Virus record (IMG/VR): IMGVR_UViG_3300032242_001280
Reading direction: 5' to 3' (one strand)
DNA: 64,000 nt
Source of the DNA: a virus
Positions within the stretch are counted from its first letter, which is position 1. Each line of letters begins with the position of its first letter. The position numbers and the translations under genes were made by a program. Below the pieces are notes generated by a model that saw only the letters and a list, made by a program, of their open reading frames with translations, was not told where the DNA came from and made no database searches. Below, in pieces: positions 1-64,000 of the stretch.

Positions 1-290
1 CAGAGATCAAGTTTGCTTGAGTAGCTGCATTGCTATAAAGAATTGTGATGTCGCTTGCTTGACTTGCGGCATTACTTGTTAAAGTAGAAATTGCACTATT
101 GGCAGCAGTTATATTTGCATTAATTGCAGAGATCAAGTTTGCTTGAGTAGCTGCATTGCTATAAAGAATTGTGATATCGCTTGCTTGACTCGCAGCATTT
201 GAAGTAAGAGTAGAAATTGAACTGTTAGCAGCAGTTATATTTGCATTAATTGCAGAGATCAAATTAGCTTGTGTAGCTGCATTGCTATAA
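1..290. repeat. 126-bp (42-aa, six-heptad) coding tandem repeat
   Basis: CAGAGATCAA recurs at 1, 127 and 253; unit encodes LYSNAATQANLISAINANITAANSxISTLTSNAASQASDITI. Confidence 0.9.
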
Positions 291-1327
291 AGCGCGATAA
301 TAGTGCTATCGGTTGGAAGATATACACCAACATTAGAATTGCCATATGTGCTGCTTTGTGCAATACCAGTTAGATAGTATCCATTACCAATATGAAATGC
401 AGCATTAATATTACCTGCATAAGTTGGCAGATAAGAAGCAACATTTGAGTTACTGTATGCTGTACCAGAGGTTACCGTGTTGCCACCAATAAGCAATGAT
501 CCGTTGGCAACTTGAACAGCAGTTCCACCAATATAAATTGTATTGTTACTTACATATAAACTTTTCCATTGATGAGCAATACTGCCTAAACTATATACTG
601 CATTTCCAGATGGAAGAATATTGCCAGTAATGTTAATATCAGTTACAATACTATTTGCAAGATATGCAGCAACATTTGTATTACTATAATTTGATATAAT
701 GCCGCTTAGATAATACCCATTGCCGCTATAGTATGTTGCGCTAACATTACCACTTGCGCTTATATTACCGCTCGCAATGATACTATTTGCATATTCAGTT
801 TTAGAAATCGTTTCGTAATTTTGAGTAACAATATTACCAGTTACAAATAAATTTCCACTTACAGTCAAATTACCTGCAGTAATATTTCCACTATAATTAT
901 TAGCAAAATATGCAGCACTGTTAGCATTAGCATATGTTGCCAAACTAGTTATAGCAGTTGATTGTAAAGCAGCATTTGAATATAGTGATGTTAATACACT
1001 AGCACCATTTACATTTAAATTTCCGTTATTGTCTATGGTAAGAGATGCGCCATCAAGAATAATAGCATTGCTGATATACAGGTTACTCCAACGATTAGAC
1101 GAATTTCCCAAAGTAAAATAATTGTCAGTTGTTGGATTAACATTAGCGTAAATATTTCCAATAGCAGCATTAACATTAGTATAAAGAATACGCTGACCGC
1201 CTGGCGTAACGCCGTCCATCACATATACATAATCTGTTGTTTCATCAATTACCAATTCACCGTTGTGTCCAACGAGATTACCAATTGCTAACGGGCTTAA
1301 TTTACCAAAATAACGACGCAGAGCCAT
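1..1327 (-). CDS. Partial fibre/decoration-like virion protein (runs off the left edge) with an Mtd-N/hyaluronidase-N-like N-terminus and coiled-coil repeats
   Basis: Not in the ORF track. Manual translation from ATG 1327 gives MALRRYFGKLSPLAIGNLVGHNGELVIDETTDYVYVMDGVTPGG..., open to the edge. AGGA RBS and TAAATA lie upstream. Contains YSNSNVAxYL repeats and 42-aa repeats. Confidence 0.8.
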   Translation of the reverse strand, partial: MALRRYFGKLSPLAIGNLVGHNGELVIDETTDYVYVMDGVTPGGQRILYTNVNAAIGNIYANVNPTTDNYFTLGNSSNRWSNLYISNAIILDGASLTIDNNGNLNVNGASVLTSLYSNAALQSTAITSLATYANANSAAYFANNYSGNITAGNLTVSGNLFVTGNIVTQNYETISKTEYANSIIASGNISASGNVSATYYSGNGYYLSGIISNYSNTNVAAYLANSIVTDINITGNILPSGNAVYSLGSIAHQWKSLYVSNNTIYIGGTAVQVANGSLLIGGNTVTSGTAYSNSNVASYLPTYAGNINAAFHIGNGYYLTGIAQSSTYGNSNVGVYLPTDSTIIALYSNAATQANLISAINANITAANSSISTLTSNAASQASDITILYSNAATQANLISAINANITAANSAISTLTSNAASQASDITILYSNAATQANLIS

Positions 1328-1347
1328 GCTTATTTCCTAGTATCTTA

Positions 1348-1353
1348 TATTTA
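1348..1353 (-). promoter_or_regulatory. Late promoter core TAAATA
   Basis: Same hexamer lies just upstream of most structural genes; T4 gp55 recognises TATAAATA. Confidence 0.6.
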
Positions 1354-1378
1354 CCATTAGATTAATGTTTATTAACCC

Positions 1379-1393
1379 ATGCTACAGATGCAT
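1379..1393. promoter_or_regulatory. LysR-type (T-N11-A) palindromic box ATGC-N7-GCAT
   Basis: ATGCtacagatGCAT, centred roughly 75 bp upstream of the predicted DUF1127 transcription start. Confidence 0.5.
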
Positions 1394-1404
1394 AGCAGGT
1401 AGGT

Positions 1405-1437
1405 TTGCAGTGCAGTTAAAAAGATGTTGCAGCGCAA
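1405..1437. promoter_or_regulatory. Two TGC-N3-GCA boxes (PhaR/AniA-like)
   Basis: TGCagtGCA at 1406-1414 and TTGCagcGCAA at 1427-1437, 22 bp apart; the second overlaps the -35 element. Confidence 0.45.
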
Positions 1438-1455
1438 TAAATAGTGGCGTATAAT
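1427..1455 (+). promoter_or_regulatory. Sigma70-type promoter for the DUF1127 unit
   Basis: TTGCAG-N17-TATAAT. Confidence 0.7.
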
Positions 1456-1477
1456 GCATAACAAGTGGAGAAAAAAC

Positions 1478-1639
1478 ATGAATACCATCGTAAAACGCAT
1501 AGCAACAAAGATAGCAAAATATAATCGTTATCGTCGTACTGTTATTGAACTAAGCAATCTAACTAATCGTGATCTTGCAGATATTGGAATTTCACGCTGT
1601 GACATTCCTCGTGTTGCACAGATGCAAGTAAGTCGTTAA
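1478..1639 (+). CDS. DUF1127 (YjiS-like) small Arg-rich protein, 53 aa
   Basis: RYRRTVIELSNLTNRDLADIGISRCDI matches the DUF1127 signature (L..L.D..L.DIG+SR.+I). GGAG at 1467-1470 favours ATG 1478; the track start at 1454 overlaps the -10 box. Confidence 0.88.
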   Translation: MNTIVKRIATKIAKYNRYRRTVIELSNLTNRDLADIGISRCDIPRVAQMQVSR

Positions 1640-1652
1640 TAAGGAGATAGCC

Positions 1653-1688
1653 ATGTTACCAGGCTGGCCAGAAATTAGAGAAAGATAA
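1653..1688 (+). CDS. Putative 11-aa micropeptide MLPGWPEIRER
   Basis: TAAGGAG Shine-Dalgarno 6 nt before the ATG, tandem TAA TAA stops, lies between DUF1127 and the terminator. Confidence 0.5.
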   Translation: MLPGWPEIRER

Positions 1689-1690
1689 TA

Positions 1691-1716
1691 AAAAACCCCC
1701 TTTTCAGGGGGTTTTT
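1691..1716. terminator. Bidirectional intrinsic terminator
   Basis: AAAAACCCCCT-TTTC-AGGGGGTTTTT between the convergent DUF1127 unit and major capsid gene. Confidence 0.9.
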
Positions 1717-1739
1717 CTTTATTAGGACTTTAAACCAGA

Positions 1740-2936
1740 TTACTGGAATGAAAGGTTGCTTACAGCAATTTCACTTAGGTAATCGGCTGCGTTACCGAAT
1801 GAACTTGCTGGGTTAGTAAGTTCAACGAATCCGTAACGAGTCATGAAGCCAACAACTGGCTCGAATGTTGATGGATCAAGGATCACACCAGAAGACATTA
1901 GAGGGATGTATGGGCAATAGAACGCTGCTGCGTCTGCTTCGCTTGAACCTTTGTAACCAACTAGAACTGGAATAGTGTCAGTTGCATAGCTGTCAACATA
2001 GATACGCATTGCGCCGTTTAGAGTACCAACGAACTTAGTGTTTGTTGGAGCTTCAAAAGCGCCTTCAGTAGTACGAGCGAAAGCTGAAGTAGTTGCACTC
2101 TGTAGAACAGTTAGAGCAGCACTTGAAACAACAGCCCAGTTACCTGCACCACGACGAGTGCGCTGTGCAATTAGGTTAGCAGCACGGTTGATTAGAACTG
2201 CTAGAGCAGCATGTTCGTCACCAACGAATGTTGCAGTACCACTTACAGTAGCTTGGTTGAATGTATATTCAGTTGCAGCTAGTGAGCGTAGGCTGTAAAG
2301 GATTTCTTGATCGATTTCAGCAGTGATTTCTTGTGCCAAAGCTGCCATAATTTCAGCTTCGATATCAAGACCATGCATTGCTTGAGCGTCTTGAGCAGCT
2401 TCAAAAGTCCAACGAGCTGAGAGCTTACGAGTCTTAGCTTCAACTGGTTGCTTTAGAATTTGCACATTCAAACGACGACCAGGAGTACCTTCGAGAGCAC
2501 CAGTTGAGCCAGGGAAACCATCACCATTAACGCCTGGCGCAGCACCTGAATAACCGCTAGCGATCTTGAAAGGTGAAAGTGCTTCGTCACTTGCTGCAGT
2601 ATTAGTACCAAACTGGCCTGAACCAGTTGATGTAAAGCTATCAGCATAACGAACACGGAGTGTGTGAATCTGTGCTACAGGTCCAGTCATTGGCTGTACA
2701 CCAACGATTTCGTTGGCAATAACAGTCGGCATAACACGACGGATAACAGGTAGAATTACACGGTTTAGAGTAGCGACATTGCCAGCAGCAGTTGCACCTG
2801 CTGAAGCATTTTCCGCTAGATACTTCTTGGTATTTTCCAATACCATAGACATTGTTGTACGACGATTACCGCTTAAGCCTTCGAGTAGGGCTGCTTTGGT
2901 TTCGTCCCAACGGCCTTCAATTAGTTCTTGTGTCAT
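1740..2936 (-). CDS. gp23: Major capsid protein, T4 gp23-like
   Basis: Motifs GVQPMTGP, KTRKLSARWTFEAAQD, EITAEIDQEIL, YCPYIPL, GFMTRYG. Confidence 0.97.
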   Translation of the reverse strand: MTQELIEGRWDETKAALLEGLSGNRRTTMSMVLENTKKYLAENASAGATAAGNVATLNRVILPVIRRVMPTVIANEIVGVQPMTGPVAQIHTLRVRYADSFTSTGSGQFGTNTAASDEALSPFKIASGYSGAAPGVNGDGFPGSTGALEGTPGRRLNVQILKQPVEAKTRKLSARWTFEAAQDAQAMHGLDIEAEIMAALAQEITAEIDQEILYSLRSLAATEYTFNQATVSGTATFVGDEHAALAVLINRAANLIAQRTRRGAGNWAVVSSAALTVLQSATTSAFARTTEGAFEAPTNTKFVGTLNGAMRIYVDSYATDTIPVLVGYKGSSEADAAAFYCPYIPLMSSGVILDPSTFEPVVGFMTRYGFVELTNPASSFGNAADYLSEIAVSNLSFQ

Positions 2937-2953
2937 AGGGTCTTCTCCAATTT

Positions 2954-4054
2954 TTAATTTCTTATTAGTCCAGCCAGACGCTTCATTTCAACGATGTTGT
3001 TTGAACTCTGATCAGGTTTAACAGTACGGTTACCAGTTACTTCAGTATGACTTTCTGCAATTACCTGCTTTGAAACAGGAGCAACTACAGCGTTGCCTTC
3101 CATAACATGGTTCAAATACTTTTTAAATGCTGCGTCTAGTTTGTCTGTTGGGACTGATTCCAGCAGTGTTGACATCACAGCGGCTTTGTCTTTGCTTAAT
3201 GTCTTAAGCAAATTGTTGAGTTTACCGTTTCTTTCCATGTTTTCATTGATACGACGGATTTCTTGGTTTTTCATCTTAACTTCAGTCAGTGCACGAGCTT
3301 CGGCATCACGAGCTTCACTAATTTGATTAGACATTTCGTTAATCTTTTTAGTAAGTTTCTTGATGTCAGCGCGTTCGTTAAGATAACTTGCGCCGAATTC
3401 AGTTGCAAAAGCTTCAAAGATTTTGCGACCAAAGTTATTTTCTTTGGCTTCTTGAATATCGGTCTTGAGTTGATTTAATTCTGAACGCAAATGATTTGTT
3501 ACAGTGTTTTCAACCAATGAACTTGCTTTCTTAACAAAACTTTCACGAAGAGCTTCAAGCTTCTTGCGGCCTTCAGTAACAACTGCTACCTTAGTGCGAG
3601 CAAGATCAATCTTATCTTGTGTAAATTCTGAGATTTCAGCCTTAAGATTAGTAGCAACAAATGCTTCTAGTTTCTTAATTGTGTTTTGCATTGTAGCACG
3701 ATCACTACGAAGTTCAGCAATTTCGCCAGCTAGTGATTCTGATAGATAGCTATCAAAATTCTTTGCCTTCTGCATCATTTGCTGTGTGAACTTCACACGA
3801 TCTTCTGTAACTGCTTCACGCTCTGCAGCAATCTTACGAACTTCTGCAGTTAGTGATTCGTTAACCATCTTGTCCAGAGCTTCAACCATAACAGCACGGT
3901 CATGTGAATAACGACCTGCCATTTCATCACGAATTTCTGTACGAATCTGCTCACGAGCTTCTGAAAGTTTCTGATTCCAGCTTTCTTCCAGAGCCTTACG
4001 AGTATCTTCGTTCAGGATTCCGTTATCTAGTAATGGTTTTAGAGCTTCGAACAT
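2954..4054 (-). CDS. gp22: Prohead core scaffolding protein, gp22-like
   Basis: Coiled-coil protein with FGRKIFEAF motif, located between protease and capsid genes. Confidence 0.85.
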   Translation of the reverse strand: MFEALKPLLDNGILNEDTRKALEESWNQKLSEAREQIRTEIRDEMAGRYSHDRAVMVEALDKMVNESLTAEVRKIAAEREAVTEDRVKFTQQMMQKAKNFDSYLSESLAGEIAELRSDRATMQNTIKKLEAFVATNLKAEISEFTQDKIDLARTKVAVVTEGRKKLEALRESFVKKASSLVENTVTNHLRSELNQLKTDIQEAKENNFGRKIFEAFATEFGASYLNERADIKKLTKKINEMSNQISEARDAEARALTEVKMKNQEIRRINENMERNGKLNNLLKTLSKDKAAVMSTLLESVPTDKLDAAFKKYLNHVMEGNAVVAPVSKQVIAESHTEVTGNRTVKPDQSSNNIVEMKRLAGLIRN

Positions 4055-4070
4055 TAATATTCTCCCGAAC

Positions 4071-4697
4071 TTATATTTTCAATTCAGTAACAAATTTACG
4101 GATTTCTTCCTGTAAATATTTCTGAACTCGTTGATCTTTGTTTAAATCTTTAGCCATATCTAATACACGATGTCCACCTTTCATATTCATGAGTCCTTCA
4201 TAGACTGCAGTTGGGTAGGCATTAGGTGCACTAGGTTGTGCTACTATATCAACAGTAACGATATCAAAATCGCTAACTGCGCCGTCGTGTTCATTAACAT
4301 TACCTGATCCACGACTGCTTACTCCTAGTTTTACACCACTTTCTAACATGGTGCGAACTAAATTACCCATTGGGGTGGGCAAAATTTTCATCTTTCCAAA
4401 ACCATTTGGTCCGTCTAACCACATTTCTGTAATCATATGACTTACACGGTCAAGATTGATGCGTAGGTTGGTTGGATGATCTACTTCACCCAACACACTA
4501 TAACCTGTTTTAATTTGCTTATTGAGTGTTTCAATAGCACGATTGATTTCGGTGATAGGATATACACGACTGTTAGCGTTTTTCACACCACCTTGGATAC
4601 AAATGCCTTTCAGATAAAGGTTTTTACCTTCATCTGAATGACTCATTTCCATTTTAGCCTGATCGTAACTAAGATTTTCGATAAGCAAATTACTCAT
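4071..4697 (-). CDS. gp21: Prohead protease, gp21-like
   Basis: Motifs KNANSRVYP, GEVDHP, LGVSSRGSG, DIVAQPSAPNAYP. Confidence 0.95.
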   Translation of the reverse strand: MSNLLIENLSYDQAKMEMSHSDEGKNLYLKGICIQGGVKNANSRVYPITEINRAIETLNKQIKTGYSVLGEVDHPTNLRINLDRVSHMITEMWLDGPNGFGKMKILPTPMGNLVRTMLESGVKLGVSSRGSGNVNEHDGAVSDFDIVTVDIVAQPSAPNAYPTAVYEGLMNMKGGHRVLDMAKDLNKDQRVQKYLQEEIRKFVTELKI

Positions 4698-4709
4698 TAT
4701 TATTCCTTA

Positions 4710-5585
4710 TTAGCGAGGTAGAACATCTTTCTTATTGATGTTTGGACCGCCGCCTGTTGCAAACTTGCCTTCTGCGCTTTGTGGCTTCTTAGCGTTTGAG
4801 AAAGCCTTGCCGCCGTTTGCGCCTGGAGTGTTTAGAAACTTGCCATTGCCTGGAAGCTTGCCTTCACCCTTGCTATATTCATTGCGCGGACCTTTATAAG
4901 TTTTGCCATCTGGGTCTTCGTTTGTGTCACCACGCACTAGATTCTTAACAGTGCCGCCCATATCGTTCTTACCAGCAACAACGCTTTTTGGATTTGTTTC
5001 ACCAGTCTTTATAAACTCACCAGTACCAGCACCAACTGGCTTACCATTTGGTTTTCCTGCAAACTCACCCTTATAAGCTTCACCAGCCTTTTCAACATAC
5101 TCACGAACTACGCCTTCTTCTGGTGTACCCATGCCCTGATGTTCTGGTTCTTCTGCTTCTTGTGACATTAGCTTTTCAAACTCAGCTTTTAGAGCATCAA
5201 GTTCATCTTCGAAACTTGCAAGATCGCCTTTAGTTGCTGGTTCGTCATGATCGCCCATGCCATCATTATCTGAATCTAGGCTATCATCTTCATCGTCGTC
5301 GCCCATTTCCATACCATCATCGCCCATGTCCATATCGTCATGGTCCATGCCTTCATGATCTGCTTCGATATCATGCATCATGTCATCTGTCTGGTCCATG
5401 CTGTCGCCAGCTTCGTCCATGTCATGATCATAATTTTCGTCCATTTCTTCTTCCATTTCTTCAGCAACGAGTTCGTTGTAAAGATCACGGCTCTTTTCGA
5501 CAACGAGGTTATGGAATAGTTCCTTGGCCTTGTCGGTTTCATCATTGATGATGTATTCAATAAGTTGTTCGTAACGACTACGCAT
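4710..5585 (-). CDS. Acidic prohead core/internal protein (gp67-like position)
   Basis: D/E/M/H-rich middle and G/K-rich tail; AGGAG RBS; head-module synteny. Confidence 0.6.
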   Translation of the reverse strand: MRSRYEQLIEYIINDETDKAKELFHNLVVEKSRDLYNELVAEEMEEEMDENYDHDMDEAGDSMDQTDDMMHDIEADHEGMDHDDMDMGDDGMEMGDDDEDDSLDSDNDGMGDHDEPATKGDLASFEDELDALKAEFEKLMSQEAEEPEHQGMGTPEEGVVREYVEKAGEAYKGEFAGKPNGKPVGAGTGEFIKTGETNPKSVVAGKNDMGGTVKNLVRGDTNEDPDGKTYKGPRNEYSKGEGKLPGNGKFLNTPGANGGKAFSNAKKPQSAEGKFATGGGPNINKKDVLPR

Positions 5586-5620
5586 ATGTTAAACTCCTGT
5601 TGGGTTTTGTCCTATGTTTA

Positions 5621-5626
5621 TATTTA
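5621..5626 (-). promoter_or_regulatory. Late promoter core TAAATA
   Basis: Intergenic, ~35 nt upstream of ATG 5585. Confidence 0.6.
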
Positions 5627-5681
5627 ATAAGACGCTGTAAATACCTGTTCAAATAGGTTGTTTTTGACGATTTTGTGAATT

Positions 5682-5903
5682 TTAGGCTGGCGGTGCTGCT
5701 GCAGTAGCGCCATATTGCTGACGAACTCTAGTCATTTGTTCAGCATACTCTACATTGCGTTGATCATTCATCTTACGAAGTTGATTAATTTGTGCAAGTG
5801 TAAGTCTAGTTTTACGAAGATCGGTCATTTTTGTAGTACTTTGATCACGGCTAAGGTCTTGAAAAGCTCCGTTCTCATCATTAAACATTTCGTTTAGTAC
5901 CAT
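5682..5903 (-). CDS. Small head-module protein
   Basis: RKTRLTLxQINxLRxM motif; GGAG RBS; own TAAATA at 5924-5929; directly downstream of the portal gene. Confidence 0.7.
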   Translation of the reverse strand: MVLNEMFNDENGAFQDLSRDQSTTKMTDLRKTRLTLAQINQLRKMNDQRNVEYAEQMTRVRQQYGATAAAPPA

Positions 5904-5935
5904 TATAAAAATCTCCAGTAAATTATTTAGCGTTA

Positions 5936-7723
5936 TTAACCGCCACCAAGTGCTGCGCCAGCAGTAGCGCCACCTGCAGCACCGCCGCCAGCACCGCCAG
6001 TTGGACTTGGAGCACCTGCTGCACCAATTTCTCCGCCTGGTTCTGGAGGAGGACTACCCCCTAATCCGCCTTCTTGACCAGTAGCTTCAATATCACTTAG
6101 CGTTTCAAGGTCAGTATTAATACCGCCAGGCGTTACGCCTACTGTACGAAGATCACTGCCTTGCATTGCGTTTTCTGGAGTTTTTTCGCCACGCTCTTCA
6201 TGCCACATTCTATCGTTTTCTGCCATTTCAATCTCGCTAAGACCAAGATATTTCTTCATCATAAATCTCTTGCTAAGAAACTCAGTAGCAATGATTTGAG
6301 TAAATGCACCAATTCTGCTGGTGTTTAGTTCAATTTCACGATAAGCAGCAAAGTTTTGTGGCTCATTGAAACGCAATTCAAAAATAGAGTTATCAAGATT
6401 GAATCCACGCCATTTTAAAAATAATTTAAATTCTGTATCAAACTTTGGAGAAATGTATTTTTGTAAACGCTTGCAATATTCATTGAAACGATATTCTTGA
6501 ATAAGTGCAGTTGTTACTTTGCCATCACTAAATGCGCGTTCACTTTCTTCTGGACCTGTCGGAAGATAAGAACTAGGTATACGAAGAGCGCGATACATCT
6601 TGTTAGTAAAGAATCGCAGATCATCAATCTCGCCTAGATTTTGACCGCCTGGCAATACTTCAACAGATGAACCACGACCTTCTGCTGTTTGTGGAAAGAA
6701 GAAATCTTCGTTCATGCTCATTGGATTATAAGAAGCATCCATAAGATTGCTACCACCACCACTTTGTGTAGGTATGCGGCGTTGATTGATTTCATTCTTA
6801 ACACGCTCAACAAATTGCATTGCAAGATGCGCTGGCATATTACCAACATCAATCTTAAACATGCGGCGTTCAGGAGCACGAGAGATACGATAGATTAGAA
6901 TAGCGTCTTCTAATAGTTCTTTTTGCTTGAATACTTTAAAGATAGCTTCAAACAGACTAACGCCAAACGGCCAGTTAACATCTAAACCTTCTGTCAAACT
7001 CAAATGAACAATATGTTCTGCTGCAACAGGAAACTCGTTGTTACCTGCACCAAAGCGAGTATTAGGTGAAAATAATTCACCGCCAGCAGTATAACTTCTG
7101 CTGCCGCCCATATAAGGAGCAAATGCATAACTGTCATTTGGACCAGGCGGTCTCGTAATAGTATTGTTTTGTAGATTAGGATTCAAGTCACGGATATAAT
7201 AGATTTCTGGAACCTTGCCTTGACTTTCATTGACAATAACTTTAGATACACGATTCATTTCAGTCCAGAACCATTTATAAGTTTCTGGGTCACGAACAAA
7301 TACTTGATCACCATATTTCAGCGTATTACGAAAAATTTTAAACATGCGCTGGTCAAATTCATTTAACTTATACCAAGCAATAAGTTGTTCTTTTAGAATC
7401 ATTGTTTCATTTTCAGTAGCATCTTCATGAAAATGTAACTGAAAAGCTGTTCTGGTATCTTCGTTTGTTTGTGTGCAGAACTCACTCAAGATATCCATTG
7501 CACTATTTGCTTCGCTATCTAAATCCATGTTTTCGTATTGAGTATAACGATCAATACGATTAGGATGACCGCTGTAAACATCTGGTAACATGCTTTGATA
7601 GTTGCGATATGCAGCATTTGCTTGTGAACCAAGATAGTTATAACTGCTATAATCAGTTACACTGCCATTAACTGGGCTGTATGCACCATCACTTACAATA
7701 CGCCAATGCTTTTTCCACGCCAT
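5936..7723 (-). CDS. gp20: Portal vertex protein, gp20-like
   Basis: Motifs LLEDAILIYRISRAPERRMFKIDVGNMP, EDFFFP, LPGGQNLGEIDDLRFF; TAAATA at 7743-7748. Confidence 0.96.
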   Translation of the reverse strand: MAWKKHWRIVSDGAYSPVNGSVTDYSSYNYLGSQANAAYRNYQSMLPDVYSGHPNRIDRYTQYENMDLDSEANSAMDILSEFCTQTNEDTRTAFQLHFHEDATENETMILKEQLIAWYKLNEFDQRMFKIFRNTLKYGDQVFVRDPETYKWFWTEMNRVSKVIVNESQGKVPEIYYIRDLNPNLQNNTITRPPGPNDSYAFAPYMGGSRSYTAGGELFSPNTRFGAGNNEFPVAAEHIVHLSLTEGLDVNWPFGVSLFEAIFKVFKQKELLEDAILIYRISRAPERRMFKIDVGNMPAHLAMQFVERVKNEINQRRIPTQSGGGSNLMDASYNPMSMNEDFFFPQTAEGRGSSVEVLPGGQNLGEIDDLRFFTNKMYRALRIPSSYLPTGPEESERAFSDGKVTTALIQEYRFNEYCKRLQKYISPKFDTEFKLFLKWRGFNLDNSIFELRFNEPQNFAAYREIELNTSRIGAFTQIIATEFLSKRFMMKKYLGLSEIEMAENDRMWHEERGEKTPENAMQGSDLRTVGVTPGGINTDLETLSDIEATGQEGGLGGSPPPEPGGEIGAAGAPSPTGGAGGGAAGGATAGAALGGG

Positions 7724-7764
7724 ATTTCTAATCCTCGTAGGATATTTATTGAAATATACAGCTA

Positions 7765-10700
7765 TTACATTATTCTTAGGCTAGTAGTTTCTGTATGGGT
7801 AGCCACGCTGCTAGTCAAACTAATTAATTCAGCTACTTGGCGATTTAAAATTTCAAGTAACTCATCTGTTCTAGGTTCACGAACCATCAACTCTTCCACT
7901 GGTGTAACCTTAGTTACAAGATTATCCATAGACTCTTTTGTTCCTGTGTTATTTTCAAGAAGCTTTGAAAACTGTTCAATTAAAGTATTGCTTAGACTTG
8001 AAAGATCACTGCCAAAACTAGAGATATTTTCAGATATAGTTGTATCTGGGTTTTGTGGAACTGTATCATCAACTTTCTTTTGAACAAATGGGTCAAAAAT
8101 ATGGTTAATAGAATCAATATAACTGCTTATAGTGTTTTCATTGTTTGTATTTGGATCAGTTTGTGTATCATCTAAAAACTTACTAAACATATCACCAGTT
8201 ACACTGCTTGATTTAGTAAAATCAGCTAGTGATCCAGTTTGTTCCATAATAGATTTCATCAATGAATCCATGCCATCACTAATTGGAGCCACTGCGTTAG
8301 TAAACGAATCAGTTAATTCTGGCATTTGCTGAAGCAACATCGCAGTAGATGCATCAGTAGCTTGGCTACCGCTTGCGATAAGTTCCTTGATTGAACCACT
8401 AATGCTGCCTGACATATTGCTAACAAGTGTAGAGATATCGCCAGAGTTTATGCCAGAACTATCAGTAATCATTTTTGATATCTGATCTTGTATAGTAGCA
8501 GCTTGTTCTTTGCTTTGTGTTATCAGTGCAGAGATGCTATCCGTTGGGTTATTCGCAACCATCATCGATGAAATAGCATCTGTAATCTGTGTTGCGCCAT
8601 AAGTCATAGGGTCTACTGCGTTTTCATCTGGGGTAACCTTTGGTGCTAATGTAGGAACAATATCTACAAACCTAGTAATCTGTGATTTAATTGCATCAAA
8701 TGAAGATGCAGTATCGCTATCTTTTTTAACTAATGGATCAAATGCACGGTTAGCAGATTCTATATAACCGTGAATGGATTCAACTGTTGACTTTGCAAAA
8801 TTTGTCATAGCTGAACTTATAGTGTTAACACTACTAGAAAAATCATTTATTCCAGTAGTAAGAGGAGTAAATGATGAAGTCATAGAACCTGTCAGCGAAT
8901 TTAACGAATCTTGTGATATTTTAGTATCACTATTACTTGGTGTAACTGCAGGTTTATCTTTATTTGATAGCGCACCAATTGCTACTTCAAGAAGTTGTTT
9001 AAAACTATCACCAGTCATTCCTGCTGGTAGCGGTATTACTGTTTCAGTGCCATGCAGTTTACTAAAGAATCCTTCTGCGCTGCCACTAAGAATGTTACCG
9101 CCAGCACTTCCACTGCCACCAAATATACTATTCCAAAATGCTTTAACTGGCCCAGAAATTAATCCACTTGATTCATCATCTTTAGTTTTTTCACTATCAG
9201 GTTTATGTTCAGTTCCTCGTATTAGTGCATCATAAACAGGCGTCATTGACTGTTCGTGATCTCCAAAAAGCCTCATTAAACCAGTTATTGGAACCGAAAT
9301 AACATCTGCTGTGGCGGCGATCATTTTTTCACCAATGCCAGCATTTGCCTCATTTTTAGCCGCTTCTTCTTGTGTGACCTTGCCACTTACCGCTTCGGTG
9401 CCTTTGCCGCGAACAAGTGCATCATAAACAGGTGTCATTGATTGTTCGCGGTCACCAAATAGTTTTATTAAACCAGTAACTGGCATTAATATAGTATCTG
9501 CAACAGCAGTAGCAGCTTTAGTTACTACACTAGTATCTGCTTCTTTTTCTGCACCTTTTTTATTTTCTTGTTCTTCTTTAGATTTTTGCTCTGCTGTTTT
9601 TGTTTTACCAAGAAATGCAGATGCTGTTTCATCAAATGATTTCATTAACCCCAAAGTAGCGGTATTCATAAAACCCATTGTTTCAAGCAATTTACCAGAG
9701 CCAATCATAGTTCCTGCTAAATCTTGCATGGCAATCTTAGTTGCCATACCTTGTTCTTGAAATTTACCAAGTGCATCGGTAACTTTATCAGTAGTTGCTG
9801 CTTGTTTGTTTAATGCATCTTCTGAAATTTTTAATTCTTCATGCTTTGCAGCAATCAATCCTTCATTTCTAATCTGCAGCAAACCTTCAGCAACTTCTTT
9901 TTCTGCACCGCCCATAACACTAGCAGCAGTAGCAAAATCACCAGTTCCTTTGATTTGTTGTTGTAAAGCATCGCCAAATTGAGCTTTAAGCTGGGCACCA
10001 CTATCAGCAACCAATTTACCATTAGTTGCCATATCATACATTTGACGAGCCATTTCAGCAGTAGCTGGCGCTTGCTGAGCAATCATGTTTAGTCGTTCGC
10101 TGGTAATATTACCGCCACTAACAACCATTTCGCGCACCATATCTGCAATAGGTGGCGCAACTTGTTTCATATTATTTTCTAATAACTGCGCATTTTCTTG
10201 CCCCATTGCGGCGGCTTTTAGTTGAAATGCCAAATCTTGATTTTTTCTATCTACTTCGTCGCTTCTAGCTTTAGCATCTTCGCCAGTGATTTCAGCAATT
10301 AATCTTAAATTCTTTGCATAGTCTGCAGTTGCTTGTGCTACTTGAGTATCACTTGCTCCGCCAGCTTTTGTTAATTTTGCACCAACAGTTGCAATCATTC
10401 CTGGTATTTCTTCTACAGAATATCCAAGATTGAGCAATTGTTTTTCTAGTCCACTACTTTTTAATGTTTGGTTAACATTTGCAAGGCGCTTAATGCCATT
10501 TTGCATACTGCCACCAAATATTTCTAAACTTCCTTGATTTTCTTTAACTACTTTACTAAATGTACCAAGGTCTATTCCAGCGTCTTTTGCTGCAAGTCGC
10601 ATCCCAGTAACGCCATTAGAAAACAAAGCACCAGCACTGCTTGATGTAACGAGACTGTTTTGATACATGCGTAGTTCATCAAGAACAATTGGCATAACCT

Positions 10701-11376
10701 TGCCAGCTATTTCTTTAAATTGATCAGCTACTGCACTTGTTGCTCCGCCAAGTACACTAACAATTGTACCAATGCCAGAAACAAAAACATTGCCACTTTG
10801 TGCCATTTTGTCGCCAACAAAAGAAATTCCTTTGCCAACCTTGCTTGCAGTACCAGCTAGAGCATCAATACCTGCTGCACCAGTAGTTAATCCCATCTCA
10901 AAACCACTGCTAGCAGACTGATAACTTTTTGTCAATGCTAGAGTAAAGTTTCCAACACTAGAAGCAACACTTGTAAATGACTTTGTTACAGTACTTGTTA
11001 ACACATTGTTTAATAAAATAAATGAATCGGTTACTTTAGTTTGATTTTGAATATAAACATCAAAGTTTTTTTCAAATCCAGGCGGAATAGCACTTCTGAC
11101 TTCATCATTTAATAATTTTAAACTAGCCCTAGTTTCTTCTGTAGTTCTCTTGCCTTCTCGCTGAGATTTTAAAATTTCTTGTTCGCGTTCTTTGCGATCC
11201 TTCATTACACGATTAAACTGTTTGGTAATTTCAGCTTCATCTCTTATGCCGTTTTTTGCAAGTTCAGTTACTTTTTTCAAAGATTCTAGGCTGTCACCGA
11301 TACCACCAAATCTATTGCCCAATTCACCTAGCTGTTTTGAAAAAATTTCATAGTCTGCATCACTTATTACTGACAT
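7765..11376 (-). CDS. Tail tape-measure protein
   Basis: 1203-aa helical A/G/S/T-rich protein with a GG...LHGTExVIPL motif; divergent from gp26/gp51. Confidence 0.7.
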   Translation of the reverse strand: MSVISDADYEIFSKQLGELGNRFGGIGDSLESLKKVTELAKNGIRDEAEITKQFNRVMKDRKEREQEILKSQREGKRTTEETRASLKLLNDEVRSAIPPGFEKNFDVYIQNQTKVTDSFILLNNVLTSTVTKSFTSVASSVGNFTLALTKSYQSASSGFEMGLTTGAAGIDALAGTASKVGKGISFVGDKMAQSGNVFVSGIGTIVSVLGGATSAVADQFKEIAGKVMPIVLDELRMYQNSLVTSSSAGALFSNGVTGMRLAAKDAGIDLGTFSKVVKENQGSLEIFGGSMQNGIKRLANVNQTLKSSGLEKQLLNLGYSVEEIPGMIATVGAKLTKAGGASDTQVAQATADYAKNLRLIAEITGEDAKARSDEVDRKNQDLAFQLKAAAMGQENAQLLENNMKQVAPPIADMVREMVVSGGNITSERLNMIAQQAPATAEMARQMYDMATNGKLVADSGAQLKAQFGDALQQQIKGTGDFATAASVMGGAEKEVAEGLLQIRNEGLIAAKHEELKISEDALNKQAATTDKVTDALGKFQEQGMATKIAMQDLAGTMIGSGKLLETMGFMNTATLGLMKSFDETASAFLGKTKTAEQKSKEEQENKKGAEKEADTSVVTKAATAVADTILMPVTGLIKLFGDREQSMTPVYDALVRGKGTEAVSGKVTQEEAAKNEANAGIGEKMIAATADVISVPITGLMRLFGDHEQSMTPVYDALIRGTEHKPDSEKTKDDESSGLISGPVKAFWNSIFGGSGSAGGNILSGSAEGFFSKLHGTETVIPLPAGMTGDSFKQLLEVAIGALSNKDKPAVTPSNSDTKISQDSLNSLTGSMTSSFTPLTTGINDFSSSVNTISSAMTNFAKSTVESIHGYIESANRAFDPLVKKDSDTASSFDAIKSQITRFVDIVPTLAPKVTPDENAVDPMTYGATQITDAISSMMVANNPTDSISALITQSKEQAATIQDQISKMITDSSGINSGDISTLVSNMSGSISGSIKELIASGSQATDASTAMLLQQMPELTDSFTNAVAPISDGMDSLMKSIMEQTGSLADFTKSSSVTGDMFSKFLDDTQTDPNTNNENTISSYIDSINHIFDPFVQKKVDDTVPQNPDTTISENISSFGSDLSSLSNTLIEQFSKLLENNTGTKESMDNLVTKVTPVEELMVREPRTDELLEILNRQVAELISLTSSVATHTETTSLRIM
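9226..9500 (-). repeat. Internal duplication in the tape measure (189-bp period)
   Basis: PVTGLIKLFGDREQSMTPVYDALVRG versus PITGLMRLFGDHEQSMTPVYDALIRG; AGTGCATCATAAACAGG occurs twice. Confidence 0.85.
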
Positions 11377-11403
11377 TTTAATTTCACCGTTTTTTTCACT
11401 TGT

Positions 11404-11434
11404 TAAATACTATTAGAGTGTCAATTATTATTTA
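11404..11434. promoter_or_regulatory. Face-to-face late promoter cores
   Basis: TAAATA on + at 11404-11409 (towards gp26) and on - at 11434-11429 (towards tape measure). Confidence 0.6.
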
Positions 11435-11448
11435 TGGAAGTAAAAAAC

Positions 11449-12303
11449 ATGCAATCAATGAATCTAGCAGGTAACCCACTAAGTGGGCATTTTCGTCAAC
11501 CTAGTATCTTTGTTAAGCTGCCAAGCGGCGGAAGATATTGGGCACCACAAAGTTTAAATTTACCAGCCAACGGCGAAGTTGGTGTGATGCCAATGACAGC
11601 CAAAGATGAAATTATGTTGCGCACACCAGACGCACTAATGAATGGACAAGGGATTGTCACTGTAATTCAAAGTTGCTGCCCTGCCATTGTCAACGCATGG
11701 GGAATGCCTACAGTTGATGTAGATACGCTGTTAATAGCAATTCGTATTGCTACCTATGGCGATAAGATGGATATGGACAGCGATTGTCCTAATTGCAAGC
11801 ATGATAATCGTCACCAGTTAGAACTTGGTCCTGTTCTTATGAAGGTTCGTTCACCTGATTATGATAAGACAGTTGAAGTTGATGGTTTAACAATTAAATT
11901 TAAACCTACTAACTATCTACAAGGCACAAAAAATAACATTGCTAGCTTTGAAGAACAAAAGATTATTCAGTTACTGAACAACGAAGACCTTGACGCTGAC
12001 ACTCGTAAAGCACAATTTGATGTGCATCTTAATAAGATCATTGACAGCAACACTAATATTTTAAGCATGAGCACAGAAAGTATTACTACTGAAAGCGGCG
12101 ATATTGTTACAGATAGAGCTTTTATAAGCGAGTTTTATACAAATACTAGTAACAAAAATATTAAAGCAGTTCAAGCAAAACTCAAAGATATTAGTGAAAC
12201 AGCAGGACTACCGCCAGCAAGAGTTAAATGTGAGGAATGTAGTACTGAATATAATGTTGCAGTTACATTTGATTACGCAAATTTTTTCGAGCCACTATCC
12301 TAA
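11449..12303 (+). CDS. gp26: Baseplate hub/tail assembly chaperone, gp26-like
   Basis: Motifs NPLSGHFRQP..LPSGG, PMTAKDE, AIRIATYG and two CxxC pairs; ends ANFFEPLS. Start 11449 (after GGAAG) preferred over 11434. Confidence 0.8.
   Translation: MQSMNLAGNPLSGHFRQPSIFVKLPSGGRYWAPQSLNLPANGEVGVMPMTAKDEIMLRTPDALMNGQGIVTVIQSCCPAIVNAWGMPTVDVDTLLIAIRIATYGDKMDMDSDCPNCKHDNRHQLELGPVLMKVRSPDYDKTVEVDGLTIKFKPTNYLQGTKNNIASFEEQKIIQLLNNEDLDADTRKAQFDVHLNKIIDSNTNILSMSTESITTESGDIVTDRAFISEFYTNTSNKNIKAVQAKLKDISETAGLPPARVKCEECSTEYNVAVTFDYANFFEPLS
12279..12288 (+). other. Putative -1 ribosomal frameshift slippery site A AAT TTT TTC
   Basis: XXXYYYZ heptamer in the gp26 frame; the -1 frame is open from 12273 through the gp51-like ORF. 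Confidence 0.65.
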
Positions 12304-12323
12304 ACCTTTCGCATGAAGAGGTA

Positions 12324-12518
12324 ATGGCACTGGTGGAGAGATACGAAAGTGATGTAAGAAGCATTAAGAAGAATATTCTTAAAATGTGCTGGCATATGCG
12401 TGGTGGTATCTCTTACGAAGAAGCAATGATGATGTCTGGACAAGAACGAGATATTATTGCCAAGATCATTGAGGATAACCTTGAGACCACTAAGAAGAGT
12501 GGTTTGCCTTACTTCTGA
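12324..12518 (+). CDS. gp51: gp51-like baseplate hub assembly protein, probably the C-terminal part of a frameshift fusion
   Basis: CWHMRGGISYEEAMMMSGQER motif; follows gp26. Confidence 0.7.
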   Translation: MALVERYESDVRSIKKNILKMCWHMRGGISYEEAMMMSGQERDIIAKIIEDNLETTKKSGLPYF

Positions 12519-12536
12519 TTTATTATCGGAGTTTTA

Positions 12537-12597
12537 TAATCACCTTCGGTGATTAGTTCAGGAGCTATCGCTCCTTCACCTTTTTTCATTTCTTTTT
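12537..12597 (+). terminator. Tandem hairpins plus T-rich tract (probable terminator zone between convergent units)
   Basis: TAATCACC-TTC-GGTGATTA (12537-12555) and AGGAGC-TATC-GCTCCT (12560-12575), followed by T runs. Confidence 0.5.
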
Positions 12598-12599
12598 AA

Positions 12600-12930
12600 C
12601 GATCAATCTTTTGCATTTCATATAGATTGATGTTTTCATATAGACTCCATTTCTGGAGTCTATAGATTAATAACACTTCATATGAGTATCAGTAATCACA
12701 TTAACAAGAAGAACTCGTGTAATTGAGCGGGGCGGTTGGCCTGTACCCCTTTAATCTAGTAGACTATTCCAGCGGATCAACATATTGCCCTTGTTAACGA
12801 ACAATATCTTGCTGTGGTTGCTTTTTCTCAGAGCCACAATCATTTTTTGTGCTTTGTCCCAATAGGCCAGCAATGAACGGAGTGCTGTCAACCTTCTAAC
12901 GGTATATATGGGGGGACTGTCAGTGCCAAA
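12600..12930 (-). ncRNA. Candidate structured ncRNA of unassigned family
   Basis: ORF-free, with multiple helices including an 11-bp stem with GAAA loop, a G-U-containing stem and a potential pseudoknot; these favour the minus strand. Confidence 0.6.
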
Positions 12931-12935
12931 ATTGC

Positions 12936-13601
12936 CTAATGTGCCTGTTTTTGCGCTACTACGAAGTAACCTGTGTTATCTGAGCCAGTCTCTAATTTCT
13001 TTATGTTAAAAAAATTGCCTTCTTTGCCTTTTATATATAAGAACGATTTGCCATCAATTTCAATTACATATTCATAGTGTATTAATATAGTATAGCCATA
13101 TTTGCCAAGTAATTCAATAAGTTTTTCTTCAGGTAATTTACTAATGTATGTATCTTTTTTTATGTCTTCTGCAAAAATAAATTCAGCAGTTTGTTTTTTT
13201 AAAACATATTCAAAATCAACCAGTGGTAACACCTGTGAACACCATAATGTATCATATTTTAATTTTTTGTCAATAAAATCTTCTAATTTTATTTGATGAT
13301 CAACTACATTTATTGTTATTTTTTTATTTTTTAAAAAATAAAATTTATTTTTAAGCCATTTTTTTTGAAAATCAAAATATTTTTTATTAGGTTCAACTGA
13401 ATAAACTGTGTTTGTTTTACAAAAATCAAAAAAAGGTATAAATCGTCCTAGGCCGCTGCCGCCGTCAACTATTATTTTATTTTTTAAAATATTATTAATA
13501 ACATTAATTTTTGAAAGTTTTACAAAAAAATCTAATGAGATATTTGAAAAAAACGCATCATCGATGCCTTGTATATTAAACGGTTGAGTTAATTGGGTCA
13601 T
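12936..13601 (-). CDS. Class I SAM-dependent methyltransferase-like protein
   Basis: IVDGGSGLGRF (motif I), VYSVEPN (motif II), KYDTLWC; extremely AT-rich. Confidence 0.7.
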   Translation of the reverse strand: MTQLTQPFNIQGIDDAFFSNISLDFFVKLSKINVINNILKNKIIVDGGSGLGRFIPFFDFCKTNTVYSVEPNKKYFDFQKKWLKNKFYFLKNKKITINVVDHQIKLEDFIDKKLKYDTLWCSQVLPLVDFEYVLKKQTAEFIFAEDIKKDTYISKLPEEKLIELLGKYGYTILIHYEYVIEIDGKSFLYIKGKEGNFFNIKKLETGSDNTGYFVVAQKQAH

Positions 13602-14705
13602 TTAACTTCTATCTTTAATAAAATACTGGTTACTCATAACAGTTTGAGATATTAGTGAACCATGGCTTCTCATCACATTTAACCCATCAGTGTATATCTT
13701 AAAAATTTTATCCTCACTGTCTTTTATGTGATTATAATAAGAAAGTGTATCTGGTGATTTTTCATCGTTGCTAGAAAATAATTTATGTGTGCCATCAATG
13801 CTACTTATATGACTATGTAGCAGTTTGCATCTGCCCATAGCCAAATTCCAATCTTTATAGTACCTAGTATTAACGCCATTGCCTAATCTATTCTTGCCTT
13901 GTATAGCATGTACTAATCCGCCTGTCAATATTTTAAGTGATTCAAACCAACGAATTACCATATGACACTGTTTTATATGTAATTGCGGCAAATCGCTGCT
14001 ATAATAAAAATTTTCTTGGTCTGCTCCCATGAAATCAACGCCCATGTTGTCTGAACAAAACCCATACCATTTGCCATCTCGCAGTAACACTCTTGCTTTA
14101 TCAATGCCCATTATATCGCCACGAATACCTTTTTTATAACTTGCTTTCAAAAAATCATCCATAACCGTTGTAGCAAATATTCTGCTAGTCTTGCTGATTT
14201 TTAAGCTACAACTTGGGTGATAAATCCAGTCGCTGCCAAACTTACTATAAAAATTTTCTATAGCTTTAGATTCAACACGCACTACATTGATTTTTAAATT
14301 AGGATAATATGTATTTTTTATATAGTTGGCGTGTAATATAGCAACTTCAACTTCAGGATCATCAAAGAAATCACGACGATCATATATTAGTAATTCATCT
14401 AACAATATGTTGTTATCTACAAACGCACGAAGAATAGTATGACTATCATAGCCACTGCTGTACCATAGTGCCAAATAAGTATACTTGTCACGAACTTGTT
14501 GACAGCGAGTACGCATCAACTCACTCCAAGTTTCTTGCGGTTCCGCAGTCCAGTCTACCTTTGACCAAGTATCTTCCATCCAGTTAAATTGAATGTTGTT
14601 AAAATTTCCATTAGCTAATTCAATAGCACGAATTTTACTATATTCAATCGTATTTCCGTTGACTAGATAATAACTTTCGTTATTAGATATATGAAATTTG
14701 CTCAC
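13602..14705 (-). CDS. PP-loop/adenine-nucleotide alpha-hydrolase-like (asparagine synthetase-like) protein, paralogue 2
   Basis: LALWYSSGYDSHTIL, a variant of the SGGxDS PP-loop. Confidence 0.65.
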   Translation of the reverse strand: MSKFHISNNESYYLVNGNTIEYSKIRAIELANGNFNNIQFNWMEDTWSKVDWTAEPQETWSELMRTRCQQVRDKYTYLALWYSSGYDSHTILRAFVDNNILLDELLIYDRRDFFDDPEVEVAILHANYIKNTYYPNLKINVVRVESKAIENFYSKFGSDWIYHPSCSLKISKTSRIFATTVMDDFLKASYKKGIRGDIMGIDKARVLLRDGKWYGFCSDNMGVDFMGADQENFYYSSDLPQLHIKQCHMVIRWFESLKILTGGLVHAIQGKNRLGNGVNTRYYKDWNLAMGRCKLLHSHISSIDGTHKLFSSNDEKSPDTLSYYNHIKDSEDKIFKIYTDGLNVMRSHGSLISQTVMSNQYFIKDRS

Positions 14706-15808
14706 TTGTATACTCTATCTCGCAGATAATACTGCTTACTTAAAATTGTATTTTCAATGGCATTTCCATAACTTCTCATTCTTTTTAAACCGTCGTCATA
14801 TATTTTAAAAATTTTCTTTTCATTTTCTTTTATATGATTAAAATAGTTAATAAAATCTGGAGATTTTTCATCATTTGTGTGAAAAAATTTATGAGTTCCA
14901 TCAATACTAGTAATATTACTATGCATTAGCTTACACCTGCCCATTGCTAAATTCCAATCTTCATAGTGTTTTGTATGTATTCCGCCTAGTTTTCTATCTT
15001 TGCCTTGAATGTTATGCACTAGATTCCTTGTTAACTCTGGTAAACTTTCAAACCAATCAATTACCATATGGCATTGTTTTATATGAAGTTGCGGTAAGTC
15101 ATTGCTATAGTAAAAATTTTCTTGATTTGTTCCCATAAAATCATATGCGCTGCTATCTGAGCAAAATGCGTACCATTTACCGTTGCTTAGCAATACTTTT
15201 GCTTTATCAATACCCATTATATCGCCACGGATGCCCTTCTTATAGCTTGCACTTAAAAAATCATCCATAACAGTAGTAGCAAAAACTCTGCTTGTTTTAC
15301 TAATTTTTAAACTATAACCTGGATGGTATACCCAGTCTTCACCAAATTTATTATAAAAATTTTCTATTGAAGATGCATTGCTGCGAACAACATTAATTTT
15401 TAAATTAGGATAATATGTATTTTTTATATAATTTGCATGAGTAATTGCAACCGCAACTTCAGGGTCGTCAAAGAAATCACGGCGATCATATATTAGTAAT
15501 TCATCTAATAATATATCATTGTCAACGAAAGCACGAAGGATGGTGTGACTATCATAACCGCTGCTATACCATAGCGCCAAATAGGTATACTTGTCACGAA
15601 TTTGTTGACAACGGGTGCGCAAAAGTTCGCTCCACGATTCTTTTGGATCAATTGTCCAATCTATATTGGCCCAAGTATTTTCCATCCAACTAAATTGAAT
15701 TTTATTTAAATCGCCGTTAGCTAATTCAATAGCACGAAGTTTACTATATTCAATAGTATTATTGACTAGATAATAGCTATCATCATTGAATATATGAAAC
15801 TTAGTCAA
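14702..15808 (-). CDS. PP-loop/adenine-nucleotide alpha-hydrolase-like protein, paralogue 1
   Basis: Same motif; colinear with and highly similar to 13602-14705. Confidence 0.65.
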   Translation of the reverse strand: MTKFHIFNDDSYYLVNNTIEYSKLRAIELANGDLNKIQFSWMENTWANIDWTIDPKESWSELLRTRCQQIRDKYTYLALWYSSGYDSHTILRAFVDNDILLDELLIYDRRDFFDDPEVAVAITHANYIKNTYYPNLKINVVRSNASSIENFYNKFGEDWVYHPGYSLKISKTSRVFATTVMDDFLSASYKKGIRGDIMGIDKAKVLLSNGKWYAFCSDSSAYDFMGTNQENFYYSNDLPQLHIKQCHMVIDWFESLPELTRNLVHNIQGKDRKLGGIHTKHYEDWNLAMGRCKLMHSNITSIDGTHKFFHTNDEKSPDFINYFNHIKENEKKIFKIYDDGLKRMRSYGNAIENTILSKQYYLRDRVYK

Positions 15809-16400
15809 CCAATCCTAGTCCTTCAACACTGTTTAATCCTACTTGAATAGAGATTCGTGGACTAGGAATGTTTCGAACACCATGTAATATACGAGTTTGA
15901 ATAACAGTCCATGTTCGTAGCGGTATCTGGAAACTTTCAACGATATCTAATAAACTGTGATCGTTACAGCGGTCGCCATTGTTTCGCATAAGTGGTTTGC
16001 CGCGCTCATGGTAAAACACTGTCTTGTGATCCTCGCCACCGCCGTCAAGCAAATAAATTAAGCTATAATTACGGCTTAAATCACAATGTGCGCCATTTGT
16101 ATCCTTGCCATCTTTGCCTGTATCTGCCTTGGCAATACGAATATTCACTACACTTTTATCTGTAATATTAGCATATACCCAATCTCGCATCTCATCATCT
16201 AAACTATATGCTAAGTTTGGCGCATTAATTTTCTTAACACCATCGACGATAATAGTGTCAGTGGTAATTTTATTCCAATCTATTTGCCGTTTACCCTGTG
16301 GCATTTGTTCTAATTTTGTATCCATTTGTGCATATGCACGATCAATTAAGTGTTGCGGAACATGCGGCAAATCTTGTAAAATTTTATAAAACCAAGTCAT
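15801..16400 (-). CDS. 2OG-Fe(II) oxygenase-like (DSBH) protein
   Basis: HxD (GAHCD), YSLIYLL strand, distal H (ILHGV) and RxS (PRISIQ). Confidence 0.7.
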   Translation of the reverse strand: MTWFYKILQDLPHVPQHLIDRAYAQMDTKLEQMPQGKRQIDWNKITTDTIIVDGVKKINAPNLAYSLDDEMRDWVYANITDKSVVNIRIAKADTGKDGKDTNGAHCDLSRNYSLIYLLDGGGEDHKTVFYHERGKPLMRNNGDRCNDHSLLDIVESFQIPLRTWTVIQTRILHGVRNIPSPRISIQVGLNSVEGLGLVD

Positions 16401-16410
16401 AATAATTCCT

Positions 16411-17157
16411 TTAATAACTGTATTTCTTTTTTAAACTATTCAATAAACTATTAATAGTAACGCCTGTTAGTGCAATAACAAATAGTATAGCATACATCTG
16501 GTCAATATCTAATTTACTTTTAACATCAATAATATAACTTCCTAACCCAAAATATCCACCAATGCTTCCAAAAACTACTTCAAGACTAATAAGAATACGC
16601 CAGCTATTGGCCCAACTTGTGCTTGCAATTCCTATTAGGTTTCCAATAGCGGCTGGCATATAAACTTTAAGCAGTGCTTTAGAGCCACTCCATTGTAAAT
16701 TTCGCACATGTTTTTCCCATTGCTCATGCACTGATTCTATTGCTCGTAGAATTTGTAAGCCGCTAGTCCATACTATATTCCATACAATGATACTGTATAC
16801 GACCGCTGCGCCTAGCCCCATAAACAGGCTCATAAAGGGCACCAGCACGAAACTTGGCAGTGGATTGAAGTATGCGCAATAACGCTCAAATAGCGCCTTT
16901 AACCATTGATATTTCATACAAAGTAATATGATACCAATAGTAATAAACATACCAATAATATAACTTAATACAAGTGTTCGCATAGTATAATAGAAACTAA
17001 ACCAAAACTTGCTGGTCCATATCAGATCGTATAGCGCAGATAAAATACTTGTACTATCAGGAAATATAAGTGGTTCTTGCACAATAATGTATAAAAAATG
17101 CCATCCTATTAATATAATAGAAATAGCTAACGCATTATAAAGAAAGGATCGAAACAA
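16411..17157 (-). CDS. ABC transporter permease (NitT/TauT/SsuC-like)
   Basis: About six TM segments; PLPSFVLVP and GLGSYI motifs; in an operon with the ATPase and binding protein. Confidence 0.88.
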   Translation of the reverse strand: MFRSFLYNALAISIILIGWHFLYIIVQEPLIFPDSTSILSALYDLIWTSKFWFSFYYTMRTLVLSYIIGMFITIGIILLCMKYQWLKALFERYCAYFNPLPSFVLVPFMSLFMGLGAAVVYSIIVWNIVWTSGLQILRAIESVHEQWEKHVRNLQWSGSKALLKVYMPAAIGNLIGIASTSWANSWRILISLEVVFGSIGGYFGLGSYIIDVKSKLDIDQMYAILFVIALTGVTINSLLNSLKKKYSY

Positions 17158-17740
17158 TTAAATCATCCTCATGAGTTATATTTTTGAGACCATTCTTACT
17201 AAGCAAATATATGCTGTCACCTATTATTCGTGCTTCGGTTACATTGTGTGTAACCCATATAACGGTTAAATTTTCTTCGTGAACAATTTCACGGAAATCT
17301 TTTGCAACAGTTGCGCCAGTTAATCCATCTAGCGCACTCAGTGGTTCGTCGCATAGTAATATACGCAATCCACTGCACATTCCACGGATAAGTGTAAATC
17401 GCTGGCGTTGCCCGCCACTTAACTTTGATGGACTATAATCTAGATACGGTTCTAAGTTCCATCGTTTTACAAGATCAATATATGGTTTTTGACAAACTAA
17501 TTCTAAATTTTTTCGCACAGTCATCCATGAAAATAACTGATGACTTTCTTGAAAAATACGAAATTGGTTTTTAACTAGAATATCACTTTGGGTAGCAAGT
17601 GAAGTAAGCAAACTAGTCTTGCCCACTCCACTTGTTCCCATGATAACAGCAATTTCCCCTGTCTGCACCGACAAATCTATCGGCGCAAACAGTGGAGTAT
17701 TATCACTTACTGTAACTGTATGGTTACTAAGGTTAATCAC
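17135..17740 (-). CDS. ABC transporter ATP-binding subunit
   Basis: Walker A GTSGVGKT, signature LSGGQRQR, Walker B LLCDE, H-loop VTH. Confidence 0.95.
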   Translation of the reverse strand: MINLSNHTVTVSDNTPLFAPIDLSVQTGEIAVIMGTSGVGKTSLLTSLATQSDILVKNQFRIFQESHQLFSWMTVRKNLELVCQKPYIDLVKRWNLEPYLDYSPSKLSGGQRQRFTLIRGMCSGLRILLCDEPLSALDGLTGATVAKDFREIVHEENLTVIWVTHNVTEARIIGDSIYLLSKNGLKNITHEDDLIVSILSL

Positions 17741-18720
17741 TTGACTAACTTTTCATCCCATACCATGTCACTGTGCTTTTTATCTTTACCAGCGCCGCTT
17801 AGGATACCAGCACGATATAAGAAATCTATATATCGCAGCGTACTATCTGTCTTATACTGATAAACATCATGGTTTTCTTTCTTCTGTTCAACTAACTCAT
17901 TTAGTGTTGGTTCAACTACTTCGTCTTTTGTCATATAGGTAATCAGCATTGGGCGTGGATTCTTTTCAAATTCCGCGATAGCTGCCTTTTGTGCAGCAAC
18001 CCATGCACGAGCAAGTTTAGGATTTGCATCTAACCATTTTGTCGTAGAGTATACACTATTAAGAACACCTGTTGTTTTAGTTGGGTCTTCATTGTGTGCA
18101 ATAATATGCGCTCCTTTGCTGACAGCAATATTTTGCCATGGAACGCCAATAATACCGCAATCAATTTCAGGGTTTGTTTTAGTAATTTGTGCAAGTGCTT
18201 GATCACGAGGCATTACAACGATATTACTGTCAAACTTAGCATATTCTTTATCACCAAACTTTGCAGCAGTATATTGGCGCAATTGCATCTGTTCGCCGCT
18301 ATTCAAGCCTTTCATAGCAATTTTAGTGCTTGGTGTAATATCTTTTAACGATTTAATCTTAGGATTGCCGCATACTATCCACTGATCGTATTCTTCTGCG
18401 CCAGCCAATAGTTTAACCTTAGCTGGGTCTTTATCAAAAAGAATACCAAAAGCATTTGCTCCGCCAAATACAATATCAATTTGACCTAGCAAAAGTGCTT
18501 CGTTTGCTTTTGTTGCTTCAAGAATATCTACATAAGATACCTTGATATCATTAATTCCTTCTTTCTTGGCATATTCTGGAAGCAATTCAACGGTTTTATA
18601 TAGTAGTGGTTCGCTGCTTGCATACTTAATCATTCGATTGACACGAATTTCAGTTTCTGCATGCGCAACCGACGCAAGAGATAGTAATAGAGCGATAGTT
18701 GTTATTGTTCTGTTAAACAT
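17737..18720 (-). CDS. ABC transporter substrate-binding protein (NitT/TauT/SsuA-like)
   Basis: Signal peptide MFNRTITTIALLLSLASVAHA; EALLLGQIDI, IKSLKD and WLDANP motifs. AAGGAG RBS favours ATG 18720 over 18756. Confidence 0.88.
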   Translation of the reverse strand: MFNRTITTIALLLSLASVAHAETEIRVNRMIKYASSEPLLYKTVELLPEYAKKEGINDIKVSYVDILEATKANEALLLGQIDIVFGGANAFGILFDKDPAKVKLLAGAEEYDQWIVCGNPKIKSLKDITPSTKIAMKGLNSGEQMQLRQYTAAKFGDKEYAKFDSNIVVMPRDQALAQITKTNPEIDCGIIGVPWQNIAVSKGAHIIAHNEDPTKTTGVLNSVYSTTKWLDANPKLARAWVAAQKAAIAEFEKNPRPMLITYMTKDEVVEPTLNELVEQKKENHDVYQYKTDSTLRYIDFLYRAGILSGAGKDKKHSDMVWDEKLVK

Positions 18721-18934
18721 TTTTTTCTCCTTCCATAAAGTTAACAGATAACACAAAAAACATCAATATAATTGATGCGTATAGTATTAAATTTTTAATG
18801 AAAGGAGCTTGTAGCATTGGTGGGACTAGCTACTACGGTCGGCGTTTGGTAAGGCATTACTTACGGTACAGAACTTGCGTTCTTCGCGTCGATTATGAGT
18901 TCCGAGGTCACCAAATGTGGCCTTGCTCCAAAAT
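18721..18934 (-). promoter_or_regulatory. Riboswitch-like structured 5' leader
   Basis: Multi-hairpin domain closed by GGAGC/GCUCC; the 3' strand can alternatively pair with the Shine-Dalgarno (10 bp); a terminator-like hairpin with U-tract lies between them. Confidence 0.6.
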
Positions 18935-18937
18935 TAT

Positions 18938-19576
18938 TTATGTTGGTGTTGCAGCAATAGAAATTTCTTGAATATAATGTTTTGTATCATTAATAATATC
19001 TGATAGCTGTTTTTCTATATCATTAACTTTTATATGTGGAGTACTGTAAAATTTTTCATCTGATTCAGGTGTCCACTTATTGCCTAATCTATTTTTATTA
19101 AAATTTGTTTTAATTTTTCCAACTCTTAAAAGCGTCAATCCTATTAGTGGGTTGTTTATTTCTCTGCGCAGCGCGTCTACAAATGCTTTTTGTGAATACC
19201 TTGATAACCCATATATTAAATGATTGTGCATTATTCTGTCTGTGTTGTGTACACTTCCTACAAATATAGCTTTACTCCATTTATTGCCTCGTTGGGTTAA
19301 CCAACGATGAGTAAACTTAATTTGATTTACAAGATTAGTATTCAGTGTAAGTTCTATATCTTCCCATGATTTTTCAACAAAAGGAGTAAACCCATTTGGA
19401 TCAACGCCAGCACACATGACAAAATAATCATATTGAGATAAGTCAGTATCATATGACACATTGTTTATGTTAAACGCCTCTCTACCAACAACAGTTGTAT
19501 CAATATCATTGTTTAACAATACTTCTGAAATTTTTTTACCAACACCTGTTGTGCCGCCAATAACGATAGCTTTCAT
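18938..19576 (-). CDS. Short-chain dehydrogenase/reductase (SDR)-like protein
   Basis: MKAIVIGGTTGVG Rossmann motif, CAG, NTNL, YxxxR instead of YxxxK. ATGA overlap with the upstream gene fixes the start at 19576. Confidence 0.8.
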   Translation of the reverse strand: MKAIVIGGTTGVGKKISEVLLNNDIDTTVVGREAFNINNVSYDTDLSQYDYFVMCAGVDPNGFTPFVEKSWEDIELTLNTNLVNQIKFTHRWLTQRGNKWSKAIFVGSVHNTDRIMHNHLIYGLSRYSQKAFVDALRREINNPLIGLTLLRVGKIKTNFNKNRLGNKWTPESDEKFYSTPHIKVNDIEKQLSDIINDTKHYIQEISIAATPT

Positions 19577-20565
19577 AGCTTTCCTATAATTTCTTGCAGT
19601 GTCATTACTTCCCAACCACTACATAGCACACCTTCGCGGCGCATTTGGTCAATTACTAATGCCTCGTATAGTATATTTTCACTTGTATTTTCATAATGTT
19701 TTTTATCTTTTATAGTATTCCATATATTGTTTGCTATCATTATTTGTTTTGAGTTGTGTGTTATAAACTGTGGATGCATAAAATTAACTTCACCCCAGTC
19801 AAAATCAGCTATATTAGTTGATTCCATATCGGCAGCAAATTTTGATATAAATTCAATATCTAATATTTCTCTCATACTATAATTAAAAACATATTTTCCA
19901 GTAACATAGACATCGTTTTCTTTTCGATCATACGCAGTTGAATCGCCGCCAATGTCATCTCGTTCCCTGATAGTATTTCCGTAATTATATCTTTCTCTGA
20001 ACATATCTATTGTATCTTGCGTTAATACATGATTATTATACGGATAGATTCTTTCCCAATTATCTACCATAAAATTTCTACCTTCAATCCAGTCTTTGTC
20101 TAATGGATTGCCATATTCTTCATCATTTAACAATCTTATGTTCCACAATCCTTTTGAATGAAGATTTATGGCTCCTAATTTGCGATGATATTCACTGTCT
20201 TCGTCATGTACATTGATAATAACGGGTTCTTCTTCAATTCGCATTATCCAAAAAACACTATTATGCCATCCCTTCATCCAATTTTTTTGATTTTGATCAA
20301 AAGTAACATTGCCGCGAAAACCAACTGGATATATTGTACCTGTTGACCAACGATGTTTAATTATACTTTGAATAATAAATTCAATAGTTTGGTGCGCTGG
20401 TTTCTTAATATGTACATGCGCACTGCCATCTGTTTTGAAAGGGGTATCTACTGTTGTATTGGCGGTTTTACGATTTGCTTTGCATAATGCCCAGTGCAAA
20501 TAACTTCCATAATATCCGCCTGGATATAATAGCCATACATTTTTATCAAACATCATATTATCCAC
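19573..20565 (-). CDS. Hypothetical protein (N-terminus reminiscent of a sulfotransferase/P-loop-like fold)
   Basis: 330-aa ORF overlapping both neighbours; WLLYPGGYYGSYLHWAL. Confidence 0.55.
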   Translation of the reverse strand: MDNMMFDKNVWLLYPGGYYGSYLHWALCKANRKTANTTVDTPFKTDGSAHVHIKKPAHQTIEFIIQSIIKHRWSTGTIYPVGFRGNVTFDQNQKNWMKGWHNSVFWIMRIEEEPVIINVHDEDSEYHRKLGAINLHSKGLWNIRLLNDEEYGNPLDKDWIEGRNFMVDNWERIYPYNNHVLTQDTIDMFRERYNYGNTIRERDDIGGDSTAYDRKENDVYVTGKYVFNYSMREILDIEFISKFAADMESTNIADFDWGEVNFMHPQFITHNSKQIMIANNIWNTIKDKKHYENTSENILYEALVIDQMRREGVLCSGWEVMTLQEIIGKL

Positions 20566-21073
20566 ATGCTATTGAAACCATATCTTTGTTTAATTCCCAA
20601 AAACGATTATATTCCATGATTGCCCACCGAACATCTTTATATTGATACAGCATATAATATTCTACAAATAGCGGATGATCGTAATAAGAATCAAATTCAA
20701 CTGCAACAAATTTGCCTTTACGATTAAATTTCATGATTAAAATATTAAAGTCACCATCGTCGCTAGCATCCATTAACTGGTCTAACCATACATCTAACTG
20801 CTTACAACTGCCGCTAAACAATTGATGGAATGGAAAATCTGCATAACTTTTGCATTCTGCATTAAATTTAGGAAAACTTTGGCCAGGAATAATATCGCCT
20901 TTAAAAGAACGAATTTGTCCTTCGTGCAGATATTCTTTTCGTTTATTATTGGTGCCGCCAACATAAGCACCACTGCCTGGCGCACGAATAAATGTTTCGT
21001 TATATAGGTTTGTTAAATGTTTGGCAACATCGCGCTCCCAACTATTGCCTTTGTTTTTACTTGGACTGGTCAT
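20558..21073 (-). CDS. Holliday junction resolvase, PD-(D/E)xK family
   Basis: SKNKGNSWER, RAPGSGA, GDII and ECK motifs. Confidence 0.85.
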   Translation of the reverse strand: MTSPSKNKGNSWERDVAKHLTNLYNETFIRAPGSGAYVGGTNNKRKEYLHEGQIRSFKGDIIPGQSFPKFNAECKSYADFPFHQLFSGSCKQLDVWLDQLMDASDDGDFNILIMKFNRKGKFVAVEFDSYYDHPLFVEYYMLYQYKDVRWAIMEYNRFWELNKDMVSIACG

Positions 21074-21981
21074 TTAAAATATACTTCTTCTACCCATTGT
21101 TTGGCAAAGTTGCTTTTGTTGTTTTTGATACTGCAACTATTTACGCAGTGATTGATAGGTGTTTCTGATTTCCAACTATCAATTATATTATCAAAGTTTT
21201 TATAACTTAAATCTTTTACTTCAGGATTAAAAGGATCGGTTCCAATAAAACAACATGGCCATAGCTTTCCACTATAGTCCATATACAAACTTTGTTCTTC
21301 TAGTGCATGACATTTTATAGTTGGTGTATTAATAAGAGTATTTTCATACCCATCTGGTACTTCGAGAAAATCTATTGGTCTGGTAGTAAATCTACGACTT
21401 ACCTTTGCCCTGAACGCACTAAATCCCATATTTTTAGCCAATTGCTTAGCTTCTTCAACTTGGTGTTGATTATGTTTGAAAATTAACATATCCCAATGTG
21501 CTTTTCCACCAGCGGCAATAAATGCTTGTGCGTTTTTCATAATTTTATCCCATTGAGTATTACGGCGATATATGTGATTTGTATCACTTAATCCATCGAT
21601 ACTGAATACGCAATAATCTTTAGCCTTGTTTAACCTTTTTCCAAGCATTTGCCACCAACTTTGGCTTCGCAAACTGCCATTAGTATTCATTCCCAATATC
21701 ATATCTGGGTTAATATAACGAAACCAATCATAAATTGACAAAGTGTGTGCAGATGCAGCAGGGTCTCCAAATGAACCACACATAAACATTTTGTCTAAGT
21801 TTGATATAAATTCATCGGTTAGTACAACTTTAATTTTATCTAACGATAAATCTTGTAAATTTAATCGTGGATCAACAGTAATCCCATCAAGTAAGAACCT
21901 TGCACATTGAGGACAAGCCGCATTGCAGCGGCTTGTTGGTTCTAAGTGCAGTACTTTTACATTGGAGATATCAAACTTCAT
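21070..21981 (-). CDS. Radical SAM enzyme with C-terminal Cys-rich (twitch/SPASM-like) region
   Basis: CNAACPQC, GSFGDP, NTNG, FSIDG, WPCC motifs. Confidence 0.9.
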   Translation of the reverse strand: MKFDISNVKVLHLEPTSRCNAACPQCARFLLDGITVDPRLNLQDLSLDKIKVVLTDEFISNLDKMFMCGSFGDPAASAHTLSIYDWFRYINPDMILGMNTNGSLRSQSWWQMLGKRLNKAKDYCVFSIDGLSDTNHIYRRNTQWDKIMKNAQAFIAAGGKAHWDMLIFKHNQHQVEEAKQLAKNMGFSAFRAKVSRRFTTRPIDFLEVPDGYENTLINTPTIKCHALEEQSLYMDYSGKLWPCCFIGTDPFNPEVKDLSYKNFDNIIDSWKSETPINHCVNSCSIKNNKSNFAKQWVEEVYFK

Positions 21982-24089
21982 ACTGTTTCTACATCACTAC
22001 TATAACTTGTAAATCCGTTTTCTTTTGTTACGGTTAGAATATTATTTACACGACCGCTCAGTTCATCACGATGTGACACGAGGAAAATACTCTTGTTTCG
22101 TTCACGACCCATGCGTTTTAGGATTGCTAATGAATTTTCAACACCACTTGCATCCATGCCACTGTCAATCAACTCATCAATAAACAACAGATTAATGTGT
22201 TGATACAGCGATTCCCACACATCGCGGAAAGCCCATGACAGTGAAAGAATAAGACGATTGCGCTCGCCACGACTCAAGTTATCAAAGTCTAGATCGCGAC
22301 CAAGCTCTGTGATTTCAACACTAAGGTCATTTTGGAACTGAACTTGATGTGGAAGACCAATAGCAGCAAGATAGGAACCAAGACGACTATTAAGATAAGC
22401 AAGGTTTTGGTCAATGATCTTCTTACGAACAAAACTATCTTTGTTTGTCAACATCTTCAACAAGAACTCTTGATGTTCTTGCGCCTGTGTAAACTTATTA
22501 ATAGCATCCCATGTAACTTCTTGAATAGCATTTCGCTCCATTTCAACAATTTGGTCACCATACGGATCAGGTTCTTCTTGTTTTTGGATAAGAGAATTAG
22601 CCAACTGTTCAAGAACATTTCTATGGTTTAACGCATCTTCAATCGTATCATAATGGAACGAGCTAATCTGACTTTCAGCAATCCACTCCCTATCGCTTAA
22701 TTCAGTTGCTAGTTCCGTAATCTGTTCACTAAACGGACTGGTCTCTAGCATACGACTTTCAAGAGATTTATTCATATTCTCAAGAGTATTGCGATGATTG
22801 AGTGCTTCTTCAAGTGTTTTATAATATGGCTTTGGTGGTGGTGTCAGATCACCAATTTCTTTAAGCGTATCATAATGATCCATACGCTGACCTTCGCTTG
22901 CAATAAACTGCAGTGCGCTTTCACGCAGTGCTGCTTCTTTTGCTGCAAGAATATCTGCTTGATTGTCATCATGTAGTTCGCTGCCACAAGCATAACACTT
23001 GTGGTTTTTAAGGTCTTCAATCTCTTTCTTTAACTTAGATTGTGTCTTTTCTTCTTTAGCATTGGCAGCATCGATAGACGCAATCCATCTTTTTGCTTCA
23101 TCACGGCGCTTTACTTTAGCATCATAATCAGCGATATCACGGTGAATAGCAATTTCACCATCGATATCAATACTAGAAAGATTTGCAATATTAAGTTTAA
23201 TTGCATCACACTCATCAAGTTGCTTTTGTTCCCATAAGCTTTGGCGAACCGTAATGCTTTTTAACTGGTCTTCTAGTTTCTTATTAGCAAGAAACCGCTC
23301 GCGCAGACGATGATTGTTAATTTCTGCATCAATATCGATGTCTGCCAAGCTAATCAGATTTTTTTCAATCTTAGAAACATCTTCTTCATGCTTTGCGAGC
23401 CACAACTTCTGGCGTTTCTTAAGACTATCAATCTGTTCCATAATACGAACATTAGCATCTTGAACTGCTTTGATACGAATCTTTTCTTCTTGAATCAAAT
23501 CCTTGGTATTTTTGATTTGGTTCTTTAAACTATCTGCTTTTTCGCTAAGGATAGTAATACCAAGAAGCTGTTCAATGACCTGTCGTTGATCATTTGCTCG
23601 CATACTCAAGAATGGCTCGGTGTAGGTATTGAGTGCTACAACATGCTTGAACATGTCTACACTCATTCCTAACAACCGATCAATGTCGTTCTGCGTCTCG
23701 CGGCTATCGCCTTGACTATCATCTTGATAACCATTTTGTTCTTGTCCATCAATATACAGCTTAGTAATATTAGGACGACGACCGCGCTCAATGCGATATT
23801 GACGGCTACTTACTTCAAAATCAACAGTAACCATCATGTTTTTACCATTGGTTTTGTTGATTAGATTATCTTTCTTGATATTTGTAAGGGCTTGACCGTA
23901 GAGGCCATAACTCAGGGCGTTGATGATTGTGGTTTTACCCGTGCCATTTCTAGCACCAGTGTCATCACCTCCTAAATCTAAATTTTCACCTAACACCAGT
24001 GTCAGGTCTCTACGGTCAAAGTTCACGGCTTGGGTCGCATTGCCCACGCTCATGAAATTCTTAACTGTCAACGAGTTAATTTTTAACAT
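21978..24089 (-). CDS. gp46: Recombination endonuclease ATPase subunit, gp46/SbcC/Rad50-like
   Basis: Walker A NGTGKT, zinc hook CYAC, signature LSRGE, Walker B LFIDE, VSH. Confidence 0.95.
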   Translation of the reverse strand: MLKINSLTVKNFMSVGNATQAVNFDRRDLTLVLGENLDLGGDDTGARNGTGKTTIINALSYGLYGQALTNIKKDNLINKTNGKNMMVTVDFEVSSRQYRIERGRRPNITKLYIDGQEQNGYQDDSQGDSRETQNDIDRLLGMSVDMFKHVVALNTYTEPFLSMRANDQRQVIEQLLGITILSEKADSLKNQIKNTKDLIQEEKIRIKAVQDANVRIMEQIDSLKKRQKLWLAKHEEDVSKIEKNLISLADIDIDAEINNHRLRERFLANKKLEDQLKSITVRQSLWEQKQLDECDAIKLNIANLSSIDIDGEIAIHRDIADYDAKVKRRDEAKRWIASIDAANAKEEKTQSKLKKEIEDLKNHKCYACGSELHDDNQADILAAKEAALRESALQFIASEGQRMDHYDTLKEIGDLTPPPKPYYKTLEEALNHRNTLENMNKSLESRMLETSPFSEQITELATELSDREWIAESQISSFHYDTIEDALNHRNVLEQLANSLIQKQEEPDPYGDQIVEMERNAIQEVTWDAINKFTQAQEHQEFLLKMLTNKDSFVRKKIIDQNLAYLNSRLGSYLAAIGLPHQVQFQNDLSVEITELGRDLDFDNLSRGERNRLILSLSWAFRDVWESLYQHINLLFIDELIDSGMDASGVENSLAILKRMGRERNKSIFLVSHRDELSGRVNNILTVTKENGFTSYSSDVETV

Positions 24090-24094
24090 GCTTT

Positions 24095-24123
24095 ATTATA
24101 CCTGAATTAAAGTGAATTGTAAA
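24095..24123 (-). promoter_or_regulatory. Sigma70-type promoter giving a probably leaderless gp46 mRNA
   Basis: TTTACA-N17-TATAAT-aaagc-ATG, no Shine-Dalgarno. Confidence 0.7.
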
Positions 24124-25120
24124 TTTCCATTAGCAATTTAGTATCATAATGTTGTGTATCAAGGTTACTAATTTGACTTAACACAATCTGGTCTACGCTC
24201 TCAAATTGCACATCACCGATAGCATTTTCAGTCAATACTTCTCCGCGATGTTGAATGAGGCTCAATTCACGAACGCCATATGTTTTTTGCATTTCATCTT
24301 TAAGAAAAGTTGCTTCTTCATATGAAATAGAAACATCTAGCTGAACGCGAGCATAAGTCCTATCATCAAGATGATCTTGTGGAGCTTCTAACATCTGTAG
24401 CAACGAAAGAGTGCGATAACGAGGCGCAGCAGCCCAATTATGATACACAGGAGTTTCGCCCCACTGCAGTATCATTGCGCCACGCTCATCATCCCATGCA
24501 TCTGCATAGTTGTGTGGAAAGGCGTTTCCAATATAGTGGACATTGCCTTTTATTTGTCGCTTATGAAAATGTCCTGTAAACACAATGTCTACGCCGCCAA
24601 GGTCATCTACCTTTAGACCGCCATGATCTGGCATTTCTACCTTGGCGTTCATAAGAAAACTTGGCAATTCAAAGTGACCCATCACATATTTTGACTTGAT
24701 TTTGCGCATACTCTTGTATTCCTCGCCAATAAGCCAAGGAACAAAAGTAACATCGCCTTCTGTGTGTTGATTATTGATTAGTTCAATATTCTTGAACTTT
24801 TCAACATACTTGATGCTTGTGATAGTTCTGCGATCTTTATGATATAAATCATGATTGCCAGTTATGAACATTACTCGCAACCCAAGGTCGTTAAGACGCT
24901 CAAGTGTGCGCAAACTTGCATCCATCGTGTTAATATTCAAACTATTTCTAGTATCATGAAAATCGCCAAGAAAGAGAATAGTATCACAATTCTCACTCTT
25001 GACTAGATCAATAAACCATGTTACATAGTTCTCACAATCTGCGAGAAATTGTGCGGAGTTGCTCTTATAACCTAAATGTAGGTCGGTGAATACTGCTGCT
25101 TTTTTGAACAAGTTTGTCAT
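24107..25120 (-). CDS. gp47: Recombination nuclease subunit, gp47/SbcD/Mre11-like
   Basis: Metallophosphoesterase motifs DLH, GD, GNHD, GHFE, GHFH. Confidence 0.95.
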   Translation of the reverse strand: MTNLFKKAAVFTDLHLGYKSNSAQFLADCENYVTWFIDLVKSENCDTILFLGDFHDTRNSLNINTMDASLRTLERLNDLGLRVMFITGNHDLYHKDRRTITSIKYVEKFKNIELINNQHTEGDVTFVPWLIGEEYKSMRKIKSKYVMGHFELPSFLMNAKVEMPDHGGLKVDDLGGVDIVFTGHFHKRQIKGNVHYIGNAFPHNYADAWDDERGAMILQWGETPVYHNWAAAPRYRTLSLLQMLEAPQDHLDDRTYARVQLDVSISYEEATFLKDEMQKTYGVRELSLIQHRGEVLTENAIGDVQFESVDQIVLSQISNLDTQHYDTKLLMEIYNSL

Positions 25121-25126
25121 AGTGTA

Positions 25127-25155
25127 ACTATACTATACTAACTTTATCTTGTCAA
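25127..25155 (-). promoter_or_regulatory. Sigma70-type promoter giving a probably leaderless gp47 mRNA
   Basis: TTGACA-N17-TATAGT-tacact-ATG. Confidence 0.8.
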
Positions 25156-25158
25156 CTA

Positions 25159-25992
25159 TTAAATTGTTTCGCTGCCACTAGGTAAATCAGATGATCTTAT
25201 AGAATTATCGGTCTGACGAGTGTAACTTGGGTTGAGACCGTTTTGTTCCAAAATATCATCTCTGAGGTTTTGATTACGCTTTTCAACATTAAGAACTCTA
25301 GTAAAGCTATTGGTAATAGTAGCAGTATAATAAGCAAAAGGATTATTAGATTTGCTTTCGTCAAATTGTAGTCCTACTTGTGATAGTTGCAACAATGCTT
25401 GGCTACGCATCTCGTCATTGTATGTATAACCACGCCAGTTGCCTTTTGAGCCATATCGTTCACATAGTTTAATAAACATGCGAGCCAACATAGGTGTCAT
25501 TTTACCATGGTCTTTATTAAACCATCCATTAACAATACCGCCTTCCCAATGTGATTTTGCTACACATACCAGTTCATCATTCTCATTGAATCTATAATGC
25601 TGAAATGGTGGAAAATTAACTTTGGTATAGTGATCTGCTGTTGCTTTTGGAGATTTCTTACGGCCTGGCGCTAGTGGAACATGATCCCAACATATAATTC
25701 TAAAAACAAGCTCTGTCTTTGTAATTTTATGCCAATCTATTGAATGGTCATCTAGTTTACTTTTTACGCCACTGAGCGTTTTTGCTTCCCATGCTAGTTT
25801 AGCTATTCTGTCAGCGCGGTTTCTTTTTGCCTCTGCAATGGTTCGCTGATTTACTTTACTAAGACTAGGTAAAATAATATCATATTGTTTGTCTTCATCA
25901 GTTAAAAAACTACAATAAGTGTTTTTACTTTTATGAATTTCTCTTAATAGTTCTTTGTTGGTGAGGTAAGGAGTTCTTTTTGCTATTGTCAT
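25159..25992 (-). CDS. gp55: Late-transcription sigma factor, gp55-like
   Basis: YLTNKELL, NWRGYTYNDEM, FDESKSNNPFAYYT motifs; next to gp47/gp46 as in T4. Confidence 0.9.
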   Translation of the reverse strand: MTIAKRTPYLTNKELLREIHKSKNTYCSFLTDEDKQYDIILPSLSKVNQRTIAEAKRNRADRIAKLAWEAKTLSGVKSKLDDHSIDWHKITKTELVFRIICWDHVPLAPGRKKSPKATADHYTKVNFPPFQHYRFNENDELVCVAKSHWEGGIVNGWFNKDHGKMTPMLARMFIKLCERYGSKGNWRGYTYNDEMRSQALLQLSQVGLQFDESKSNNPFAYYTATITNSFTRVLNVEKRNQNLRDDILEQNGLNPSYTRQTDNSIRSSDLPSGSETI

Positions 25993-26046
25993 GTTACTAT
26001 TATATACTACTATTATTAATTAATAAATATTTTTATTAAGGCAGTC

Positions 26047-27084
26047 ATGGTTAATTTTACTTATTCCCCAGGTCAATACTATACAAGAAATCCAACTCAA
26101 CAGACTTCACTAAATCCTTTTAGTGGAATAGGCGCTGCGCCACCTGCGTATGGTATCAATAATAATTTTGGTGCGTATAGCGGATATAATCCACAATCGC
26201 CTACCCCTGGAACTGTTGGTTATAGATTACCAGCCCAAAATTATGCAAACTATGGCGTAAACAACCCAACTAATTTTGGTATACAAACATTAAAAACAAC
26301 TTTAATCAATAGCGCAGTTAATGCAGCAGTTGGTACAGTTCTGGATAATCTTATAGGCAACGACCCAAGTTCAACCCGCCTTCTTGGAACTGGATTAGCA
26401 CCAGGTGGAATCAGTGCTGATCTATTACAAGCTAGCAGTGATGCTAGTAACGCTGCATTTACTGATGATACCGAGACTCGTGTTTTAATATATGACCAGA
26501 CTGGGCAGTTCATTGGAGAAAGCGAAGTATTTAAACCACTAATGGCAATGGCTGGTGTATTGTTTCCTTATACCCCTACTATTCAGGTGGCGCATAAAGC
26601 AAGTTATGATATGTTGTCACTGGTTCATACTAACTATGTTACGCCACAATATCAACACAGTCAAATTGACAACATATCTATACAAGGAATGTTTACTGCA
26701 AACTATCCTGCAGAAGCAGAATATATGATGGCAATGATGCATTTCTTTCGCACAGTAACTAAAATGTTTTATGGCAAAGGTAACCTAACAGGAACACCGC
26801 CGCCTGTATTATATCTAGATGCTTATGGACCATATGCATTTGATCATATTCCAGTAGTAATTACTGGATTTGATTATACATTCCCAAATGATGTAGATTA
26901 TATTAGTTGCTCCGTTAATAATCAAACACAAAGAGTTCCTACTAGTCTTTCAGTAAACCTAAGTATGGTACCAACATACAGCAGAAATAATGTCAGCAAT
27001 AATTTTGGTCTTGCTGATTTCAGTAACGGTAGTTTAATAACTGGCGCTGGTGGCGGCAGAACAAGAACTGGAGGATGGTTGTAA
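26047..27084 (+). CDS. Baseplate tail-tube initiator/cap, gp48/gp54-like
   Basis: FPYTPTI, HFFRTVTKMFYG, GTPPPV and PNDVDYI motifs; TAAATA at 26024-26029. Confidence 0.65.
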   Translation: MVNFTYSPGQYYTRNPTQQTSLNPFSGIGAAPPAYGINNNFGAYSGYNPQSPTPGTVGYRLPAQNYANYGVNNPTNFGIQTLKTTLINSAVNAAVGTVLDNLIGNDPSSTRLLGTGLAPGGISADLLQASSDASNAAFTDDTETRVLIYDQTGQFIGESEVFKPLMAMAGVLFPYTPTIQVAHKASYDMLSLVHTNYVTPQYQHSQIDNISIQGMFTANYPAEAEYMMAMMHFFRTVTKMFYGKGNLTGTPPPVLYLDAYGPYAFDHIPVVITGFDYTFPNDVDYISCSVNNQTQRVPTSLSVNLSMVPTYSRNNVSNNFGLADFSNGSLITGAGGGRTRTGGWL

Positions 27085-27401
27085 TGGCGATAAACACAAG
27101 TACATACAGTCAAGCTAGTCCTTATTATGCTACTCCAAAATTTGACAATGGTAAATTTTTAGATTTATTAATATACAGACCTATACCAAAATTAGCTAAT
27201 GATGTACTAACACAAATTGCTCCAGTTTACAATCTTCGTCCTGATTTAATGGCATTTGATTTATATGGAAATAGTGCGCTATGGTGGGTGTTTGCAGCAA
27301 GGAACCCCAATACATTATTTGATCCGCTATGGGATTTTGCTGCTGGAACATATATCTATATACCTACTAAGGGCACTTTAACAGCAGCATTAGGTTCGTA
27401 A
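27084..27401 (+). CDS. gp53: Baseplate wedge protein, gp53-like
   Basis: RPDLMAFDLYGNSALWWVFAARN LysM-like motif; TAATG overlap suggests start 27084. Confidence 0.8.
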   Translation: MAINTSTYSQASPYYATPKFDNGKFLDLLIYRPIPKLANDVLTQIAPVYNLRPDLMAFDLYGNSALWWVFAARNPNTLFDPLWDFAAGTYIYIPTKGTLTAALGS

Positions 27402-27402
27402 A

Positions 27403-30400
27403 ATGGCAACATCTTTAACACCAACTGAACAATTGGCTGCAGCCCAATCGCAATTTAAAAATTGGTATAATAAACAAATTGCTGCTGGCAATCAAGTTAC
27501 ATTAGGCGATATAAACAATCAAAAAGCTGCTATACTTAATACGGGTGCGTATCCTGCATTGAATGTTGGGGTGGCGCAACCAACACATGTTGAAGGTGGT
27601 CCACTAGTAGTAAACATTGCGCCTGATAGTTTTTTCATTGAAGGAACAGGCGGTGGGTATGTAGGCGACACTAATGTTTATAGCGGAACACCTGTTTTGC
27701 AAAATCCAGTTGGTGCAAATACAGCACAATTAATTGCTGCACAGGAAGCAGCAATTGCAGCACAAGACGCAGCGAGCCAAGCTGCGCTAGAACAATCTCA
27801 AACAAATTTAGCAAATGCACAAGCAACATTAGCCGCAGCCAAAGCAAGAAGTGCGGCACTTCAAGCTGAAATAGATGCAAATACCGCAGCACTCGGTGCT
27901 AATGATCCAACAGTAGGAGTAGCTGCCACTGCTGCCAGTGATGCAACTAACTCACAACTTGGTATAGTTCAGCCCACATCTAACATAGACCCTGTTGGCG
28001 TAGCAAGAAATCAAGCTAATGCAGATGCAGCATTAGTTGCACAAGTTACAAAACAAAATGAAATTATTGCACAAAGCAATGCAGTTGCAGCACTTGATCC
28101 AAGAAATACTGCAACTGGAAGCGGTCAAGGAACCACATTTGTTGGTGCAGTTACGCCTAGCGTATCGCCTGATACACCACAAAATACTAACAATACAAGT
28201 CCTGTCAATGAAGTTGTATCTGTTGGCGGTCAAAACTCTACTGTTACAGTTCCTGTTGCGCCAACGACAAATGGTACAGTTGAAGATCACGCAAATCCAA
28301 CCACGGATTCATTTACGGGAAGTGATTATGGGACACCTACTCCATCTATATTCAGTGACCAATCGCCTTCATCTTTATCCTCTGATTTAAGACCGCTGCT
28401 ACAACCTACTGGTATTGGTCCATCATCTACTGCAACAGTAACTGGTAGCGGTCCTGCTACAAATAATCCAAGTGGAGAAAGTATTGCTGGAAATAATACA
28501 TCAAATGGTGGTCACTCTTCAAGTAAACCTGCGTTTAATGGTGCTAATGTTAAAGAAAATAAACTACACGATTATGTAAATTGGACATATAGAGTAAGTT
28601 TATTTGCTGTGCCGCGAGATAATATTAATGCTGCTTACAATGGAACACTAACACCAAACAATGTTGGAAGTGTACTATTAAAAGGCGCGTATTATGTATG
28701 CAGCGATGGCGGTTATGGTGATAGCGAAGCAGGAGCAAGCAGAAAGTTTTTCCCAACTGATTTATCAATTGATAATCTTGAACTAGAAACAGTGGTAGCT
28801 AACGATAACAGAACTCGTGGTACCGATGTTTATAAAATGAAATTTGATATTATTGAACCATATACTGTTAATTTTTTAGCTAGATTACAAAAATTAGCTA
28901 CTTCATTAAATTCAGAAGCTGGTTTTAACTGGGCACTTACTTTCTTTGTTATGAAAATTGAATTTTTAGGCTACGATGATTTAGGTAAACCGCAAAACAT
29001 ACCAAATACTACCAAATATATTCCATTTACTTTTACAAAGATGAAATTTAAAGTATCTGCTAGTGGTGGAAAATATAGTTGTGATGCTATTCCAGTGCAC
29101 AGCGTTGGTACTACTCCGCTAGATAACACTATACCATTTAGTGTTGAAGTACAAGGCGGCACTATTAAAGATTTATTTAATGGTGCTAGTGCACAATATG
29201 GAACAAAACAAGGTGGACAAAATCCTGCAGATAGAGCAAGTGGTATCGTTAACACTAGTGCACAGGTTACAGATAATACTACTGTAATAAAAGGGTTGGC
29301 TGATGCTCTTAATAAAAGCGAAATTGCAAAAACAAATCCAAAAAATGCTGGACAAACAAAAGCAAATGTATACGAATTTGAATTTGACCCATCAATTTTA
29401 AATGCAACCATTGCTAATCCAAAGAAATTTAATCAACAAGGCGCTAGTATGACTGCGCCAGATAATACACAAAGTTTACAAGCAGGTAAAGCTGGTTCAT
29501 TGGTTGCAGATTTTACAAAAGGTTCATTTAAAGCACAGAATGGCACAAAAATAACTGATTTTATTAATAGTATTATTTCTGTTAGTAGCTACATGACAGA
29601 TCAACATACTCCAAGCGGGCATGATAACCAATCGTTAAATCTTTGGAAAATTAATCCTGTTGTTAAATTTGGTGATATTGATAAGGCAACAAATTTTTAT
29701 CAACGAACTGTAAAATATATTATTACTCCATATGTTATGCGAGGTTCAGATGCTGTAGGATTTGGACAACAAGTAGTTAATAATGATGAGATTGTTAAAC
29801 AATATCTATATATCTACAGCGGACAAAACAAAGATATATTAGATGTTAATATTGAATATAATATGGCGTTTTTTGAAGTAAAAAATGGCAGTTCTGTTAC
29901 TAAAAAACAAACTGGTGATAAACCAGGAGATCAAACAGACCCAAATGTTACTGGATTTGGACAGGCAGATTCTTATGATGGAACTGGAGATAATAGGTTC
30001 TGGAAACCAAGATATCATTATGTTGAAGCAATTTTAAATCGTAGCAATACAAGTTCACCTACACTTGATGATACTACAATCGCTGTTCAAAATCTTATGG
30101 AAAAACTATATGATAATGGTGGTGATATGTTTAAATTAGATATTACAATTGTTGGCGATCCTGATTGGATATCTCAAGATGTTCCGCTTTATGGTCCACT
30201 TATCGGTACTAGTGTGTTTGTTGGTAATAGTGTGAATTATTTAAAGCCAGCATATTTTAATTTTTATTTTGCAACGCCTAACAGTGACTATGATGATACT
30301 ACTGGGCTGTTTAATAGCGAACAAACATATAGTCAATTTAGTGGTATATTTCAAGTTGCTATGGTAACAAGTAGTTTTAGCGGCGGAAAATTTACGCAGA

Positions 30401-30693
30401 AACTTAAAAACTACCGTGTTCGTAACCAAAAAGATAATCCAAGTTCGCCTTCTCGTAGCGATAGTGCGCCATCACAAACAGTTAATGCATTAACTAGAGG
30501 CGCTAGTGAAAATCCTCCAGCAGAACCTGCAACAAAAACAGTAACTGCACCAAACACTTCAATAAACAAGTATAGTGGACCAATAAGAAATGATGAGTTT
30601 CGCAATCGTGGTGTAGGCGCTATCGATGCAACTGGTGGTACAAATATAATAGGTGCGCGTGGACAAGGTATAATTGAAGATGCTGGACCATAA
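27403..30693 (+). CDS. Probable baseplate hub protein (gp27-like) with low-complexity N-terminal extension
   Basis: NKLHDYVNWTY, ITIVGDPDW and SGIFQV..VTSSFSGGKFTQKL motifs; lies between gp53 and gp5. Confidence 0.55.
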   Translation: MATSLTPTEQLAAAQSQFKNWYNKQIAAGNQVTLGDINNQKAAILNTGAYPALNVGVAQPTHVEGGPLVVNIAPDSFFIEGTGGGYVGDTNVYSGTPVLQNPVGANTAQLIAAQEAAIAAQDAASQAALEQSQTNLANAQATLAAAKARSAALQAEIDANTAALGANDPTVGVAATAASDATNSQLGIVQPTSNIDPVGVARNQANADAALVAQVTKQNEIIAQSNAVAALDPRNTATGSGQGTTFVGAVTPSVSPDTPQNTNNTSPVNEVVSVGGQNSTVTVPVAPTTNGTVEDHANPTTDSFTGSDYGTPTPSIFSDQSPSSLSSDLRPLLQPTGIGPSSTATVTGSGPATNNPSGESIAGNNTSNGGHSSSKPAFNGANVKENKLHDYVNWTYRVSLFAVPRDNINAAYNGTLTPNNVGSVLLKGAYYVCSDGGYGDSEAGASRKFFPTDLSIDNLELETVVANDNRTRGTDVYKMKFDIIEPYTVNFLARLQKLATSLNSEAGFNWALTFFVMKIEFLGYDDLGKPQNIPNTTKYIPFTFTKMKFKVSASGGKYSCDAIPVHSVGTTPLDNTIPFSVEVQGGTIKDLFNGASAQYGTKQGGQNPADRASGIVNTSAQVTDNTTVIKGLADALNKSEIAKTNPKNAGQTKANVYEFEFDPSILNATIANPKKFNQQGASMTAPDNTQSLQAGKAGSLVADFTKGSFKAQNGTKITDFINSIISVSSYMTDQHTPSGHDNQSLNLWKINPVVKFGDIDKATNFYQRTVKYIITPYVMRGSDAVGFGQQVVNNDEIVKQYLYIYSGQNKDILDVNIEYNMAFFEVKNGSSVTKKQTGDKPGDQTDPNVTGFGQADSYDGTGDNRFWKPRYHYVEAILNRSNTSSPTLDDTTIAVQNLMEKLYDNGGDMFKLDITIVGDPDWISQDVPLYGPLIGTSVFVGNSVNYLKPAYFNFYFATPNSDYDDTTGLFNSEQTYSQFSGIFQVAMVTSSFSGGKFTQKLKNYRVRNQKDNPSSPSRSDSAPSQTVNALTRGASENPPAEPATKTVTAPNTSINKYSGPIRNDEFRNRGVGAIDATGGTNIIGARGQGIIEDAGP

Positions 30694-30711
30694 AGTAACA
30701 GGAAAAACAAA

Positions 30712-33700
30712 ATGGCCGATATTAGTCAGACAGAATTTAGAAAAGCTCCTAAGTGGAGTACGCAAGAACAAGCTGATGGTATTAGAATTAATGCAGGACC
30801 ATTTGTAGGTATTGTTAAAGCAAATACCGATCCAATTCGTAGTGGAAAACTTCAAGTTTGGATAGCAGAACTTGGTGGCGATCCAACAGATGATTCTACT
30901 TGGCGTACAGTAAGCTATTGCACTCCGTTTTATGGCGTTACTAACAATCGTGATAGCGGTGATTATAGCGGAAGTCCGCACTCTTATGGAATGTGGTTTG
31001 TGCCACCAGATATAGGCGTTAAGGTTCTTTGTACATTTGTGGGCGGTGATCCAAGTCGTGGATTTTGGTTTGCTTGTATACCAGAATGGCCTAGTTTACA
31101 TATGGTTCCTGGTCTCAGTGCGCCAGTTGATGGTTCTTCTCCAGCCCCCGCTGTTGATTTTTATGATGACAAAACCGATCCAAGTGCATTAAACAATCCA
31201 GCAACTTTAAAAAAATTACCGCATAGTATACAAGAAGCAATCTGGACTAAACAAGGTTTATTAAAAGACCCAGACCGTGGACCAGGCACTAGTTCGGCAT
31301 TTCGTGAAACACCAAGTCGCGTGTTTGGCATTAGTACACCAGGCGCTCCTATCAATCCAGCAGACCCTCAGATAATTCCCGATCCAGAAAATCCTGGCGT
31401 TCCAGGTCCAAATGGAACACCGCCTGGCAAAAAGATAGCAGTCAAAGGCAGAAAAGGTGGACACACCTTTATTATGGATGATGGTGATTCTCAAGGAAAA
31501 AATCAAATGATGCGCCTGCGTACAGCAGGCGGTCATATGATAATGATGAACGACACTAAAGATTTCATTTATGTAATCAACAGTAAAGGAACTAGTTGGG
31601 TTGAAATTAATTCACAAGGCGATATAAATGTTTATAGTGAAAGCGCAGTTAACATAAGTGCAAACAGTGGAATCAATTTAGAAACCAAGGGCGCATTAAA
31701 ACTTCATGGTGGAACAGTTGATATATTAAGTGATGCCGCGCTAAACATTCAAGGAAAAGATGTAAACATTAATGGCGGTGGTACTACTAAAATTCTTGGA
31801 ACCAGTGGATTACATTTGAAAGGTAAAAGTACTTACCTAACAGGCGATAGTTGTTTACAAATACAAAGCAGTGGACATATTGATCTTAAAGGAAGTTGTG
31901 TTACTTTAAATACAGCATCAGCTACGCCAGCACAAGCTGCTGGTTCTGCAAGCCCACCTAAATCTATGCCTACTAAAGAAGCATGGAGCGGTCACAAAGC
32001 TGCATCTGGTGGTGCAGTTGCAAATCCTCAAGCACAACCAAGTTATGGCGCAGTTCAAGGTTTACCTGCTGGTGCGGCTGGTCCATATGGCGCAACTAAT
32101 AACTATGGCAGTAGCACTGTACAACAAAACTATGGACCAATGACTAACAATATCGGACCAATTACATATAATAGTGGTCCACAAGGCAGCTTTGCTGGAC
32201 AAAGTAGTGCTTTTGCTCAATATTCGCCTTCAAATTATAATAATAACACTGGTGGACAATCGTATACTACTTTAAATAATCTTCAAAATATATCATTTGG
32301 TACTGGTGCTGGATTTGATGTTTCACAAGTACAGCAAAATTATTACAATAATTCCGAGTATTCGCCTGGCGAACTTCAAAATAATCCAGGAAATCTACAA
32401 TATAGTACTAATGATGGTTTTGCCGTTGGTTTTGCAAATAACTTAGCAGTATACGCTCACCCAGAAGATGGCATTGCTGCATTGATGATTCTATTTGATA
32501 GCGTTGCTGGCAACAGCCCACTTACTTGTGCTCAGCTTATTGCAGCTTACATGCAAGGAAAAGTTACGGATAATGCTGTTTCGCAGTTTGTTCGTTTTAT
32601 GCAAAGTACATTGGGCGTAGCGCCAACAGCGTATGTTGGATTACTTGATCCAGCAACTCGCATTGCATGGGCAAGTGCAGTTATATATTATGTTCAAAAG
32701 CGAGTAATTTATTCATATACTCAAATTGCTGCTGGTTGTGCCCAAAGTCTTGGTGAAGACCCAGTATCATTTACAAATGCAGCACAGCCAACAACAGGAC
32801 CATGGCAAAATAATGGAGCACAACCATATACAACTGGATATATTAGTCCAACTAGTGCACCTCTTCTTAACGGTGGCAGCAGCTTAATTGGTGGTATAGT
32901 TAACAATGTTGTTAATCGTGTTATTGGTGGAGTGGTCAATAATATCGCAGCTACAGTTGGTACCGCTATTGGAACTACTGTTGGCGGCGTTGTTAATAAT
33001 GTTGTAAACACTGTTGGCGGCACTGTAAACAATGTTGTAAACACCGTAAGCAGTGGTGTAAGCACTGTTGTTAATAATGTTTCTGGTGCAGTTAGTAGCA
33101 CAGTGTCTGCAGCTACAGGACTTAACGATACTGCAAGCAGTGGCGGCGCTGCATACACCCAATATATCGGAACAAGCGTTGGCAGCGGACAATGCGTTGC
33201 ACTAGTTCAAGCAGCAAGCAATGTTGGTTATACTGGTACTTGGAGTCCAGGCAGCAATGTTGTCAGTAACCCTCCTCCAACTGGAACTGTTATTGCTACA
33301 TTTGGTAGCAACGGCACATACCAAAATGTTTCTGGGCAAAGTCATGCGGCTATCTATCTTGGACAACAGAAAGATGCTAATGGCAATGTAACTGGTATCG
33401 TAGTTCAAGATCAATGGGCAGGACATGCTTGTGGCACTAGAGTTATTGCAGTCGATCCAAATGCACCAGAAGGAGCACAGAATTTTGCTGTTGTTACTAC
33501 ACCAACAAATCCAAGTGGTGTTCTTGTTAATGGTGCTCCATCACCCGTTAGCAGCACAGTAGACCCTGGTCAGCCAACTGGAACACTTGATCCCGCGCAA
33601 CAAGCTGAGCTTAATGCACAAAATGCTACTACTGCAACGGCAACAAGCGATTCGAGAAATCTTACAGATACATCTACCACAGGCACATACTATGAACCAG

Positions 33701-34449
33701 GTTCAGGACAAGTTGTAAACCAAGATTCAAGTGGAAAAAATAGTGCTACTTCAGGCACAACTGATACATCATATCTGTATAATTCATCAAGTCCATCTGG
33801 AACTACGGTGTCTGGCGATGGAAGTGCTAATAATACTACTGCAGCAACCGATAGTACCACAGTAACACCAAGTGCTATGAACCAAATTGAAACTGGAACA
33901 ACACCAACGGTAACAGATACATCCTATATGTATAGTTCTCCTAGCAGTACATCGGTTATAACTGATACATCATCTACAACAACAGTTACTCAGCAACCAG
34001 TTTATGATGGCATGGGTAATTTTACTGGTTACTATGAAGAACCAACAGCGTCAGTAACTACTCCTGTATCAACCAATAATTCGTATATGTACAATTCTCC
34101 TACATCAACTGATAATTCATATATGTATAGTGCCACTGATTCTAGTAGAAATAGTGATTATACTACACAACCAGTAGGCATAGATGTTGCACCACCAGCG
34201 CCACCATCTGATAATTTAATTGTTAATAATACTCCTGCTACCCCAGACCAAACCAATACTGGATTAACATATGACCCGCGCACAAATGAAGTAGTCAACT
34301 CATCTGGCGCAGACAATACGGTTAACTCATCAACATCTGCGCCTATTACTACTTCACCAAGTTCTCCAGGCAGTGGTGCCGCAACCACTGGTGCTCAAAC
34401 TACGCCACAAGGAAGTGCTGCTACTGGTTCAGCCGCTGGCAGTTGTTAA
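30712..34449 (+). CDS. gp5: Baseplate central spike gp5/VgrG-like with C-terminal putative cell-wall hydrolase domains
   Basis: OB-fold (DPIRSGKLQVWI, YGMWFVPPDIG), beta-helix region, NNPGNL domain, and a GQCVALV...HAAIYLGQ...VQDQW Cys/His amidase domain. Confidence 0.85.
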   Translation: MADISQTEFRKAPKWSTQEQADGIRINAGPFVGIVKANTDPIRSGKLQVWIAELGGDPTDDSTWRTVSYCTPFYGVTNNRDSGDYSGSPHSYGMWFVPPDIGVKVLCTFVGGDPSRGFWFACIPEWPSLHMVPGLSAPVDGSSPAPAVDFYDDKTDPSALNNPATLKKLPHSIQEAIWTKQGLLKDPDRGPGTSSAFRETPSRVFGISTPGAPINPADPQIIPDPENPGVPGPNGTPPGKKIAVKGRKGGHTFIMDDGDSQGKNQMMRLRTAGGHMIMMNDTKDFIYVINSKGTSWVEINSQGDINVYSESAVNISANSGINLETKGALKLHGGTVDILSDAALNIQGKDVNINGGGTTKILGTSGLHLKGKSTYLTGDSCLQIQSSGHIDLKGSCVTLNTASATPAQAAGSASPPKSMPTKEAWSGHKAASGGAVANPQAQPSYGAVQGLPAGAAGPYGATNNYGSSTVQQNYGPMTNNIGPITYNSGPQGSFAGQSSAFAQYSPSNYNNNTGGQSYTTLNNLQNISFGTGAGFDVSQVQQNYYNNSEYSPGELQNNPGNLQYSTNDGFAVGFANNLAVYAHPEDGIAALMILFDSVAGNSPLTCAQLIAAYMQGKVTDNAVSQFVRFMQSTLGVAPTAYVGLLDPATRIAWASAVIYYVQKRVIYSYTQIAAGCAQSLGEDPVSFTNAAQPTTGPWQNNGAQPYTTGYISPTSAPLLNGGSSLIGGIVNNVVNRVIGGVVNNIAATVGTAIGTTVGGVVNNVVNTVGGTVNNVVNTVSSGVSTVVNNVSGAVSSTVSAATGLNDTASSGGAAYTQYIGTSVGSGQCVALVQAASNVGYTGTWSPGSNVVSNPPPTGTVIATFGSNGTYQNVSGQSHAAIYLGQQKDANGNVTGIVVQDQWAGHACGTRVIAVDPNAPEGAQNFAVVTTPTNPSGVLVNGAPSPVSSTVDPGQPTGTLDPAQQAELNAQNATTATATSDSRNLTDTSTTGTYYEPGSGQVVNQDSSGKNSATSGTTDTSYLYNSSSPSGTTVSGDGSANNTTAATDSTTVTPSAMNQIETGTTPTVTDTSYMYSSPSSTSVITDTSSTTTVTQQPVYDGMGNFTGYYEEPTASVTTPVSTNNSYMYNSPTSTDNSYMYSATDSSRNSDYTTQPVGIDVAPPAPPSDNLIVNNTPATPDQTNTGLTYDPRTNEVVNSSGADNTVNSSTSAPITTSPSSPGSGAATTGAQTTPQGSAATGSAAGSC

Positions 34450-34464
34450 TGAGGTAAATATAAC

Positions 34465-34851
34465 ATGGCAATGTACAAAGGTTATAGCACTGTTAATAGA
34501 GATTTTGGACCGTATGAGATCAGTGACAATGATCTCATAGTCCAAGATTTGTTAAATCATTTACAAATTCGTAAAGGTGAAAAACTTATGAATCCAAATG
34601 TTGGTACTATAATCTGGAATAGACTGTTTGACCCGCTAACGCAAGCATTAAAAACTGAAATTAAAAAAGATATTGATAGAATTATAGCTTATGATCCTAG
34701 ATTTAATGTTGTAAGTAACACAGTTGTACAAGAATCGCCAGATGGTCGCGGATTAGTACTAAACTTTCAACTACAATTTGCTACAGATAATAAGATTGCT
34801 CAGTTGTCTGTAATATTTGATAAAGTTGCCAATAATCTATTTGTGCTTTAA
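34465..34851 (+). CDS. gp25: Baseplate wedge protein, gp25-like
   Basis: RKGEKLMNPNVG..IW..LFDP and YDPR motifs; TAAATA at 34455-34460. Confidence 0.9.
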   Translation: MAMYKGYSTVNRDFGPYEISDNDLIVQDLLNHLQIRKGEKLMNPNVGTIIWNRLFDPLTQALKTEIKKDIDRIIAYDPRFNVVSNTVVQESPDGRGLVLNFQLQFATDNKIAQLSVIFDKVANNLFVL

Positions 34852-34896
34852 TAGTAGCATATTATTATTAAAATAAATAAATGATAGAGAAAAAAC

Positions 34897-37800
34897 ATGG
34901 CATCTAATACTAGACAAACTAACATATTTGCTACTGAAGATTGGAAGAAGATTTATACAACCTTCTCTAATGCAGATTTTCAAAGTTATGACTTTGAAAC
35001 TCTTCGTAAGGTAATGGTCGATTATATCAAAACCTATTATGCTGAAGATTTTAATGATTTCATTGAAAGCAGTGAATATGTAGCTCTCCTTGACCTTATT
35101 GCGTTTACTGCACAAAGTGTGGCTTTTCGTGCAGATTTAAATGCTCGTGAAAATTTTCTTGAAACAGCAGAACGCCGTGATAGCGTCCTGAAACTAGTAA
35201 AACAATTAAATTATAATCCTAATCGCAATGTTGCTGCAAGTGGATATTTAAAGATAAATTCTGTTAGCACAACTGAAAATGTTAATGATGTCAACAGCAA
35301 AAATTTAAGTCGCGTTAATATAACTTGGAATGATGCTAATAATGCTAATTGGGTAAGTCAATTTACACAAGTATTAAACGCTGCATTTACTAGTAGTCAA
35401 AAAGTTGGTAAACCATATGCTAGTAAAACAATCAATGGCGTTCGTACAGAGCAATATAATATTGCCATACCAAATACTATATTGCCGATATTCAGCTTTG
35501 GTACAAATGTAAACACTATACCAACAAACTTTGAAGCAGTATCTGCGAACATTCTGACTACTGACACTATTACTGAATCAGATCCAGGAACTCGTGGACA
35601 ATTTGGTATAATATATCAAAATGATAGTCGCGGAAATGCCAGTGCAAATACTGGATTTTTTATATATTTTAAGCAGGGACAACTTAATAGTATAGACTTT
35701 ACTATTAACGAGAAAATTGCTAATCGTGTATTCAGCATTGGAAGTGATAATGTAAACAACAGTGATGTATGGATGTATGAATTAGTAAATGGAACATTGG
35801 GAAATCAATGGACTCAAGTTGCTAATACTTCTGGCAGTAATGCAATATACAATTCAGTGGCGCGTGGTATAAGAACACTTTATAGCGTTAACACTCGCAT
35901 CAATGATCAAATTGATTTAGTGTTTGGTGACGGCAGCTTTAGTGATATTCCACTAGGAAATTACCGTTCTTATTATCGTATCAGTAATGGATTAACTTAT
36001 AGAATATCTCCAAGTGACATGGGTAATGTAATTATTGCCATTCCTTATATCAGTAGCAATGGGCGAACTGAAACACTTAGTTTAAATGCAAGTTTGCAAT
36101 ATACTGTTAGCAATAGTAGCCGCCGTGATTTAACAAGCGAAATTAAACAAAAAGCTCCACAAGCATACTATACTCAAAATCGTATGGTTAATGGCGAAGA
36201 TTATAACATACTTCCATATACAAACTATAGTGACATTGTTAAAGTTAAATCTGTAAATCGTTTTGCAAGCGGAGTTAGCCGTGGTTTAGATATTACTGAT
36301 CCAACAGGAAAATATACTTCAACAGATTTATATGCAAAAGATGGTGTATTTTATAAGAATCAATATAATAAAACTTTTAATTTTACATTTGCAAGTCGTA
36401 ATGACATATTAACAGTATTAAATGCACAAGTAATGAAAATCATGGGAGATTATCCTATGAAGCATTTCTATTATGAAAATTGGTCCACAATTGAACTCAG
36501 TTCATTGCAACCAACTACATGGACTCGTACAACTGATGATACCAGCACCAGCACTGGTTTCTTTTACGCATCAGATGATACTACAAAAAAACCTGTATCA
36601 ATTGGTATCGGTAATACAGACTACAGAAAATATCTATTAATTGGAAGTCTTATTAAATTTGCTGCACCAAGTGGACAATATTTTGATGCTACTAATACTT
36701 TAGTTACTGGAACTCCGCAACTTAGCACGGATAGAGTTTATATTTGGGCAAGCATCCAAAGTATTACTGGAACAGGCAACAGCACCGTCCTTGTTGCTGG
36801 AAGAAAGATTGGTGCAGTAACAATTAGTGAAACAATTCCAAGTGGCGCAATAGTTGATCAAATTTATACACCGTTTTCAAACACTTTGCAATATAACACT
36901 GTTAATACTATAGTAAGCTATATTTTAAATAAAACTGAGTTTGCACTTGAATATAGGTATAATCTTACTGCATCTAATGTTGACCCTTGGTACATTGTTC
37001 CAATAACCAGCGTTGATTCAACTTCCGAATTTAATTTAACTACGCAAGGAACCACCAGTAATAGTAGCTGGTTGTTTAAGTTTAATACAGATGGCGTAAA
37101 ATATACTGTGACATATCGTCAGCTTGATTATGTTTTTGGAAGCTCGTCACAAGTAAGTTTTATTAATACTAATCCATATGCAGTATATGATGCAGCAACC
37201 AATACGCTAATTAATGATAATATTCGTGTTCTTGCTGTAAATGCAAATATATCAAATGATGTCAATTTAAATATTTTCAAAAATGTAGTAATGAGTGATG
37301 GCTATACTGATAGCACAAGAATATATGTTACCTATCCAGTAAGTAGCACAAGTAGATTGCCAACTGATCCAAATATTTTTAGTGAAATAGCCAGCAGTTC
37401 TGGATTTGTATTTTTTAAACAGTATATTGATAAAGATAATTTAATAAGATACAGTGTTGTACCAACTGGCGGCATCAATGTATTATATACTACTTTTTCA
37501 CAGATAAACTATGTTAGAAATACATTTCCAACAGGCACTGTATTTTATGCATCCGTTGATCAGATGTTTTATCAAATTCAATCTATAAACGGCGTTGCTA
37601 CAATAGTTGATGTTAGTAACTCTTATCAAGTATTTGTTGGCAGACAAAATTTGATATTTGAATATCAACACAATGCCGAAAATACTCGTCGCATTGACCC
37701 TGCCGCTACTAACCTTATAGATACATACATATTAACTCGTAGCTACGATGAAGTTTATAGAAACTATGTTGCTGATAATACAGGCACTGTAGAAAAACCA

Positions 37801-38289
37801 GCAGATTTAAATAATGTTACACTTACCAATAGCTATAGTGGGTTATTTGATTATAAGATGATAAGTGATGAAATGATTCTAAATGCTGGTATATATAAAT
37901 TATTATTTGGAAAAAAAGCACATGCAAATTTACAAGCAAATTTTCAAGTTGTAAAAAATCCAAGTACTACAGTTAGTAATACTGAAATTCAAAGTCGAGT
38001 AGTTGAAGCTATAAATCTATACTTTTCTTTAGACAATTGGGATTTTGGTAATACTTTCTATTTCAGTGAATTGTCTGCATATCTACATCAGCAACTTAGC
38101 GAGTATATAAGCAGTATCATATTAGTTCCTGCTGACAATTCCGCTAGTTTTGGTAGTCTATATGAAATTCGTTGCCAACCAAATGAAATTTTCTTAAGTG
38201 CTGCAACTGTTGAGAATGTTCAGGTTGTTTCTGGTGTTCTCAGCGGCATTAATGCGGCTGGAATAACTTTATCTACAGTAAATTATTAA
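34897..38289 (+). CDS. gp6: Baseplate wedge protein, gp6-like
   Basis: SYDFETLR, ARENFLETAERRDSV, FGDG and QNRMVNGEDY motifs. Confidence 0.88.
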   Translation: MASNTRQTNIFATEDWKKIYTTFSNADFQSYDFETLRKVMVDYIKTYYAEDFNDFIESSEYVALLDLIAFTAQSVAFRADLNARENFLETAERRDSVLKLVKQLNYNPNRNVAASGYLKINSVSTTENVNDVNSKNLSRVNITWNDANNANWVSQFTQVLNAAFTSSQKVGKPYASKTINGVRTEQYNIAIPNTILPIFSFGTNVNTIPTNFEAVSANILTTDTITESDPGTRGQFGIIYQNDSRGNASANTGFFIYFKQGQLNSIDFTINEKIANRVFSIGSDNVNNSDVWMYELVNGTLGNQWTQVANTSGSNAIYNSVARGIRTLYSVNTRINDQIDLVFGDGSFSDIPLGNYRSYYRISNGLTYRISPSDMGNVIIAIPYISSNGRTETLSLNASLQYTVSNSSRRDLTSEIKQKAPQAYYTQNRMVNGEDYNILPYTNYSDIVKVKSVNRFASGVSRGLDITDPTGKYTSTDLYAKDGVFYKNQYNKTFNFTFASRNDILTVLNAQVMKIMGDYPMKHFYYENWSTIELSSLQPTTWTRTTDDTSTSTGFFYASDDTTKKPVSIGIGNTDYRKYLLIGSLIKFAAPSGQYFDATNTLVTGTPQLSTDRVYIWASIQSITGTGNSTVLVAGRKIGAVTISETIPSGAIVDQIYTPFSNTLQYNTVNTIVSYILNKTEFALEYRYNLTASNVDPWYIVPITSVDSTSEFNLTTQGTTSNSSWLFKFNTDGVKYTVTYRQLDYVFGSSSQVSFINTNPYAVYDAATNTLINDNIRVLAVNANISNDVNLNIFKNVVMSDGYTDSTRIYVTYPVSSTSRLPTDPNIFSEIASSSGFVFFKQYIDKDNLIRYSVVPTGGINVLYTTFSQINYVRNTFPTGTVFYASVDQMFYQIQSINGVATIVDVSNSYQVFVGRQNLIFEYQHNAENTRRIDPAATNLIDTYILTRSYDEVYRNYVADNTGTVEKPADLNNVTLTNSYSGLFDYKMISDEMILNAGIYKLLFGKKAHANLQANFQVVKNPSTTVSNTEIQSRVVEAINLYFSLDNWDFGNTFYFSELSAYLHQQLSEYISSIILVPADNSASFGSLYEIRCQPNEIFLSAATVENVQVVSGVLSGINAAGITLSTVNY

Positions 38290-38303
38290 GGTATACATAA
38301 TAA

Positions 38304-41300
38304 ATGGCTAAGCGCAGAAGTATTGATTTTCTACCGTCAGTTTTTAGAACTAAAACTAACCAAAGATTTCTAAATGCAACGGTTGACCAACTGATTCAAG
38401 AACCAAGTCTTAAAAAGATTTATGGTTATATTGGTCAACAAGATCAAAGTTCAGTATTTCGCCCATCTGATTATTATATCAATGAAAACGACAGCTATTC
38501 TCAATTCTATCAGCTTGAGCCTGGCGTGGTAATTAAGAAGCGACAAAAAAATAGTAATACTTTTACTATTGATAATATCTATAACTATCCAGATTTACTA
38601 AACCAATTAGTTTCTAGCGGCGCAATTACTAACGATCACCAGCGTTTGTTTTCTAACAGATATTATAGTTACAACGGATTCGTTGATCTTGATAAGTTGA
38701 CAAACTATCGTCAGTATTATTGGGTGCCTACTGGTCCGTTGCCAGTTGATGTTACTGCCAGTGGAATTTCTTTAATAAAAGAATTTAATGTGCATCGTAT
38801 AAGTTACACTGCAAATAACCAAACTGAATTACAAAGTGCTAGTATAGGACAAAGCGGATATGTAATAGATGGATATGAAAATATTGTTAATCCAACTATT
38901 ACTCTGCAGCGCGGTGGTCGATATACATTTAATCTTGGACAAAAAGGTCATAAATTTTATATTCAAAGTGAAATTGGAACCAGCGGGGTAAGCGTCGTCC
39001 AAGCAAATATCAACACAAGAGATGTGCTAGGCGTTTCAAATAATGGTAGCGAAAGCGGTACTTTAATTTTTAATGTGCCCCTTAAAACCGCACAAGATTC
39101 TTTAATATCATTGGATACTATACAAAATATAGATATGATAGCGCATGTTCCTTATAATGCTATGCAAGGACAAAATTATGATACATTTATTCAAAATTAT
39201 AATTTAGACGGCGTTAAAGCATTTTCTACTATAACACTAAGCATTGACTGGCCATTTAATGATGGGGATTGGCTAGATGTTCCTGTAAATCAACGCAGCG
39301 GAATTTGGCAAGTTACTATTGACAATAATAAATTTTTACCTGATGGTGTAACTAATAACCCAAATTATAGAAATATGTCATTGGTGTACTTGAATGATTG
39401 GGCAGAAAATACTAAAACTTTTGTTAATCAAGGTGACAAGTACGGACACACATATGTTTATAGAAATTCAAACGGAGTAATTACTCAGTTTCCAACTATA
39501 ACTGCTCCTCTTAGTACACTATATTATCAGGATGCTGATAATCCATTAATTTATGGCGAAATAAGACTAGTTGACCCTATCCCAGGAACCTTTTTAAATA
39601 TTAATGACATTATTGGGCATGATCAGTATACCAGTCCAAATGGCATTAAATTTTCAAGCGGATTAAAAGTAAAATTTACTGGCGTGACCTTTCCAACAGA
39701 ATATCAGAATAACGAATATATTGTTGAAGGTGTTGGTACTAGTATCAAACTTTTAAAATATAATGAGTTAGTAACGCCAGAAATAATAAACCAAAATGTT
39801 GGCGATGTATTTGGTAGCGACACTATTGGATTTGATGATAGTAATTTTGATGGCACAATTAATGCTCCAACACAAAAAGATTATGTAACAATAAACCGCT
39901 CTAGCGCAGATGGCAATAGTTGGAGTCGCAATAATCGTTGGTTCCATCGTGAAGTGTTGCAATATGCTGCAGATAAGTCAAATCAAATATGGAATTTTGA
40001 CGCTGCGCAGCAAGCTCAGCGACCTATCGTTGAATTTATTCCAAACTTAAAGTTATTTGATTATGGCACAAATTATGCTGGAGCCGTAACAGTTTTTGAT
40101 AGTAATACAACTGACGCTTTTTTTCAAATAGAAGGGCAAAATAATTACGCTCTTATTAAAAATGGAAAATATGTAAGTGATAATAGATTACTGCAGAACG
40201 GACAAACTGTGATCTTTTTAAATGATGTTGATCCTAATGTAAGAAAAACAATATATCAAGTTCAAAGTATCCGTCCACGCAGTTCAGCAACATATAATTT
40301 GCCAACTATTGCAACATCACATGCAGGGACAAATACTATTTTTCTAGCAGATGTTGGAAATATTAAAGTAAATCAAAAAGTAACTTCAAGTTTAATTCAA
40401 CAAACTCAGCCAGCATTTACAACTACTGCTAGTCAAACTAGTTTCTTTTGTAATTTAATTTCAAACCTTGGCGATTTTGATGCTTATTATTTTAATGTTT
40501 ATTTGAATAATGTGCTGCAAACTAATAATGTAGATTATAGCGTAACATATCAACAATCAGTATACTATACTGGTTCAAGTTTAGTTACATCAACTGTTAA
40601 TACTATTAATTCAAACAATAATATAAATTTACCGACTATTGCTACTACATATGCTACTGTTGTATCTGGAAGTAATATTATAAGCATTAATAGTGGAAGT
40701 GGCATTGTAAATGGACAAGCAATATCAGGAACTGGTATTCCAGTTGGAACAACTGTTATAAGTGGCGGCGGTACTAGTTCACTAACTCTGAGTAACACTT
40801 GCACACAATCACTAACATCAGTAACTGTTACAACTTATGCCAATATTCAAAGTGGCCAAGTGATAGTTGATAATGGTGGAATATTTCAAAACGGTACTAC
40901 TGTTATAAGTGGTGGCGGAACCCAAACTTTACAACTTAGCAAGGTAGCGACTGCTACTGCTTCTGGCGTTGCTATAAATGTTTATCAAGCATCATCGAGC
41001 TATTATAATCCTACTATAAATTTTTTAAACAAAGTAATAAATTCTTATTCTTTTGTTAGTACGGCTGGACAAACTGCATATGGTTTAGTTAATACTAGTA
41101 TTTCTGCTACTACCAATTATAGATATGATGTTTATGTTAATGGTACACTTAAAACAATTACTTCAGATTATACGGTTAGTGCAGATGTAAATGGTCATCC
41201 TATTATAAATTTAAATTCTGCACCAATAACTGGTTCTGCGGTTGTTATTAACAATGTTGTAACTGGACCAGCAACTGGAACAACAGTATTAGTTGAGTAT

Positions 41301-44300
41301 ATTCCGCTATCAACTCCTATTTTACCAAATACTACTGTTACTAGCATTGATTCTGTAAACAACATTGTTTATATTAGTACTGCAATAAATTCTGATATTG
41401 CAGCAGGGTTGTATCTGACTTTTGATAATAGTTCCGATCAAATTCATCTTGTTCCAGTTAAGCAAGTATCAGATGGCGACAATGTTATTGCTATGGAAGG
41501 TGAAATAAACCAAGGAAATGTGTATTTTTATGATTCTGGCGTTTGGAATCTTGCTCAACTAAGAAATAGTCGTCCACAATTTCCGTTGTTTGATGTCATT
41601 GATATTAATGGATTTAGTTTAAGTGATACTACAGTTTATCCAAGTAGTAATTTTCGTGGTAGCAAACTTTTTGGATATGCAATTGGAAACTTAACTTCAA
41701 TTACTGATACTGTACTTGGATTTCCTTTAGTTAGACAATCTGTTGGAAATATTGGAGATATAGTTTTTGAAAATTATTATATTACTGATACATTTAACTA
41801 TAATTTAAATTTTAAAGACAACATTACTAATGTCAGTACAGGGTTTGTAGCAAGAATAAACTACTGGAAAAATTATTTTTTTGAAAATGGGTGGACTGTT
41901 GTATCTGATAAAAGCAAACAATATATTACAAAAATCTTTACTGCAAACGAAGCAAAGAAAAATAATTTTGATCTTGAGTTAGTATATAAGCACAGCTATT
42001 ATGAAAATAATATATTTGTGTATGTCAATGGAATTGTTGTTCCATCAACCGCATATACTGTGCAAATTAATAATATTACCACTACTATTAAATTTAATAC
42101 TGATTTGGCGGCAGGTGACAGGTTGTTTGTAAAGATAAATGGCGTTAGTAATATTTTTAAACAAAATTATACTATGCCTAAAAATATTACTAACAACAGT
42201 GAAAATTTAAATTTTAACACCATCACCCTTGGTCAAATTAGAAATCATTTGATTGAAATTGGCAATAATTGTTTAAATTTAAACGGTGAACCAGCGGGTA
42301 GTAATAATTTTAGAGATATAAACTACTCAAATATTGGTGGTAAACTTTTACAACATAGTTCAAGTTTAAGACAAGCATCTTTGCTATTGGCAAATCCAGA
42401 TGTTGATCCAGTTCGTGCCATTACATACTCAGAAAACAATTATCAAAATTTTAAAAATCAGTTAATTGATTTAATTAATAATAAAGAATTTCCTGATCCA
42501 AAAGATGCTCGCGGTTCACTAGATTTAATTTTATCAGATTTTATTAAATTAACAAACACTAACAGCACATTTTATTATACTGACATGTTAGCAACTGGTA
42601 GTCAATATATTACTAACAGCTACACTATACAAGATACCACATATCGTTCTTTCAATCTTACCAATACATATGCAAATAAAAAAAGTAGTTACAATGCTGT
42701 TCTTGTTTATCTAACTAATAAATTATATGGTACACGGCAGTTATTAGTCAACGGGGTTGATTATACGATTAACAATTTTACCGTAACAATATCATCTACT
42801 GTTAGCATTTCAAGACTTGATACTATAAGCATTTATGAATATGCAAGTACCCTTGGATGCAATGTTCCTGCAACGCCAAGCAAACTAGGATTGTATCCTA
42901 AATTTGTTCCACAGAAAATTTTAGATGATACATATTACACGCCACAACATATGATAATTGGACATGATGGAAGTTACAATCTTGCATGGAACGATTATAG
43001 AGATGATATTTTATTAGAGTATGAAAAGCGTGTATTCAATAATATTGCAGTAGATTATCAAAATAACAGTGACTATAGTTTAGTAAGTGTTGTTCCTGGC
43101 GCATTTAGAGTAACAGATTATAGCATTGTAGAATGGACACAACTATTAAGCGGCAGCTACCTTAGCTGGAGCGGACAAAACAATGTAGATATTTTTACTA
43201 ATAACAATAACACAAATTCACTGTTTGGATTTAATTATAGCAAAGCAACCGATAAGTTATTTGGACAAACACTGCCTGGATATTGGCGTGGAATTTATAA
43301 TTATTTTTATGATACTGACAAGCCACATACAAACCCATGGGAAATGCTAGGGTTTACCGAAAAACCAAAGTGGTGGGATAATCGTTATGGCGTAGCGCCT
43401 TATACAAGTCAAAATATTACCTTGTGGGGAGATTTAGAACTTGGATTAATTTATAACGGTGCGCCAAATAAAAGTTACATTGATTCAAAATATACAAGAA
43501 CTGGGCTAAATCAAATAATACCAGTAGATGAACACGGCAACTTGTTGCCGCCACTGAAATCTTTAATTGCAGAATATGATTCAAGAACAGCCAATGATAA
43601 TTGGAGAGTTGGCGATCAAAGTCCAGCAGAAACTGCATGGAGACGCAGCAGCAGTTATCCTTTTGCAATGCAAATTGCTTGGTTCTTGGCAAAACCCGCT
43701 GAATATTGTGCATTGAATTATAATTCTCGTGATGTTGTTTACAACGAATTGCTAGGACAAATAATAAATCAAAAAACAAATACTCGTATTTTTGATTATG
43801 GCATCACTAGTGCAAGTGAATTTGTTCCTGGTTTCAATGTTTGGGTGCGTGATTTATTAACCAGTAATAATTTAGATGTAACTTATAACTGGTTAGACAT
43901 TGCTATGAATAGTAGTTTTAATTTAGTTTATAAAATGTCTGGTTATACTGACAAAAGTTATTTGACAGTTGTTGCTGATCAAGTAAGTCCTGCTAGTACA
44001 AATAATAGTGTGCTTATACCGCCAGAAAATTACAAAATTAAAGTTACAAAAAGTGCACCAATAGGAAGAGCAATCTATAGCGCAGTTATAGTACAAAAAA
44101 CTAGCACAGGATATCAGATATCTGGATTTGATAAGATTCGTCCATATTTCTTAACAATTCCTAGCAAAGCAAGTGGCAATAGCTATGGACTAACAGTGGG
44201 GCAGCTTACTGGAATAATTTATAAAGACGCACAAGATACTGTTACTAGTTTTCCTTATGGCACGATATTTTCAACACATCAGCAAGTTGTTGATTTCTTA

Positions 44301-47300
44301 ATAAGTTATGGCAGATATCTAATAAACCAAGGGTTTATCTTTAATGATTTGCTTGCAGATAACCAAACTGTAAGTGATTGGACGCTAGCTGCTAAAGAAT
44401 TTTTATTTTGGGATCAACAAAATTGGGGTAACAATACTGTTATTGGATTAACTCCAACTGGAACTTCTGTAAATTATAGCAATGTATTTGGTGTAGTAGA
44501 TAAGATCACAAACGACCAATCATATACTAAAGTAATCGACAGTGATGGTACTACATTAACTGGCAGAGATTATCGTGTTTATAGAGATGATAATAACTTT
44601 AGCATTTCACTAAAGAATCCGCAAAAAGGTATTCATCTATTAGATATTTTTATAGTTCAGTATGAGCATTGTTTAGTTTTTGACAACTCAACAGTGTTTA
44701 ATGACATTTTATATGATGAACAAGTTGGAAGTCGTCAATTTAGATTGCGCCTAGATGGTGTCAAAACTCAAGGATGGAATGGAAGTCTATACGCGCCAGG
44801 ATTCCTAGTAAATTACAGCGATGTTGCTAATTGGACATCGTATACTGATTACTATACTGGAGATATTGTTTTATTTAAAAATCAATACTATGCCGCTAGA
44901 AATTTCATTCCCGGAGCAGTTAAATTTAATTCAACTGATTGGTATAAAATTTCTGGAGATTTGTTGAAAAAACAATTGATTCCAAATATGACATCCAATG
45001 CTGCTCAATTTACTAATTTTTATGATCCTGACACTGCCGATCTTAATACTAGTGCAGATATTCAAAGTAAACACGCCACTGGTTTCCAAGATAGACAATA
45101 CTTTACTAATTTAGGTCTTGACCGTACAAGCCAGTATAAGTTTTACTTAGGAATGATTACTCAAAAAGGAACACAAGCTGTTCTAAATGCTTTCTTGAGA
45201 AATCAACAAAAGAACATTGACAGTGAAATTGCTGTCTCTGAACAGTGGGCTATTAAACTTGGCAACTATGGTGGTACAAACAATGTTGATAAATTAGACT
45301 TCAATATTGGCAATAGCAAAGCTATTAATAACCAATATCTATTTGAATTTATCGATCAATATGATACTGCAAACAATGAACTAAACAGTATTAAACCAAG
45401 TGATTTATTTCTTGCTCCACGAACATATAATGCTAATATATTTGCACAAACTGAATATCAAAAGCCAATAGTATCAACTGCAGGACCAGTTAATATTACT
45501 GATGCTACTGCAAGTGTGTATGATATAAACAAGATTTATAATATCAGTAATTTAAGCAATATATTAGGCGAGTCAAGCAAAATATGGATAGCAGCAGACA
45601 GTGAAAATAAATGGGGCGTATATCGTTTAACACAAACAAGTAGAGTTAATGTTACTGGAGTAAACCAGACTGGTTCTACTGAAATAACTTTTTCAACTGA
45701 TATACCACATGGACTGAATACTTTTGATTATGTAATGATCAAAGGAGCAAAAATAGTTGCTTCTACTGGCACATCTGGTGTTATTGATTTAAGTGGGTTT
45801 TATAGAGTTAGCAACATTCCAAATGCAGTATCATTTTCAGTAAAGATTGTTAACAATACTACTATTAGCAGCGGAAAACTATCTGCGCCAATGTTTAAAT
45901 TGATAAATGTGCGATTTGGCACAGTAAACGATTTTGCTAATTTTACTCCAACTCGTGGTTGGCAAGACAGTGAAGTTGTTTATATTGATAATGGTCCAAG
46001 TGGATATCAAGTATTACAAAACACTGACAGTTGGAAATTTACAGAAACACGAAGCCCTGTCTTTACAAAACCTAGCGATTTGTATGGTTCAAGTATTAAA
46101 GTAAACTTTACTCAAAGTTTTGCCGCAGTTGGTGCTGCTGGAAAAAATACTACTGGTCAAGTATTCATTTACGGAAAAAATCAAGAAAATGTATGGCAAG
46201 AATTAGGAATATTAACTCCTGAAGCTAGAAGCTCTGGGTTTGGCAGTGCAGTTGATGTAAACAATAATAATATTGTAGTGGCATCCGCTCCATCATCCAA
46301 CAAAGGCAGCGTGTATACGGCAATTGCAAACAGTCAAGCTATTAGCGTAAACCAAATTATACATTATGACAACATTTATATTACTACTAGTACTCCTGTT
46401 ACTCCTTATGGAAACAGTGCAATATTAGTAGATAGCAGTTATGGTCTCGCTAACTTTGCAGCAGGAATGAGAGTCGTTGGTGCAAACATTGCAAGCGGAA
46501 CAGTTATCAGTAATCTTACAACGGGTTTTCCATACAATGTTATTGGAATTAGTTCAAACTTAGCAGTCACTAGCAGCACAATTGCTGGCGGCGCAAATAT
46601 TGCCATATATCCAACACTTAATGCAAATAGTGCGCTTGGAACAAGTCTATGTGCTAGTACAGATGGCAATTGGTTGTTTGTTGGCGAACCAACTCTTCAA
46701 CGAGTATTTGTTTACAAATACCAAATTGTAAATCCAAGCAATTCAAACAGAGTAGGCGATGGATATACAACTATATTTTCATATCCACCAACTGCTTATA
46801 GAATGAATCTTGGTCCACTTGATATTAAAGTATATGTTAGTGGAAAACAATTAGTGCCATATCTAGATTACATCAGAAACCCAGATGGAACAGATAGTAT
46901 CGCATTTAATACCGCACCAGCAAATGGCGCAGCTATTAGTATAGTATATGAAAATTATTTCCAAGAAGTTAATCAAATTGTTACCGATGACCCAACCGTT
47001 TCTGGGTTTGGTTCAAGCGTTTCTTGTAGCTATGATGGTCGTGAAGTTGTTATTGGTGCTCCATACAGCAACAGTGCCTTTGATATAACTTATAAAAATT
47101 CAGGAAAAGCATTTGTTTATGAAAGAACTGTAGAAAATTTTATATCAGATGGTATATCTTCTACTTTTAATTTAAGCAATGCTTTTGTTGGAAGTGATAC
47201 TATTACTACGGCAAATCTTGTAACATACCCTACGGTGACTGTAGATGGTGTTGCTACAGCAGCAACATTTAGTTATGCTAATAATTCCGTAACTTTATCC

Positions 47301-50300
47301 AGTGTACCAAGTCCCGACAGTATAGTTGCAGTATCAACAAATCAATTTATTATTACAAAAATTGCTACTTCTGATTCTGGTCAAGTTGGTAGTAACTTTG
47401 GTCAAGTTGTGCAAATGTCTAGAGATTCGCAAACTCTTTATGTAAGTGCTCCGGGTTGGAATTATACAAGTTATCAAAATGGTGCAGTGTTTGCCTTTGT
47501 CAACATGCCTAAACGATGTGGTATAGCCACTGGAACTAATACAAATGTTAATATGGCTGCAAATTTGCAGTTGCGAATCAATGATTTCTTAGTTACATTT
47601 ACTGGCGGCAATGCGGCTCAGTGTGTAAAAGATATTAATAATGCAAATGTTATTGGCGTAACTGCTAGTTTAACTCCTACTTCTACTGTGCAAATAGTAA
47701 GCAATGATCAAGTAGCGGTGAATAAACTTAGACTTCGTAATGAATATGGTGATCCACTAACTGCCATGGGTATAGTTTCTTGGCAGTTAACACAGAAGTT
47801 GTTTAGTCCAATAATTCAAGACTCAGAGCGTTTTGGTGAAAAGTTAAGTCTCAGTCCAGATTCTAAAACAGTCGTTGTTGGTACTACCTTAAGCAATAAC
47901 AAGATTACAACAACTTTTGATGCAAGCAAGACTACATTTGATATTAATACTATTAGAATCATTGACACGGTTCACACAAGTGGTTCTGCACATATATTTG
48001 AGTATATTGCTGGTAAATCAAATAAAATTGCAGATATGGGAAGTTTAGTTTATGCTAAGCTGTTAACTCAACCAAATATTTCAAGTCTTGATAAATTTTC
48101 AACTGGCGTTGATGTCAGTGACAATTTTATCTTTGTTGGTTCTCCAAACTCTAAAATTCTAGGAAATCAAACAGGCGCAATGTACATATATTACAACGCA
48201 AATTCTGCTCCTGTTTGGAATACTATTAGAGAACCAAGTACTGCTACTGATAGCAGAATGATAGACAGAGTTTACATATACAATTCAGCAACTAGTAAAT
48301 TGATTGCAGATTTGCCAGTGTTAGATATTCTTCATAACCGCCTTCCTATCTCGGCAGAATCTTATATTGATTATACTATAAATTATGATCCTGCAGTATA
48401 CAGCAATGTTCCTAGCACAGTAAGCTTTAGTGTTGATAAGAAAAATAACTGGGGCGAAGAACAAGTTGGCAAGCTGTGGTGGGACACTAATAGTATAAAA
48501 TATTTTGATAATTCACATGGATCAAATCTTGAAAAATTTAATAGATGGGGACAAGCATTTCCAGTAAGTTCAGTAGCGATTTATGAATGGATTGAAAGTT
48601 CGCTATTACCAAAAGATTGGGCTGCGGCATATCCATTAAATCCACCGCTGTATACTGTTAATGATGTTTATAGCACAAAAACTGTTGTTGACCATTCAAC
48701 TGGATTAGTTACAACAAAGTATTATTTTTGGGTTCGTAATAGCACACGAGTTGACTCAAATAATGTCAGACCAAGTGCTTTTGAAATTCAAACTGCAATT
48801 TCACAACCTAAACTATCTGCCGAGCCATTTGCTGCAGTAATTTCTAGTAATTCAATTGCGCTGTATAATATTACTAATTTAATAAATGTAGATACTAACT
48901 TGGTAATTGAATACAAAAACACTATTAAACCACAGCTTATTCACAATGAATGGACAATGTTTGATGATGGCACCGATCTTGGTATTGCGCCAGAGTTTAT
49001 CAATAAGATAAATGATAGCCTATCTGGTCAGGATTATAGTGGCAGAGTTATACCAGACCCTACATTGAGTATTGGTCAAAAATATGGCATGGATATTCGT
49101 CCACGCCAATCATTGTTTAGTGATCAATATACTGCCAGAAAACTTTATATTGAAAAATTAAATGAAATTTGCATGAAATATCCAATGGTATTGACTAGAA
49201 AAAGTGCAGTACAAGCATTAAATGTTGGCGAAGCACTGCCGTTGCATTATACATATGTTACTTCTGTTGCAAATTTAACTGAACTTGGTTATCTAGATAC
49301 AAATATATACAATGCAGGTGACTTAGTATTAGTTGTAAATGACAGCAATGCAAAGAATGGATGGTCTTTATATAAATTAAATGTAGAATTTCCAAATACT
49401 AGAACTTGGTCAATTTACCAAGTTCAAACTTACAATGTAAACGATTATTGGTCATATGCTGACTGGTATAGTGACAAATATAATCCTGAGTTTAATATAA
49501 CTTATACTATAGATACTGAAAATCAAATTGGATCGTTAAATTTAAATGTAAACGATTTAATTTATATTAAAAATAGTAATACAACTGGTTGGAAAATAGT
49601 TTTAGTTAATATTAATGGATTAGAATTAATTGGACAAGAAAATGCTACTATTCAATTTAGTTCAACACTCTATGACCAAATATCAAGTGGTCAAGGTTTC
49701 CAAACTAGTAGTCTTGAAACTGTTGGATTTGCAAGCGATTCTAATTTAGAATTTTCTGTAATATTTGGTATAGTTCGTGACCTATTGCTTGTTAACGAGT
49801 ATAGAGTTGATTGGAAGAGTATATTGCGATTGTTGATCGATACTATTGCAACTCAACATTTACAAACTGATTGGCTAATGAAAACAAGTTTTGTTGACAT
49901 ATATCATCGTGTTCGTGGACTTGATCCATTGCCAGTGTATCTGCCACAACCAGAATCTATTGTAACTGATTTCTTTAACGAAGTAAAACCATTTCATACT
50001 AAGTTAAAACAATATGTTGCCAAATATGATAATAATAATAATATTGATTATGCATATTCCAGCTTGACAGATTTTGATTTGCAACCATATTATAACACTG
50101 CAATAAGCAAGTATCGTAGTCCTCAACTAAACAATAGTTTAGATACTAAAATACTTAATACACAATCGCTGTATCAACCTTGGAAGAACCACCACACATA
50201 TCAAATTTTGAGAATAGATGTTTCTGCAAATGGCACTGGATATACTGGTTCAACTACTGTAGTAATTGAAGGCGATGGCACTGGTGCTACGGCAAAAGCG

Positions 50301-53039
50301 TATATTTTAAATACAGGTGTTCATACTATTGAAGTTACTAATCCAGGAACTGGCTATACGCATGCGGTAGCTAAAATTTATGGTCGTGGTTCGGGTGCCG
50401 CTGCTTCAGTAATATTGGGTAATAGTCCTGTTCGTCTGCTTAATACTAATATTAAGTTTGATAGATATACATATTTTAACAATATATCTGATTGGAAATC
50501 AAATAAACTTTACACTGTTGATACGGTTGTTGTTAATGGCGCAGAACCATATAGAGTAATTACTGCTCATACGAGCGGAACAACTTTTGACTTTACGAAG
50601 TTTGCGCTATTAAGAGTAAAAGTATGGTACCCATATACCGAATATGCCGTTAACGATATAGTAATCTATCAAAATACTAGCTATAAAGCAATTAATACAT
50701 TTACAAGTATTGAATTGTTTGATACTAATAACTTGGTTAGTTATAATGGGTTATGGTTAGACAATGCTGCTGATCGCATTTGGGCATATTATTCTCCTAT
50801 GTCTGGTATGGCAGGTCGCGATCTTGCTCAGATAATGATTGGTATGGAATATGGTGGCGTAAATGTTAAAGGACCAAACTTTGATCAAACCCCAGGATAT
50901 GATGTTAATAACTTTGATAGTATAGAATATGATTTAAGAACACAAGATGCTGGCGGCGTGTTTGATGATTATGGTGCACAAGCTGAAGATACCTATATCC
51001 AAAGCGCATTTACTGACACTGGGCTTGGCTTGCGTCCATCAGATATTATTGTTTTAGGTGGCGAGTTTGTTGACAAATACTCAAGCAATGCACCAGAGGA
51101 ATTAATTCCTGGAATAATTAACGATACCCTTGATATCAAGATTAAAACATTGCCTGTTAATTCTGGCAGTGGTGACATAATGATATTCACCAACCAATAT
51201 AGTGTTACCAATAGTTTTAGTTTTGATCCAGCAATTACAGGCGTTGCTTGGCCAATCGGCGGAATTGAAAAATTCTTTATCATTGATAGAATAGCAGGAC
51301 CAATTGCCGAAGGCGTAGATTATACTGTTAATTGGCAAAATAAAACTATTAATTTAAATTACAATGTTAATACTACTACATTTTTCTATTGTATAATGAT
51401 GGGAAGTAATGGAACAAATCCGCTATTTGACCAAGATTATACTGCAGATGGTATTCAAACAGATTTTGTAATTCCAGATAGTATTCTAAACACAGTTCAA
51501 CAAGCATATGTCAAGGTAAATGGAAGCGCAGTTAGTAACTGGGTACTAGTCAATAAGTTATTAAATGGAATTAATACATTAGCTGTTAGATTTGATACCG
51601 CTCCTGTGGCTGGCTCATATATTCAAGTTCACCTGTACTCAGTTGCTGTTGGAACTCGTGCCTATACAGAAATTACTGAACAAACATTTATAACTAGCGC
51701 AACACCTAATTATCCAGCAGATTATACATATGTGTTTAGCAATCCTGAAGAATATCAAGAACCACTAAGTGCGTATTCAATCGTAAGACTTAATGCGTCA
51801 GATTTGATTCCTCCACAGCAAAGTTATTATGTTGGTGATGCGGTGACAACTGCATTTAGCTTAACACGAACATATATTCCAGACACATATGTCGGCGCTA
51901 CTATTGAAATTGAGTTAGCAAACTATGTAGCAACTATATCACCAACAGCAATTTTAGTAATCATAGATGGTGTTGTTCAAAGATACAATATTGATTATAC
52001 TATTAGTGCAGATGGAATAAACATGCCAATAGTAGTATTCACTGCTGCGCCAGCATTGAATAGTAAAATTACTATCAGCGATTCAAGTAATAGTGATTAT
52101 ACAATTTATGGTGGAAACAATCTTATCTTAAATCAAAATATAGTGTTAAACCCAAACAGTGTAATAACTGTTCTTACTAGAGGAAATCATGATCCTAGTC
52201 AAGTGTATACTAAGATTTTCAGTGGCAACGCAAGTAATTCAATTGTTGATATTGATTTAGGTTATGATGGTATTGGATTTGATGATAGTGGATTTGATAA
52301 TGAGTTAAGCACAAATGTTTCAAACGCCATTTATACATTGCCGTTTGCTGTAACAAACATTAATCAAGTATATGTTACTCTTAAATCGCCAGGCACAACT
52401 GGCGGACGACCATTGCTGCCATATTATGATTACAATCTTGTTTCTCCAACTAAGTTGGCGATGAGCAACAGTTTAGGATTATATACTAATAGTACTGTTA
52501 TTGTTAGAATTTATGGCAGTACTATTCGCGAAACGACAGTTGAGTTTAGAATATTCAAAGATATTAATAACAATACAAGATACTATGCTGTAAGACCAAG
52601 CCGTGTAACTCGTTTAAGCAAAGTGTTAAATCCTACTGATGAGTGGGTATATGTTGAAAGTGTAGCCAACTTGCAAAGTCCCAACCCAAAAACTAACATT
52701 GCTGGCGCAATTTTAGTCAATGGTGAAAGAATTACATATGGCACAGTTGATACGGTAAACAATCGTTTAGGAAATATTCGCAGAGGAACAGCAGGAACTG
52801 GCGCAAGTATCCATGAAGTAGGAAGCCAAGTTGACGATGTTGGTTCAACGCTTATCATACCAAACAGCAGTGATAAAGTTATTACTGTAGATCATGACAC
52901 TTATATAACTAATAGTGCTGGAACAAATGTGCTAGTACCTGCAAATGGAACTCTTATGCAAGGAAAAATGTTTATCAATCCTAGCGAAAGTTTACAGACT
53001 AGCTTAACTCAACAAGCAAAGTTTATAAGAGAACCTTAA
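38304..53039 (+). CDS. Giant (4911-aa) baseplate/virion structural protein at the gp7-like position
   Basis: Uninterrupted ORF after gp6; FFNEVKPFHTK motif, FG-GAP-like propeller repeats, CBM5/12-like W...Y..GDIV modules and beta-rich repeats. Confidence 0.75.
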   Translation: MAKRRSIDFLPSVFRTKTNQRFLNATVDQLIQEPSLKKIYGYIGQQDQSSVFRPSDYYINENDSYSQFYQLEPGVVIKKRQKNSNTFTIDNIYNYPDLLNQLVSSGAITNDHQRLFSNRYYSYNGFVDLDKLTNYRQYYWVPTGPLPVDVTASGISLIKEFNVHRISYTANNQTELQSASIGQSGYVIDGYENIVNPTITLQRGGRYTFNLGQKGHKFYIQSEIGTSGVSVVQANINTRDVLGVSNNGSESGTLIFNVPLKTAQDSLISLDTIQNIDMIAHVPYNAMQGQNYDTFIQNYNLDGVKAFSTITLSIDWPFNDGDWLDVPVNQRSGIWQVTIDNNKFLPDGVTNNPNYRNMSLVYLNDWAENTKTFVNQGDKYGHTYVYRNSNGVITQFPTITAPLSTLYYQDADNPLIYGEIRLVDPIPGTFLNINDIIGHDQYTSPNGIKFSSGLKVKFTGVTFPTEYQNNEYIVEGVGTSIKLLKYNELVTPEIINQNVGDVFGSDTIGFDDSNFDGTINAPTQKDYVTINRSSADGNSWSRNNRWFHREVLQYAADKSNQIWNFDAAQQAQRPIVEFIPNLKLFDYGTNYAGAVTVFDSNTTDAFFQIEGQNNYALIKNGKYVSDNRLLQNGQTVIFLNDVDPNVRKTIYQVQSIRPRSSATYNLPTIATSHAGTNTIFLADVGNIKVNQKVTSSLIQQTQPAFTTTASQTSFFCNLISNLGDFDAYYFNVYLNNVLQTNNVDYSVTYQQSVYYTGSSLVTSTVNTINSNNNINLPTIATTYATVVSGSNIISINSGSGIVNGQAISGTGIPVGTTVISGGGTSSLTLSNTCTQSLTSVTVTTYANIQSGQVIVDNGGIFQNGTTVISGGGTQTLQLSKVATATASGVAINVYQASSSYYNPTINFLNKVINSYSFVSTAGQTAYGLVNTSISATTNYRYDVYVNGTLKTITSDYTVSADVNGHPIINLNSAPITGSAVVINNVVTGPATGTTVLVEYIPLSTPILPNTTVTSIDSVNNIVYISTAINSDIAAGLYLTFDNSSDQIHLVPVKQVSDGDNVIAMEGEINQGNVYFYDSGVWNLAQLRNSRPQFPLFDVIDINGFSLSDTTVYPSSNFRGSKLFGYAIGNLTSITDTVLGFPLVRQSVGNIGDIVFENYYITDTFNYNLNFKDNITNVSTGFVARINYWKNYFFENGWTVVSDKSKQYITKIFTANEAKKNNFDLELVYKHSYYENNIFVYVNGIVVPSTAYTVQINNITTTIKFNTDLAAGDRLFVKINGVSNIFKQNYTMPKNITNNSENLNFNTITLGQIRNHLIEIGNNCLNLNGEPAGSNNFRDINYSNIGGKLLQHSSSLRQASLLLANPDVDPVRAITYSENNYQNFKNQLIDLINNKEFPDPKDARGSLDLILSDFIKLTNTNSTFYYTDMLATGSQYITNSYTIQDTTYRSFNLTNTYANKKSSYNAVLVYLTNKLYGTRQLLVNGVDYTINNFTVTISSTVSISRLDTISIYEYASTLGCNVPATPSKLGLYPKFVPQKILDDTYYTPQHMIIGHDGSYNLAWNDYRDDILLEYEKRVFNNIAVDYQNNSDYSLVSVVPGAFRVTDYSIVEWTQLLSGSYLSWSGQNNVDIFTNNNNTNSLFGFNYSKATDKLFGQTLPGYWRGIYNYFYDTDKPHTNPWEMLGFTEKPKWWDNRYGVAPYTSQNITLWGDLELGLIYNGAPNKSYIDSKYTRTGLNQIIPVDEHGNLLPPLKSLIAEYDSRTANDNWRVGDQSPAETAWRRSSSYPFAMQIAWFLAKPAEYCALNYNSRDVVYNELLGQIINQKTNTRIFDYGITSASEFVPGFNVWVRDLLTSNNLDVTYNWLDIAMNSSFNLVYKMSGYTDKSYLTVVADQVSPASTNNSVLIPPENYKIKVTKSAPIGRAIYSAVIVQKTSTGYQISGFDKIRPYFLTIPSKASGNSYGLTVGQLTGIIYKDAQDTVTSFPYGTIFSTHQQVVDFLISYGRYLINQGFIFNDLLADNQTVSDWTLAAKEFLFWDQQNWGNNTVIGLTPTGTSVNYSNVFGVVDKITNDQSYTKVIDSDGTTLTGRDYRVYRDDNNFSISLKNPQKGIHLLDIFIVQYEHCLVFDNSTVFNDILYDEQVGSRQFRLRLDGVKTQGWNGSLYAPGFLVNYSDVANWTSYTDYYTGDIVLFKNQYYAARNFIPGAVKFNSTDWYKISGDLLKKQLIPNMTSNAAQFTNFYDPDTADLNTSADIQSKHATGFQDRQYFTNLGLDRTSQYKFYLGMITQKGTQAVLNAFLRNQQKNIDSEIAVSEQWAIKLGNYGGTNNVDKLDFNIGNSKAINNQYLFEFIDQYDTANNELNSIKPSDLFLAPRTYNANIFAQTEYQKPIVSTAGPVNITDATASVYDINKIYNISNLSNILGESSKIWIAADSENKWGVYRLTQTSRVNVTGVNQTGSTEITFSTDIPHGLNTFDYVMIKGAKIVASTGTSGVIDLSGFYRVSNIPNAVSFSVKIVNNTTISSGKLSAPMFKLINVRFGTVNDFANFTPTRGWQDSEVVYIDNGPSGYQVLQNTDSWKFTETRSPVFTKPSDLYGSSIKVNFTQSFAAVGAAGKNTTGQVFIYGKNQENVWQELGILTPEARSSGFGSAVDVNNNNIVVASAPSSNKGSVYTAIANSQAISVNQIIHYDNIYITTSTPVTPYGNSAILVDSSYGLANFAAGMRVVGANIASGTVISNLTTGFPYNVIGISSNLAVTSSTIAGGANIAIYPTLNANSALGTSLCASTDGNWLFVGEPTLQRVFVYKYQIVNPSNSNRVGDGYTTIFSYPPTAYRMNLGPLDIKVYVSGKQLVPYLDYIRNPDGTDSIAFNTAPANGAAISIVYENYFQEVNQIVTDDPTVSGFGSSVSCSYDGREVVIGAPYSNSAFDITYKNSGKAFVYERTVENFISDGISSTFNLSNAFVGSDTITTANLVTYPTVTVDGVATAATFSYANNSVTLSSVPSPDSIVAVSTNQFIITKIATSDSGQVGSNFGQVVQMSRDSQTLYVSAPGWNYTSYQNGAVFAFVNMPKRCGIATGTNTNVNMAANLQLRINDFLVTFTGGNAAQCVKDINNANVIGVTASLTPTSTVQIVSNDQVAVNKLRLRNEYGDPLTAMGIVSWQLTQKLFSPIIQDSERFGEKLSLSPDSKTVVVGTTLSNNKITTTFDASKTTFDINTIRIIDTVHTSGSAHIFEYIAGKSNKIADMGSLVYAKLLTQPNISSLDKFSTGVDVSDNFIFVGSPNSKILGNQTGAMYIYYNANSAPVWNTIREPSTATDSRMIDRVYIYNSATSKLIADLPVLDILHNRLPISAESYIDYTINYDPAVYSNVPSTVSFSVDKKNNWGEEQVGKLWWDTNSIKYFDNSHGSNLEKFNRWGQAFPVSSVAIYEWIESSLLPKDWAAAYPLNPPLYTVNDVYSTKTVVDHSTGLVTTKYYFWVRNSTRVDSNNVRPSAFEIQTAISQPKLSAEPFAAVISSNSIALYNITNLINVDTNLVIEYKNTIKPQLIHNEWTMFDDGTDLGIAPEFINKINDSLSGQDYSGRVIPDPTLSIGQKYGMDIRPRQSLFSDQYTARKLYIEKLNEICMKYPMVLTRKSAVQALNVGEALPLHYTYVTSVANLTELGYLDTNIYNAGDLVLVVNDSNAKNGWSLYKLNVEFPNTRTWSIYQVQTYNVNDYWSYADWYSDKYNPEFNITYTIDTENQIGSLNLNVNDLIYIKNSNTTGWKIVLVNINGLELIGQENATIQFSSTLYDQISSGQGFQTSSLETVGFASDSNLEFSVIFGIVRDLLLVNEYRVDWKSILRLLIDTIATQHLQTDWLMKTSFVDIYHRVRGLDPLPVYLPQPESIVTDFFNEVKPFHTKLKQYVAKYDNNNNIDYAYSSLTDFDLQPYYNTAISKYRSPQLNNSLDTKILNTQSLYQPWKNHHTYQILRIDVSANGTGYTGSTTVVIEGDGTGATAKAYILNTGVHTIEVTNPGTGYTHAVAKIYGRGSGAAASVILGNSPVRLLNTNIKFDRYTYFNNISDWKSNKLYTVDTVVVNGAEPYRVITAHTSGTTFDFTKFALLRVKVWYPYTEYAVNDIVIYQNTSYKAINTFTSIELFDTNNLVSYNGLWLDNAADRIWAYYSPMSGMAGRDLAQIMIGMEYGGVNVKGPNFDQTPGYDVNNFDSIEYDLRTQDAGGVFDDYGAQAEDTYIQSAFTDTGLGLRPSDIIVLGGEFVDKYSSNAPEELIPGIINDTLDIKIKTLPVNSGSGDIMIFTNQYSVTNSFSFDPAITGVAWPIGGIEKFFIIDRIAGPIAEGVDYTVNWQNKTINLNYNVNTTTFFYCIMMGSNGTNPLFDQDYTADGIQTDFVIPDSILNTVQQAYVKVNGSAVSNWVLVNKLLNGINTLAVRFDTAPVAGSYIQVHLYSVAVGTRAYTEITEQTFITSATPNYPADYTYVFSNPEEYQEPLSAYSIVRLNASDLIPPQQSYYVGDAVTTAFSLTRTYIPDTYVGATIEIELANYVATISPTAILVIIDGVVQRYNIDYTISADGINMPIVVFTAAPALNSKITISDSSNSDYTIYGGNNLILNQNIVLNPNSVITVLTRGNHDPSQVYTKIFSGNASNSIVDIDLGYDGIGFDDSGFDNELSTNVSNAIYTLPFAVTNINQVYVTLKSPGTTGGRPLLPYYDYNLVSPTKLAMSNSLGLYTNSTVIVRIYGSTIRETTVEFRIFKDINNNTRYYAVRPSRVTRLSKVLNPTDEWVYVESVANLQSPNPKTNIAGAILVNGERITYGTVDTVNNRLGNIRRGTAGTGASIHEVGSQVDDVGSTLIIPNSSDKVITVDHDTYITNSAGTNVLVPANGTLMQGKMFINPSESLQTSLTQQAKFIREP

Positions 53040-53726
53040 ATGAATAATATACCAAAAGATAAACCAATAAATAATACCAATGAAACCGTCAGGGAAAAAC
53101 CAATGACTAAGCCAAACGAACAAACTGGTCTCTTGCTTCAGGGACATATTAAAATACATGATCCTACAACAGGTGAAGTTTTCATAAACAAGCGCAATGC
53201 AATTCACTATGAAAATTTTTCATTGGCACTTGCACAAAGTATTTCAGATGTTGGTCAAGGATTAATTGAAGGAATGGCGTTTGGTAATGGCGGAACTTCA
53301 GTAGACCCAACTGGCGTAATAACTTATCTTCCAACTAATACTAGTGGCAGTAACAGTAGTTTATATAATCAAACATTTTATAAAGTAGTTGATGGAAATA
53401 GTGCGTTTAATCTTGATCCTACACGCAATAATATTCAAATTCGTCATACAACTGGCACTGTTTATAGCGATATTTTCATCACTTGTACGCTAGATTATGG
53501 TGAGCCAAGCGGTCAACAAGCATTTGATAATACTACTAACTTTAATGATAGTTTTGTATTTGACGAGCTTGGATTAAAAGTTTCTAACGGCAGCGGAACT
53601 ACCAACACTGGAAATTTAATTACTCATGTTGTTTTCCATCCTATTCAAAAAAGTCTTAATCGCTTGATCCAAGTAGACTATACAGTTCGTGTTCAAACAC
53701 TTACTAACCTAACATCGCAGGTATAA
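53040..53726 (+). CDS. Virion structural protein (baseplate/fibre attachment)
   Basis: GHIKIHDP..GE, NAIHYEN, FDELGL and HPIQKSLNR motifs; late-operon context. Confidence 0.65.
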   Translation: MNNIPKDKPINNTNETVREKPMTKPNEQTGLLLQGHIKIHDPTTGEVFINKRNAIHYENFSLALAQSISDVGQGLIEGMAFGNGGTSVDPTGVITYLPTNTSGSNSSLYNQTFYKVVDGNSAFNLDPTRNNIQIRHTTGTVYSDIFITCTLDYGEPSGQQAFDNTTNFNDSFVFDELGLKVSNGSGTTNTGNLITHVVFHPIQKSLNRLIQVDYTVRVQTLTNLTSQV

Positions 53727-53729
53727 CCA

Positions 53730-54671
53730 ATGACATTTTATATTAAGAAAACAAATGGAACAGCACTTGCGTCAATAGCAGATGGTACTATCAATAATAC
53801 TACTACATCGATAACTCTAGTTGGCAAAAATTTTCCAACATATGGCCAGTTATTAAATCAAAATTTAGTTAGTATGTTAGAAAATTTTGCCAACACTATA
53901 AGTCCAAATCCTGCACTAACTGGTCAGCTATGGTACAATAGTTCTGCCAATACATTGCAATATTATCGTGCTGGAACAGCAAGTAACTACTGGCAAAATT
54001 TAGCAAATATTACATATAGTTCAACTACGCCAACCGCTGTTCAGCAGAATGATCTTTGGTGGGATACTGCAAACCAACAATTAAAATATTATGATAATTT
54101 TCAGTGGATTACTATTGGTCCACAAACAACAAATGATGGAATGAATCGCGTCAGCGGAACAAACAGTTTTATTGTACAGATTGGTGGTAACAATGTGTTT
54201 ACTGTAGATGCTTATGGTCGTGTAAATGCTGCATATAATCCAGTGGTTCAAGGCACAGGAAATTCTGCTTCTGCTCAATTTGTTGGCACTGGGTTATTGT
54301 ACCCAATAACTTGGATTCCAAATATTACAGTTAATGTCGGTGCTTATTTTAATGGTAGCACTGGTGTTTTCACTTGTCCAGCCAACGGCATTTATCAAGT
54401 TTCTGCAACCGTTGTAAGTTTAGGATATCCTAGCGCAACAGTAACCTCAACTCAGCGGATAGATTGGTTAAAAAATCAAAGCACTACTGGCATAGGTGCA
54501 AGAGTAAAACACCAAAATATTTTGTCTTCTAGCACTACTGCCTTTCCAATGACTGCATCTGGTTATATTTCATGTAACGCAAATGATACTTTGCAGTTGA
54601 CTGCTTCAGCGGATTCTGGCGGGGTTATAGACTACCTTGATAGCAGTATGAGCATTCGGCTAGTAGCCTAA
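53730..54671 (+). CDS. Short tail-fibre-like protein with a C-terminal C1q-like domain
   Basis: Shared fibre N-terminus (TSITLVGKNF..YG...LENFA...GQLWY); NVGAYFNGSTGVFTCPANGIYQV is C1q-like. Confidence 0.7.
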   Translation: MTFYIKKTNGTALASIADGTINNTTTSITLVGKNFPTYGQLLNQNLVSMLENFANTISPNPALTGQLWYNSSANTLQYYRAGTASNYWQNLANITYSSTTPTAVQQNDLWWDTANQQLKYYDNFQWITIGPQTTNDGMNRVSGTNSFIVQIGGNNVFTVDAYGRVNAAYNPVVQGTGNSASAQFVGTGLLYPITWIPNITVNVGAYFNGSTGVFTCPANGIYQVSATVVSLGYPSATVTSTQRIDWLKNQSTTGIGARVKHQNILSSSTTAFPMTASGYISCNANDTLQLTASADSGGVIDYLDSSMSIRLVA

Positions 54672-54675
54672 GCCC

Positions 54676-54683
54676 TATAAATA
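54676..54683 (+). promoter_or_regulatory. Canonical T4 late promoter TATAAATA
   Basis: Exact octamer 18 nt upstream of ATG 54702; TAAATA also at 34874, 58163 and 62642. Confidence 0.8.
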
Positions 54684-54701
54684 CATTTAGGAAGTTAAAT
54701 T

Positions 54702-57700
54702 ATGAGTTATAATGTTTATAAGACCGATGGCAATCTGCTTACAACAGTAAATGATGGCGCTATTAATAACAAAACCTCATTGAATCTGGTAGGCATTGGA
54801 TACGAGCCATATGCTGAATCCATTGCCGAAAGTCTTGTGCATCTGATGGAAAATTTTAGCAGCTTAACGCCACCAACTTCGCCAATAATTGGTCAACTTT
54901 GGTGGGACGCTGTAAATCATAAACTTAACATCTATGATGGTACTGTTTTCAAGGCAATTAATAACATTAATGTCAGTGCAACTACACCAATAAGCAATAC
55001 CTTTGGTGATTATTGGTATGATACAGTAAGCCAGCAATTAAAATTTTATACACTTACTGGTTGGTTAGTTATTGCACCAGCATACACCGTAAACCAAGGC
55101 GTTAGTGGACAGATTGTTAATACGCTAACTGATACCCAAGGGTTATCTCATACTGTAACCAGCTTATATAATGCTAATAACTTAATTGCTGCAATAGTAG
55201 CTGAACCATTTTCAACTTATAATTTGCCTGGTTTATATACCGTACAAAACGGTATAAACCTAGCTGCTGGTTACGAATTAAATGGTACAGTAAGTATTGC
55301 TAGAGAATCACTTGGTCTAACTGCAAATGCTGATGTAACTTATATGCGCAGTAATTCTAATACCAGTACCATCGGAACAATAACCGTTAACAACGACGGT
55401 GGTTTGGTAATAGGTAATTCTTCTATTTTAAATATTCAAAAACAAGTAGGTGGCAATGCCTTAGATACTATTAGATTACATACAGTAACTGGAAATTTAA
55501 GACTTACTGCGGGTGACGCAGAAGCTGGCGGTGCTGATTTATATATAACGAATACAGGAAAATATGGCTTTGGTGACCGAAACCCATATTATACCGTGGG
55601 AATTTCTGGTGATCTTGGGTTAAGTGGTAACATTTGGCAAATTGCAGGTGGCAATAACGGAATATACTGGGATACAACCGTTGGTACTAGTATATCACAC
55701 GGTACCCAATATTACCCTAATGGAAATGTAAGTCTTAGTCAATTAGTGTTGCAGCATGGTTCATCAATTATAAATTTAACAGAAAATGGTACCATTGGTA
55801 TCACTGGCCCTATTATATATGGAAATACACAGGCGCAGGGTCCAGTATATGTTTATAATAGTGTATACGCGCAAGGAATAAATGCGCCAACTATAGGAAA
55901 TAGCAGTACTACATTTAACGGTTTTAATTCAATAACTCAGTATGGTTCTGTTACTTCTTTACTTAAAGCATATGCTATTAATGGCGCTACGATTGGAAAC
56001 AGTGGCGCAGTAATCACTGGCGATAGTCTTACTACAAATACTATCAATGCTGGTTTAATTGGAAATTCTAGCAGTACTCAGTTGCAAGGAACATTAATTA
56101 CCGCTGCTCAAGGAAATATCACCAGTCTTGGGCTGTTAACTGGCTTAACAAGCGTTGGAACTATTAAAGCAGCAACAATGAATGCTGGCGTTATTGGTAA
56201 TACAGGTGCTGCATTTAGCGGTGCCACTGCAACTCTTACTGGTGCAGTAGCAGCAAACACTTATACTGGTGTTGCAATCAATGCTGGTACAATTGGTAAC
56301 GCAGGTGCAGCTATTATTGGTGCCACTGTCACCACTACTGGTTTAATTTCAACAACTGGTACCGCAACTGCTTCTATAATGAACGCTGGCACTTTAAATG
56401 CTACGACTATAAATGCAACACAAGAATCAGTGACAACATTAAATGCTGGAACTTTAATAACCTCTCCACTAGTACAGGCTGCTACTATAGGAAATAGTGG
56501 TGCTGCTATTGTTGGAGCTACTTCAACAATGTCTGGCGCAAGCAAAGCTGCAAGTTATACTACTACTGGCGGTGGACAATTATCAGGATATTTTACAGGC
56601 GTTATTGGAGCAAATGTTCCAAATGTAGCTTTTTTTACCACAGTAACTGTTAGCAGTAATCATACTACACAAGGAGTGGCTGCTGCTCCTACTATTAATG
56701 CAGCTAGCATTGGTAACGCAGGTACTGCATATACTGGATCAACCTTATCTCTTACTAATTCAGTTACTGCACCAACTCTTACTGGAGCAACTATTCAAGG
56801 CGTAACCGTTACTGGCGCAACTATTGGTAATACAGGTGCAGTATTTACTGGTGCAAGTGAAACTTTAACTGATTCTGTAACCGTACCAACATTAAATGCT
56901 GGTCAAATAAATGCAAGTACAGTGGGTAATGCAACTACTACACATACTGGTGTAAGTGCAACATTAACAGGCGCAGTTACAGTTCCTACGCTAAATGCTG
57001 GTCAAATAAATGCAAGAACAGTAGGTAATGCAACAACAACTTATAGCGGTGTAAGTGCAACATTAACAGGCGCAGTTACAGTTCCTACGCTAAATGCTGG
57101 TCAAATAAATGCAAGAACAGTAGGTAATGCAACAACAACTTATAGCGGTGTAAGTGCAATTCTAACAGGTGCAATTAGTACCAGTGGTCCTGTAAGTGCT
57201 CCTGTGATTTATGCTGGCATATTTGGTAATTCTGAAGCAACATTTACTGGCGAAAGTGCTACTTTTAGCAATGATATTACCATCGGTGGATATGCATATG
57301 CAAGTAGAAGACCTACTCAAGACGCACACCTTGCTAACAAAGAATATGTAGACGAGGAGACTGAAGGAAGACGGCTTCCTATTGGCGCGATTATACTGTG
57401 GTATGGCAGAGGAGATGATGTTCCGGGTGGATGGCGTTTATGTGATGGAACAGGCGGCACACCAGATTTGCGTAATAGATTTGTTATGGGCGCTGATCTT
57501 GAAGAAGGTCCTGGAGGAGTAAGAAACGGAGATACTGGTGGTATTAATTCAATTTCAACGACTACTGCTAGTGCAGGTGGACACTTCCATACTGCAAGTA
57601 CTACTAGTACTGGTGTTCATTCCCATAGCATAACAATTAATGGCATACCTGCTCACACTCACGATTTCTATGATGTTTATGGTTTTGACGATGACGATGG

Positions 57701-58157
57701 CGGCGGAGGAAGCGTTGGTAATTATAATATAATTAACGGTGTTCCAACATATTATCCTTATAATCCTGCATCTGGCATAGGACTTACTCCAAGTGCATTA
57801 GTAAACAGACCATCTGTGCCAACAACTTTGTTAAGGGATGCCGATGGAAAGCTTGTTCAGCCATCTCTATATTATAGTAAAGGCAGTCCACAAGGAAACG
57901 GCTATGAGTTTTTCTTTCAAAATAATGAAGGCAGCACAGACCCTTCATTTAGCGGTGGTCAAGATGCTGCTACCTTTGCATTTAAAAACCGCACTCTTTC
58001 AACAGGTACTGGCGCTGGCGTAACCGCAACTACTGATGCTGGTGGTGCGCATAACCATACTAGTGTGACAGATACTGCGGAAGCACATACACATGGTATA
58101 TCTTTTGATAATAGACCAGCTTTCATGGCAATTGCCTACATAATGCGAATATCATAA
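54702..58157 (+). CDS. Tail fibre with collar domain and HxH metal-binding tip
   Basis: PIGAIILW...GWRLCDG...TPDLRNRF collar; HFH, HSH, HTH, HNH and HTH motifs; ends NRPAFMAIAYIMR. Confidence 0.85.
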   Translation: MSYNVYKTDGNLLTTVNDGAINNKTSLNLVGIGYEPYAESIAESLVHLMENFSSLTPPTSPIIGQLWWDAVNHKLNIYDGTVFKAINNINVSATTPISNTFGDYWYDTVSQQLKFYTLTGWLVIAPAYTVNQGVSGQIVNTLTDTQGLSHTVTSLYNANNLIAAIVAEPFSTYNLPGLYTVQNGINLAAGYELNGTVSIARESLGLTANADVTYMRSNSNTSTIGTITVNNDGGLVIGNSSILNIQKQVGGNALDTIRLHTVTGNLRLTAGDAEAGGADLYITNTGKYGFGDRNPYYTVGISGDLGLSGNIWQIAGGNNGIYWDTTVGTSISHGTQYYPNGNVSLSQLVLQHGSSIINLTENGTIGITGPIIYGNTQAQGPVYVYNSVYAQGINAPTIGNSSTTFNGFNSITQYGSVTSLLKAYAINGATIGNSGAVITGDSLTTNTINAGLIGNSSSTQLQGTLITAAQGNITSLGLLTGLTSVGTIKAATMNAGVIGNTGAAFSGATATLTGAVAANTYTGVAINAGTIGNAGAAIIGATVTTTGLISTTGTATASIMNAGTLNATTINATQESVTTLNAGTLITSPLVQAATIGNSGAAIVGATSTMSGASKAASYTTTGGGQLSGYFTGVIGANVPNVAFFTTVTVSSNHTTQGVAAAPTINAASIGNAGTAYTGSTLSLTNSVTAPTLTGATIQGVTVTGATIGNTGAVFTGASETLTDSVTVPTLNAGQINASTVGNATTTHTGVSATLTGAVTVPTLNAGQINARTVGNATTTYSGVSATLTGAVTVPTLNAGQINARTVGNATTTYSGVSAILTGAISTSGPVSAPVIYAGIFGNSEATFTGESATFSNDITIGGYAYASRRPTQDAHLANKEYVDEETEGRRLPIGAIILWYGRGDDVPGGWRLCDGTGGTPDLRNRFVMGADLEEGPGGVRNGDTGGINSISTTTASAGGHFHTASTTSTGVHSHSITINGIPAHTHDFYDVYGFDDDDGGGGSVGNYNIINGVPTYYPYNPASGIGLTPSALVNRPSVPTTLLRDADGKLVQPSLYYSKGSPQGNGYEFFFQNNEGSTDPSFSGGQDAATFAFKNRTLSTGTGAGVTATTDAGGAHNHTSVTDTAEAHTHGISFDNRPAFMAIAYIMRIS
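56952..57159 (+). repeat. Perfect 99-bp (33-aa) tandem duplication
   Basis: 56952-57050 is identical to 57051-57149; unit VSATLTGAVTVPTLNAGQINARTVGNATTTYSG. Confidence 0.95.
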
Positions 58158-58187
58158 TCTGCTAAATATTTCTGTTGGTGGATTAAT

Positions 58188-61100
58188 ATGACATATACTT
58201 TAAAGAACACTGCAGGTGCGACCGTTGCTACAGTCAATGATAACACTGAAAATATTGTTAGCACAAGTTTAACCTTCATTGGTAAAAACTATCCTGGGTA
58301 TGGTCTTGCCCTCAATGAAAATTTTTTATATCTTTTAGAAAACTTTAGTAACTCTGCGGGAAATCCTCCTCCTTATGCGATCCAAGGACAGCTATGGTGG
58401 GAAAGCACTAATAAATTTTTAACAGTATTTGATGGTTCGGCTTGGAGAACGGTATATGGCAATCTCTCAAGCTTGGTTGTTAACACAAGTATAACTGCTT
58501 CAACCATTACTGTTGCAACTGCTACTAGTAGCACACTTAATGTTGGACAAATAAATGCTGGTGTAGTTGGCAATGCAACCACAACACATGCTGGTACAAG
58601 TGCAACTCTTACTAGCGCAGTGACAGTTCCAACCGTTAATGCTGGTCAAATAAATGCAAGCACAATAGGTAACACCACCACAACTTATAGCGGCGTAAGC
58701 GAAACTTTAACTGGTTCTGTTACTGTTCCTACAATAAATGTTGGTCAAATAAATGCAAGCACAATAGGTAACACCACCACAACTTATAGCGGCGTAAGCG
58801 AAACTTTAACCAGTTTTGTGACGGTTCCTACAATAAATGTTGGTCAAATAAATGCAAGTACTATTGGCAATGCTACGACAAATTATAGTGGTGTTAATGA
58901 TACGCTAACTGGAACTACCACCGTTCCTACAATAAATGTAGGTACAATTAATGCTAACTTGATCGGCAATTCAAACACCACATATATTGGTGATAATATT
59001 TTAATAAGTGCAAACATAGTTGTGCCTATTGCTAACATAGGAACTATAAACGCAAGCACTATTGGTAATGCTACAACAACTTATAGCGGCGTAAGTACTA
59101 CATTGACTGGAGCTACTACGGTTCCTACGCTAAATGCTGGTCAAATAAATGCAAGTACAGTAGGTAATGCAACAACCACTTATAGTGGCGTAAGCACTAC
59201 ATTGACGGGCACAGTTACAGTTCCTACAGTAAATGCTGGTCAGATAAATGCAAGTACTGTTGGTAATACCACAACCACTTATAGCGGCGTAAGCGAAACT
59301 TTAACTGGTTCTGTTACTGTTCCTACGATAAATGTTGGAACATTAAATGCTAACGCAATTGGTAATTCAACATCGACCTATAGTGGCGTGAGCGGAACTC
59401 TTTCTGGAACTTTTGCAGCAAATTCATTTACTGCGGTAACTGTTTATGCAGGTACGCTTGGTAATACAAATGCACTTTTCACTGGCTATCTTACTACTGC
59501 TTCTCAGCCAAATGTTACTAGTCTTGGTACACTAACAAGTCTAACTGTTACAAATACCATAGCAGCAAATGCTTATACCGCTAACGCAATGTATGCTGGT
59601 ACACTTGGTAACACAGGAACAACTTTAACTGGAACGCTGTCAACTAATGCTCAGCCTAATATCACTTCTGTTGGACAGTTAACTTCTCTCAATGTTACTG
59701 GAACCACTGCTACTAATTTAATAAATGCAGGTCAAATAGGCAATGCAAGCACTACTGTATTGGTAGGTACATTAGGAACTGCCGCCGCTGCACAAGGAAA
59801 TATCACTTCTGTCGGACAGTTAACTTCACTTAATGTTACAGGAACTGCCACAGCTAATCAGTTGCAAGCAGGACTAATAGGAAACAGTGGTTCACTGTTA
59901 CAAGGCACTCTTATTACTGCTGCTCAACCAAACATCACTAGCACTGGTACACTTACTTCTCTTAATGTTACGAATACTGTAACAGCAAATATTCATACTG
60001 GCGCTGCCGTTTATGCAGGAAATATAGGTAATACTGGCGCAGCCCTAACTGGCGCGACACTTAGCCTTAGCGGACAAGCTAACTTAGCAAATACTGCTGT
60101 TAGTAGCGTATATGTTACAGGCGGTGTTTATTGGCAGAGTAACGGTAATCCAATTGGATCATATAGTCCACTAGCAATCGCTGCTGGCGGCAATACTATG
60201 TTGCAGTTTAATAATGCTGGCACAACATACGGTTCAACTTATCTACAGTACAATATTGTTAGTGGGAATCTTATAAGCAATAGTACAACAACTTCTACTT
60301 CTACAACAACAGGTGCTATTGTTGTTCCAAGCATTGGTGTAAGTGGAAATGTTAACGCAAATGCATTTTACAGTAACTATTTCTTATATTCAAATGGCGC
60401 AACTATTGTTACTCCTCCTAGTGGAGCTAATACCTTTATCCAATTTAACAGCAGCGGCTCCTTCGGCGGCGCAAATTATTTACAATACAATATTACTAGT
60501 GGAAATCTTGTAAGTAATAGTACTACTATAAGCACAAGTCAAATAACTGGTGCCCTTGTTCTTGGCGGTGGTATAGGTGTTGGCGGAGCTATTAACGCAG
60601 CCAATGTTGCAACTACGCCTGTTGCGCCTAATCCAACCAATGGAATTAATACACTTGGATTGTATACTTCTGGCTCTTATGGTGGTGGCATTGGTTTACT
60701 CGATGGCACTTGGGGCTGGGGTATATATGATACCTTTGGTCAGTTAAATTTTGGTAATTCAACAGGCGCTACTGGATCAGTAACTCAGAGAATTCAATTT
60801 GGTAATACAGGAACTATCACTGCTGGTGGCAATATTACTGCACAAGGCGGTAATTTATATGCTGCTTATGTGGTTGCAAATAGCGGTTTAAGTGGTACAT
60901 TAATAACCAACGCACAAACAAATATTACTGGTTTAGGAACAATTACTAGTGGTACATGGAATGGTAACATCATTGGTCCAACTTATGGCGGAACTGGCGT
61001 AAACAACGGTGCTAACCAGTTAACATTGAGCAATGGTAGTTATACTATTAACCAAAGTGTTGCTCAAGGTGCTAGCCCACTATTCTCTGCTGTGTCTGCT

Positions 61101-62633
61101 GGTACTATCGGTAACAGTGGCGCTACTTTAACAGGTTTAACTGCATCTATCAATACTATTAGTGCAGGTGTGATAGGAAATACAAGCAGTACCTTACTGC
61201 AGGGCACATTAATAACTGCAGCACAGGGTAATGTCACTTCTCTTGGCACATTAACTAGCTTAACTGTAAGCGGAACAACTAATCTACAAGGCACAGCTAA
61301 TGTTGCTACTATTAATGCTACTAGCATGTATGCAACTACAATTGGAAATACTGCTGCTGCAATCAATGGTAATCTTTTCAATGGCAGTGCAGTATATGCT
61401 GGTACAATTGGTAATACTGGCGCAAGTTTAGTTGGAACAGTAAGCACTGCAGCACAAACAAGCATTACTTCGCTTGGAACATTAACTGGCTTAACAGTTA
61501 GTGGCACCACTAATCTGCAAGGCACTACGAATGGCGCAACTATTAATGGCGCAAGTATGTTTGCCACAACTATTGGCAATACTGCCTCTGCAATCAATGG
61601 TAATATTCACACTGGTAGTGCAATATATGCTGGTACTATAGGTAACACGGGTGCTTCTCTAGTTGGAACACTATCAACTGCTGCTCAAACTAATATTACC
61701 AGTGTTGGAACACTAAGTTCACTGAATGTTACTAATGCAGTTCAAGCAAATACTCATACAGGTGTCGCAGTTTATGCTGGTACTATAGGTAACACGGGTG
61801 CTTCACTCGTTGGAACACTATCGACTGCTGCACAAACCAATATCACAAGTGTTGGTACACTAGGCGCACTTACTGTTACCGCTACTATTACTGGATCAGT
61901 AAGTGGAAATGCAGGTACTGCAACCGCACTACAAACAGCAAGAAATATAAATGGCGTTTCCTTCAACGGCACTGCAGATATTACAGTTCATACTGCAGGT
62001 ACAGGTATTAGCATAAGTGGAACTACTGTAACAAATACTGGTGTTACTAGTGCAGTGGCTGGTACTGGTGTTAGTGTAAGCGGTTCTACGGGTGCAGTAA
62101 CTTTCAGTATTGGACAAGCAGTAGGCACAGGTAATTCCCCTACATTTGCTGGTCTAACATCAAGTGGAGCAATTGTTCCAAGTAGTAATAACGCAGTGAC
62201 ACTTGGAAGTGCTAGTGCTTATTGGTCAACTATATATGGTGTGTCTTTTGTTGGTTCATCAACTACTGCACAATACGCCGACTTAGCAGAAAAATATTTA
62301 CCAGATGCTGGTTATGCAGTGGGAACTGTTGTTATGGTAGGCGGAGAAGCAGAAGTCACTGCGCACACAGGCGGAAACTATCGTGCTATTGGTGTAGTCA
62401 GTGCTAATCCAGCATACAAAATGAATGATGGATTAGAAGGCGGAACTTATATTGCACTCAAAGGTCGTGTCCCTGTGTTTGTTTCTGGTCCAGTAAGCAA
62501 AGGCGATAATTTAAAAGGTAATACTGGTGGAACAGCAATTGTTGATCCAGACTTGACAACCAAGTCATTTGCAATTGCTCTTGAAACCGACAACGGTAAT
62601 GGTGTAAGGTTAATTGAGGCAGTCATCCTATAA
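58188..62633 (+). CDS. Long tail fibre with C-terminal autocleaving chaperone-like (peptidase G2/S74-type) domain
   Basis: Shared N-terminus; 33-aa and AQxNITSxGTL repeats; ADLAEKY...IGVVS.NPAY.MN...IALKGRVPV C-terminus. Confidence 0.85.
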   Translation: MTYTLKNTAGATVATVNDNTENIVSTSLTFIGKNYPGYGLALNENFLYLLENFSNSAGNPPPYAIQGQLWWESTNKFLTVFDGSAWRTVYGNLSSLVVNTSITASTITVATATSSTLNVGQINAGVVGNATTTHAGTSATLTSAVTVPTVNAGQINASTIGNTTTTYSGVSETLTGSVTVPTINVGQINASTIGNTTTTYSGVSETLTSFVTVPTINVGQINASTIGNATTNYSGVNDTLTGTTTVPTINVGTINANLIGNSNTTYIGDNILISANIVVPIANIGTINASTIGNATTTYSGVSTTLTGATTVPTLNAGQINASTVGNATTTYSGVSTTLTGTVTVPTVNAGQINASTVGNTTTTYSGVSETLTGSVTVPTINVGTLNANAIGNSTSTYSGVSGTLSGTFAANSFTAVTVYAGTLGNTNALFTGYLTTASQPNVTSLGTLTSLTVTNTIAANAYTANAMYAGTLGNTGTTLTGTLSTNAQPNITSVGQLTSLNVTGTTATNLINAGQIGNASTTVLVGTLGTAAAAQGNITSVGQLTSLNVTGTATANQLQAGLIGNSGSLLQGTLITAAQPNITSTGTLTSLNVTNTVTANIHTGAAVYAGNIGNTGAALTGATLSLSGQANLANTAVSSVYVTGGVYWQSNGNPIGSYSPLAIAAGGNTMLQFNNAGTTYGSTYLQYNIVSGNLISNSTTTSTSTTTGAIVVPSIGVSGNVNANAFYSNYFLYSNGATIVTPPSGANTFIQFNSSGSFGGANYLQYNITSGNLVSNSTTISTSQITGALVLGGGIGVGGAINAANVATTPVAPNPTNGINTLGLYTSGSYGGGIGLLDGTWGWGIYDTFGQLNFGNSTGATGSVTQRIQFGNTGTITAGGNITAQGGNLYAAYVVANSGLSGTLITNAQTNITGLGTITSGTWNGNIIGPTYGGTGVNNGANQLTLSNGSYTINQSVAQGASPLFSAVSAGTIGNSGATLTGLTASINTISAGVIGNTSSTLLQGTLITAAQGNVTSLGTLTSLTVSGTTNLQGTANVATINATSMYATTIGNTAAAINGNLFNGSAVYAGTIGNTGASLVGTVSTAAQTSITSLGTLTGLTVSGTTNLQGTTNGATINGASMFATTIGNTASAINGNIHTGSAIYAGTIGNTGASLVGTLSTAAQTNITSVGTLSSLNVTNAVQANTHTGVAVYAGTIGNTGASLVGTLSTAAQTNITSVGTLGALTVTATITGSVSGNAGTATALQTARNINGVSFNGTADITVHTAGTGISISGTTVTNTGVTSAVAGTGVSVSGSTGAVTFSIGQAVGTGNSPTFAGLTSSGAIVPSSNNAVTLGSASAYWSTIYGVSFVGSSTTAQYADLAEKYLPDAGYAVGTVVMVGGEAEVTAHTGGNYRAIGVVSANPAYKMNDGLEGGTYIALKGRVPVFVSGPVSKGDNLKGNTGGTAIVDPDLTTKSFAIALETDNGNGVRLIEAVIL
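58540..59400 (+). repeat. Array of ~99-bp (33-aa) repeats in the fibre shaft
   Basis: TVPT(I/V/L)NxGQINASTxGNxTTTYSGVSxTLT repeated about eight times. Confidence 0.85.
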
Positions 62634-62672
62634 CCAATCTGTAAATAAATACATTAGAAAATAGGTGGGAAG

Positions 62673-64000
62673 ATGGCAGGATATACCCTTACAACCAGTC
62701 AAACAAGTTTTACGGTAAATGATGGTACAACAAATACTTCAAATACCAGTTTAACCTTGGTTGGAAAAAATTACCCAAATTATGGTCAAATTCTTCAACA
62801 AGACTTAATAAACATGTTGCAGAATTTTGCTGCTGTTGGACAACCTACACATGTTATTCCTGGCCAGCTATGGTGGGATACAGCTAACTTAGTTCTTAAA
62901 GTATATAGCGGAGCTGCATTTAAAAATTTAGCAGCAATAACTTCGTCTGCCACGACTCCATCCAGTGCTGTAATTGCTGGCGATCTTTGGTTTGACAGTA
63001 ATAATGCACAGTTAAATGTTTATACTGGAGCTACTTGGCAACTTGTTGGCCCTGTTTATACAAATACACAAGGTAAAACTGCTGCACTTGCTGATACTAT
63101 TACTGATATTGGTAGTAATAGCCACACAGTATTAAAGTTATTCGTTGGTAACACTATTGTTGCTATTGTTAGTAAGGATGCTACATTTACACCCGCAACT
63201 CCTATATCTGGATTTGCTACTATCAATCCAGGTTACAATAATAATACTAATATCTTTGGTGTTGCTGGTTCTGGTACACTTGTTGGTATTGTGCTTACTA
63301 ACGCTCAGCCGTATATTAACAGTTTAGGAACATTAAGCAGTTTAACAGTTTCAAGTCCAATTGTAGGCAGCGTATTATATAACGCAGCAACAGTTACCAC
63401 TGCTGCGCAACCCAATATTACGAGTACGGGTACTCTCACAAGTGTCACAACAACTGGAACAGTAGCTGCTCCAGTTATTAACGGCGGCACTATTGGTAAT
63501 ACGGGTGCAGTATTTACTGGTATATCTGCAACAGTTAACACTGTTAACGCTGGACAAATTGGTAATGCTAGCACTACTAATTTAATAGGCACACTGACAA
63601 CTGCTGCTCAACCTAATATTACAAGCACTGGCACTCTCGGATCACTTACCGTTACTAATGGCGTTCAAGCAAATACTCATACTGGCGTAGCAATGTACGC
63701 AGGTACAATTGGTAATAGCGGCGCAAATCATTATGGCGCTACTGTTGTAACAACAGGTAACATTTATAGTGGTGGAAATATTATTGCTGCGGCAACAACT
63801 GCGGCAACAAGCGAAACAACTGGTGCAGTAGTAGTGGCTGGTGGCGTTGGTATTGCTGGAAGTTTATATATAAAAGGCGGATTAACAGTTGTTGGAACTA
63901 CAACATATATTGGGCAATCAACCTCAAGTACTACGCTAGCTGCTCCTGGAATTAACGCTGGCTTGATTGGCAACAGCGGTGCACTATTGCAAGGTACGCT
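62673..64000 (+). CDS. Partial tail fibre (fourth paralogue), runs off the right edge
   Basis: Not in the ORF track. Manual translation MAGYTLTTSQTSFTVNDGTTNTSNTSLTLVGKNYPNYGQ...GQLWWD; TAAATA and AGGTGG upstream. Confidence 0.85.
   Translation, partial: MAGYTLTTSQTSFTVNDGTTNTSNTSLTLVGKNYPNYGQILQQDLINMLQNFAAVGQPTHVIPGQLWWDTANLVLKVYSGAAFKNLAAITSSATTPSSAVIAGDLWFDSNNAQLNVYTGATWQLVGPVYTNTQGKTAALADTITDIGSNSHTVLKLFVGNTIVAIVSKDATFTPATPISGFATINPGYNNNTNIFGVAGSGTLVGIVLTNAQPYINSLGTLSSLTVSSPIVGSVLYNAATVTTAAQPNITSTGTLTSVTTTGTVAAPVINGGTIGNTGAVFTGISATVNTVNAGQIGNASTTNLIGTLTTAAQPNITSTGTLGSLTVTNGVQANTHTGVAMYAGTIGNSGANHYGATVVTTGNIYSGGNIIAAATTAATSETTGAVVVAGGVGIAGSLYIKGGLTVVGTTTYIGQSTSSTTLAAPGINAGLIGNSGALLQGT

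What the first reader, a model, noticed from the sequence alone, without database searches (positions are those of the whole stretch)
12600..12930. ~330-nt pseudoknotted ncRNA candidate between the accessory cassette and gp51
Seen: the largest non-coding gap in this gene-dense window is packed with helices. On the minus strand: GUCCC/GGGAC (12917-12856) enclosing CAGCA/UGCUG; UGUGG/CCACA around CUCUGAGAAAAAGCAA (12838-12813); AUAUUGUUC/GGGCAAUAU with two G-U pairs (12807-12782), whose loop GUUAACAA is complementary to UUGUUAAU ~85 nt downstream (12707-12700, a pseudoknot); GGGG/CCCC around UACAGGCCAACCG; a perfect 11-bp stem with GAAA loop (12664-12639); an 8-bp stem (12631-12602); and three AUAUGAA copies. 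G-U pairs and the GNRA loop both indicate minus-strand RNA. I cannot match it to tRNA, tmRNA, RNase P, 6S or intron cores. Inference: an unannotated phage ncRNA or ribozyme-like element, or alternatively a structured replication origin.
Basis: partly seen in the sequence, partly recalled or inferred. Interest (0 to 1): 0.78.

Follow-up and report, generated by a model that had tools for sequence, protein, structure and literature searches.

The report
New pseudoknotted RNA of jumbo phages
The gap holds a real gene for a roughly 330-400 nt, intricately folded non-coding RNA that founds a large, undescribed family in T4-related jumbo phages and a few bacterial mobile islands, and its function is still unknown.

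Summary
Window 12,539-12,946 (minus strand) encodes a structured non-coding RNA, not spacer DNA.

- **Distribution:** Homologues occur in more than 140 IMG/VR contigs (78 representatives below 90% identity), usually once per near-complete jumbo-phage genome. Five more lie in bacterial genomic islands.
- **Structure:** Covariation supports at least ten helices. On 86 sequences, 84.6% of cells are paired against 61.2% in shuffles, and the covariation score is 0.571 against 0.178.
- **Strand and coding:** Abundant G-U pairs fix the RNA on the minus strand. There is no coding signal.
- **Known families:** Rfam 15 has no match. Isolated phages (50,697 records) and PLSDB plasmids give none by blastn, and eight cultured phage genomes give none with the model.
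- **Unexplained feature:** Two direct 7-9 nt repeats, one in a hairpin loop and one in the 3' tail about 55 nt away, change in parallel across lineages (30 variants). No complement exists within the RNA.
- **Best reading:** An independently transcribed trans-acting RNA with a ribozyme- or RNP-like core that presents two identical pairing elements to an external strand.
- **Rivals:** An R-loop origin primer or a self-processing ribozyme.

The function is inferred, not shown.

The parts
12924..12946 (-). Conserved upstream GGCA repeats (AGGCA 12946-12942, AGGCA 12937-12933, GGCA 12927-12924), a candidate promoter region. It overlaps the stop codon of the upstream 221-aa gene.
   Evidence: A TAGGCA-N4-8-ATAG(C/T) motif stays with the RNA whatever gene lies upstream: c2, c8, c11 or the methyltransferase-like gene. 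Promoter function is inferred. The motif is not enriched elsewhere in the window.
12856..12917 (-). Helix Pa, GUCCC (12917-12913) with GGGAC (12860-12856). It encloses the 5' domain and crosses helix P1.
   Evidence: It covaries by inspection in the window's clade. The fixed-column count is poor (40%) because of alignment shifts.
12868..12887 (-). Hairpin CAGCA/UGCUG.
   Evidence: 97% paired, with C-G to U-A in 4 of 15 sequences.
12889..12894 (-). 5' strand of long-range helix P1 (AGGUUG). It pairs with CAAUCU at 12629-12624.
   Evidence: RNAalifold prediction, 97% paired, with one-sided G-U/A-U changes only. The island-type members have GGUCGG with CCGACC in the same place.
12813..12838 (-). 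Hairpin H2. The stem is 12838-12834 with 12817-12813. The loop CUCUGAGAAAAAGCAA is nearly invariant and contains an inner 2-4 bp stem.
   Evidence: Top mutual-information pairs, 97-99% Watson-Crick with 4 pair types. 92% paired in 86 sequences. This loop was the signature used to retrieve the family.
12778..12811 (-). Hairpin H3. The stem is 12807-12799 with 12790-12782, extended by 12811-12809 with 12780-12778. The loop 12798-12791 is the 5' strand of pseudoknot PK1.
   Evidence: 82-98% paired, and all 9 pairs show double changes family-wide.
12700..12707 (-). 3' strand of pseudoknot PK1 (UUGUUAAU). It pairs with loop 12798-12791.
   Evidence: Compensatory changes GCUAACAA/UUGUUAGU and GUUAGCAA/UUGCUAAU. 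Top mutual-information pairs. 68% paired family-wide although it is not part of the covariance model.
12769..12772 (-). 5' strand of second pseudoknot PK2 (C-UGG). It pairs with the H6 tetraloop at 12739-12736.
   Evidence: Found by the mutual-information scan, 95-100% Watson-Crick. 95-96% paired with 5-6 pair types in 86 sequences, and the covariance model does not impose it.
12710..12757 (-). Three-way junction. H5 is 12757-12754 with 12713-12710. It encloses H6 (12750-12728, GGGGU..GCCCC with an inner GG/CC and tetraloop) and H7 (12727-12725 with 12716-12714).
   Evidence: H5 is 91% paired, H6 is 89% and H7 is 63%, each with double changes.
12675..12687 (-). Hairpin H8 (ACU/AGU) presenting repeat copy 1. 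The 7-mer AUAUGAA is at 12683-12677.
   Evidence: The stem is 96% paired, with G-C to A-U changes.
12639..12664 (-). Hairpin H9, an 11-bp stem with a GAAA loop, lying between the two repeats.
   Evidence: A hairpin of at least 9 bp (median 13) is present in 78 of 78 representatives, and 31 have a GNRA loop.
12616..12629 (-). 3' strand of P1 (12629-12624) followed by repeat copy 2. The 7-mer AUAUGAA is at 12623-12617.
12602..12631 (-). Alternative 8-bp hairpin around repeat copy 2. It is mutually exclusive with P1.
   Evidence: Present in the window. Only 4-5 bp are conserved in close relatives. Its role is unknown.
12539..12575 (-). Two conserved downstream hairpins: AGGAGC-GAUA-GCUCCU (12575-12560) and AUCACC-GA-AGGUGAU (12553-12539). 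Read on the plus strand, the first is the terminator of the hub operon.
   Evidence: Compensatory changes are visible, for example GGGAC-GAUA-GUCCC and GAUGUGC-GAA-GCACAUC. Whether these belong to the RNA is not settled.

Best explanation
The gap is a gene for a discrete, independently transcribed, highly structured non-coding RNA on the minus strand. It runs from about 12,920 to about 12,610, and possibly on to 12,539.

**Fold.** A closing long-range helix encloses a 5' domain and a core. The core holds a conserved-loop hairpin, a hairpin whose loop forms pseudoknot 1, and a three-way junction whose tetraloop forms pseudoknot 2. A 3' domain follows, in which a GNRA-capped hairpin is flanked by two identical 7-9 nt elements.

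**Most likely mechanism (inferred, about 45%).** The invariant loops and double-pseudoknot core form a compact tertiary scaffold that binds a protein or is itself catalytic. The two identical exposed elements, one in a hairpin loop and one in the 3' tail, each base-pair with the same complementary sequence on another nucleic acid. That would make the RNA a bivalent, lineage-specific recognition device acting in trans during infection or in the life of a mobile element.

**Shown:** the RNA-level structure, the strand, the family, the copy number, and the identity covariation of the repeats.

**Inferred:** transcription from its own promoter, the 3' end, the trans action, and the existence of the partner.
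For: **Homology**
- nhmmer and an exact-pattern scan find the element in 45 of 82 hub-gene loci and in nearly all of 120 pattern hits.
- Covariance model R1 finds exactly one hit in each of 86 loci.

**Structure**
- Paired cells are 79-85% against 61% in shuffles. The covariation score is 0.50-0.57 against 0.18 (0 of 500 shuffles reach it). Slid controls are at most 0.195.
- PK2 is not in the model, yet it is 95-96% paired with 5-6 pair types.

**Strand**
- G-U is the commonest pair at several positions, for example GU in 60 of 86 sequences and UG in 58 of 86.

**Not coding**
- The median longest ORF is 43 codons, against 45 in shuffles.

**Own transcription unit**
- The upstream motif and a covarying 5' hairpin travel with the RNA whatever gene is upstream, and when its orientation relative to the hub gene flips.
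- In the major clade, repeat 2 is followed by a UUCG or GNRA hairpin and a U-rich run.

**Repeats**
- At least 7 nt are identical in 71 of 78 representatives, across 30 distinct 7-mers.
- Within-RNA identity is 0.84 against 0.61 when permuted (0 of 2000 permutations reach it).
- The repeats are kept in the distant island-type members.
- No complementary segment exists inside the RNA.
- Copy 1 sits in a hairpin loop.
Against: - There are no expression data, so the ends are not mapped.
- No partner sequence was found. Seven-mers are too short to trace in trans.
- No conserved protein partner was found. The adjacent small nucleases also occur in 767 cultured phage records without the RNA.
- The sequences are related by descent, so shuffle statistics overstate independence. 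The 30 repeat variants and multiple pair types argue for many separate events.
- In the window itself no U-rich terminator follows repeat 2.
Confidence: 0.5

Rival explanations
1. Replication-origin primer RNA. The transcript forms a persistent R-loop near its 3' end. The hairpin-loop copy of the repeat pairs with the template DNA strand opposite the downstream copy, which would explain why the two RNA copies must be identical. This would work like the G-rich loop and C-stretch of ColE1 RNA II, or the promoter-plus-unwinding-element origins oriF and oriG of T4.
For: - The two repeats are identical and have no complement within the RNA.
- There is a promoter-like motif.
- The 50 nt after repeat 2 are more AT-rich (70%) than the RNA body (56%) or the coding flanks (64%), in 57 of 69 cases.
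- One rhizobial member has more than 200 nt of 76-86% AT in a locus that averages 51% AT.
- The island-type members sit next to resolvases and integrases.
- One 327-kb phage carries four copies, as multiple origins would.
- T4 origins are a promoter plus an unwinding element with an R-loop primer, and lie near strand-switch points (PMC3016281).
- The ColE1 analogy is from memory (Masukata and Tomizawa 1990, cited in PMC11012335).
Against: - The window's cumulative GC-skew minimum is at about 26-27 kb, not at the RNA.
- The AT-rich tract is weak or absent in most members.
- A terminator-like hairpin follows repeat 2 in the major clade.
- Known origin transcripts do not need two pseudoknots and invariant loops.
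- PLSDB plasmids have no match.
- No initiator or primase gene is linked.
Confidence: 0.15
2. Self-processing ribozyme. The conserved double-pseudoknot core cleaves or ligates at the two identical sites. This would release or circularise the roughly 55-nt hairpin segment, or define the mature 3' end.
For: - The architecture resembles that of ribozymes: two pseudoknots, near-invariant unpaired nucleotides and GNRA loops.
- Two identical sites at a constrained spacing of 48-72 nt (median 56) would give identical junctions.
Against: - There is no similarity to any ribozyme family in Rfam, even at relaxed thresholds.
- No internal guide pairs with the repeats.
- There are no biochemical data.
Confidence: 0.12
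3. RNA partner, such as a guide or regulator, of the adjacent small nuclease. Alternatively, simply a conserved gene used as a landing site by free-standing homing endonucleases.
For: - A GIY-YIG (PF19835) or PD-(D/E)XK (PF24608) gene lies directly upstream on the same strand in about 60 of 78 loci.
- HNH genes lie nearby in two of the bacterial islands.
Against: - The GIY-YIG protein occurs in 767 cultured phage records in other contexts. Three such genomes have no RNA hit.
- In the window's lineage an 8-kb cassette separates the nuclease and the RNA.
- Cultured relatives keep endonuclease VII or a resolvase in the same slot without the RNA. The adjacency is therefore explained by conserved synteny of the recombination module.
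- There is no hypervariable guide-like segment.
Confidence: 0.08
4. A cis-acting element of the flanking operons, such as a 3' UTR stabiliser or bidirectional terminator region, or a DNA-level repeat or iteron structure, rather than a functional free RNA.
For: - It lies between convergent genes in most genomes.
- The downstream hairpin at 12575-12560 is a plus-strand terminator.
- The window has three copies of the 7-mer.
Against: - G-U-rich covariation, two pseudoknots and near-invariant loops over more than 300 nt far exceed what a terminator needs.
- The element keeps its own upstream motif and moves or inverts independently of its neighbours.
- Extra repeat copies are rare, in 5 of 73 members.
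Confidence: 0.05

Closest known systems
GOLLD and ROOL RNAs (large ornate RNAs of phages and prophages)
   Same: Large, multi-domain, pseudoknotted RNAs carried by phages. They were found by comparative genomics in environmental sequence, and their biochemical function is unknown.
   Different: There is no hit to the Rfam models. This RNA is smaller (about 330-400 nt against about 580-800). It is not next to tRNA genes. It has the co-varying direct repeats. Whether it multimerises is untested.
HEARO / omega-RNA of IscB and the reRNA of TnpB
   Same: A structured, pseudoknotted RNA that lies next to a nuclease gene in mobile DNA.
   Different: The neighbours are small GIY-YIG, PD-(D/E)XK or HNH proteins that occur widely without the RNA. 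There is no RuvC nuclease and no hypervariable guide. There is no Rfam HEARO hit.
ColE1 RNA II pre-primer and T4 oriF/oriG R-loop origins
   Same: A promoter-driven structured transcript in which an upstream RNA element and a downstream stretch share sequence. An AT-rich tract lies downstream in some members. T4 relatives do use R-loop primers (PMC3016281).
   Different: The core is far more conserved and knotted than any origin RNA. GC skew gives no support. There is no plasmid homologue. The unwinding tract is inconsistent.
Template RNAs with terminal direct repeats (telomerase RNA, the DRT2 ncRNA with its two ACA motifs, retroviral R repeats); recalled from memory
   Same: Identical short direct repeats bracket a segment, which in those systems lets a polymerase realign or jump.
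   Different: No reverse transcriptase is encoded nearby. The repeat period is not a multiple of three. There is no evidence of copying.

Membership tests
Any Rfam 15 family (4227 models) | Score at or above the family's gathering threshold | tested here: not met
   There are no hits on the whole window. In the relaxed scan of 12450-13000 the best score is 16.7 bits against a threshold of 53.5, for an unrelated 41-nt motif on the other strand. The island-type loci give only a tRNA elsewhere.
tRNA / tmRNA | ARAGORN-detectable cloverleaf, or a tRNA-like domain with a tag reading frame | tested here: not met
   ARAGORN finds none in the window.
Group I/II introns, RNase P, 6S, known self-cleaving ribozymes | Match to the family covariance model, and for introns, interruption of a host gene | tested here: not met
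   There are no hits even at E up to 10. The element is intergenic, and there is no consistent downstream exon on the same strand.
Omega-RNA / HEARO-type nuclease guide RNA | Obligate linkage to an IscB/TnpB-type nuclease and a variable guide segment at one end | tested here: not met
   The neighbouring nucleases are GIY-YIG, PD-(D/E)XK or HNH proteins. The GIY-YIG protein occurs without the RNA in cultured phages.
R-loop origin (T4 oriF/oriG or ColE1 type) | A promoter plus a downstream AT-rich unwinding element | tested here: inconclusive
   A promoter-like motif is conserved. The AT-rich tract averages 70% against 64%, but is striking in only one member.
R-loop origin (T4 oriF/oriG or ColE1 type) | Replication starts at the site | not testable with these tools
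   The only proxy is GC skew, whose minimum is at about 26-27 kb rather than at the RNA.
New family defined here (model R1) | H2 with the GCUCUG-GAAAAAG-CAAC loop, the H3 loop pseudoknot, CCGUUG with the H6 tetraloop pseudoknot, and a GGGGU..GCCCC three-way junction | tested here: met
   The window scores 120.4 bits (E = 5e-30) over the full model, 1-156.

The most novel reading that the evidence does not exclude
The RNA is a new catalytic or templating machine. In this reading the double-pseudoknot core acts on, or through, the two identical 7-9 nt elements. It might cut and join at both sites to release or circularise the hairpin segment. It might seed an R-loop on its own gene to prime jumbo-phage and island replication. 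Or it might serve as a bivalent programmable guide whose specificity changes by paired mutation of both copies.
Probability: 0.3. Interest if true: 0.92.

Novelty: categorically new. Interest (0 to 1): 0.82.

Why it matters
Large RNAs with several pseudoknots and near-invariant loops are rare. Historically they have turned out to be ribozymes, RNP cores or guide RNAs, as with RNase P, tmRNA, introns and the omega-RNAs that began as HEARO.

This one is abundant in uncultured freshwater and marine jumbo phages. It is absent from all isolated phages searched, which explains why it has been missed. It also jumps to bacterial mobile islands, so its function is portable.

The identity covariation of two direct repeats is unusual evidence that an outside nucleic acid is read by base pairing. 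That makes the partner and the mechanism directly testable.

Two cultured bacteria carry island-type copies, which gives an immediate experimental route.

Tried and rejected
- **Known RNA families:** Rfam at gathering and relaxed thresholds, and ARAGORN, found nothing.
- **Isolated phages and plasmids:** blastn of the gap, of the window's core, of a consensus-like core and of an island-type member found no true match.
- **Cultured relatives:** model R1 found nothing in Atu_ph07, Phosso, PA5oct, RaK2, Serratia BF, Melnitz, S-SRM01 or phiN3. The best score was 17.7 bits.
- **Very close relatives:** three near-identical contigs were uninformative. The gap is no more conserved than the hub gene.
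- **Repeat as a general promoter:** it is not enriched in the window.
- **Upstream GGCA/ATAG motif as a genome-wide promoter:** it is not enriched.
- **Complement to the repeats within the RNA:** none was consistent.
- **Complement nearby in trans:** only noise, because 7-mers are too short.
- **Iteron idea:** third copies are rare.
- **Neo-like endless reading frame from rolling-circle copying:** the repeat period is not a multiple of three.
- **Small-protein genes:** there is no coding signal.
- **Nuclease as obligate partner:** rejected.
- **Literature:** the full-text search for a prior description found only a bulk catalogue of IMG/VR candidate RNAs. That catalogue does not name this element, and its supplements were not available.

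Full report
**Setting.** The window is part of a jumbo myophage.
- It has a T4-type portal (5936-7723, minus strand), a T4_baseplate hub protein (11434-12303, plus strand) and a 4911-aa ORF.
- Its nearest isolated relatives are Atu_ph07, PA5oct and the RaK2-like phages, at only about 47% portal identity.
- The gap 12519-12935 lies between convergent genes. On the plus strand are the hub gene and a 64-aa ORF, ending at 12518. On the minus strand is a 221-aa methyltransferase-like gene, ending at 12936.

- Folding energy alone is modest. The minus strand has z = -2.38 and the plus strand z = -1.44.
- Three nearly identical IMG/VR contigs were uninformative, because the gap is no more conserved than the hub gene.
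- The decisive step was to fetch 80 loci encoding hub relatives. nhmmer found the gap sequence in 45 of them, even where the hub protein is only 32-38% identical.
Nearly every hit was a true member.
- After clustering at 90% identity, 78 representatives remain.

**Structure.** Alignments show textbook compensatory change.
- On a MAFFT core alignment of 68 sequences, 79.2% of cells pair against 60.8% in shuffles. The covariation score is 0.503 against 0.183.
- Covariance model R1 (156 positions) finds exactly one hit in each of 86 loci, at 35-137 bits.
- On that alignment, 84.6% of cells pair against 61.2%, and 940 cells show double changes against 306. The score is 0.571 against 0.178, and slid controls are at most 0.147.
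- The two pseudoknots are not part of the model. Even so, PK2 is 95-96% paired with 5-6 pair types, and PK1 is 68% paired despite register shifts between clades.
- The full structure on the window's own clade gives 88% paired against 78%.
- G-U is the commonest pair at several positions, so the folded strand is the window's minus strand.
- There is no coding signal.

**Boundaries.**
- Upstream, a TAGGCA-N4-8-ATAG(C/T) motif and, in most clades, a covarying hairpin stay with the RNA whichever gene precedes it.
- Downstream of the second repeat, the major clade has a UUCG- or GNRA-capped hairpin followed by a U-rich run. This suggests a transcript of about 380-400 nt.
- In the window the 3' end is unclear. 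An 8-bp hairpin (12631-12602) competes with the closing helix. Two further conserved hairpins (12575-12560 and 12553-12539) follow, and the first doubles as the plus-strand terminator.

**The co-varying direct repeats.** Two motifs, A-CUC-N7-G (12687-12676) and A-UCU-N7-A (12627-12616), carry the same 7-9 nt in each RNA but differ between RNAs.
- Variants include AUAUGAA, AAAUGAA, GGAUGAU, ACAUGAU, GAAUAAU, UCGUGAU, ACCGAAC and AGCAGAAG.
- At least 7 nt are identical in 71 of 78 representatives, across 30 distinct 7-mers. Within-RNA identity is 0.84 against 0.61 when permuted, with 0 of 2000 permutations reaching it.
- The pattern holds in the most distant members: CUUCAAGAU twice and CUUUGAAAU twice.
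- The spacing is 48-72 nt, and a hairpin always lies between the copies.
- Copy 1 lies in a hairpin loop and copy 2 in the 3' tail.
- No segment of the RNA is consistently complementary to the repeats. Searches of the flanks gave only noise.
- The fixed differences next to the repeats are all transitions (CUC against UCU, G against A). One partner could therefore read both copies using wobble pairs. This last point is my inference from the sequences.

**Context.**
- The canonical order is: late sigma factor (gp55-like), gp47, gp46, a small ORF, a 140-aa GIY-YIG or 170-aa PD-(D/E)XK protein, the RNA, and then the convergent 64-aa ORF and hub gene.
- In the window an accessory cassette of about 8 kb (12936-20558) has been inserted between the nuclease slot and the RNA.
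- Isolated relatives keep the same synteny, with endonuclease VII or a resolvase in the nuclease slot, but have no RNA hit.
- The GIY-YIG protein occurs in 767 isolated-phage records in other contexts, without the RNA in the three whole genomes searched with R1. The adjacency therefore reflects module synteny, not partnership.
- Near-complete genomes carry one copy, for example a 338-kb contig with terminal repeats. One 327-kb genome carries four divergent paralogues.

**Beyond jumbo phages.** A scan of one genome per prokaryotic species found five island-type members at 50-58 bits, in Rhizobiaceae, Erythrobacteraceae, Sphingomonadaceae, Dechloromonas and Burkholderiaceae assemblies.
- There is one copy per genome in the three searched whole.
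- Neighbours are HNH nucleases, a NUDIX protein, serine resolvases, tyrosine recombinases and a STAND NTPase. No jumbo-phage genes are present.
- In a sample of 151 Sphingomonadaceae genomes, only the known carrier has it. In bacteria the element is therefore sporadic and mobile.

**What it does.** Nothing here shows a function.
- I favour a trans-acting RNA whose conserved knotted core is a protein-binding or catalytic scaffold, and whose two identical exposed elements pair with one external sequence. I put this at about 45%.
- An R-loop origin primer is an attractive way to explain identity without complementarity, because the loop would pair with the template DNA opposite the downstream copy. 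It fits T4 biology (PMC3016281). However, GC skew, the inconsistent AT tract and the terminator count against it. I put this at about 15%.
- A self-processing ribozyme (about 12%), a nuclease partner or homing target (about 8%) and a purely cis or DNA-level element (about 5%) remain possible.

**Novelty.**
- There is no Rfam family, no match in 50,697 isolated phage records or in PLSDB by blastn, and no description in the searchable literature.
- A bulk catalogue of more than 10,000 IMG/VR candidate RNAs (PMC10690425) may contain it unnamed. I could not check this.
- I rate it a new RNA class.

Noticed in passing
window 12936-20558 (minus strand): An accessory cassette of about 8 kb lies between the nuclease slot of the recombination operon and the RNA, where most relatives have nothing. 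It includes a methyltransferase-like gene, two tandem paralogues (13602-14705 and 14702-15808, about 78% nucleotide identity to each other) and a 2OG-Fe(II) oxygenase-like gene.
   Followed up: partly
window 38304-53039 (plus strand): A single ORF of 4911 aa, flanked by several ORFs of more than 1000 aa. I did not analyse it.
   Followed up: no
L207:7059-7861 (Serratia phage BF, strand opposite to the hub gene): This unannotated 803-nt gap sits in the equivalent position. It folds with z = -3.97 (the other strand gives -2.14) and ends in a hairpin plus U-run. The sequence is conserved at 65-78% identity in 62 isolated RaK2-like jumbo phages, with 4-5 places per genome. It gives no R1 or Rfam hit. 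It may be a different, or very divergent, multi-copy RNA element in cultivable phages.
   Followed up: partly
L348-L351 (IMGVR_UViG_3300044644_001125, 327 kb; positions about 35k, 165k, 233k and 311k): There are four paralogous copies, about 86% alike, of a divergent form of the RNA. H2 lacks the signature loop, but the CCGUCAG/GGUACCGGCUGACCGCC core is kept. Each copy is followed by arrays of CACAUACAUUUUA-type repeats that look like phage promoters.
   Followed up: partly
L204:8233-9246 (Sinorhizobium phage Phosso): An unannotated gap of about 1 kb lies between RNase HI and a Holliday-junction resolvase in the syntenic region. It gives no R1 or Rfam hit.
   Followed up: no
L184:10565-10990 and its homologues: The 140-aa GIY-YIG protein (PF19835, SegE-like) next to the RNA is labelled 'NAD synthetase' in PHROGs and in many GenBank phage records. 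That label looks like an annotation error that has spread.
   Followed up: partly
window, about 26000-27000: The cumulative GC-skew minimum coincides with the divergent junction between the gp55-like operon (ending at 25992, minus strand) and the plus-strand structural genes (starting at 26047). If the window holds an origin, this is a better candidate than the RNA locus.
   Followed up: no
L340:3438-6011 (Endobacterium cereale island): A Schlafen/AlbA_2 plus NB-ARC/AAA STAND-type NTPase, a likely anti-phage defence gene, lies about 3.5 kb from the island-type RNA, next to a DNA invertase.
   Followed up: no

Follow-up and report, generated by a model that had tools for sequence, protein, structure and literature searches.

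Does a phage that carries a complete ABC importer, a 2OG/Fe(II) oxygenase, twin PP-loop enzymes and a methyltransferase in one tight gene cluster use them as a single pathway, and what is the role of the structured RNAs on either side? We addressed this question in a 64,000-nt stretch of viral DNA (IMG/VR record IMGVR_UViG_3300032242_001280; hereafter the window). We consider it moderately probable that the cluster is a late-expressed, RNA-switched module that imports and converts an organic acid.

A seven-gene operon in a freshwater T4-like phage

The source is a freshwater T4-like phage with a seven-gene, probable import-and-convert operon, and the myophage setting is evident from Portal_T4, T4_baseplate and gp46/47-like genes in the window. 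As originally predicted, the seven genes (12936-18756) are co-oriented, all on the minus strand, and tightly packed, each overlapping or abutting its neighbor or lying 10 nt from it; the junctions are, in order, overlaps of 4 and 23 nt, a gap of 10 nt, overlaps of 8 and 4 nt, and an abutment. The first ORF spans 17737-18756, and its likely start is the ATG at 18720, preceded by GGAG. Read along the minus strand, the features are:

18938..19615, minus strand: short-chain dehydrogenase (SDR), FabG-like (adh_short 42.6 bits; phrog_3142)
18935..18941, minus strand: ATAAATA resembling a T4 late promoter; it overlaps the stop codon of the SDR gene above
18795..18934, minus strand: structured leader RNA with an aptamer-like multi-helix junction, an orphan riboswitch candidate (CM R1 107 bits)
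18721..18807, minus strand: putative expression platform from folding, comprising the P1 3' strand CUCCUUUC (anti-SD), a terminator-like hairpin with a U run, and the SD GGAAGGAG
17737..18720, minus strand: periplasmic substrate-binding protein, NitT/TauT (NMT1/SsuA) type, with a Sec signal peptide (..SVAHA/E)
17135..17740, minus strand: ABC ATPase, 201 aa (ABC_tran 63.8 bits, above the Pfam cut-off)
16411..17157, minus strand: ABC permease (BPD_transp_1, 56.2 bits, above the Pfam cut-off)
15801..16400, minus strand: minimal 2OG/Fe(II) dioxygenase, 199 aa (HxD...H...R motif and DSBH fold)
14702..15808, minus strand: PP-loop ATP-pyrophosphatase, copy B, AsnB-synthetase-like by motif and fold, without a glutaminase domain
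13602..14705, minus strand: PP-loop ATP-pyrophosphatase, copy A, a paralogue with 75% amino-acid identity to copy B (repeat families D5 and D6)
12936..13601, minus strand: probable class I SAM methyltransferase (Methyltransf_PK 23.3 bits, E 5e-5; VDGGSGLG motif)
12620..12905 (about), minus strand: conserved structured RNA of ~290 nt, phage backbone, between the cassette and the baseplate-hub gene

The predicted borders required two corrections. The downstream neighbor, described as a tail chaperone, is instead the baseplate-hub gene. The SDR gene just upstream of the leader, which often travels with the cassette (11 of 18 lineage loci), had been left out.

At least 18 independent viral contigs (IMG/VR), from different samples, carry the cassette at the same genomic site. 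In all of them the binding-protein gene is followed by those for the ATPase, the permease, the 2OG oxygenase and the PP-loop enzyme, with protein identities of 40-99%, and the core genes flanking the cassette are 75-90% identical among these contigs. This conserved order identifies the cassette as a co-inherited unit. Neither the cassette DNA nor the PP-loop protein had a match in 50,697 GenBank phage records, and the permease had just three matches of ~21% there.

An assembly chimera, or bacterial contamination within the phage contig, might be suspected from the host-like kinds of genes and from the fall in GC to 27% over the methyltransferase gene. However, a cassette shared at one site by at least 18 viral contigs, and flanked by those same phage core genes in additional contigs of other samples from ENA and JGI, is not a chimera; moreover, no close bacterial relatives of the binding protein or the PP-loop proteins were found. 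Synteny thus refutes this explanation, and we give it practically no weight.

The importer

A complete three-component NitT/TauT-type importer had been proposed and is confirmed. Walker A, LSGGQ, Walker B and H-loop motifs can be read in the ATPase translation. The binding protein matches NMT1_2 and SsuA_fam, below the curated cut-offs in both cases; PF13379 is present in its relatives, which JGI names NitT/TauT. It forms just 23 clusters at 90% identity, those placed on contigs belonging to this phage lineage, and its next relatives share 26-28% identity. The nearest NCBIfam models of the permease are SaoP, TauC and NtrB.

One reading of this transporter is a sulfonate operon, in which taurine or an alkanesulfonate would be imported and the dioxygenase would free sulfite for a sulfur-limited host during infection. 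In E. coli tauABCD the genes are ordered binding protein, ATPase, permease and dioxygenase, exactly as here; the best NCBIfam matches for the transporter parts are SsuA_fam, TauC and SsuB-like models, and a true TauD/TfdA-family gene comes first behind the leader RNA in five other phage loci. Yet all of these transporter matches lie far below the equivalog cut-offs, the window oxygenase gave no TauD (PF02668) match in a profile search and has P4H/AlkB-like fold neighbors, and the conserved PP-loop amidoligase would have no role in desulfonation. We regard the sulfonate reading as decidedly unlikely.

The putative modifying enzymes

The identification of the oxygenase is upheld by its invariant residues (H105-x-D107, H173 and R182) and by an AF2 model (pLDDT 91.6) with a DSBH fold (Foldseek probability 1.0). 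Its DSBH matches include PHD2, ABH2 and proline cis-4-hydroxylase; such matches are generic, with both protein- and nucleic-acid-modifying enzymes among them. Relatives of the phage carry one to three oxygenase paralogues.

That the next two genes encode twin PP-loop enzymes is borne out by motif, fold and paralogy. The S-x-G-Y-D-S motif is invariant, and distant relatives have the canonical SGGxDS. The best fold match is AsnB (Z 10.6, 290 aligned residues, rmsd 5.8), followed by beta-lactam synthetase (Z 9.6, 268 residues, rmsd 6.2); carbapenam synthetase CarA (Z 7.9) is a further match, and TsnB9 is among the best folds. TilS, QueC, ThiI, NcsA and GMP synthetase are also fold neighbors, with AsnB-type enzymes scoring above QueC and GuaA. 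AsnB-type PP-loop enzymes adenylate carboxylates. With a dN/dS of 0.083 (dS 1.95), both twins are under purifying selection.

The PP-loop family comprises ~1,960 clusters at 50% identity and has no Pfam model; the window protein has no Asn_synthase or QueC Pfam match. All of its nearest Atlas clusters are viral, and more distant ones have QueC or Asn_synthase Pfam matches on 13-14% of their members. Distant homologues adjoin TctC binding-protein genes in 25 of 43 viral loci, so the predicted link between import and modification holds outside this lineage; TctA, porins, small 2OG paralogues and radical SAM genes also lie nearby. Some relatives are found instead in sugar-modification neighborhoods (DegT aminotransferase, epimerase, methyltransferases), and the substrate may therefore differ between family subgroups.

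The methyltransferase gene was detected only in the window and the loci L001, L002 and L498, and the PP-loop duplication only in the window, L001 and L002. Both are lineage-specific additions, confined to the window and its ~99% identical relatives. The predicted methyltransferase is accordingly retained as a gene but restricted to this lineage, and its identity is tentative, with a score below the Methyltransf_PK cut-off of 27 bits and a GxGxG motif. The gene lies in a stretch of 27% GC.

Structured RNAs at both ends

The cassette had been described as bracketed by two structured RNAs. Both RNAs are real, but functional bracketing by the 3' one is not supported, as it keeps with the hub gene. 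Its mean column identity is 79%, 25 of 72 predicted pairs show compensatory changes, and its strand is fixed because G-U pairs are invariant. The pattern occurs in 29 viral contigs, with a hub match alongside in 15 of 19 newly fetched loci, and it stays by the baseplate-hub gene even at loci with a different cassette. It is part of the phage backbone.

The leader RNA is a conserved, covarying element of ~125 nt. In an alignment of 74 sequences, 94.9% of cells pair, compared with 17-50% when helices are slid as a control, and in 14 of 21 pairs both partners vary. All but three of the 83 unique copies (80) have TAAATA 4-8 nt 5' of the RNA, against 1.1% of background 32-mers; we infer a late-promoter role for this box from the consensus established for T4 late promoters, TATAAATA. 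The multi-helix junction and its invariant nucleotides look typical of ligand-binding aptamers.

In the minimum-free-energy fold, the anti-SD formed by the P1 3' strand pairs with the SD. Compensatory variants occur in L003, L004, L006 and L014, and duplex energies in four relatives range from -12.8 to -16.3 kcal/mol (z -3.2 to -4.0). This alternative pairing, compensatory between phages, fits an inducible (ON) switch; it stands out only within this lineage, and the wider RNA set gave no sign of it. The riboswitch-like leader of the original prediction stands as a conserved RNA, and as a candidate switch within the lineage.

The leader had no match in Rfam, even at E<=10, being neither the NMT1 motif nor any preQ1 class, and it was not found in ~950 sampled bacterial genomes, with copies in viral contigs only. 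Judged from these comparisons, it appears to be a structured RNA not described before. This result bears on a further reading, a purine or deazapurine salvage-and-amination module that would provide phage DNA with modified or additional nucleobases. Such a module would resemble xanthine riboswitch operons, which control tauA/NMT1-type binding proteins and 2OG dioxygenases (PMC7373994), or QueC/GuaA chemistry, in line with the GMP synthetase and QueC fold matches, the Pfam matches in distant Atlas clusters and the frequent radical SAM genes. Besides the mismatch in RNA class, AsnB-type enzymes rank higher in fold score, the window showed no FolE, QueD, QueE or DpdA genes, and the DctP and TctC partners at other loci indicate carboxylates rather than purines. 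We consider the purine reading very improbable.

The same RNA in other phages

The leader model places the same RNA directly 5' of TctC, porin and PP-loop genes in unrelated phages. An RNA-first scan gave 73 further unique viral loci, in which the first gene is DctP (19), TctC (15), PP-loop (7), TauD (5), porin (4) or SBP_bac_8 (3), among others. Of these loci, 53 have a transport part and 26 the PP-loop family, with both occurring together in 23. The genes behind the RNA are mostly binding proteins from other transporter classes (TRAP DctP, TTT TctC, SBP_bac_8), porins, PP-loop family members and oxygenases. DctP and TctC proteins bind organic anions. Four binding-protein classes behind one RNA need not have a common substrate. 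Roughly a hundred further contigs of uncultured phages have the RNA and the PP-loop family together with importers of other types. This looks like an uptake programme that is widespread among viruses, and the operon would be one version of a far wider phage regulon sharing the leader RNA.

Some of the loci headed by the RNA contain no transport genes (fatty-acid-desaturase-like, hexapeptide transferase, AMP-binding, DUF2061), and so, instead of sensing a metabolite, the RNA could serve as a general leader of late mRNAs or as an operator bound by a protein. This opens a reading in which two separate functions share a single late leader: the importer would scavenge a nutrient (a sulfonate, for example, or some other source of N or S), the enzymes would modify a macromolecule of the phage or the host (DNA base, tRNA, virion protein or glycan), and the RNA would be no riboswitch but a general late-mRNA stabilizer or a protein-bound translational operator. 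Consistent with it, the RNA always stands straight after a late-promoter-like box, the oxygenase has prolyl hydroxylases, AlkB-type nucleic-acid demethylases and ribosomal oxygenases as fold neighbors, the PP-loop enzymes have TilS, QueC, ThiI and NcsA, and some PP-loop relatives adjoin the sugar-modification genes mentioned above. Nevertheless, the PP-loop gene directly adjoins a binding-protein gene in most loci, with two unrelated transporter classes, a repeated adjacency that is hard to explain without a common substrate, and the RNA junction is aptamer-like. On balance, two separate functions seem rather unlikely.

Proposed mechanism

For the preferred import-and-convert module, a late-type promoter would drive transcription of the operon, and the leader RNA would control it at the level of translation. 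Closing of P1, presumably on binding of a small molecule, would cause its 3' strand to free the ribosome-binding site, so that the operon is translated. The importer would combine the secreted binding protein with dimers of the permease and the ATPase, and its cargo is most likely an organic acid, carboxylate or sulfonate. The dioxygenase would oxidize the imported compound or its derivative, the PP-loop enzymes would adenylate a carboxylate and pass it to ammonia or an amine to give an amide, and the methyltransferase would add an extra step in this lineage. Across the regulon, the PP-loop enzyme and oxygenases keep returning, and the uptake part would be exchangeable (TRAP DctP, TTT TctC/TctA, SBP_bac_8, porins). 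The predicted ligand-inducible import-and-modify pathway is partly supported, by co-inheritance, the import-modification linkage and ON-type pairing, with ligand sensing putative.

Comparison with known systems

Like the E. coli operons tauABCD and ssuEADCB, which serve the use of sulfonate sulfur, the operon has one permease gene, one ATPase gene and an NMT1/SsuA-type binding protein, in a tauABCD-like order with a 2OG dioxygenase. Unlike them, it is phage-borne, late-promoter-like and putatively RNA-controlled, its proteins are only remote relatives, its oxygenase is outside the TauD/TfdA family, and one or two PP-loop amidoligase-like genes follow the oxygenase.

Bacterial xanthine (NMT1-motif) riboswitches control 2OG-dependent dioxygenases together with an ABC binding protein of the tauA/NMT1 type (Yu and Breaker 2020, PMC7373994). 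The phage operon likewise has a 5' structured RNA followed by these two gene types, whereas its RNA is unrelated and found in viral contigs only, its switch logic looks ON rather than repressing, and a PP-loop enzyme is added. With QueC and phage 7-deazaguanine pathways it shares a stand-alone phage PP-loop enzyme, often beside radical SAM genes; in contrast, the phage protein lacks a QueC Pfam match, AsnB-like folds rank higher, and other queuosine-pathway genes were not seen.

The AsnB-like CarA works together with the 2OG oxygenase CarC, and the phage operon has a similar pairing. The PP-loop Rossmann-like fold is shared with the AsnB C-terminal domain, beta-lactam synthetase and CarA, and by analogy carboxylate adenylation followed by C-N bond formation may be shared as well; however, the phage enzyme is ~370 aa long and has neither an Ntn glutaminase domain nor a CarB-like partner.

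Finally, cyanophage PstS and other phage periplasmic binding proteins raise host solute uptake during infection as nutrient-uptake AMGs. Here too the phage provides a periplasmic binding protein, and most relatives in the RNA regulon carry the binding protein only (DctP or TctC), whereas the window lineage has a whole importer, downstream enzymes and its own putative RNA control.

Genomic setting of the cassette

The genome around the cassette is that of a T4-like myophage, and the region is laid out as follows:

5936-7723, Portal_T4 gene, a T4-like backbone marker
11434-12303, T4_baseplate hub gene, a T4-like backbone marker
about 12620-12905 (-), structured 3' RNA with 79% column identity and compensatory pairs
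12936-18756 (-), seven cassette ORFs, from ORF reading
18795-18934 (-), leader RNA
21978-25120, gp46/47-like SbcCD genes, a T4-like backbone marker

The close packing described in the original prediction, with seven co-oriented genes that overlap, abut or lie 10 nt apart, was borne out: all seven are on the minus strand, and, in order, the first two junctions are overlaps of 4 and 23 nt, the third is a 10-nt gap, the next two are overlaps of 8 and 4 nt, and the last two genes abut. The insertion site had been placed between the recombination genes and the tail chaperones; the recombination side (a gp46/47-nuclease block) stands, but the neighbour on the other side is the baseplate-hub gene.

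A profile search with the twin PP-loop family retrieved 63 viral loci. In 18 of them, the order binding protein-ATPase-permease-oxygenase (one to three copies)-PP-loop enzyme recurs at one shared site, with the gp46/47-nuclease block on one side and the baseplate-hub gene on the other, so that the cassette genes do co-occur elsewhere in IMG/VR. Across these syntenic loci, identity to the window is 40-99% for cassette proteins and 75-90% for flanking core genes. An SDR gene, sometimes together with an extra oxygenase gene, lies immediately upstream of the cassette, and the methyltransferase and the second PP-loop copy are restricted to the window and its near-identical relatives. That the contig might be a chimeric assembly is ruled out by this synteny across 18 viral loci, because the same gene order is found at the same site with conserved flanking core genes. 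A protein of the window maps to a ~165-kb contig. The cassette DNA has no match in the GenBank phage records (50,697 entries).

Elsewhere, the window encodes a PDDEXK/RusA-like nuclease, a radical SAM protein, an SDR, a 4,911-aa ORF and repeat-rich fibre genes. The 4,911-aa ORF (38304-53039, plus strand), flanked by ORFs of 1,096-1,481 aa, recalls the giant VrlC-like proteins of pelagimyophages and cyanomyophages (PMC7029224). The fibre-like genes (56795-59431 and 59443-63784, plus strand) contain 99-nt (33-aa) repeat arrays and several other repeat families, and three 126-nt tandem repeats occupy the window start (1-292) within an open-ended ORF (2-1327, minus strand). Between the nuclease block and the cassette lie an unannotated 330-aa gene and the radical SAM gene (19573-20565 and 21070-21981, minus strand); both are variably present across relatives, which points to a hyperplastic region.

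The cassette had also been described as bracketed by two structured RNAs. Both are indeed structured, but the 3' RNA does not belong to the cassette. It is conserved above the neighbouring genes, 25 of its 72 predicted pairs are compensatory, invariant G-U pairs fix its strand, and its pattern is present in 29 contigs of this phage group. A baseplate-hub match was found beside it in 15 of 19 newly fetched loci, including loci with a differing cassette. Since the hub gene stays beside the RNA where the cassette differs, the 3' RNA is a backbone element.

Importer, oxygenase and candidate methyltransferase

With one gene apiece for a binding protein, a permease and an ATPase, the cassette is predicted to encode a complete NitT/TauT-type importer, in agreement with the three-component NitT/TauT/Ssu-type system first proposed. 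The ATPase passes the PF00005 (ABC_tran) cut-off (63.8 bits vs 25 bits), and its translation shows Walker A, signature, Walker B and H-loop motifs; the permease passes that of PF00528 (BPD_transp_1; 56.2 bits vs 26.4 bits), and its matches in GenBank phages are limited to three at ~21%, with nothing closer. The binding protein, whose translation reveals a Sec signal peptide, falls below the curated cut-offs (NMT1_2, 19.8 bits vs 24.7; SsuA_fam, 28.4 bits vs 163.5), and its relatives carry PF13379 and the JGI name NitT/TauT.

The assignment of the 199-aa protein as a 2OG-Fe(II) oxygenase is supported by both motif and fold. Its iron triad (H105-x-D107 and H173) and 2OG-binding Arg (R182) are invariant in 15 homologues, and its model (pLDDT 91.6) has a double-stranded beta-helix fold that Foldseek matches at probability 1.0 to PHD2, ABH2, 6n1f and proline cis-4-hydroxylase. 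On this model, the protein would fit 2OG oxygenases broadly and no particular subfamily. It has no Pfam match, and hence none to TauD/TfdA (PF02668); genuine TauD genes are present in other loci headed by the leader RNA. For the last gene, a Methyltransf_PK match of 23.3 bits, under the 27-bit cut-off, and a motif I-like VDGGSGLG (GxGxG) hint at a class I SAM methyltransferase, and the earlier assignment is accordingly kept as a weak one. Sequence searches against PDB were of no help with the twins, the oxygenase and the binding protein, and gave no match for the methyltransferase.

The PP-loop enzyme family

The claim of twin PP-loop enzymes is upheld by a conserved P-loop motif and an AsnB-like predicted fold. 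In the window twins the motif reads SSGYDS, with S, G, D and S invariant and the pattern S-x-G-Y-D-S kept; the canonical SGGxDS is present in most distant relatives. The AF2 model (pLDDT 90) is Rossmann-like alpha/beta, of the adenine nucleotide alpha-hydrolase type. Its fold matches the AsnB synthetase domain (VIA Z 10.6, 290 residues aligned, rmsd 5.8) and beta-lactam synthetase (Z 9.6), with TsnB9 also among the closest, dozens of further PP-loop enzymes at Z 5-8, and LarE found by Foldseek at E 4e-4. A true AsnB was rejected: the protein has 368 aa, with ~55 residues ahead of the PP-loop domain, and lacks both an Ntn glutaminase and a PF00733 match. QueC was likewise rejected, PF06508 having no match in the window protein or 10 relatives; this domain is found on only 13-14% of members in the more distant Atlas clusters.

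The twins are 75% identical to each other, and a dN/dS of 0.083 at a dS of about 1.95 argues that both are old and maintained. They have no match in Pfam, NCBIfam or PHROGs, 10 relatives are similarly devoid of Pfam matches, and the PP-loop protein has no match in GenBank phage records. The family comprises 1,959 representatives at 50% identity, and its nearest 27 Atlas clusters are all viral. Thus, a family of ~1,960 clusters at 50% identity is left undescribed by Pfam, PHROG and NCBIfam models.

In more distant loci, a TctC binding-protein gene adjoins the PP-loop gene in 25 of 43 cases, and genes for TctA, porin, a small 2OG paralogue and radical SAM proteins are also frequent nearby. In one subgroup (loci L027, L028, L033, L034 and L041), the PP-loop gene adjoins a DegT aminotransferase, an NAD-dependent epimerase and methyltransferases, not binding proteins; these neighbourhoods hint at sugar-acid amidation in those phages. 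The PP-loop family, TctC/TctA and the leader RNA occur as well in three IMG/VR contigs labelled GVMAG (L040, L050 and L435), which are probably misbinned phage contigs.

Structure and distribution of the leader RNA

The leader upstream of the cassette, originally called riboswitch-like, holds up as a putative riboswitch, with a covarying 5'-UTR structure and an anti-SD platform in the window lineage. Within its 217 nt lies a multi-helix element of ~125 nt, which is conserved throughout the lineage loci and shows compensatory changes. Rfam 15 gave no window match at gathering thresholds, and the region 12250-19100 only chance-level matches at E<=10. The covariance model of the leader also matches distant unrelated viral loci, directly 5' of TctC, porin and PP-loop genes. 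A generalised pattern run over viral contigs yielded at least 120 stretches, most of them genuine by eye and by model, with 74 model matches. Among the 74 sequences listed, 94.9% of cells pair and 14 of 21 pairs have two-sided changes, in an alignment that was fitted to the covariance model and is biased toward structure; none of 500 shuffles attained the observed value, and slid controls were 17-50% paired.

The distance from the core to the start codon has a median of 47 nt. On the other side, 80 of the 83 unique copies have TAAATA 4-8 nt 5' of the RNA, compared with 1.1% of background 32-mers. The T4 late promoter consensus is TATAAATA, and by analogy a late transcript would begin with the leader RNA. 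In a promoter/terminator scan, promoter-like sites were no more frequent than expected by chance, which made it uninformative.

In the window lineage, the 3' strand of the closing helix P1 (CUCCUUUC) is able to pair alternatively with the Shine-Dalgarno sequence (GGAAGGAG), and this pairing has compensatory changes between phages. Judged from sequence, the arrangement has the architecture of a translational ON-switch in this lineage. In the wider set no expression platform is evident, the anti-SD signal being absent outside the window lineage in an automated test for which some start codons were wrong (e.g., the window's upstream TTG).

Variant copies were also observed. In L386, L425 and L019, the inner unit (GACGC, hairpin, UUUAC, hairpin, AGAACGCC) is doubled in tandem within a single outer scaffold, which resembles tandem aptamers. 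Two other loci have two full copies ~1 kb apart, each apparently heading its own gene (L396:4996-5123 and 6056-6180; L474:8256-8385 and 9252-9370).

A strict lineage pattern run on metagenomes returned 55 stretches, 13 of them real by the covariance model and all of these lake-phage-like. No match to two copies of the leader was found in GenBank phage records. The covariance model R2 had no match in 151 genomes from a single bacterial order or in 5 others, and the general pattern gave one chance-looking match in 401 bacterial genomes and none in another 401; altogether, the RNA was not found in the about 950 bacterial genomes sampled. A looser pattern gave mostly noise in viral contigs, and in genome contigs none of the 120 matches listed carries the full motif, these being chance matches in GC-rich genomes.

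Genes downstream of the leader RNA

Starting from the RNA, a census covered at least 73 further unique viral loci, with five downstream ORFs scored in each. The comparison thereby brings out a structured RNA that is undescribed in the libraries searched.

Table. Genes behind the leader RNA in the 73 loci listed (loci as first gene; loci among next five ORFs)
DctP (TRAP binding protein): 19; 19
TctC: 15; 30
PP-loop enzyme: 7; 26
TauD-family dioxygenase: 5; 5
Porin: 4; 6
SBP_bac_8: 3; 3

A transport part is present in 53 of the 73 loci listed, including 23 of the 26 that have a PP-loop enzyme. Other recurring genes encode hexapeptide transferases, fatty-acid-desaturase-like proteins, AMP-binding enzymes and MoxR-type AAA ATPases. 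Phage-encoded porins of the Gram-negative type (Porin_4) come immediately 3' of the RNA in L019 (6776-7951), L400, L434, L447, L451 and L453; a phage porin beside a periplasmic binding-protein gene suggests that an outer-membrane entry route is also encoded. In L388, L416, L417, L430, L432 and L407, the RNA heads genes with no transporter nearby, among them a recurrent pair for a fatty-acid-desaturase-like di-iron protein and a hexapeptide-repeat transferase; further copies of the RNA stand before DUF2061 and an AMP-binding enzyme. The import model does not account for these gene sets. Overall, the leader RNA and the PP-loop family are consistently linked to periplasmic binding proteins, which span four transporter classes, and to porins, a link previously undescribed in the libraries searched. 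Literature searches turned up neither an account of phage cassettes with TctC or DctP nor one of the leader RNA.

Proposed function and comparison with known systems

One adenylating family stands repeatedly beside unrelated binding-protein classes under one RNA, for which import followed by conversion is the best explanation: the importer would bring in a compound, and the PP-loop enzyme would then convert it. The cargo would most likely be an organic acid, because organic anions are the ligands of DctP and TctC proteins, and carboxylates are what AsnB-type enzymes adenylate. For the cassette, the substrate, ligand and reaction order are inferred. A more specific model, which we consider possible, if somewhat short of probable, is that the leader represents a new, so far phage-only riboswitch class that responds to an organic-acid metabolite by turning on a pan-phage uptake regulon. 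There, porins together with binding proteins from four classes of transporter would channel a single class of compound to so far virus-only PP-loop amidoligases, with oxygenases alongside. If so, many uncultured aquatic phages would take up a metabolite from outside and alter it chemically late in infection. If the leader is a riboswitch, its ligand would identify the metabolite that these phages make their hosts import late in infection, with a bearing on how viruses affect the turnover of dissolved organic matter, and the orphan riboswitch, binding protein and enzyme would form an experimentally tractable trio.

Nutrient-uptake auxiliary genes of phages are known mainly as lone binding proteins, such as PstS, whereas the T4-like phage of the window has genes for an entire importer and, coupled to it, enzymes. 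The cassette matches the gene order of tauABCD, but it was rejected as a member of that system, its oxygenase not being a TauD. In xanthine-riboswitch operons, a tauA-type binding protein and 2OG dioxygenases are encoded behind a riboswitch (PMC7373994); the cassette is not a member of this group either. These operons and tauABCD are its closest bacterial analogues.

Follow-up and report, generated by a model that had tools for sequence, protein, structure and literature searches.

Does the DNA directly upstream of an ABC importer operon carried by a phage encode a regulatory RNA and, if so, could that RNA be a riboswitch? The question is raised by the window, a stretch of viral DNA of 64,000 nucleotides (IMG/VR record IMGVR_UViG_3300032242_001280), for which an earlier note had proposed, from the letters alone, a minus-strand riboswitch-like leader with an anti-Shine-Dalgarno (anti-SD) switch in front of such an operon. 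Riboswitches are rare in phages, and the known ones are copies of bacterial classes (PMC9004378). In this study, we report the comparison of the leader with its relatives, and describe its covarying structure, its conserved complementarity to the Shine-Dalgarno (SD) stretch and the promoter motifs that flank it. With somewhat better than even confidence, we propose that the leader is a new, phage-restricted, riboswitch-like element which acts in cis on late transcripts only, as a ligand-responsive translational ON switch.

The phage, the importer cassette and the range of the leader

The window comes from a T4-like jumbo phage, as indicated by genes for a major head protein, a portal, SbcCD-like gp46/47, a baseplate hub and a gp55-like late sigma factor (25159-25992). 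Its head protein shares 67.6% identity with the counterpart in the 287-kb Pseudomonas phage PA5oct group, and the clade that carries the leader is one of uncultured freshwater jumbo phages. No match was found among 50,697 isolate phage records when the 4.2-kb region was searched with blastn and the binding protein with tblastn, and the complete cassette of ABC importer, 2OG oxygenase and PP-loop proteins has no counterpart in that collection.

The operon begins with the gene for a substrate-binding protein (Table 1). The structure model of this protein (pLDDT 91) resembles SsuA, TauA, ThiY, NrtA and PqqT about equally (TM ≤0.67), so that the known binders resembled are those of sulfonate, taurine, thiamin precursor, nitrate and PQQ, with no clear favourite. 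The PP-loop model gave weak matches to LarE, MnmA and beta-lactam synthetase. Searches of the cassette against Pfam, NCBIfam and PHROGs returned nothing more specific, and its enzymes can be placed at the superfamily level only. The two tandem PP-loop-like paralogues (13602-15808) are 76% identical and share an SGYDS motif; in most relatives that were examined, a single copy was seen.

Homologues of the binding protein obtained by protein searches (42-98% identity) were all located in freshwater viral or metagenome contigs, and the RNA domain was present 5' of every homologue with upstream DNA to examine, including five contigs added by exact protein look-up. Wherever the synteny of the cassette was examined in relatives, the leader preceded the phage ABC importer operon, and the association described for the window in the earlier note thus holds in its relatives as well. 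A search of 232 kb of related phage DNA with the covariance model R1 recovered a single copy in each phage, in every case 5' of the binding-protein gene, and the same was seen in five more contigs; no second R1 copy was found in the window. A strict DNA pattern of the core matched 17 contigs in IMG/VR, with the same operon in all those examined, and gave no match in 185,579 prokaryote genomes. The RNA domain was also absent upstream of two bacterial homologues (26% identity, GntR-type context). The RNA family therefore ranges over one phage clade and one operon. Since the family is this narrow, kinship inflates the shuffle statistics given below, and a protein partner of the RNA is possible.

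In L001-L003, phages with a binding protein 98% identical to the one encoded in the window, the SDR gene (18938-19615) is missing and homology restarts exactly at the ATAAATA motif. In other relatives, the gene upstream of the leader is an oxygenase paralogue or lies on the reverse strand. Because the upstream genes differ between relatives, the leader belongs with the downstream operon and not with the upstream gene. With these three arrangements, the position just upstream of the leader is also a hotspot of gene exchange.

Structure and covariation of the leader RNA

The comparison set consisted of 22 distinct leaders located 5' of homologous binding-protein genes, spanning the full 42-98% range of protein identity, and the structure model was built using RNAalifold and hand curation. 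Covariance model R1 matched the window with 77.6 bits (E = 3e-15) over positions 18801-18929, and the domain measures 104-126 nt across the relatives. When the window was folded on its own, the fold was compared with shuffled sequences and gave z = -2.24 for the minus strand and z = -1.26 for the plus strand. A single-sequence fold thus beats shuffles only modestly, and the case consequently rests on the comparison with relatives.

According to the comparative model, the core is a four-way junction of P1, P2, P3 and P6 with linkers of 0-2 nt, and P3 continues through P3b and P3c to a three-way junction bearing the variable hairpins P4 and P5. The elements named in the earlier note were all recovered on the minus strand at the same coordinates. 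Its P1 and its hairpins stand, but the long-range helix P3/P3b/P3c, which makes the four-way junction, had been missed.

Table 1 Features of the leader and of the importer cassette, with positions in the window
Feature	Position	Strand	Remarks
ATAAATA, predicted gp55-type late promoter	18935-18941	-	Invariant in 22/22 leaders despite differing upstream genes
Aptamer-like domain	18804-18929	-	126 nt in the window; R1 hit and covariation
P1 (5 bp)	18929-18925 / 18808-18804	-	Compensatory changes in 3/5 pairs
P2 hairpin	18923-18917 / 18911-18905	-	Invariant C.A mismatch; loop often GNRA
Long-range helix P3/P3b/P3c	18836-18904	-	From RNAalifold; encloses P4 and P5
P3	18904-18902 / 18838-18836	-	Invariant helix
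P3b	18892-18890 / 18841-18839	-	Pair types CG, UA, GC, AU
P3c	18888-18887 / 18844-18843	-	Follows a one-by-one mismatch
P4	18883-18879 / 18874-18870	-	GCAA loop
P5	18864-18860 / 18853-18849	-	
P6 hairpin	18833-18829 / 18815-18811	-	
P1 3' strand (18808-18804) overlapping anti-SD (18807-18798)	18798-18808	-	10-bp duplex with 18736-18727, -14.0 kcal/mol
Linker hairpin	18752-18795	-	Inner stem 18777-18771 / 18767-18761, then U6 (18760-18755), within an outer stem
Predicted sigma-70 extended -10 promoter	18738-18766	-	-35 at 18766-18761, 17-nt spacer, TG at 18746-18745, -10 at 18743-18738
SD GGAG (18730-18727) and upstream bases pairing with the anti-SD tail	18727-18736	-	
Substrate-binding protein gene, first of the operon	17737-18720	-	NitT/TauT; SsuA/TauA-like fold; Sec signal peptide
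Rest of the cassette	12936-17740	-	ABC ATPase, permease, 2OG-Fe(II) oxygenase-like, two PP-loop-like paralogues, methyltransferase-like

In the model-fitted alignment of the 22 leaders, 93.3% of the cells were paired and compensatory double changes were present in 18 of the 34 pairs, so that the structured domain proposed in the earlier note is conserved and covaries. When the pairing partners were slid by 1-3 columns, pairing fell to 25-48% (≤48.5%), and none of 500 shuffles of the 22 leaders matched the observed covariation score. In a MAFFT alignment of 18 sequences, 91.8% of the cells pair, with double changes in 11 pairs. The leaders are kin and the shuffle statistics therefore overstate independence, while the slid controls and the counts of distinct pair types are unaffected. 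The bases of the junctions and internal loops remain invariant while the downstream protein drops to 42% identity. Compensatory changes in P2, which is invariant in all other leaders, were found in the divergent copy L054 (48.7 bits); a G.U intermediate was seen in P1 of the relative L053, and P4 has A-U in the window where L001 has G.U.

The strand was addressed in the alignment by counting G.U against A.C cells, which gave near parity, 17 versus 18, the A.C cells arising from register shifts in P4 and P5 of the window-type sequences. The minus strand as the sense strand is supported by both promoters, the SD pairing, the GNRA loops in P2 and P4 and the two G.U cases above.

All 18 scored sequences (alignment A7) carry a CCCAC- or CCAC-like motif, located in the internal loop of P3 (18893-18901), in the P6 loop (18820-18824) or in both; in each of these sequences, the motif is present at one site when absent from the other. 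In L054, which was found later, just a CACA-like stretch is seen by eye in its place. A search for a complementary partner of the motif found none. From its placement, the motif looks like a tertiary-contact or ligand-site element that could be supplied from either position.

These observations bear on whether there is an RNA element at all. The region could instead be a conserved DNA-level site (a promoter region, a recombination junction or a protein-binding site), or the fold could be due to chance. Such a reading would account for homology that begins exactly at ATAAATA among phages with different upstream genes, for the presence of two predicted promoters in the region and for the modest single-sequence z-score. 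It does not account for the compensatory doubles in more than half of the pairs or for the variation in stem and loop length around invariant junctions, which together are a signature of RNA, nor for the collapse of pairing in the slid controls. The covariation evidence brings a pure DNA site or a chance fold close to refutation, and we find it hardly credible.

Promoter motifs, anti-SD pairing and the linker

The TAAATA that the earlier note had observed at 18940-18935, overlapping the stop codon of the SDR gene, was confirmed and proved to be part of the longer conserved motif ATAAATA. The spacing between this motif and P1 is 4-6 nt, mostly 5, which very probably places the predicted late transcription start (+1) at 18929, the first G of P1. 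The late promoter of T4 spans -13 to -6 and reads TATAAATA, in which conservation of the first T is weak (PMC1524935), and ATAAATA precedes structural genes in jumbo phages with a gp55-like sigma factor (PMC5259590). In the window, ATAAATA occurs 9 times against 37.8 expected (about four-fold depleted) and TATAAATA once against 11.6 expected (about ten-fold depleted); this depletion fits the avoidance of stray late promoters. Seven of the nine ATAAATA copies are located shortly upstream of structural genes, in the sense orientation. The motif is thus found without a -35 element, in a phage that encodes a gp55-like sigma factor and with use at late genes, as in T4-type late promoters. The likeness to these promoters extends to the motif, the sigma gene and the placement before structural genes; the difference is that the copy studied here is predicted to drive the structured non-coding leader of an accessory importer and not a virion gene.

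Two other copies of the motif were noted in passing. Downstream of the copy at 53067-53073, which lies within a listed ORF of 228 aa (53040-53726), there are an SD-like stretch and an ATG, and this ATG may be the true start of the gene. The only copy that is not before a structural gene (window 1425-1460) lies in the spacer of a TTGCAG-N17-TATAAT promoter, ahead of a small plus-strand gene.

A second promoter motif is located within the leader. The pattern TTGnnn-N14-TGn-TAnnnT is present with identical spacing in 22/22 leaders, with TTG, TG and TA...T as invariant columns; in a stricter consensus scan, the window copy fails, with 3/6 in the -10. GGAG follows the -10 by 7-9 nt in 21 of the 22 leaders, and the early mRNA should accordingly start at or next to the SD (predicted +1 at about 18731-18733). 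The earlier note had set a transcription start downstream of 18800 against its own reading. A conserved, predicted sigma-70-like promoter does lie there; it is read here as the source of an additional, switch-free transcript, and the leader transcript stays. Given this conserved internal promoter, the operon could be expressed without the leader, and early mRNAs should lack the switch while late mRNAs should carry it.

In 20 of the 22 leaders, the extended -10 region (18741-18748) could also pair over 7-9 bp with codons 2-4 of the gene for the binding protein (18709-18716, minus strand), and in one group a C-G pair of this complementarity is replaced by U-A. The pairing could form a clamp around the SD and start codon in the late read-through RNA, and could equally be a coincidence of promoter and codon constraints. 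An inverted repeat over the -35 was considered as a repressor operator and rejected, as the spacing of its half-sites varies in relatives (about 3-7 nt).

The anti-SD forms a duplex of 8-11 bp with the SD stretch in all 18 leaders scored. A leader's own anti-SD:SD duplex averages -12.3 kcal/mol, against -10.2 kcal/mol for swapped partners, and none of 5000 permutations was as good. The bases beyond the anti-SD core covary, in that the tail differs between relatives and compensating differences are seen upstream of GGAG. In L054, the SD is a different one, and the anti-SD matches it in a shifted register. The anti-SD overlapping the P1 3' strand, which the earlier note had described for the window, therefore keeps its pairing with the SD in every homologue and covaries with it. 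The covarying bases upstream of GGAG are located between the -10 and the predicted early +1 and are thus expected only in the late read-through RNA, which favours pairing in cis.

The anti-SD and the SD are separated by a linker. The hairpin followed by U6 that the earlier note had placed here is present in the window, but it lies inside a longer stem and is found in just 12 of the 22 leaders, where its loop varies; in the remaining 10, the linker is 35-37 nt long and has no stable hairpin. In the OFF state, leaders with the hairpin give a single long, irregular hairpin that is closed at the base by the anti-SD:SD helix. As an intrinsic terminator the hairpin falls short, since its stem is A/U-rich, it was not called by the terminator scan and it is absent from the 10 leaders mentioned. 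The hairpin and U6 could terminate late transcripts before the SD where they occur, although a compaction or pause element, or a leaky terminator, is more likely than the end of a separate RNA. In the outer stem of the long-linker leaders (L053-L057, L040, L014 and others), both sides change in step; in L014, U is replaced by C on the 3' side and the facing A by G on the 5' side. Such in-step changes, as read from the aligned sequences, indicate RNA-level selection across the promoter spacer.

The linker is where an independent late small RNA would have to end. Such an RNA would extend over about 175 nt, from the late promoter through the hairpin and U6, and might act in trans, for instance by silencing the early importer mRNA through pairing with its SD, or by titrating out a factor. 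In favour of it are a predicted promoter of its own, a structured body, a single-stranded pyrimidine stretch with complementarity to the SD and, in 12/22 cases, a hairpin with a U run. The terminator-like hairpin is, however, missing from the remaining 10 leaders and, besides being A/U-rich and passed over by the terminator scan, is embedded in an outer stem whose formation requires read-through RNA. Moreover, the covarying bases upstream of GGAG would be missing from the predicted early mRNA, which again favours cis pairing. A separate trans-acting RNA is thus judged improbable, and the leader is treated below as a cis element.

When late leaders were folded from the predicted +1 to the start codon, the anti-SD (OFF) state was the minimum free energy structure in 18/18, and the P1 (ON) state lay 0.3-5.8 kcal/mol above it in the 18 leaders folded. 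The ON-switch logic put forward in the earlier note fits these computed energies of the P1 and anti-SD states. The same late leader with its anti-SD might nevertheless work without a small-molecule ligand, either as a protein-bound operator, as for gp32 or RegA of T4, or as a constitutive 5' stabiliser and silencer that keeps the late read-through RNA from making the importer. The restriction to one clade and one operon is what would be expected of a lineage-specific RNA-protein pair. Stems at the 5' end protect mRNA, and P1 begins at the predicted +1. By computation, all 18 leaders are OFF in their ground state, and the predicted early promoter would already provide unregulated expression. 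On the other hand, a four-way junction of >100 nt with invariant junction bases and covarying outer stems of variable length exceeds the known needs of operators and stabilisers. A promoter that serves solely to make a silenced transcript is hard to explain, and the closeness of the ON and OFF energies in every homologue suggests a real switch. A leader that works without a ligand is therefore considered rather unlikely, though worth keeping in view.

The proposed switch and its comparison with known RNAs

The mechanism that we favour, a ligand-responsive switch confined to late transcripts, would proceed as follows. RNA polymerase with the phage gp55-like late sigma factor would start at about 18929, the first base of P1, and the nascent RNA would fold into an aptamer with a four-way junction (P1, P2, P3, P6) and a distal three-way junction (P4, P5). 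As long as nothing keeps P1 closed, 18807-18798 would pair with the SD stretch at 18736-18727 and translation of the binding protein would be blocked; translation of the overlapping ABC genes would probably be blocked too in this OFF state. Where the linker hairpin is present, it would bring the anti-SD and SD strands together. A bound ligand would lock P1 and thereby free the SD, giving a translational ON switch. The ligand would most likely be a small molecule tied to the cargo of the importer or to the pathway of the SDR, 2OG-oxygenase and PP-loop enzymes. Early in infection, the host-type extended -10 promoter in the leader would produce an mRNA from about 18731, without aptamer and anti-SD, and its translation would be uncontrolled. 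ON switches on importers are less common than OFF switches.

The late-phase ON switch is probably under ligand control. We are more tentative, at a little under even confidence, about the fuller proposal that the leader is a true riboswitch class found in phages only, in which a new aptamer fold senses the cargo or a pathway intermediate of an import-and-modify cassette and is time-gated to the late, gp55-driven phase by the internal promoter bypass. The new feature is the wiring, namely an aptamer at the predicted late +1 that is bypassed by a predicted internal host-type promoter. The tandem order of late promoter, aptamer, early promoter and SD suggests RNA-based control confined to one phase of infection. 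If this is true, a phage-only class with its own fold at the +1 of a late promoter would mean that phages evolve metabolite sensors of their own. The identity of the ligand would give a first handle on what the cassette imports and modifies, and the RNA, being compact with well-defined helices, is directly testable in vitro without culture of the host.

With respect to what defines a riboswitch, the leader has a conserved, structured aptamer with covariation and conserved junction bases, and the pairing in its expression platform excludes an aptamer helix, as the anti-SD overlaps the P1 3' strand. With regard to a position in the 5' UTR, the late motif puts the predicted +1 at P1, and the predicted internal promoter is present as well. 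Computationally, the leader has three hallmarks of a riboswitch, that is, a covarying complex aptamer, a fixed operon association and a platform that shares a strand with P1.

When the whole window was searched against Rfam 15 (4227 models, including all curated riboswitch classes), no match reached the gathering thresholds. With searches up to E = 10 on three divergent copies (the window, L007 and L015), no consistent match over the aptamer was found; the weak matches (freshwater-2, preQ1-II and a miRNA) fall on the SD and linker only, 25-70 bits under threshold. The earlier note had recognised no consensus of TPP, SAM, cobalamin, ZTP or guanidine-I/ykkC riboswitches, and the Infernal-type search likewise finds no family over the aptamer. 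The leader may be among the 8,495 unnamed candidate structured RNAs of a 2023 screen of IMG/VR (PMC10690425). Having no match to known families, the RNA is, on the comparative data, a strong candidate for a new riboswitch class. A tRNA- or tmRNA-like cloverleaf was also considered and rejected, as ARAGORN found no such gene in the window.

Several known systems share part of the picture. Guanidine-I (ykkC) is an ON switch class found before ABC transporters of the NitT/TauT type. The phage leader, however, has no match to RF00442 or related models to E = 10 in the three divergent copies, differs in helix layout and conserved bases, and is confined to phages. The NMT1 motif (xanthine riboswitch) was named for its association with genes of the NMT1 domain, and the binding protein encoded here matches NMT1_2 weakly; that motif is a small hairpin with an internal loop, and the leader has no cmscan match to it.

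Among phages, glnA/glutamine riboswitches are present in T4-like marine phages, in which riboswitch-type RNAs have been described as rare (PMC9004378). These are copies of a bacterial class, whereas the RNA reported here has no bacterial counterpart in the 185,579 genomes searched and is tied to a predicted late promoter. The translational operators of T4 (gp32, gp43 and RegA sites) are also RNA elements of phage 5' leaders that control translation initiation (PMC3014915). They are short hairpins, pseudoknots or linear protein-bound sites, in contrast to the covarying multi-junction domain of 104-126 nt with its anti-SD alternative described here.

In the add adenine riboswitch of Vibrio vulnificus, a translational ON switch, ligand-stabilised P1 frees the SD. 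The two systems differ in fold, add being a purine fold with a three-way junction and the leader combining a four-way with a three-way junction and having no Rfam purine match. In both, the P1 3' strand either closes P1 with the 5' strand or joins a helix in which the SD is buried, and the two states are a few kcal/mol apart, in the leader by computed energies. By analogy, the proposed switch logic of the phage leader matches that of the add ON switch.
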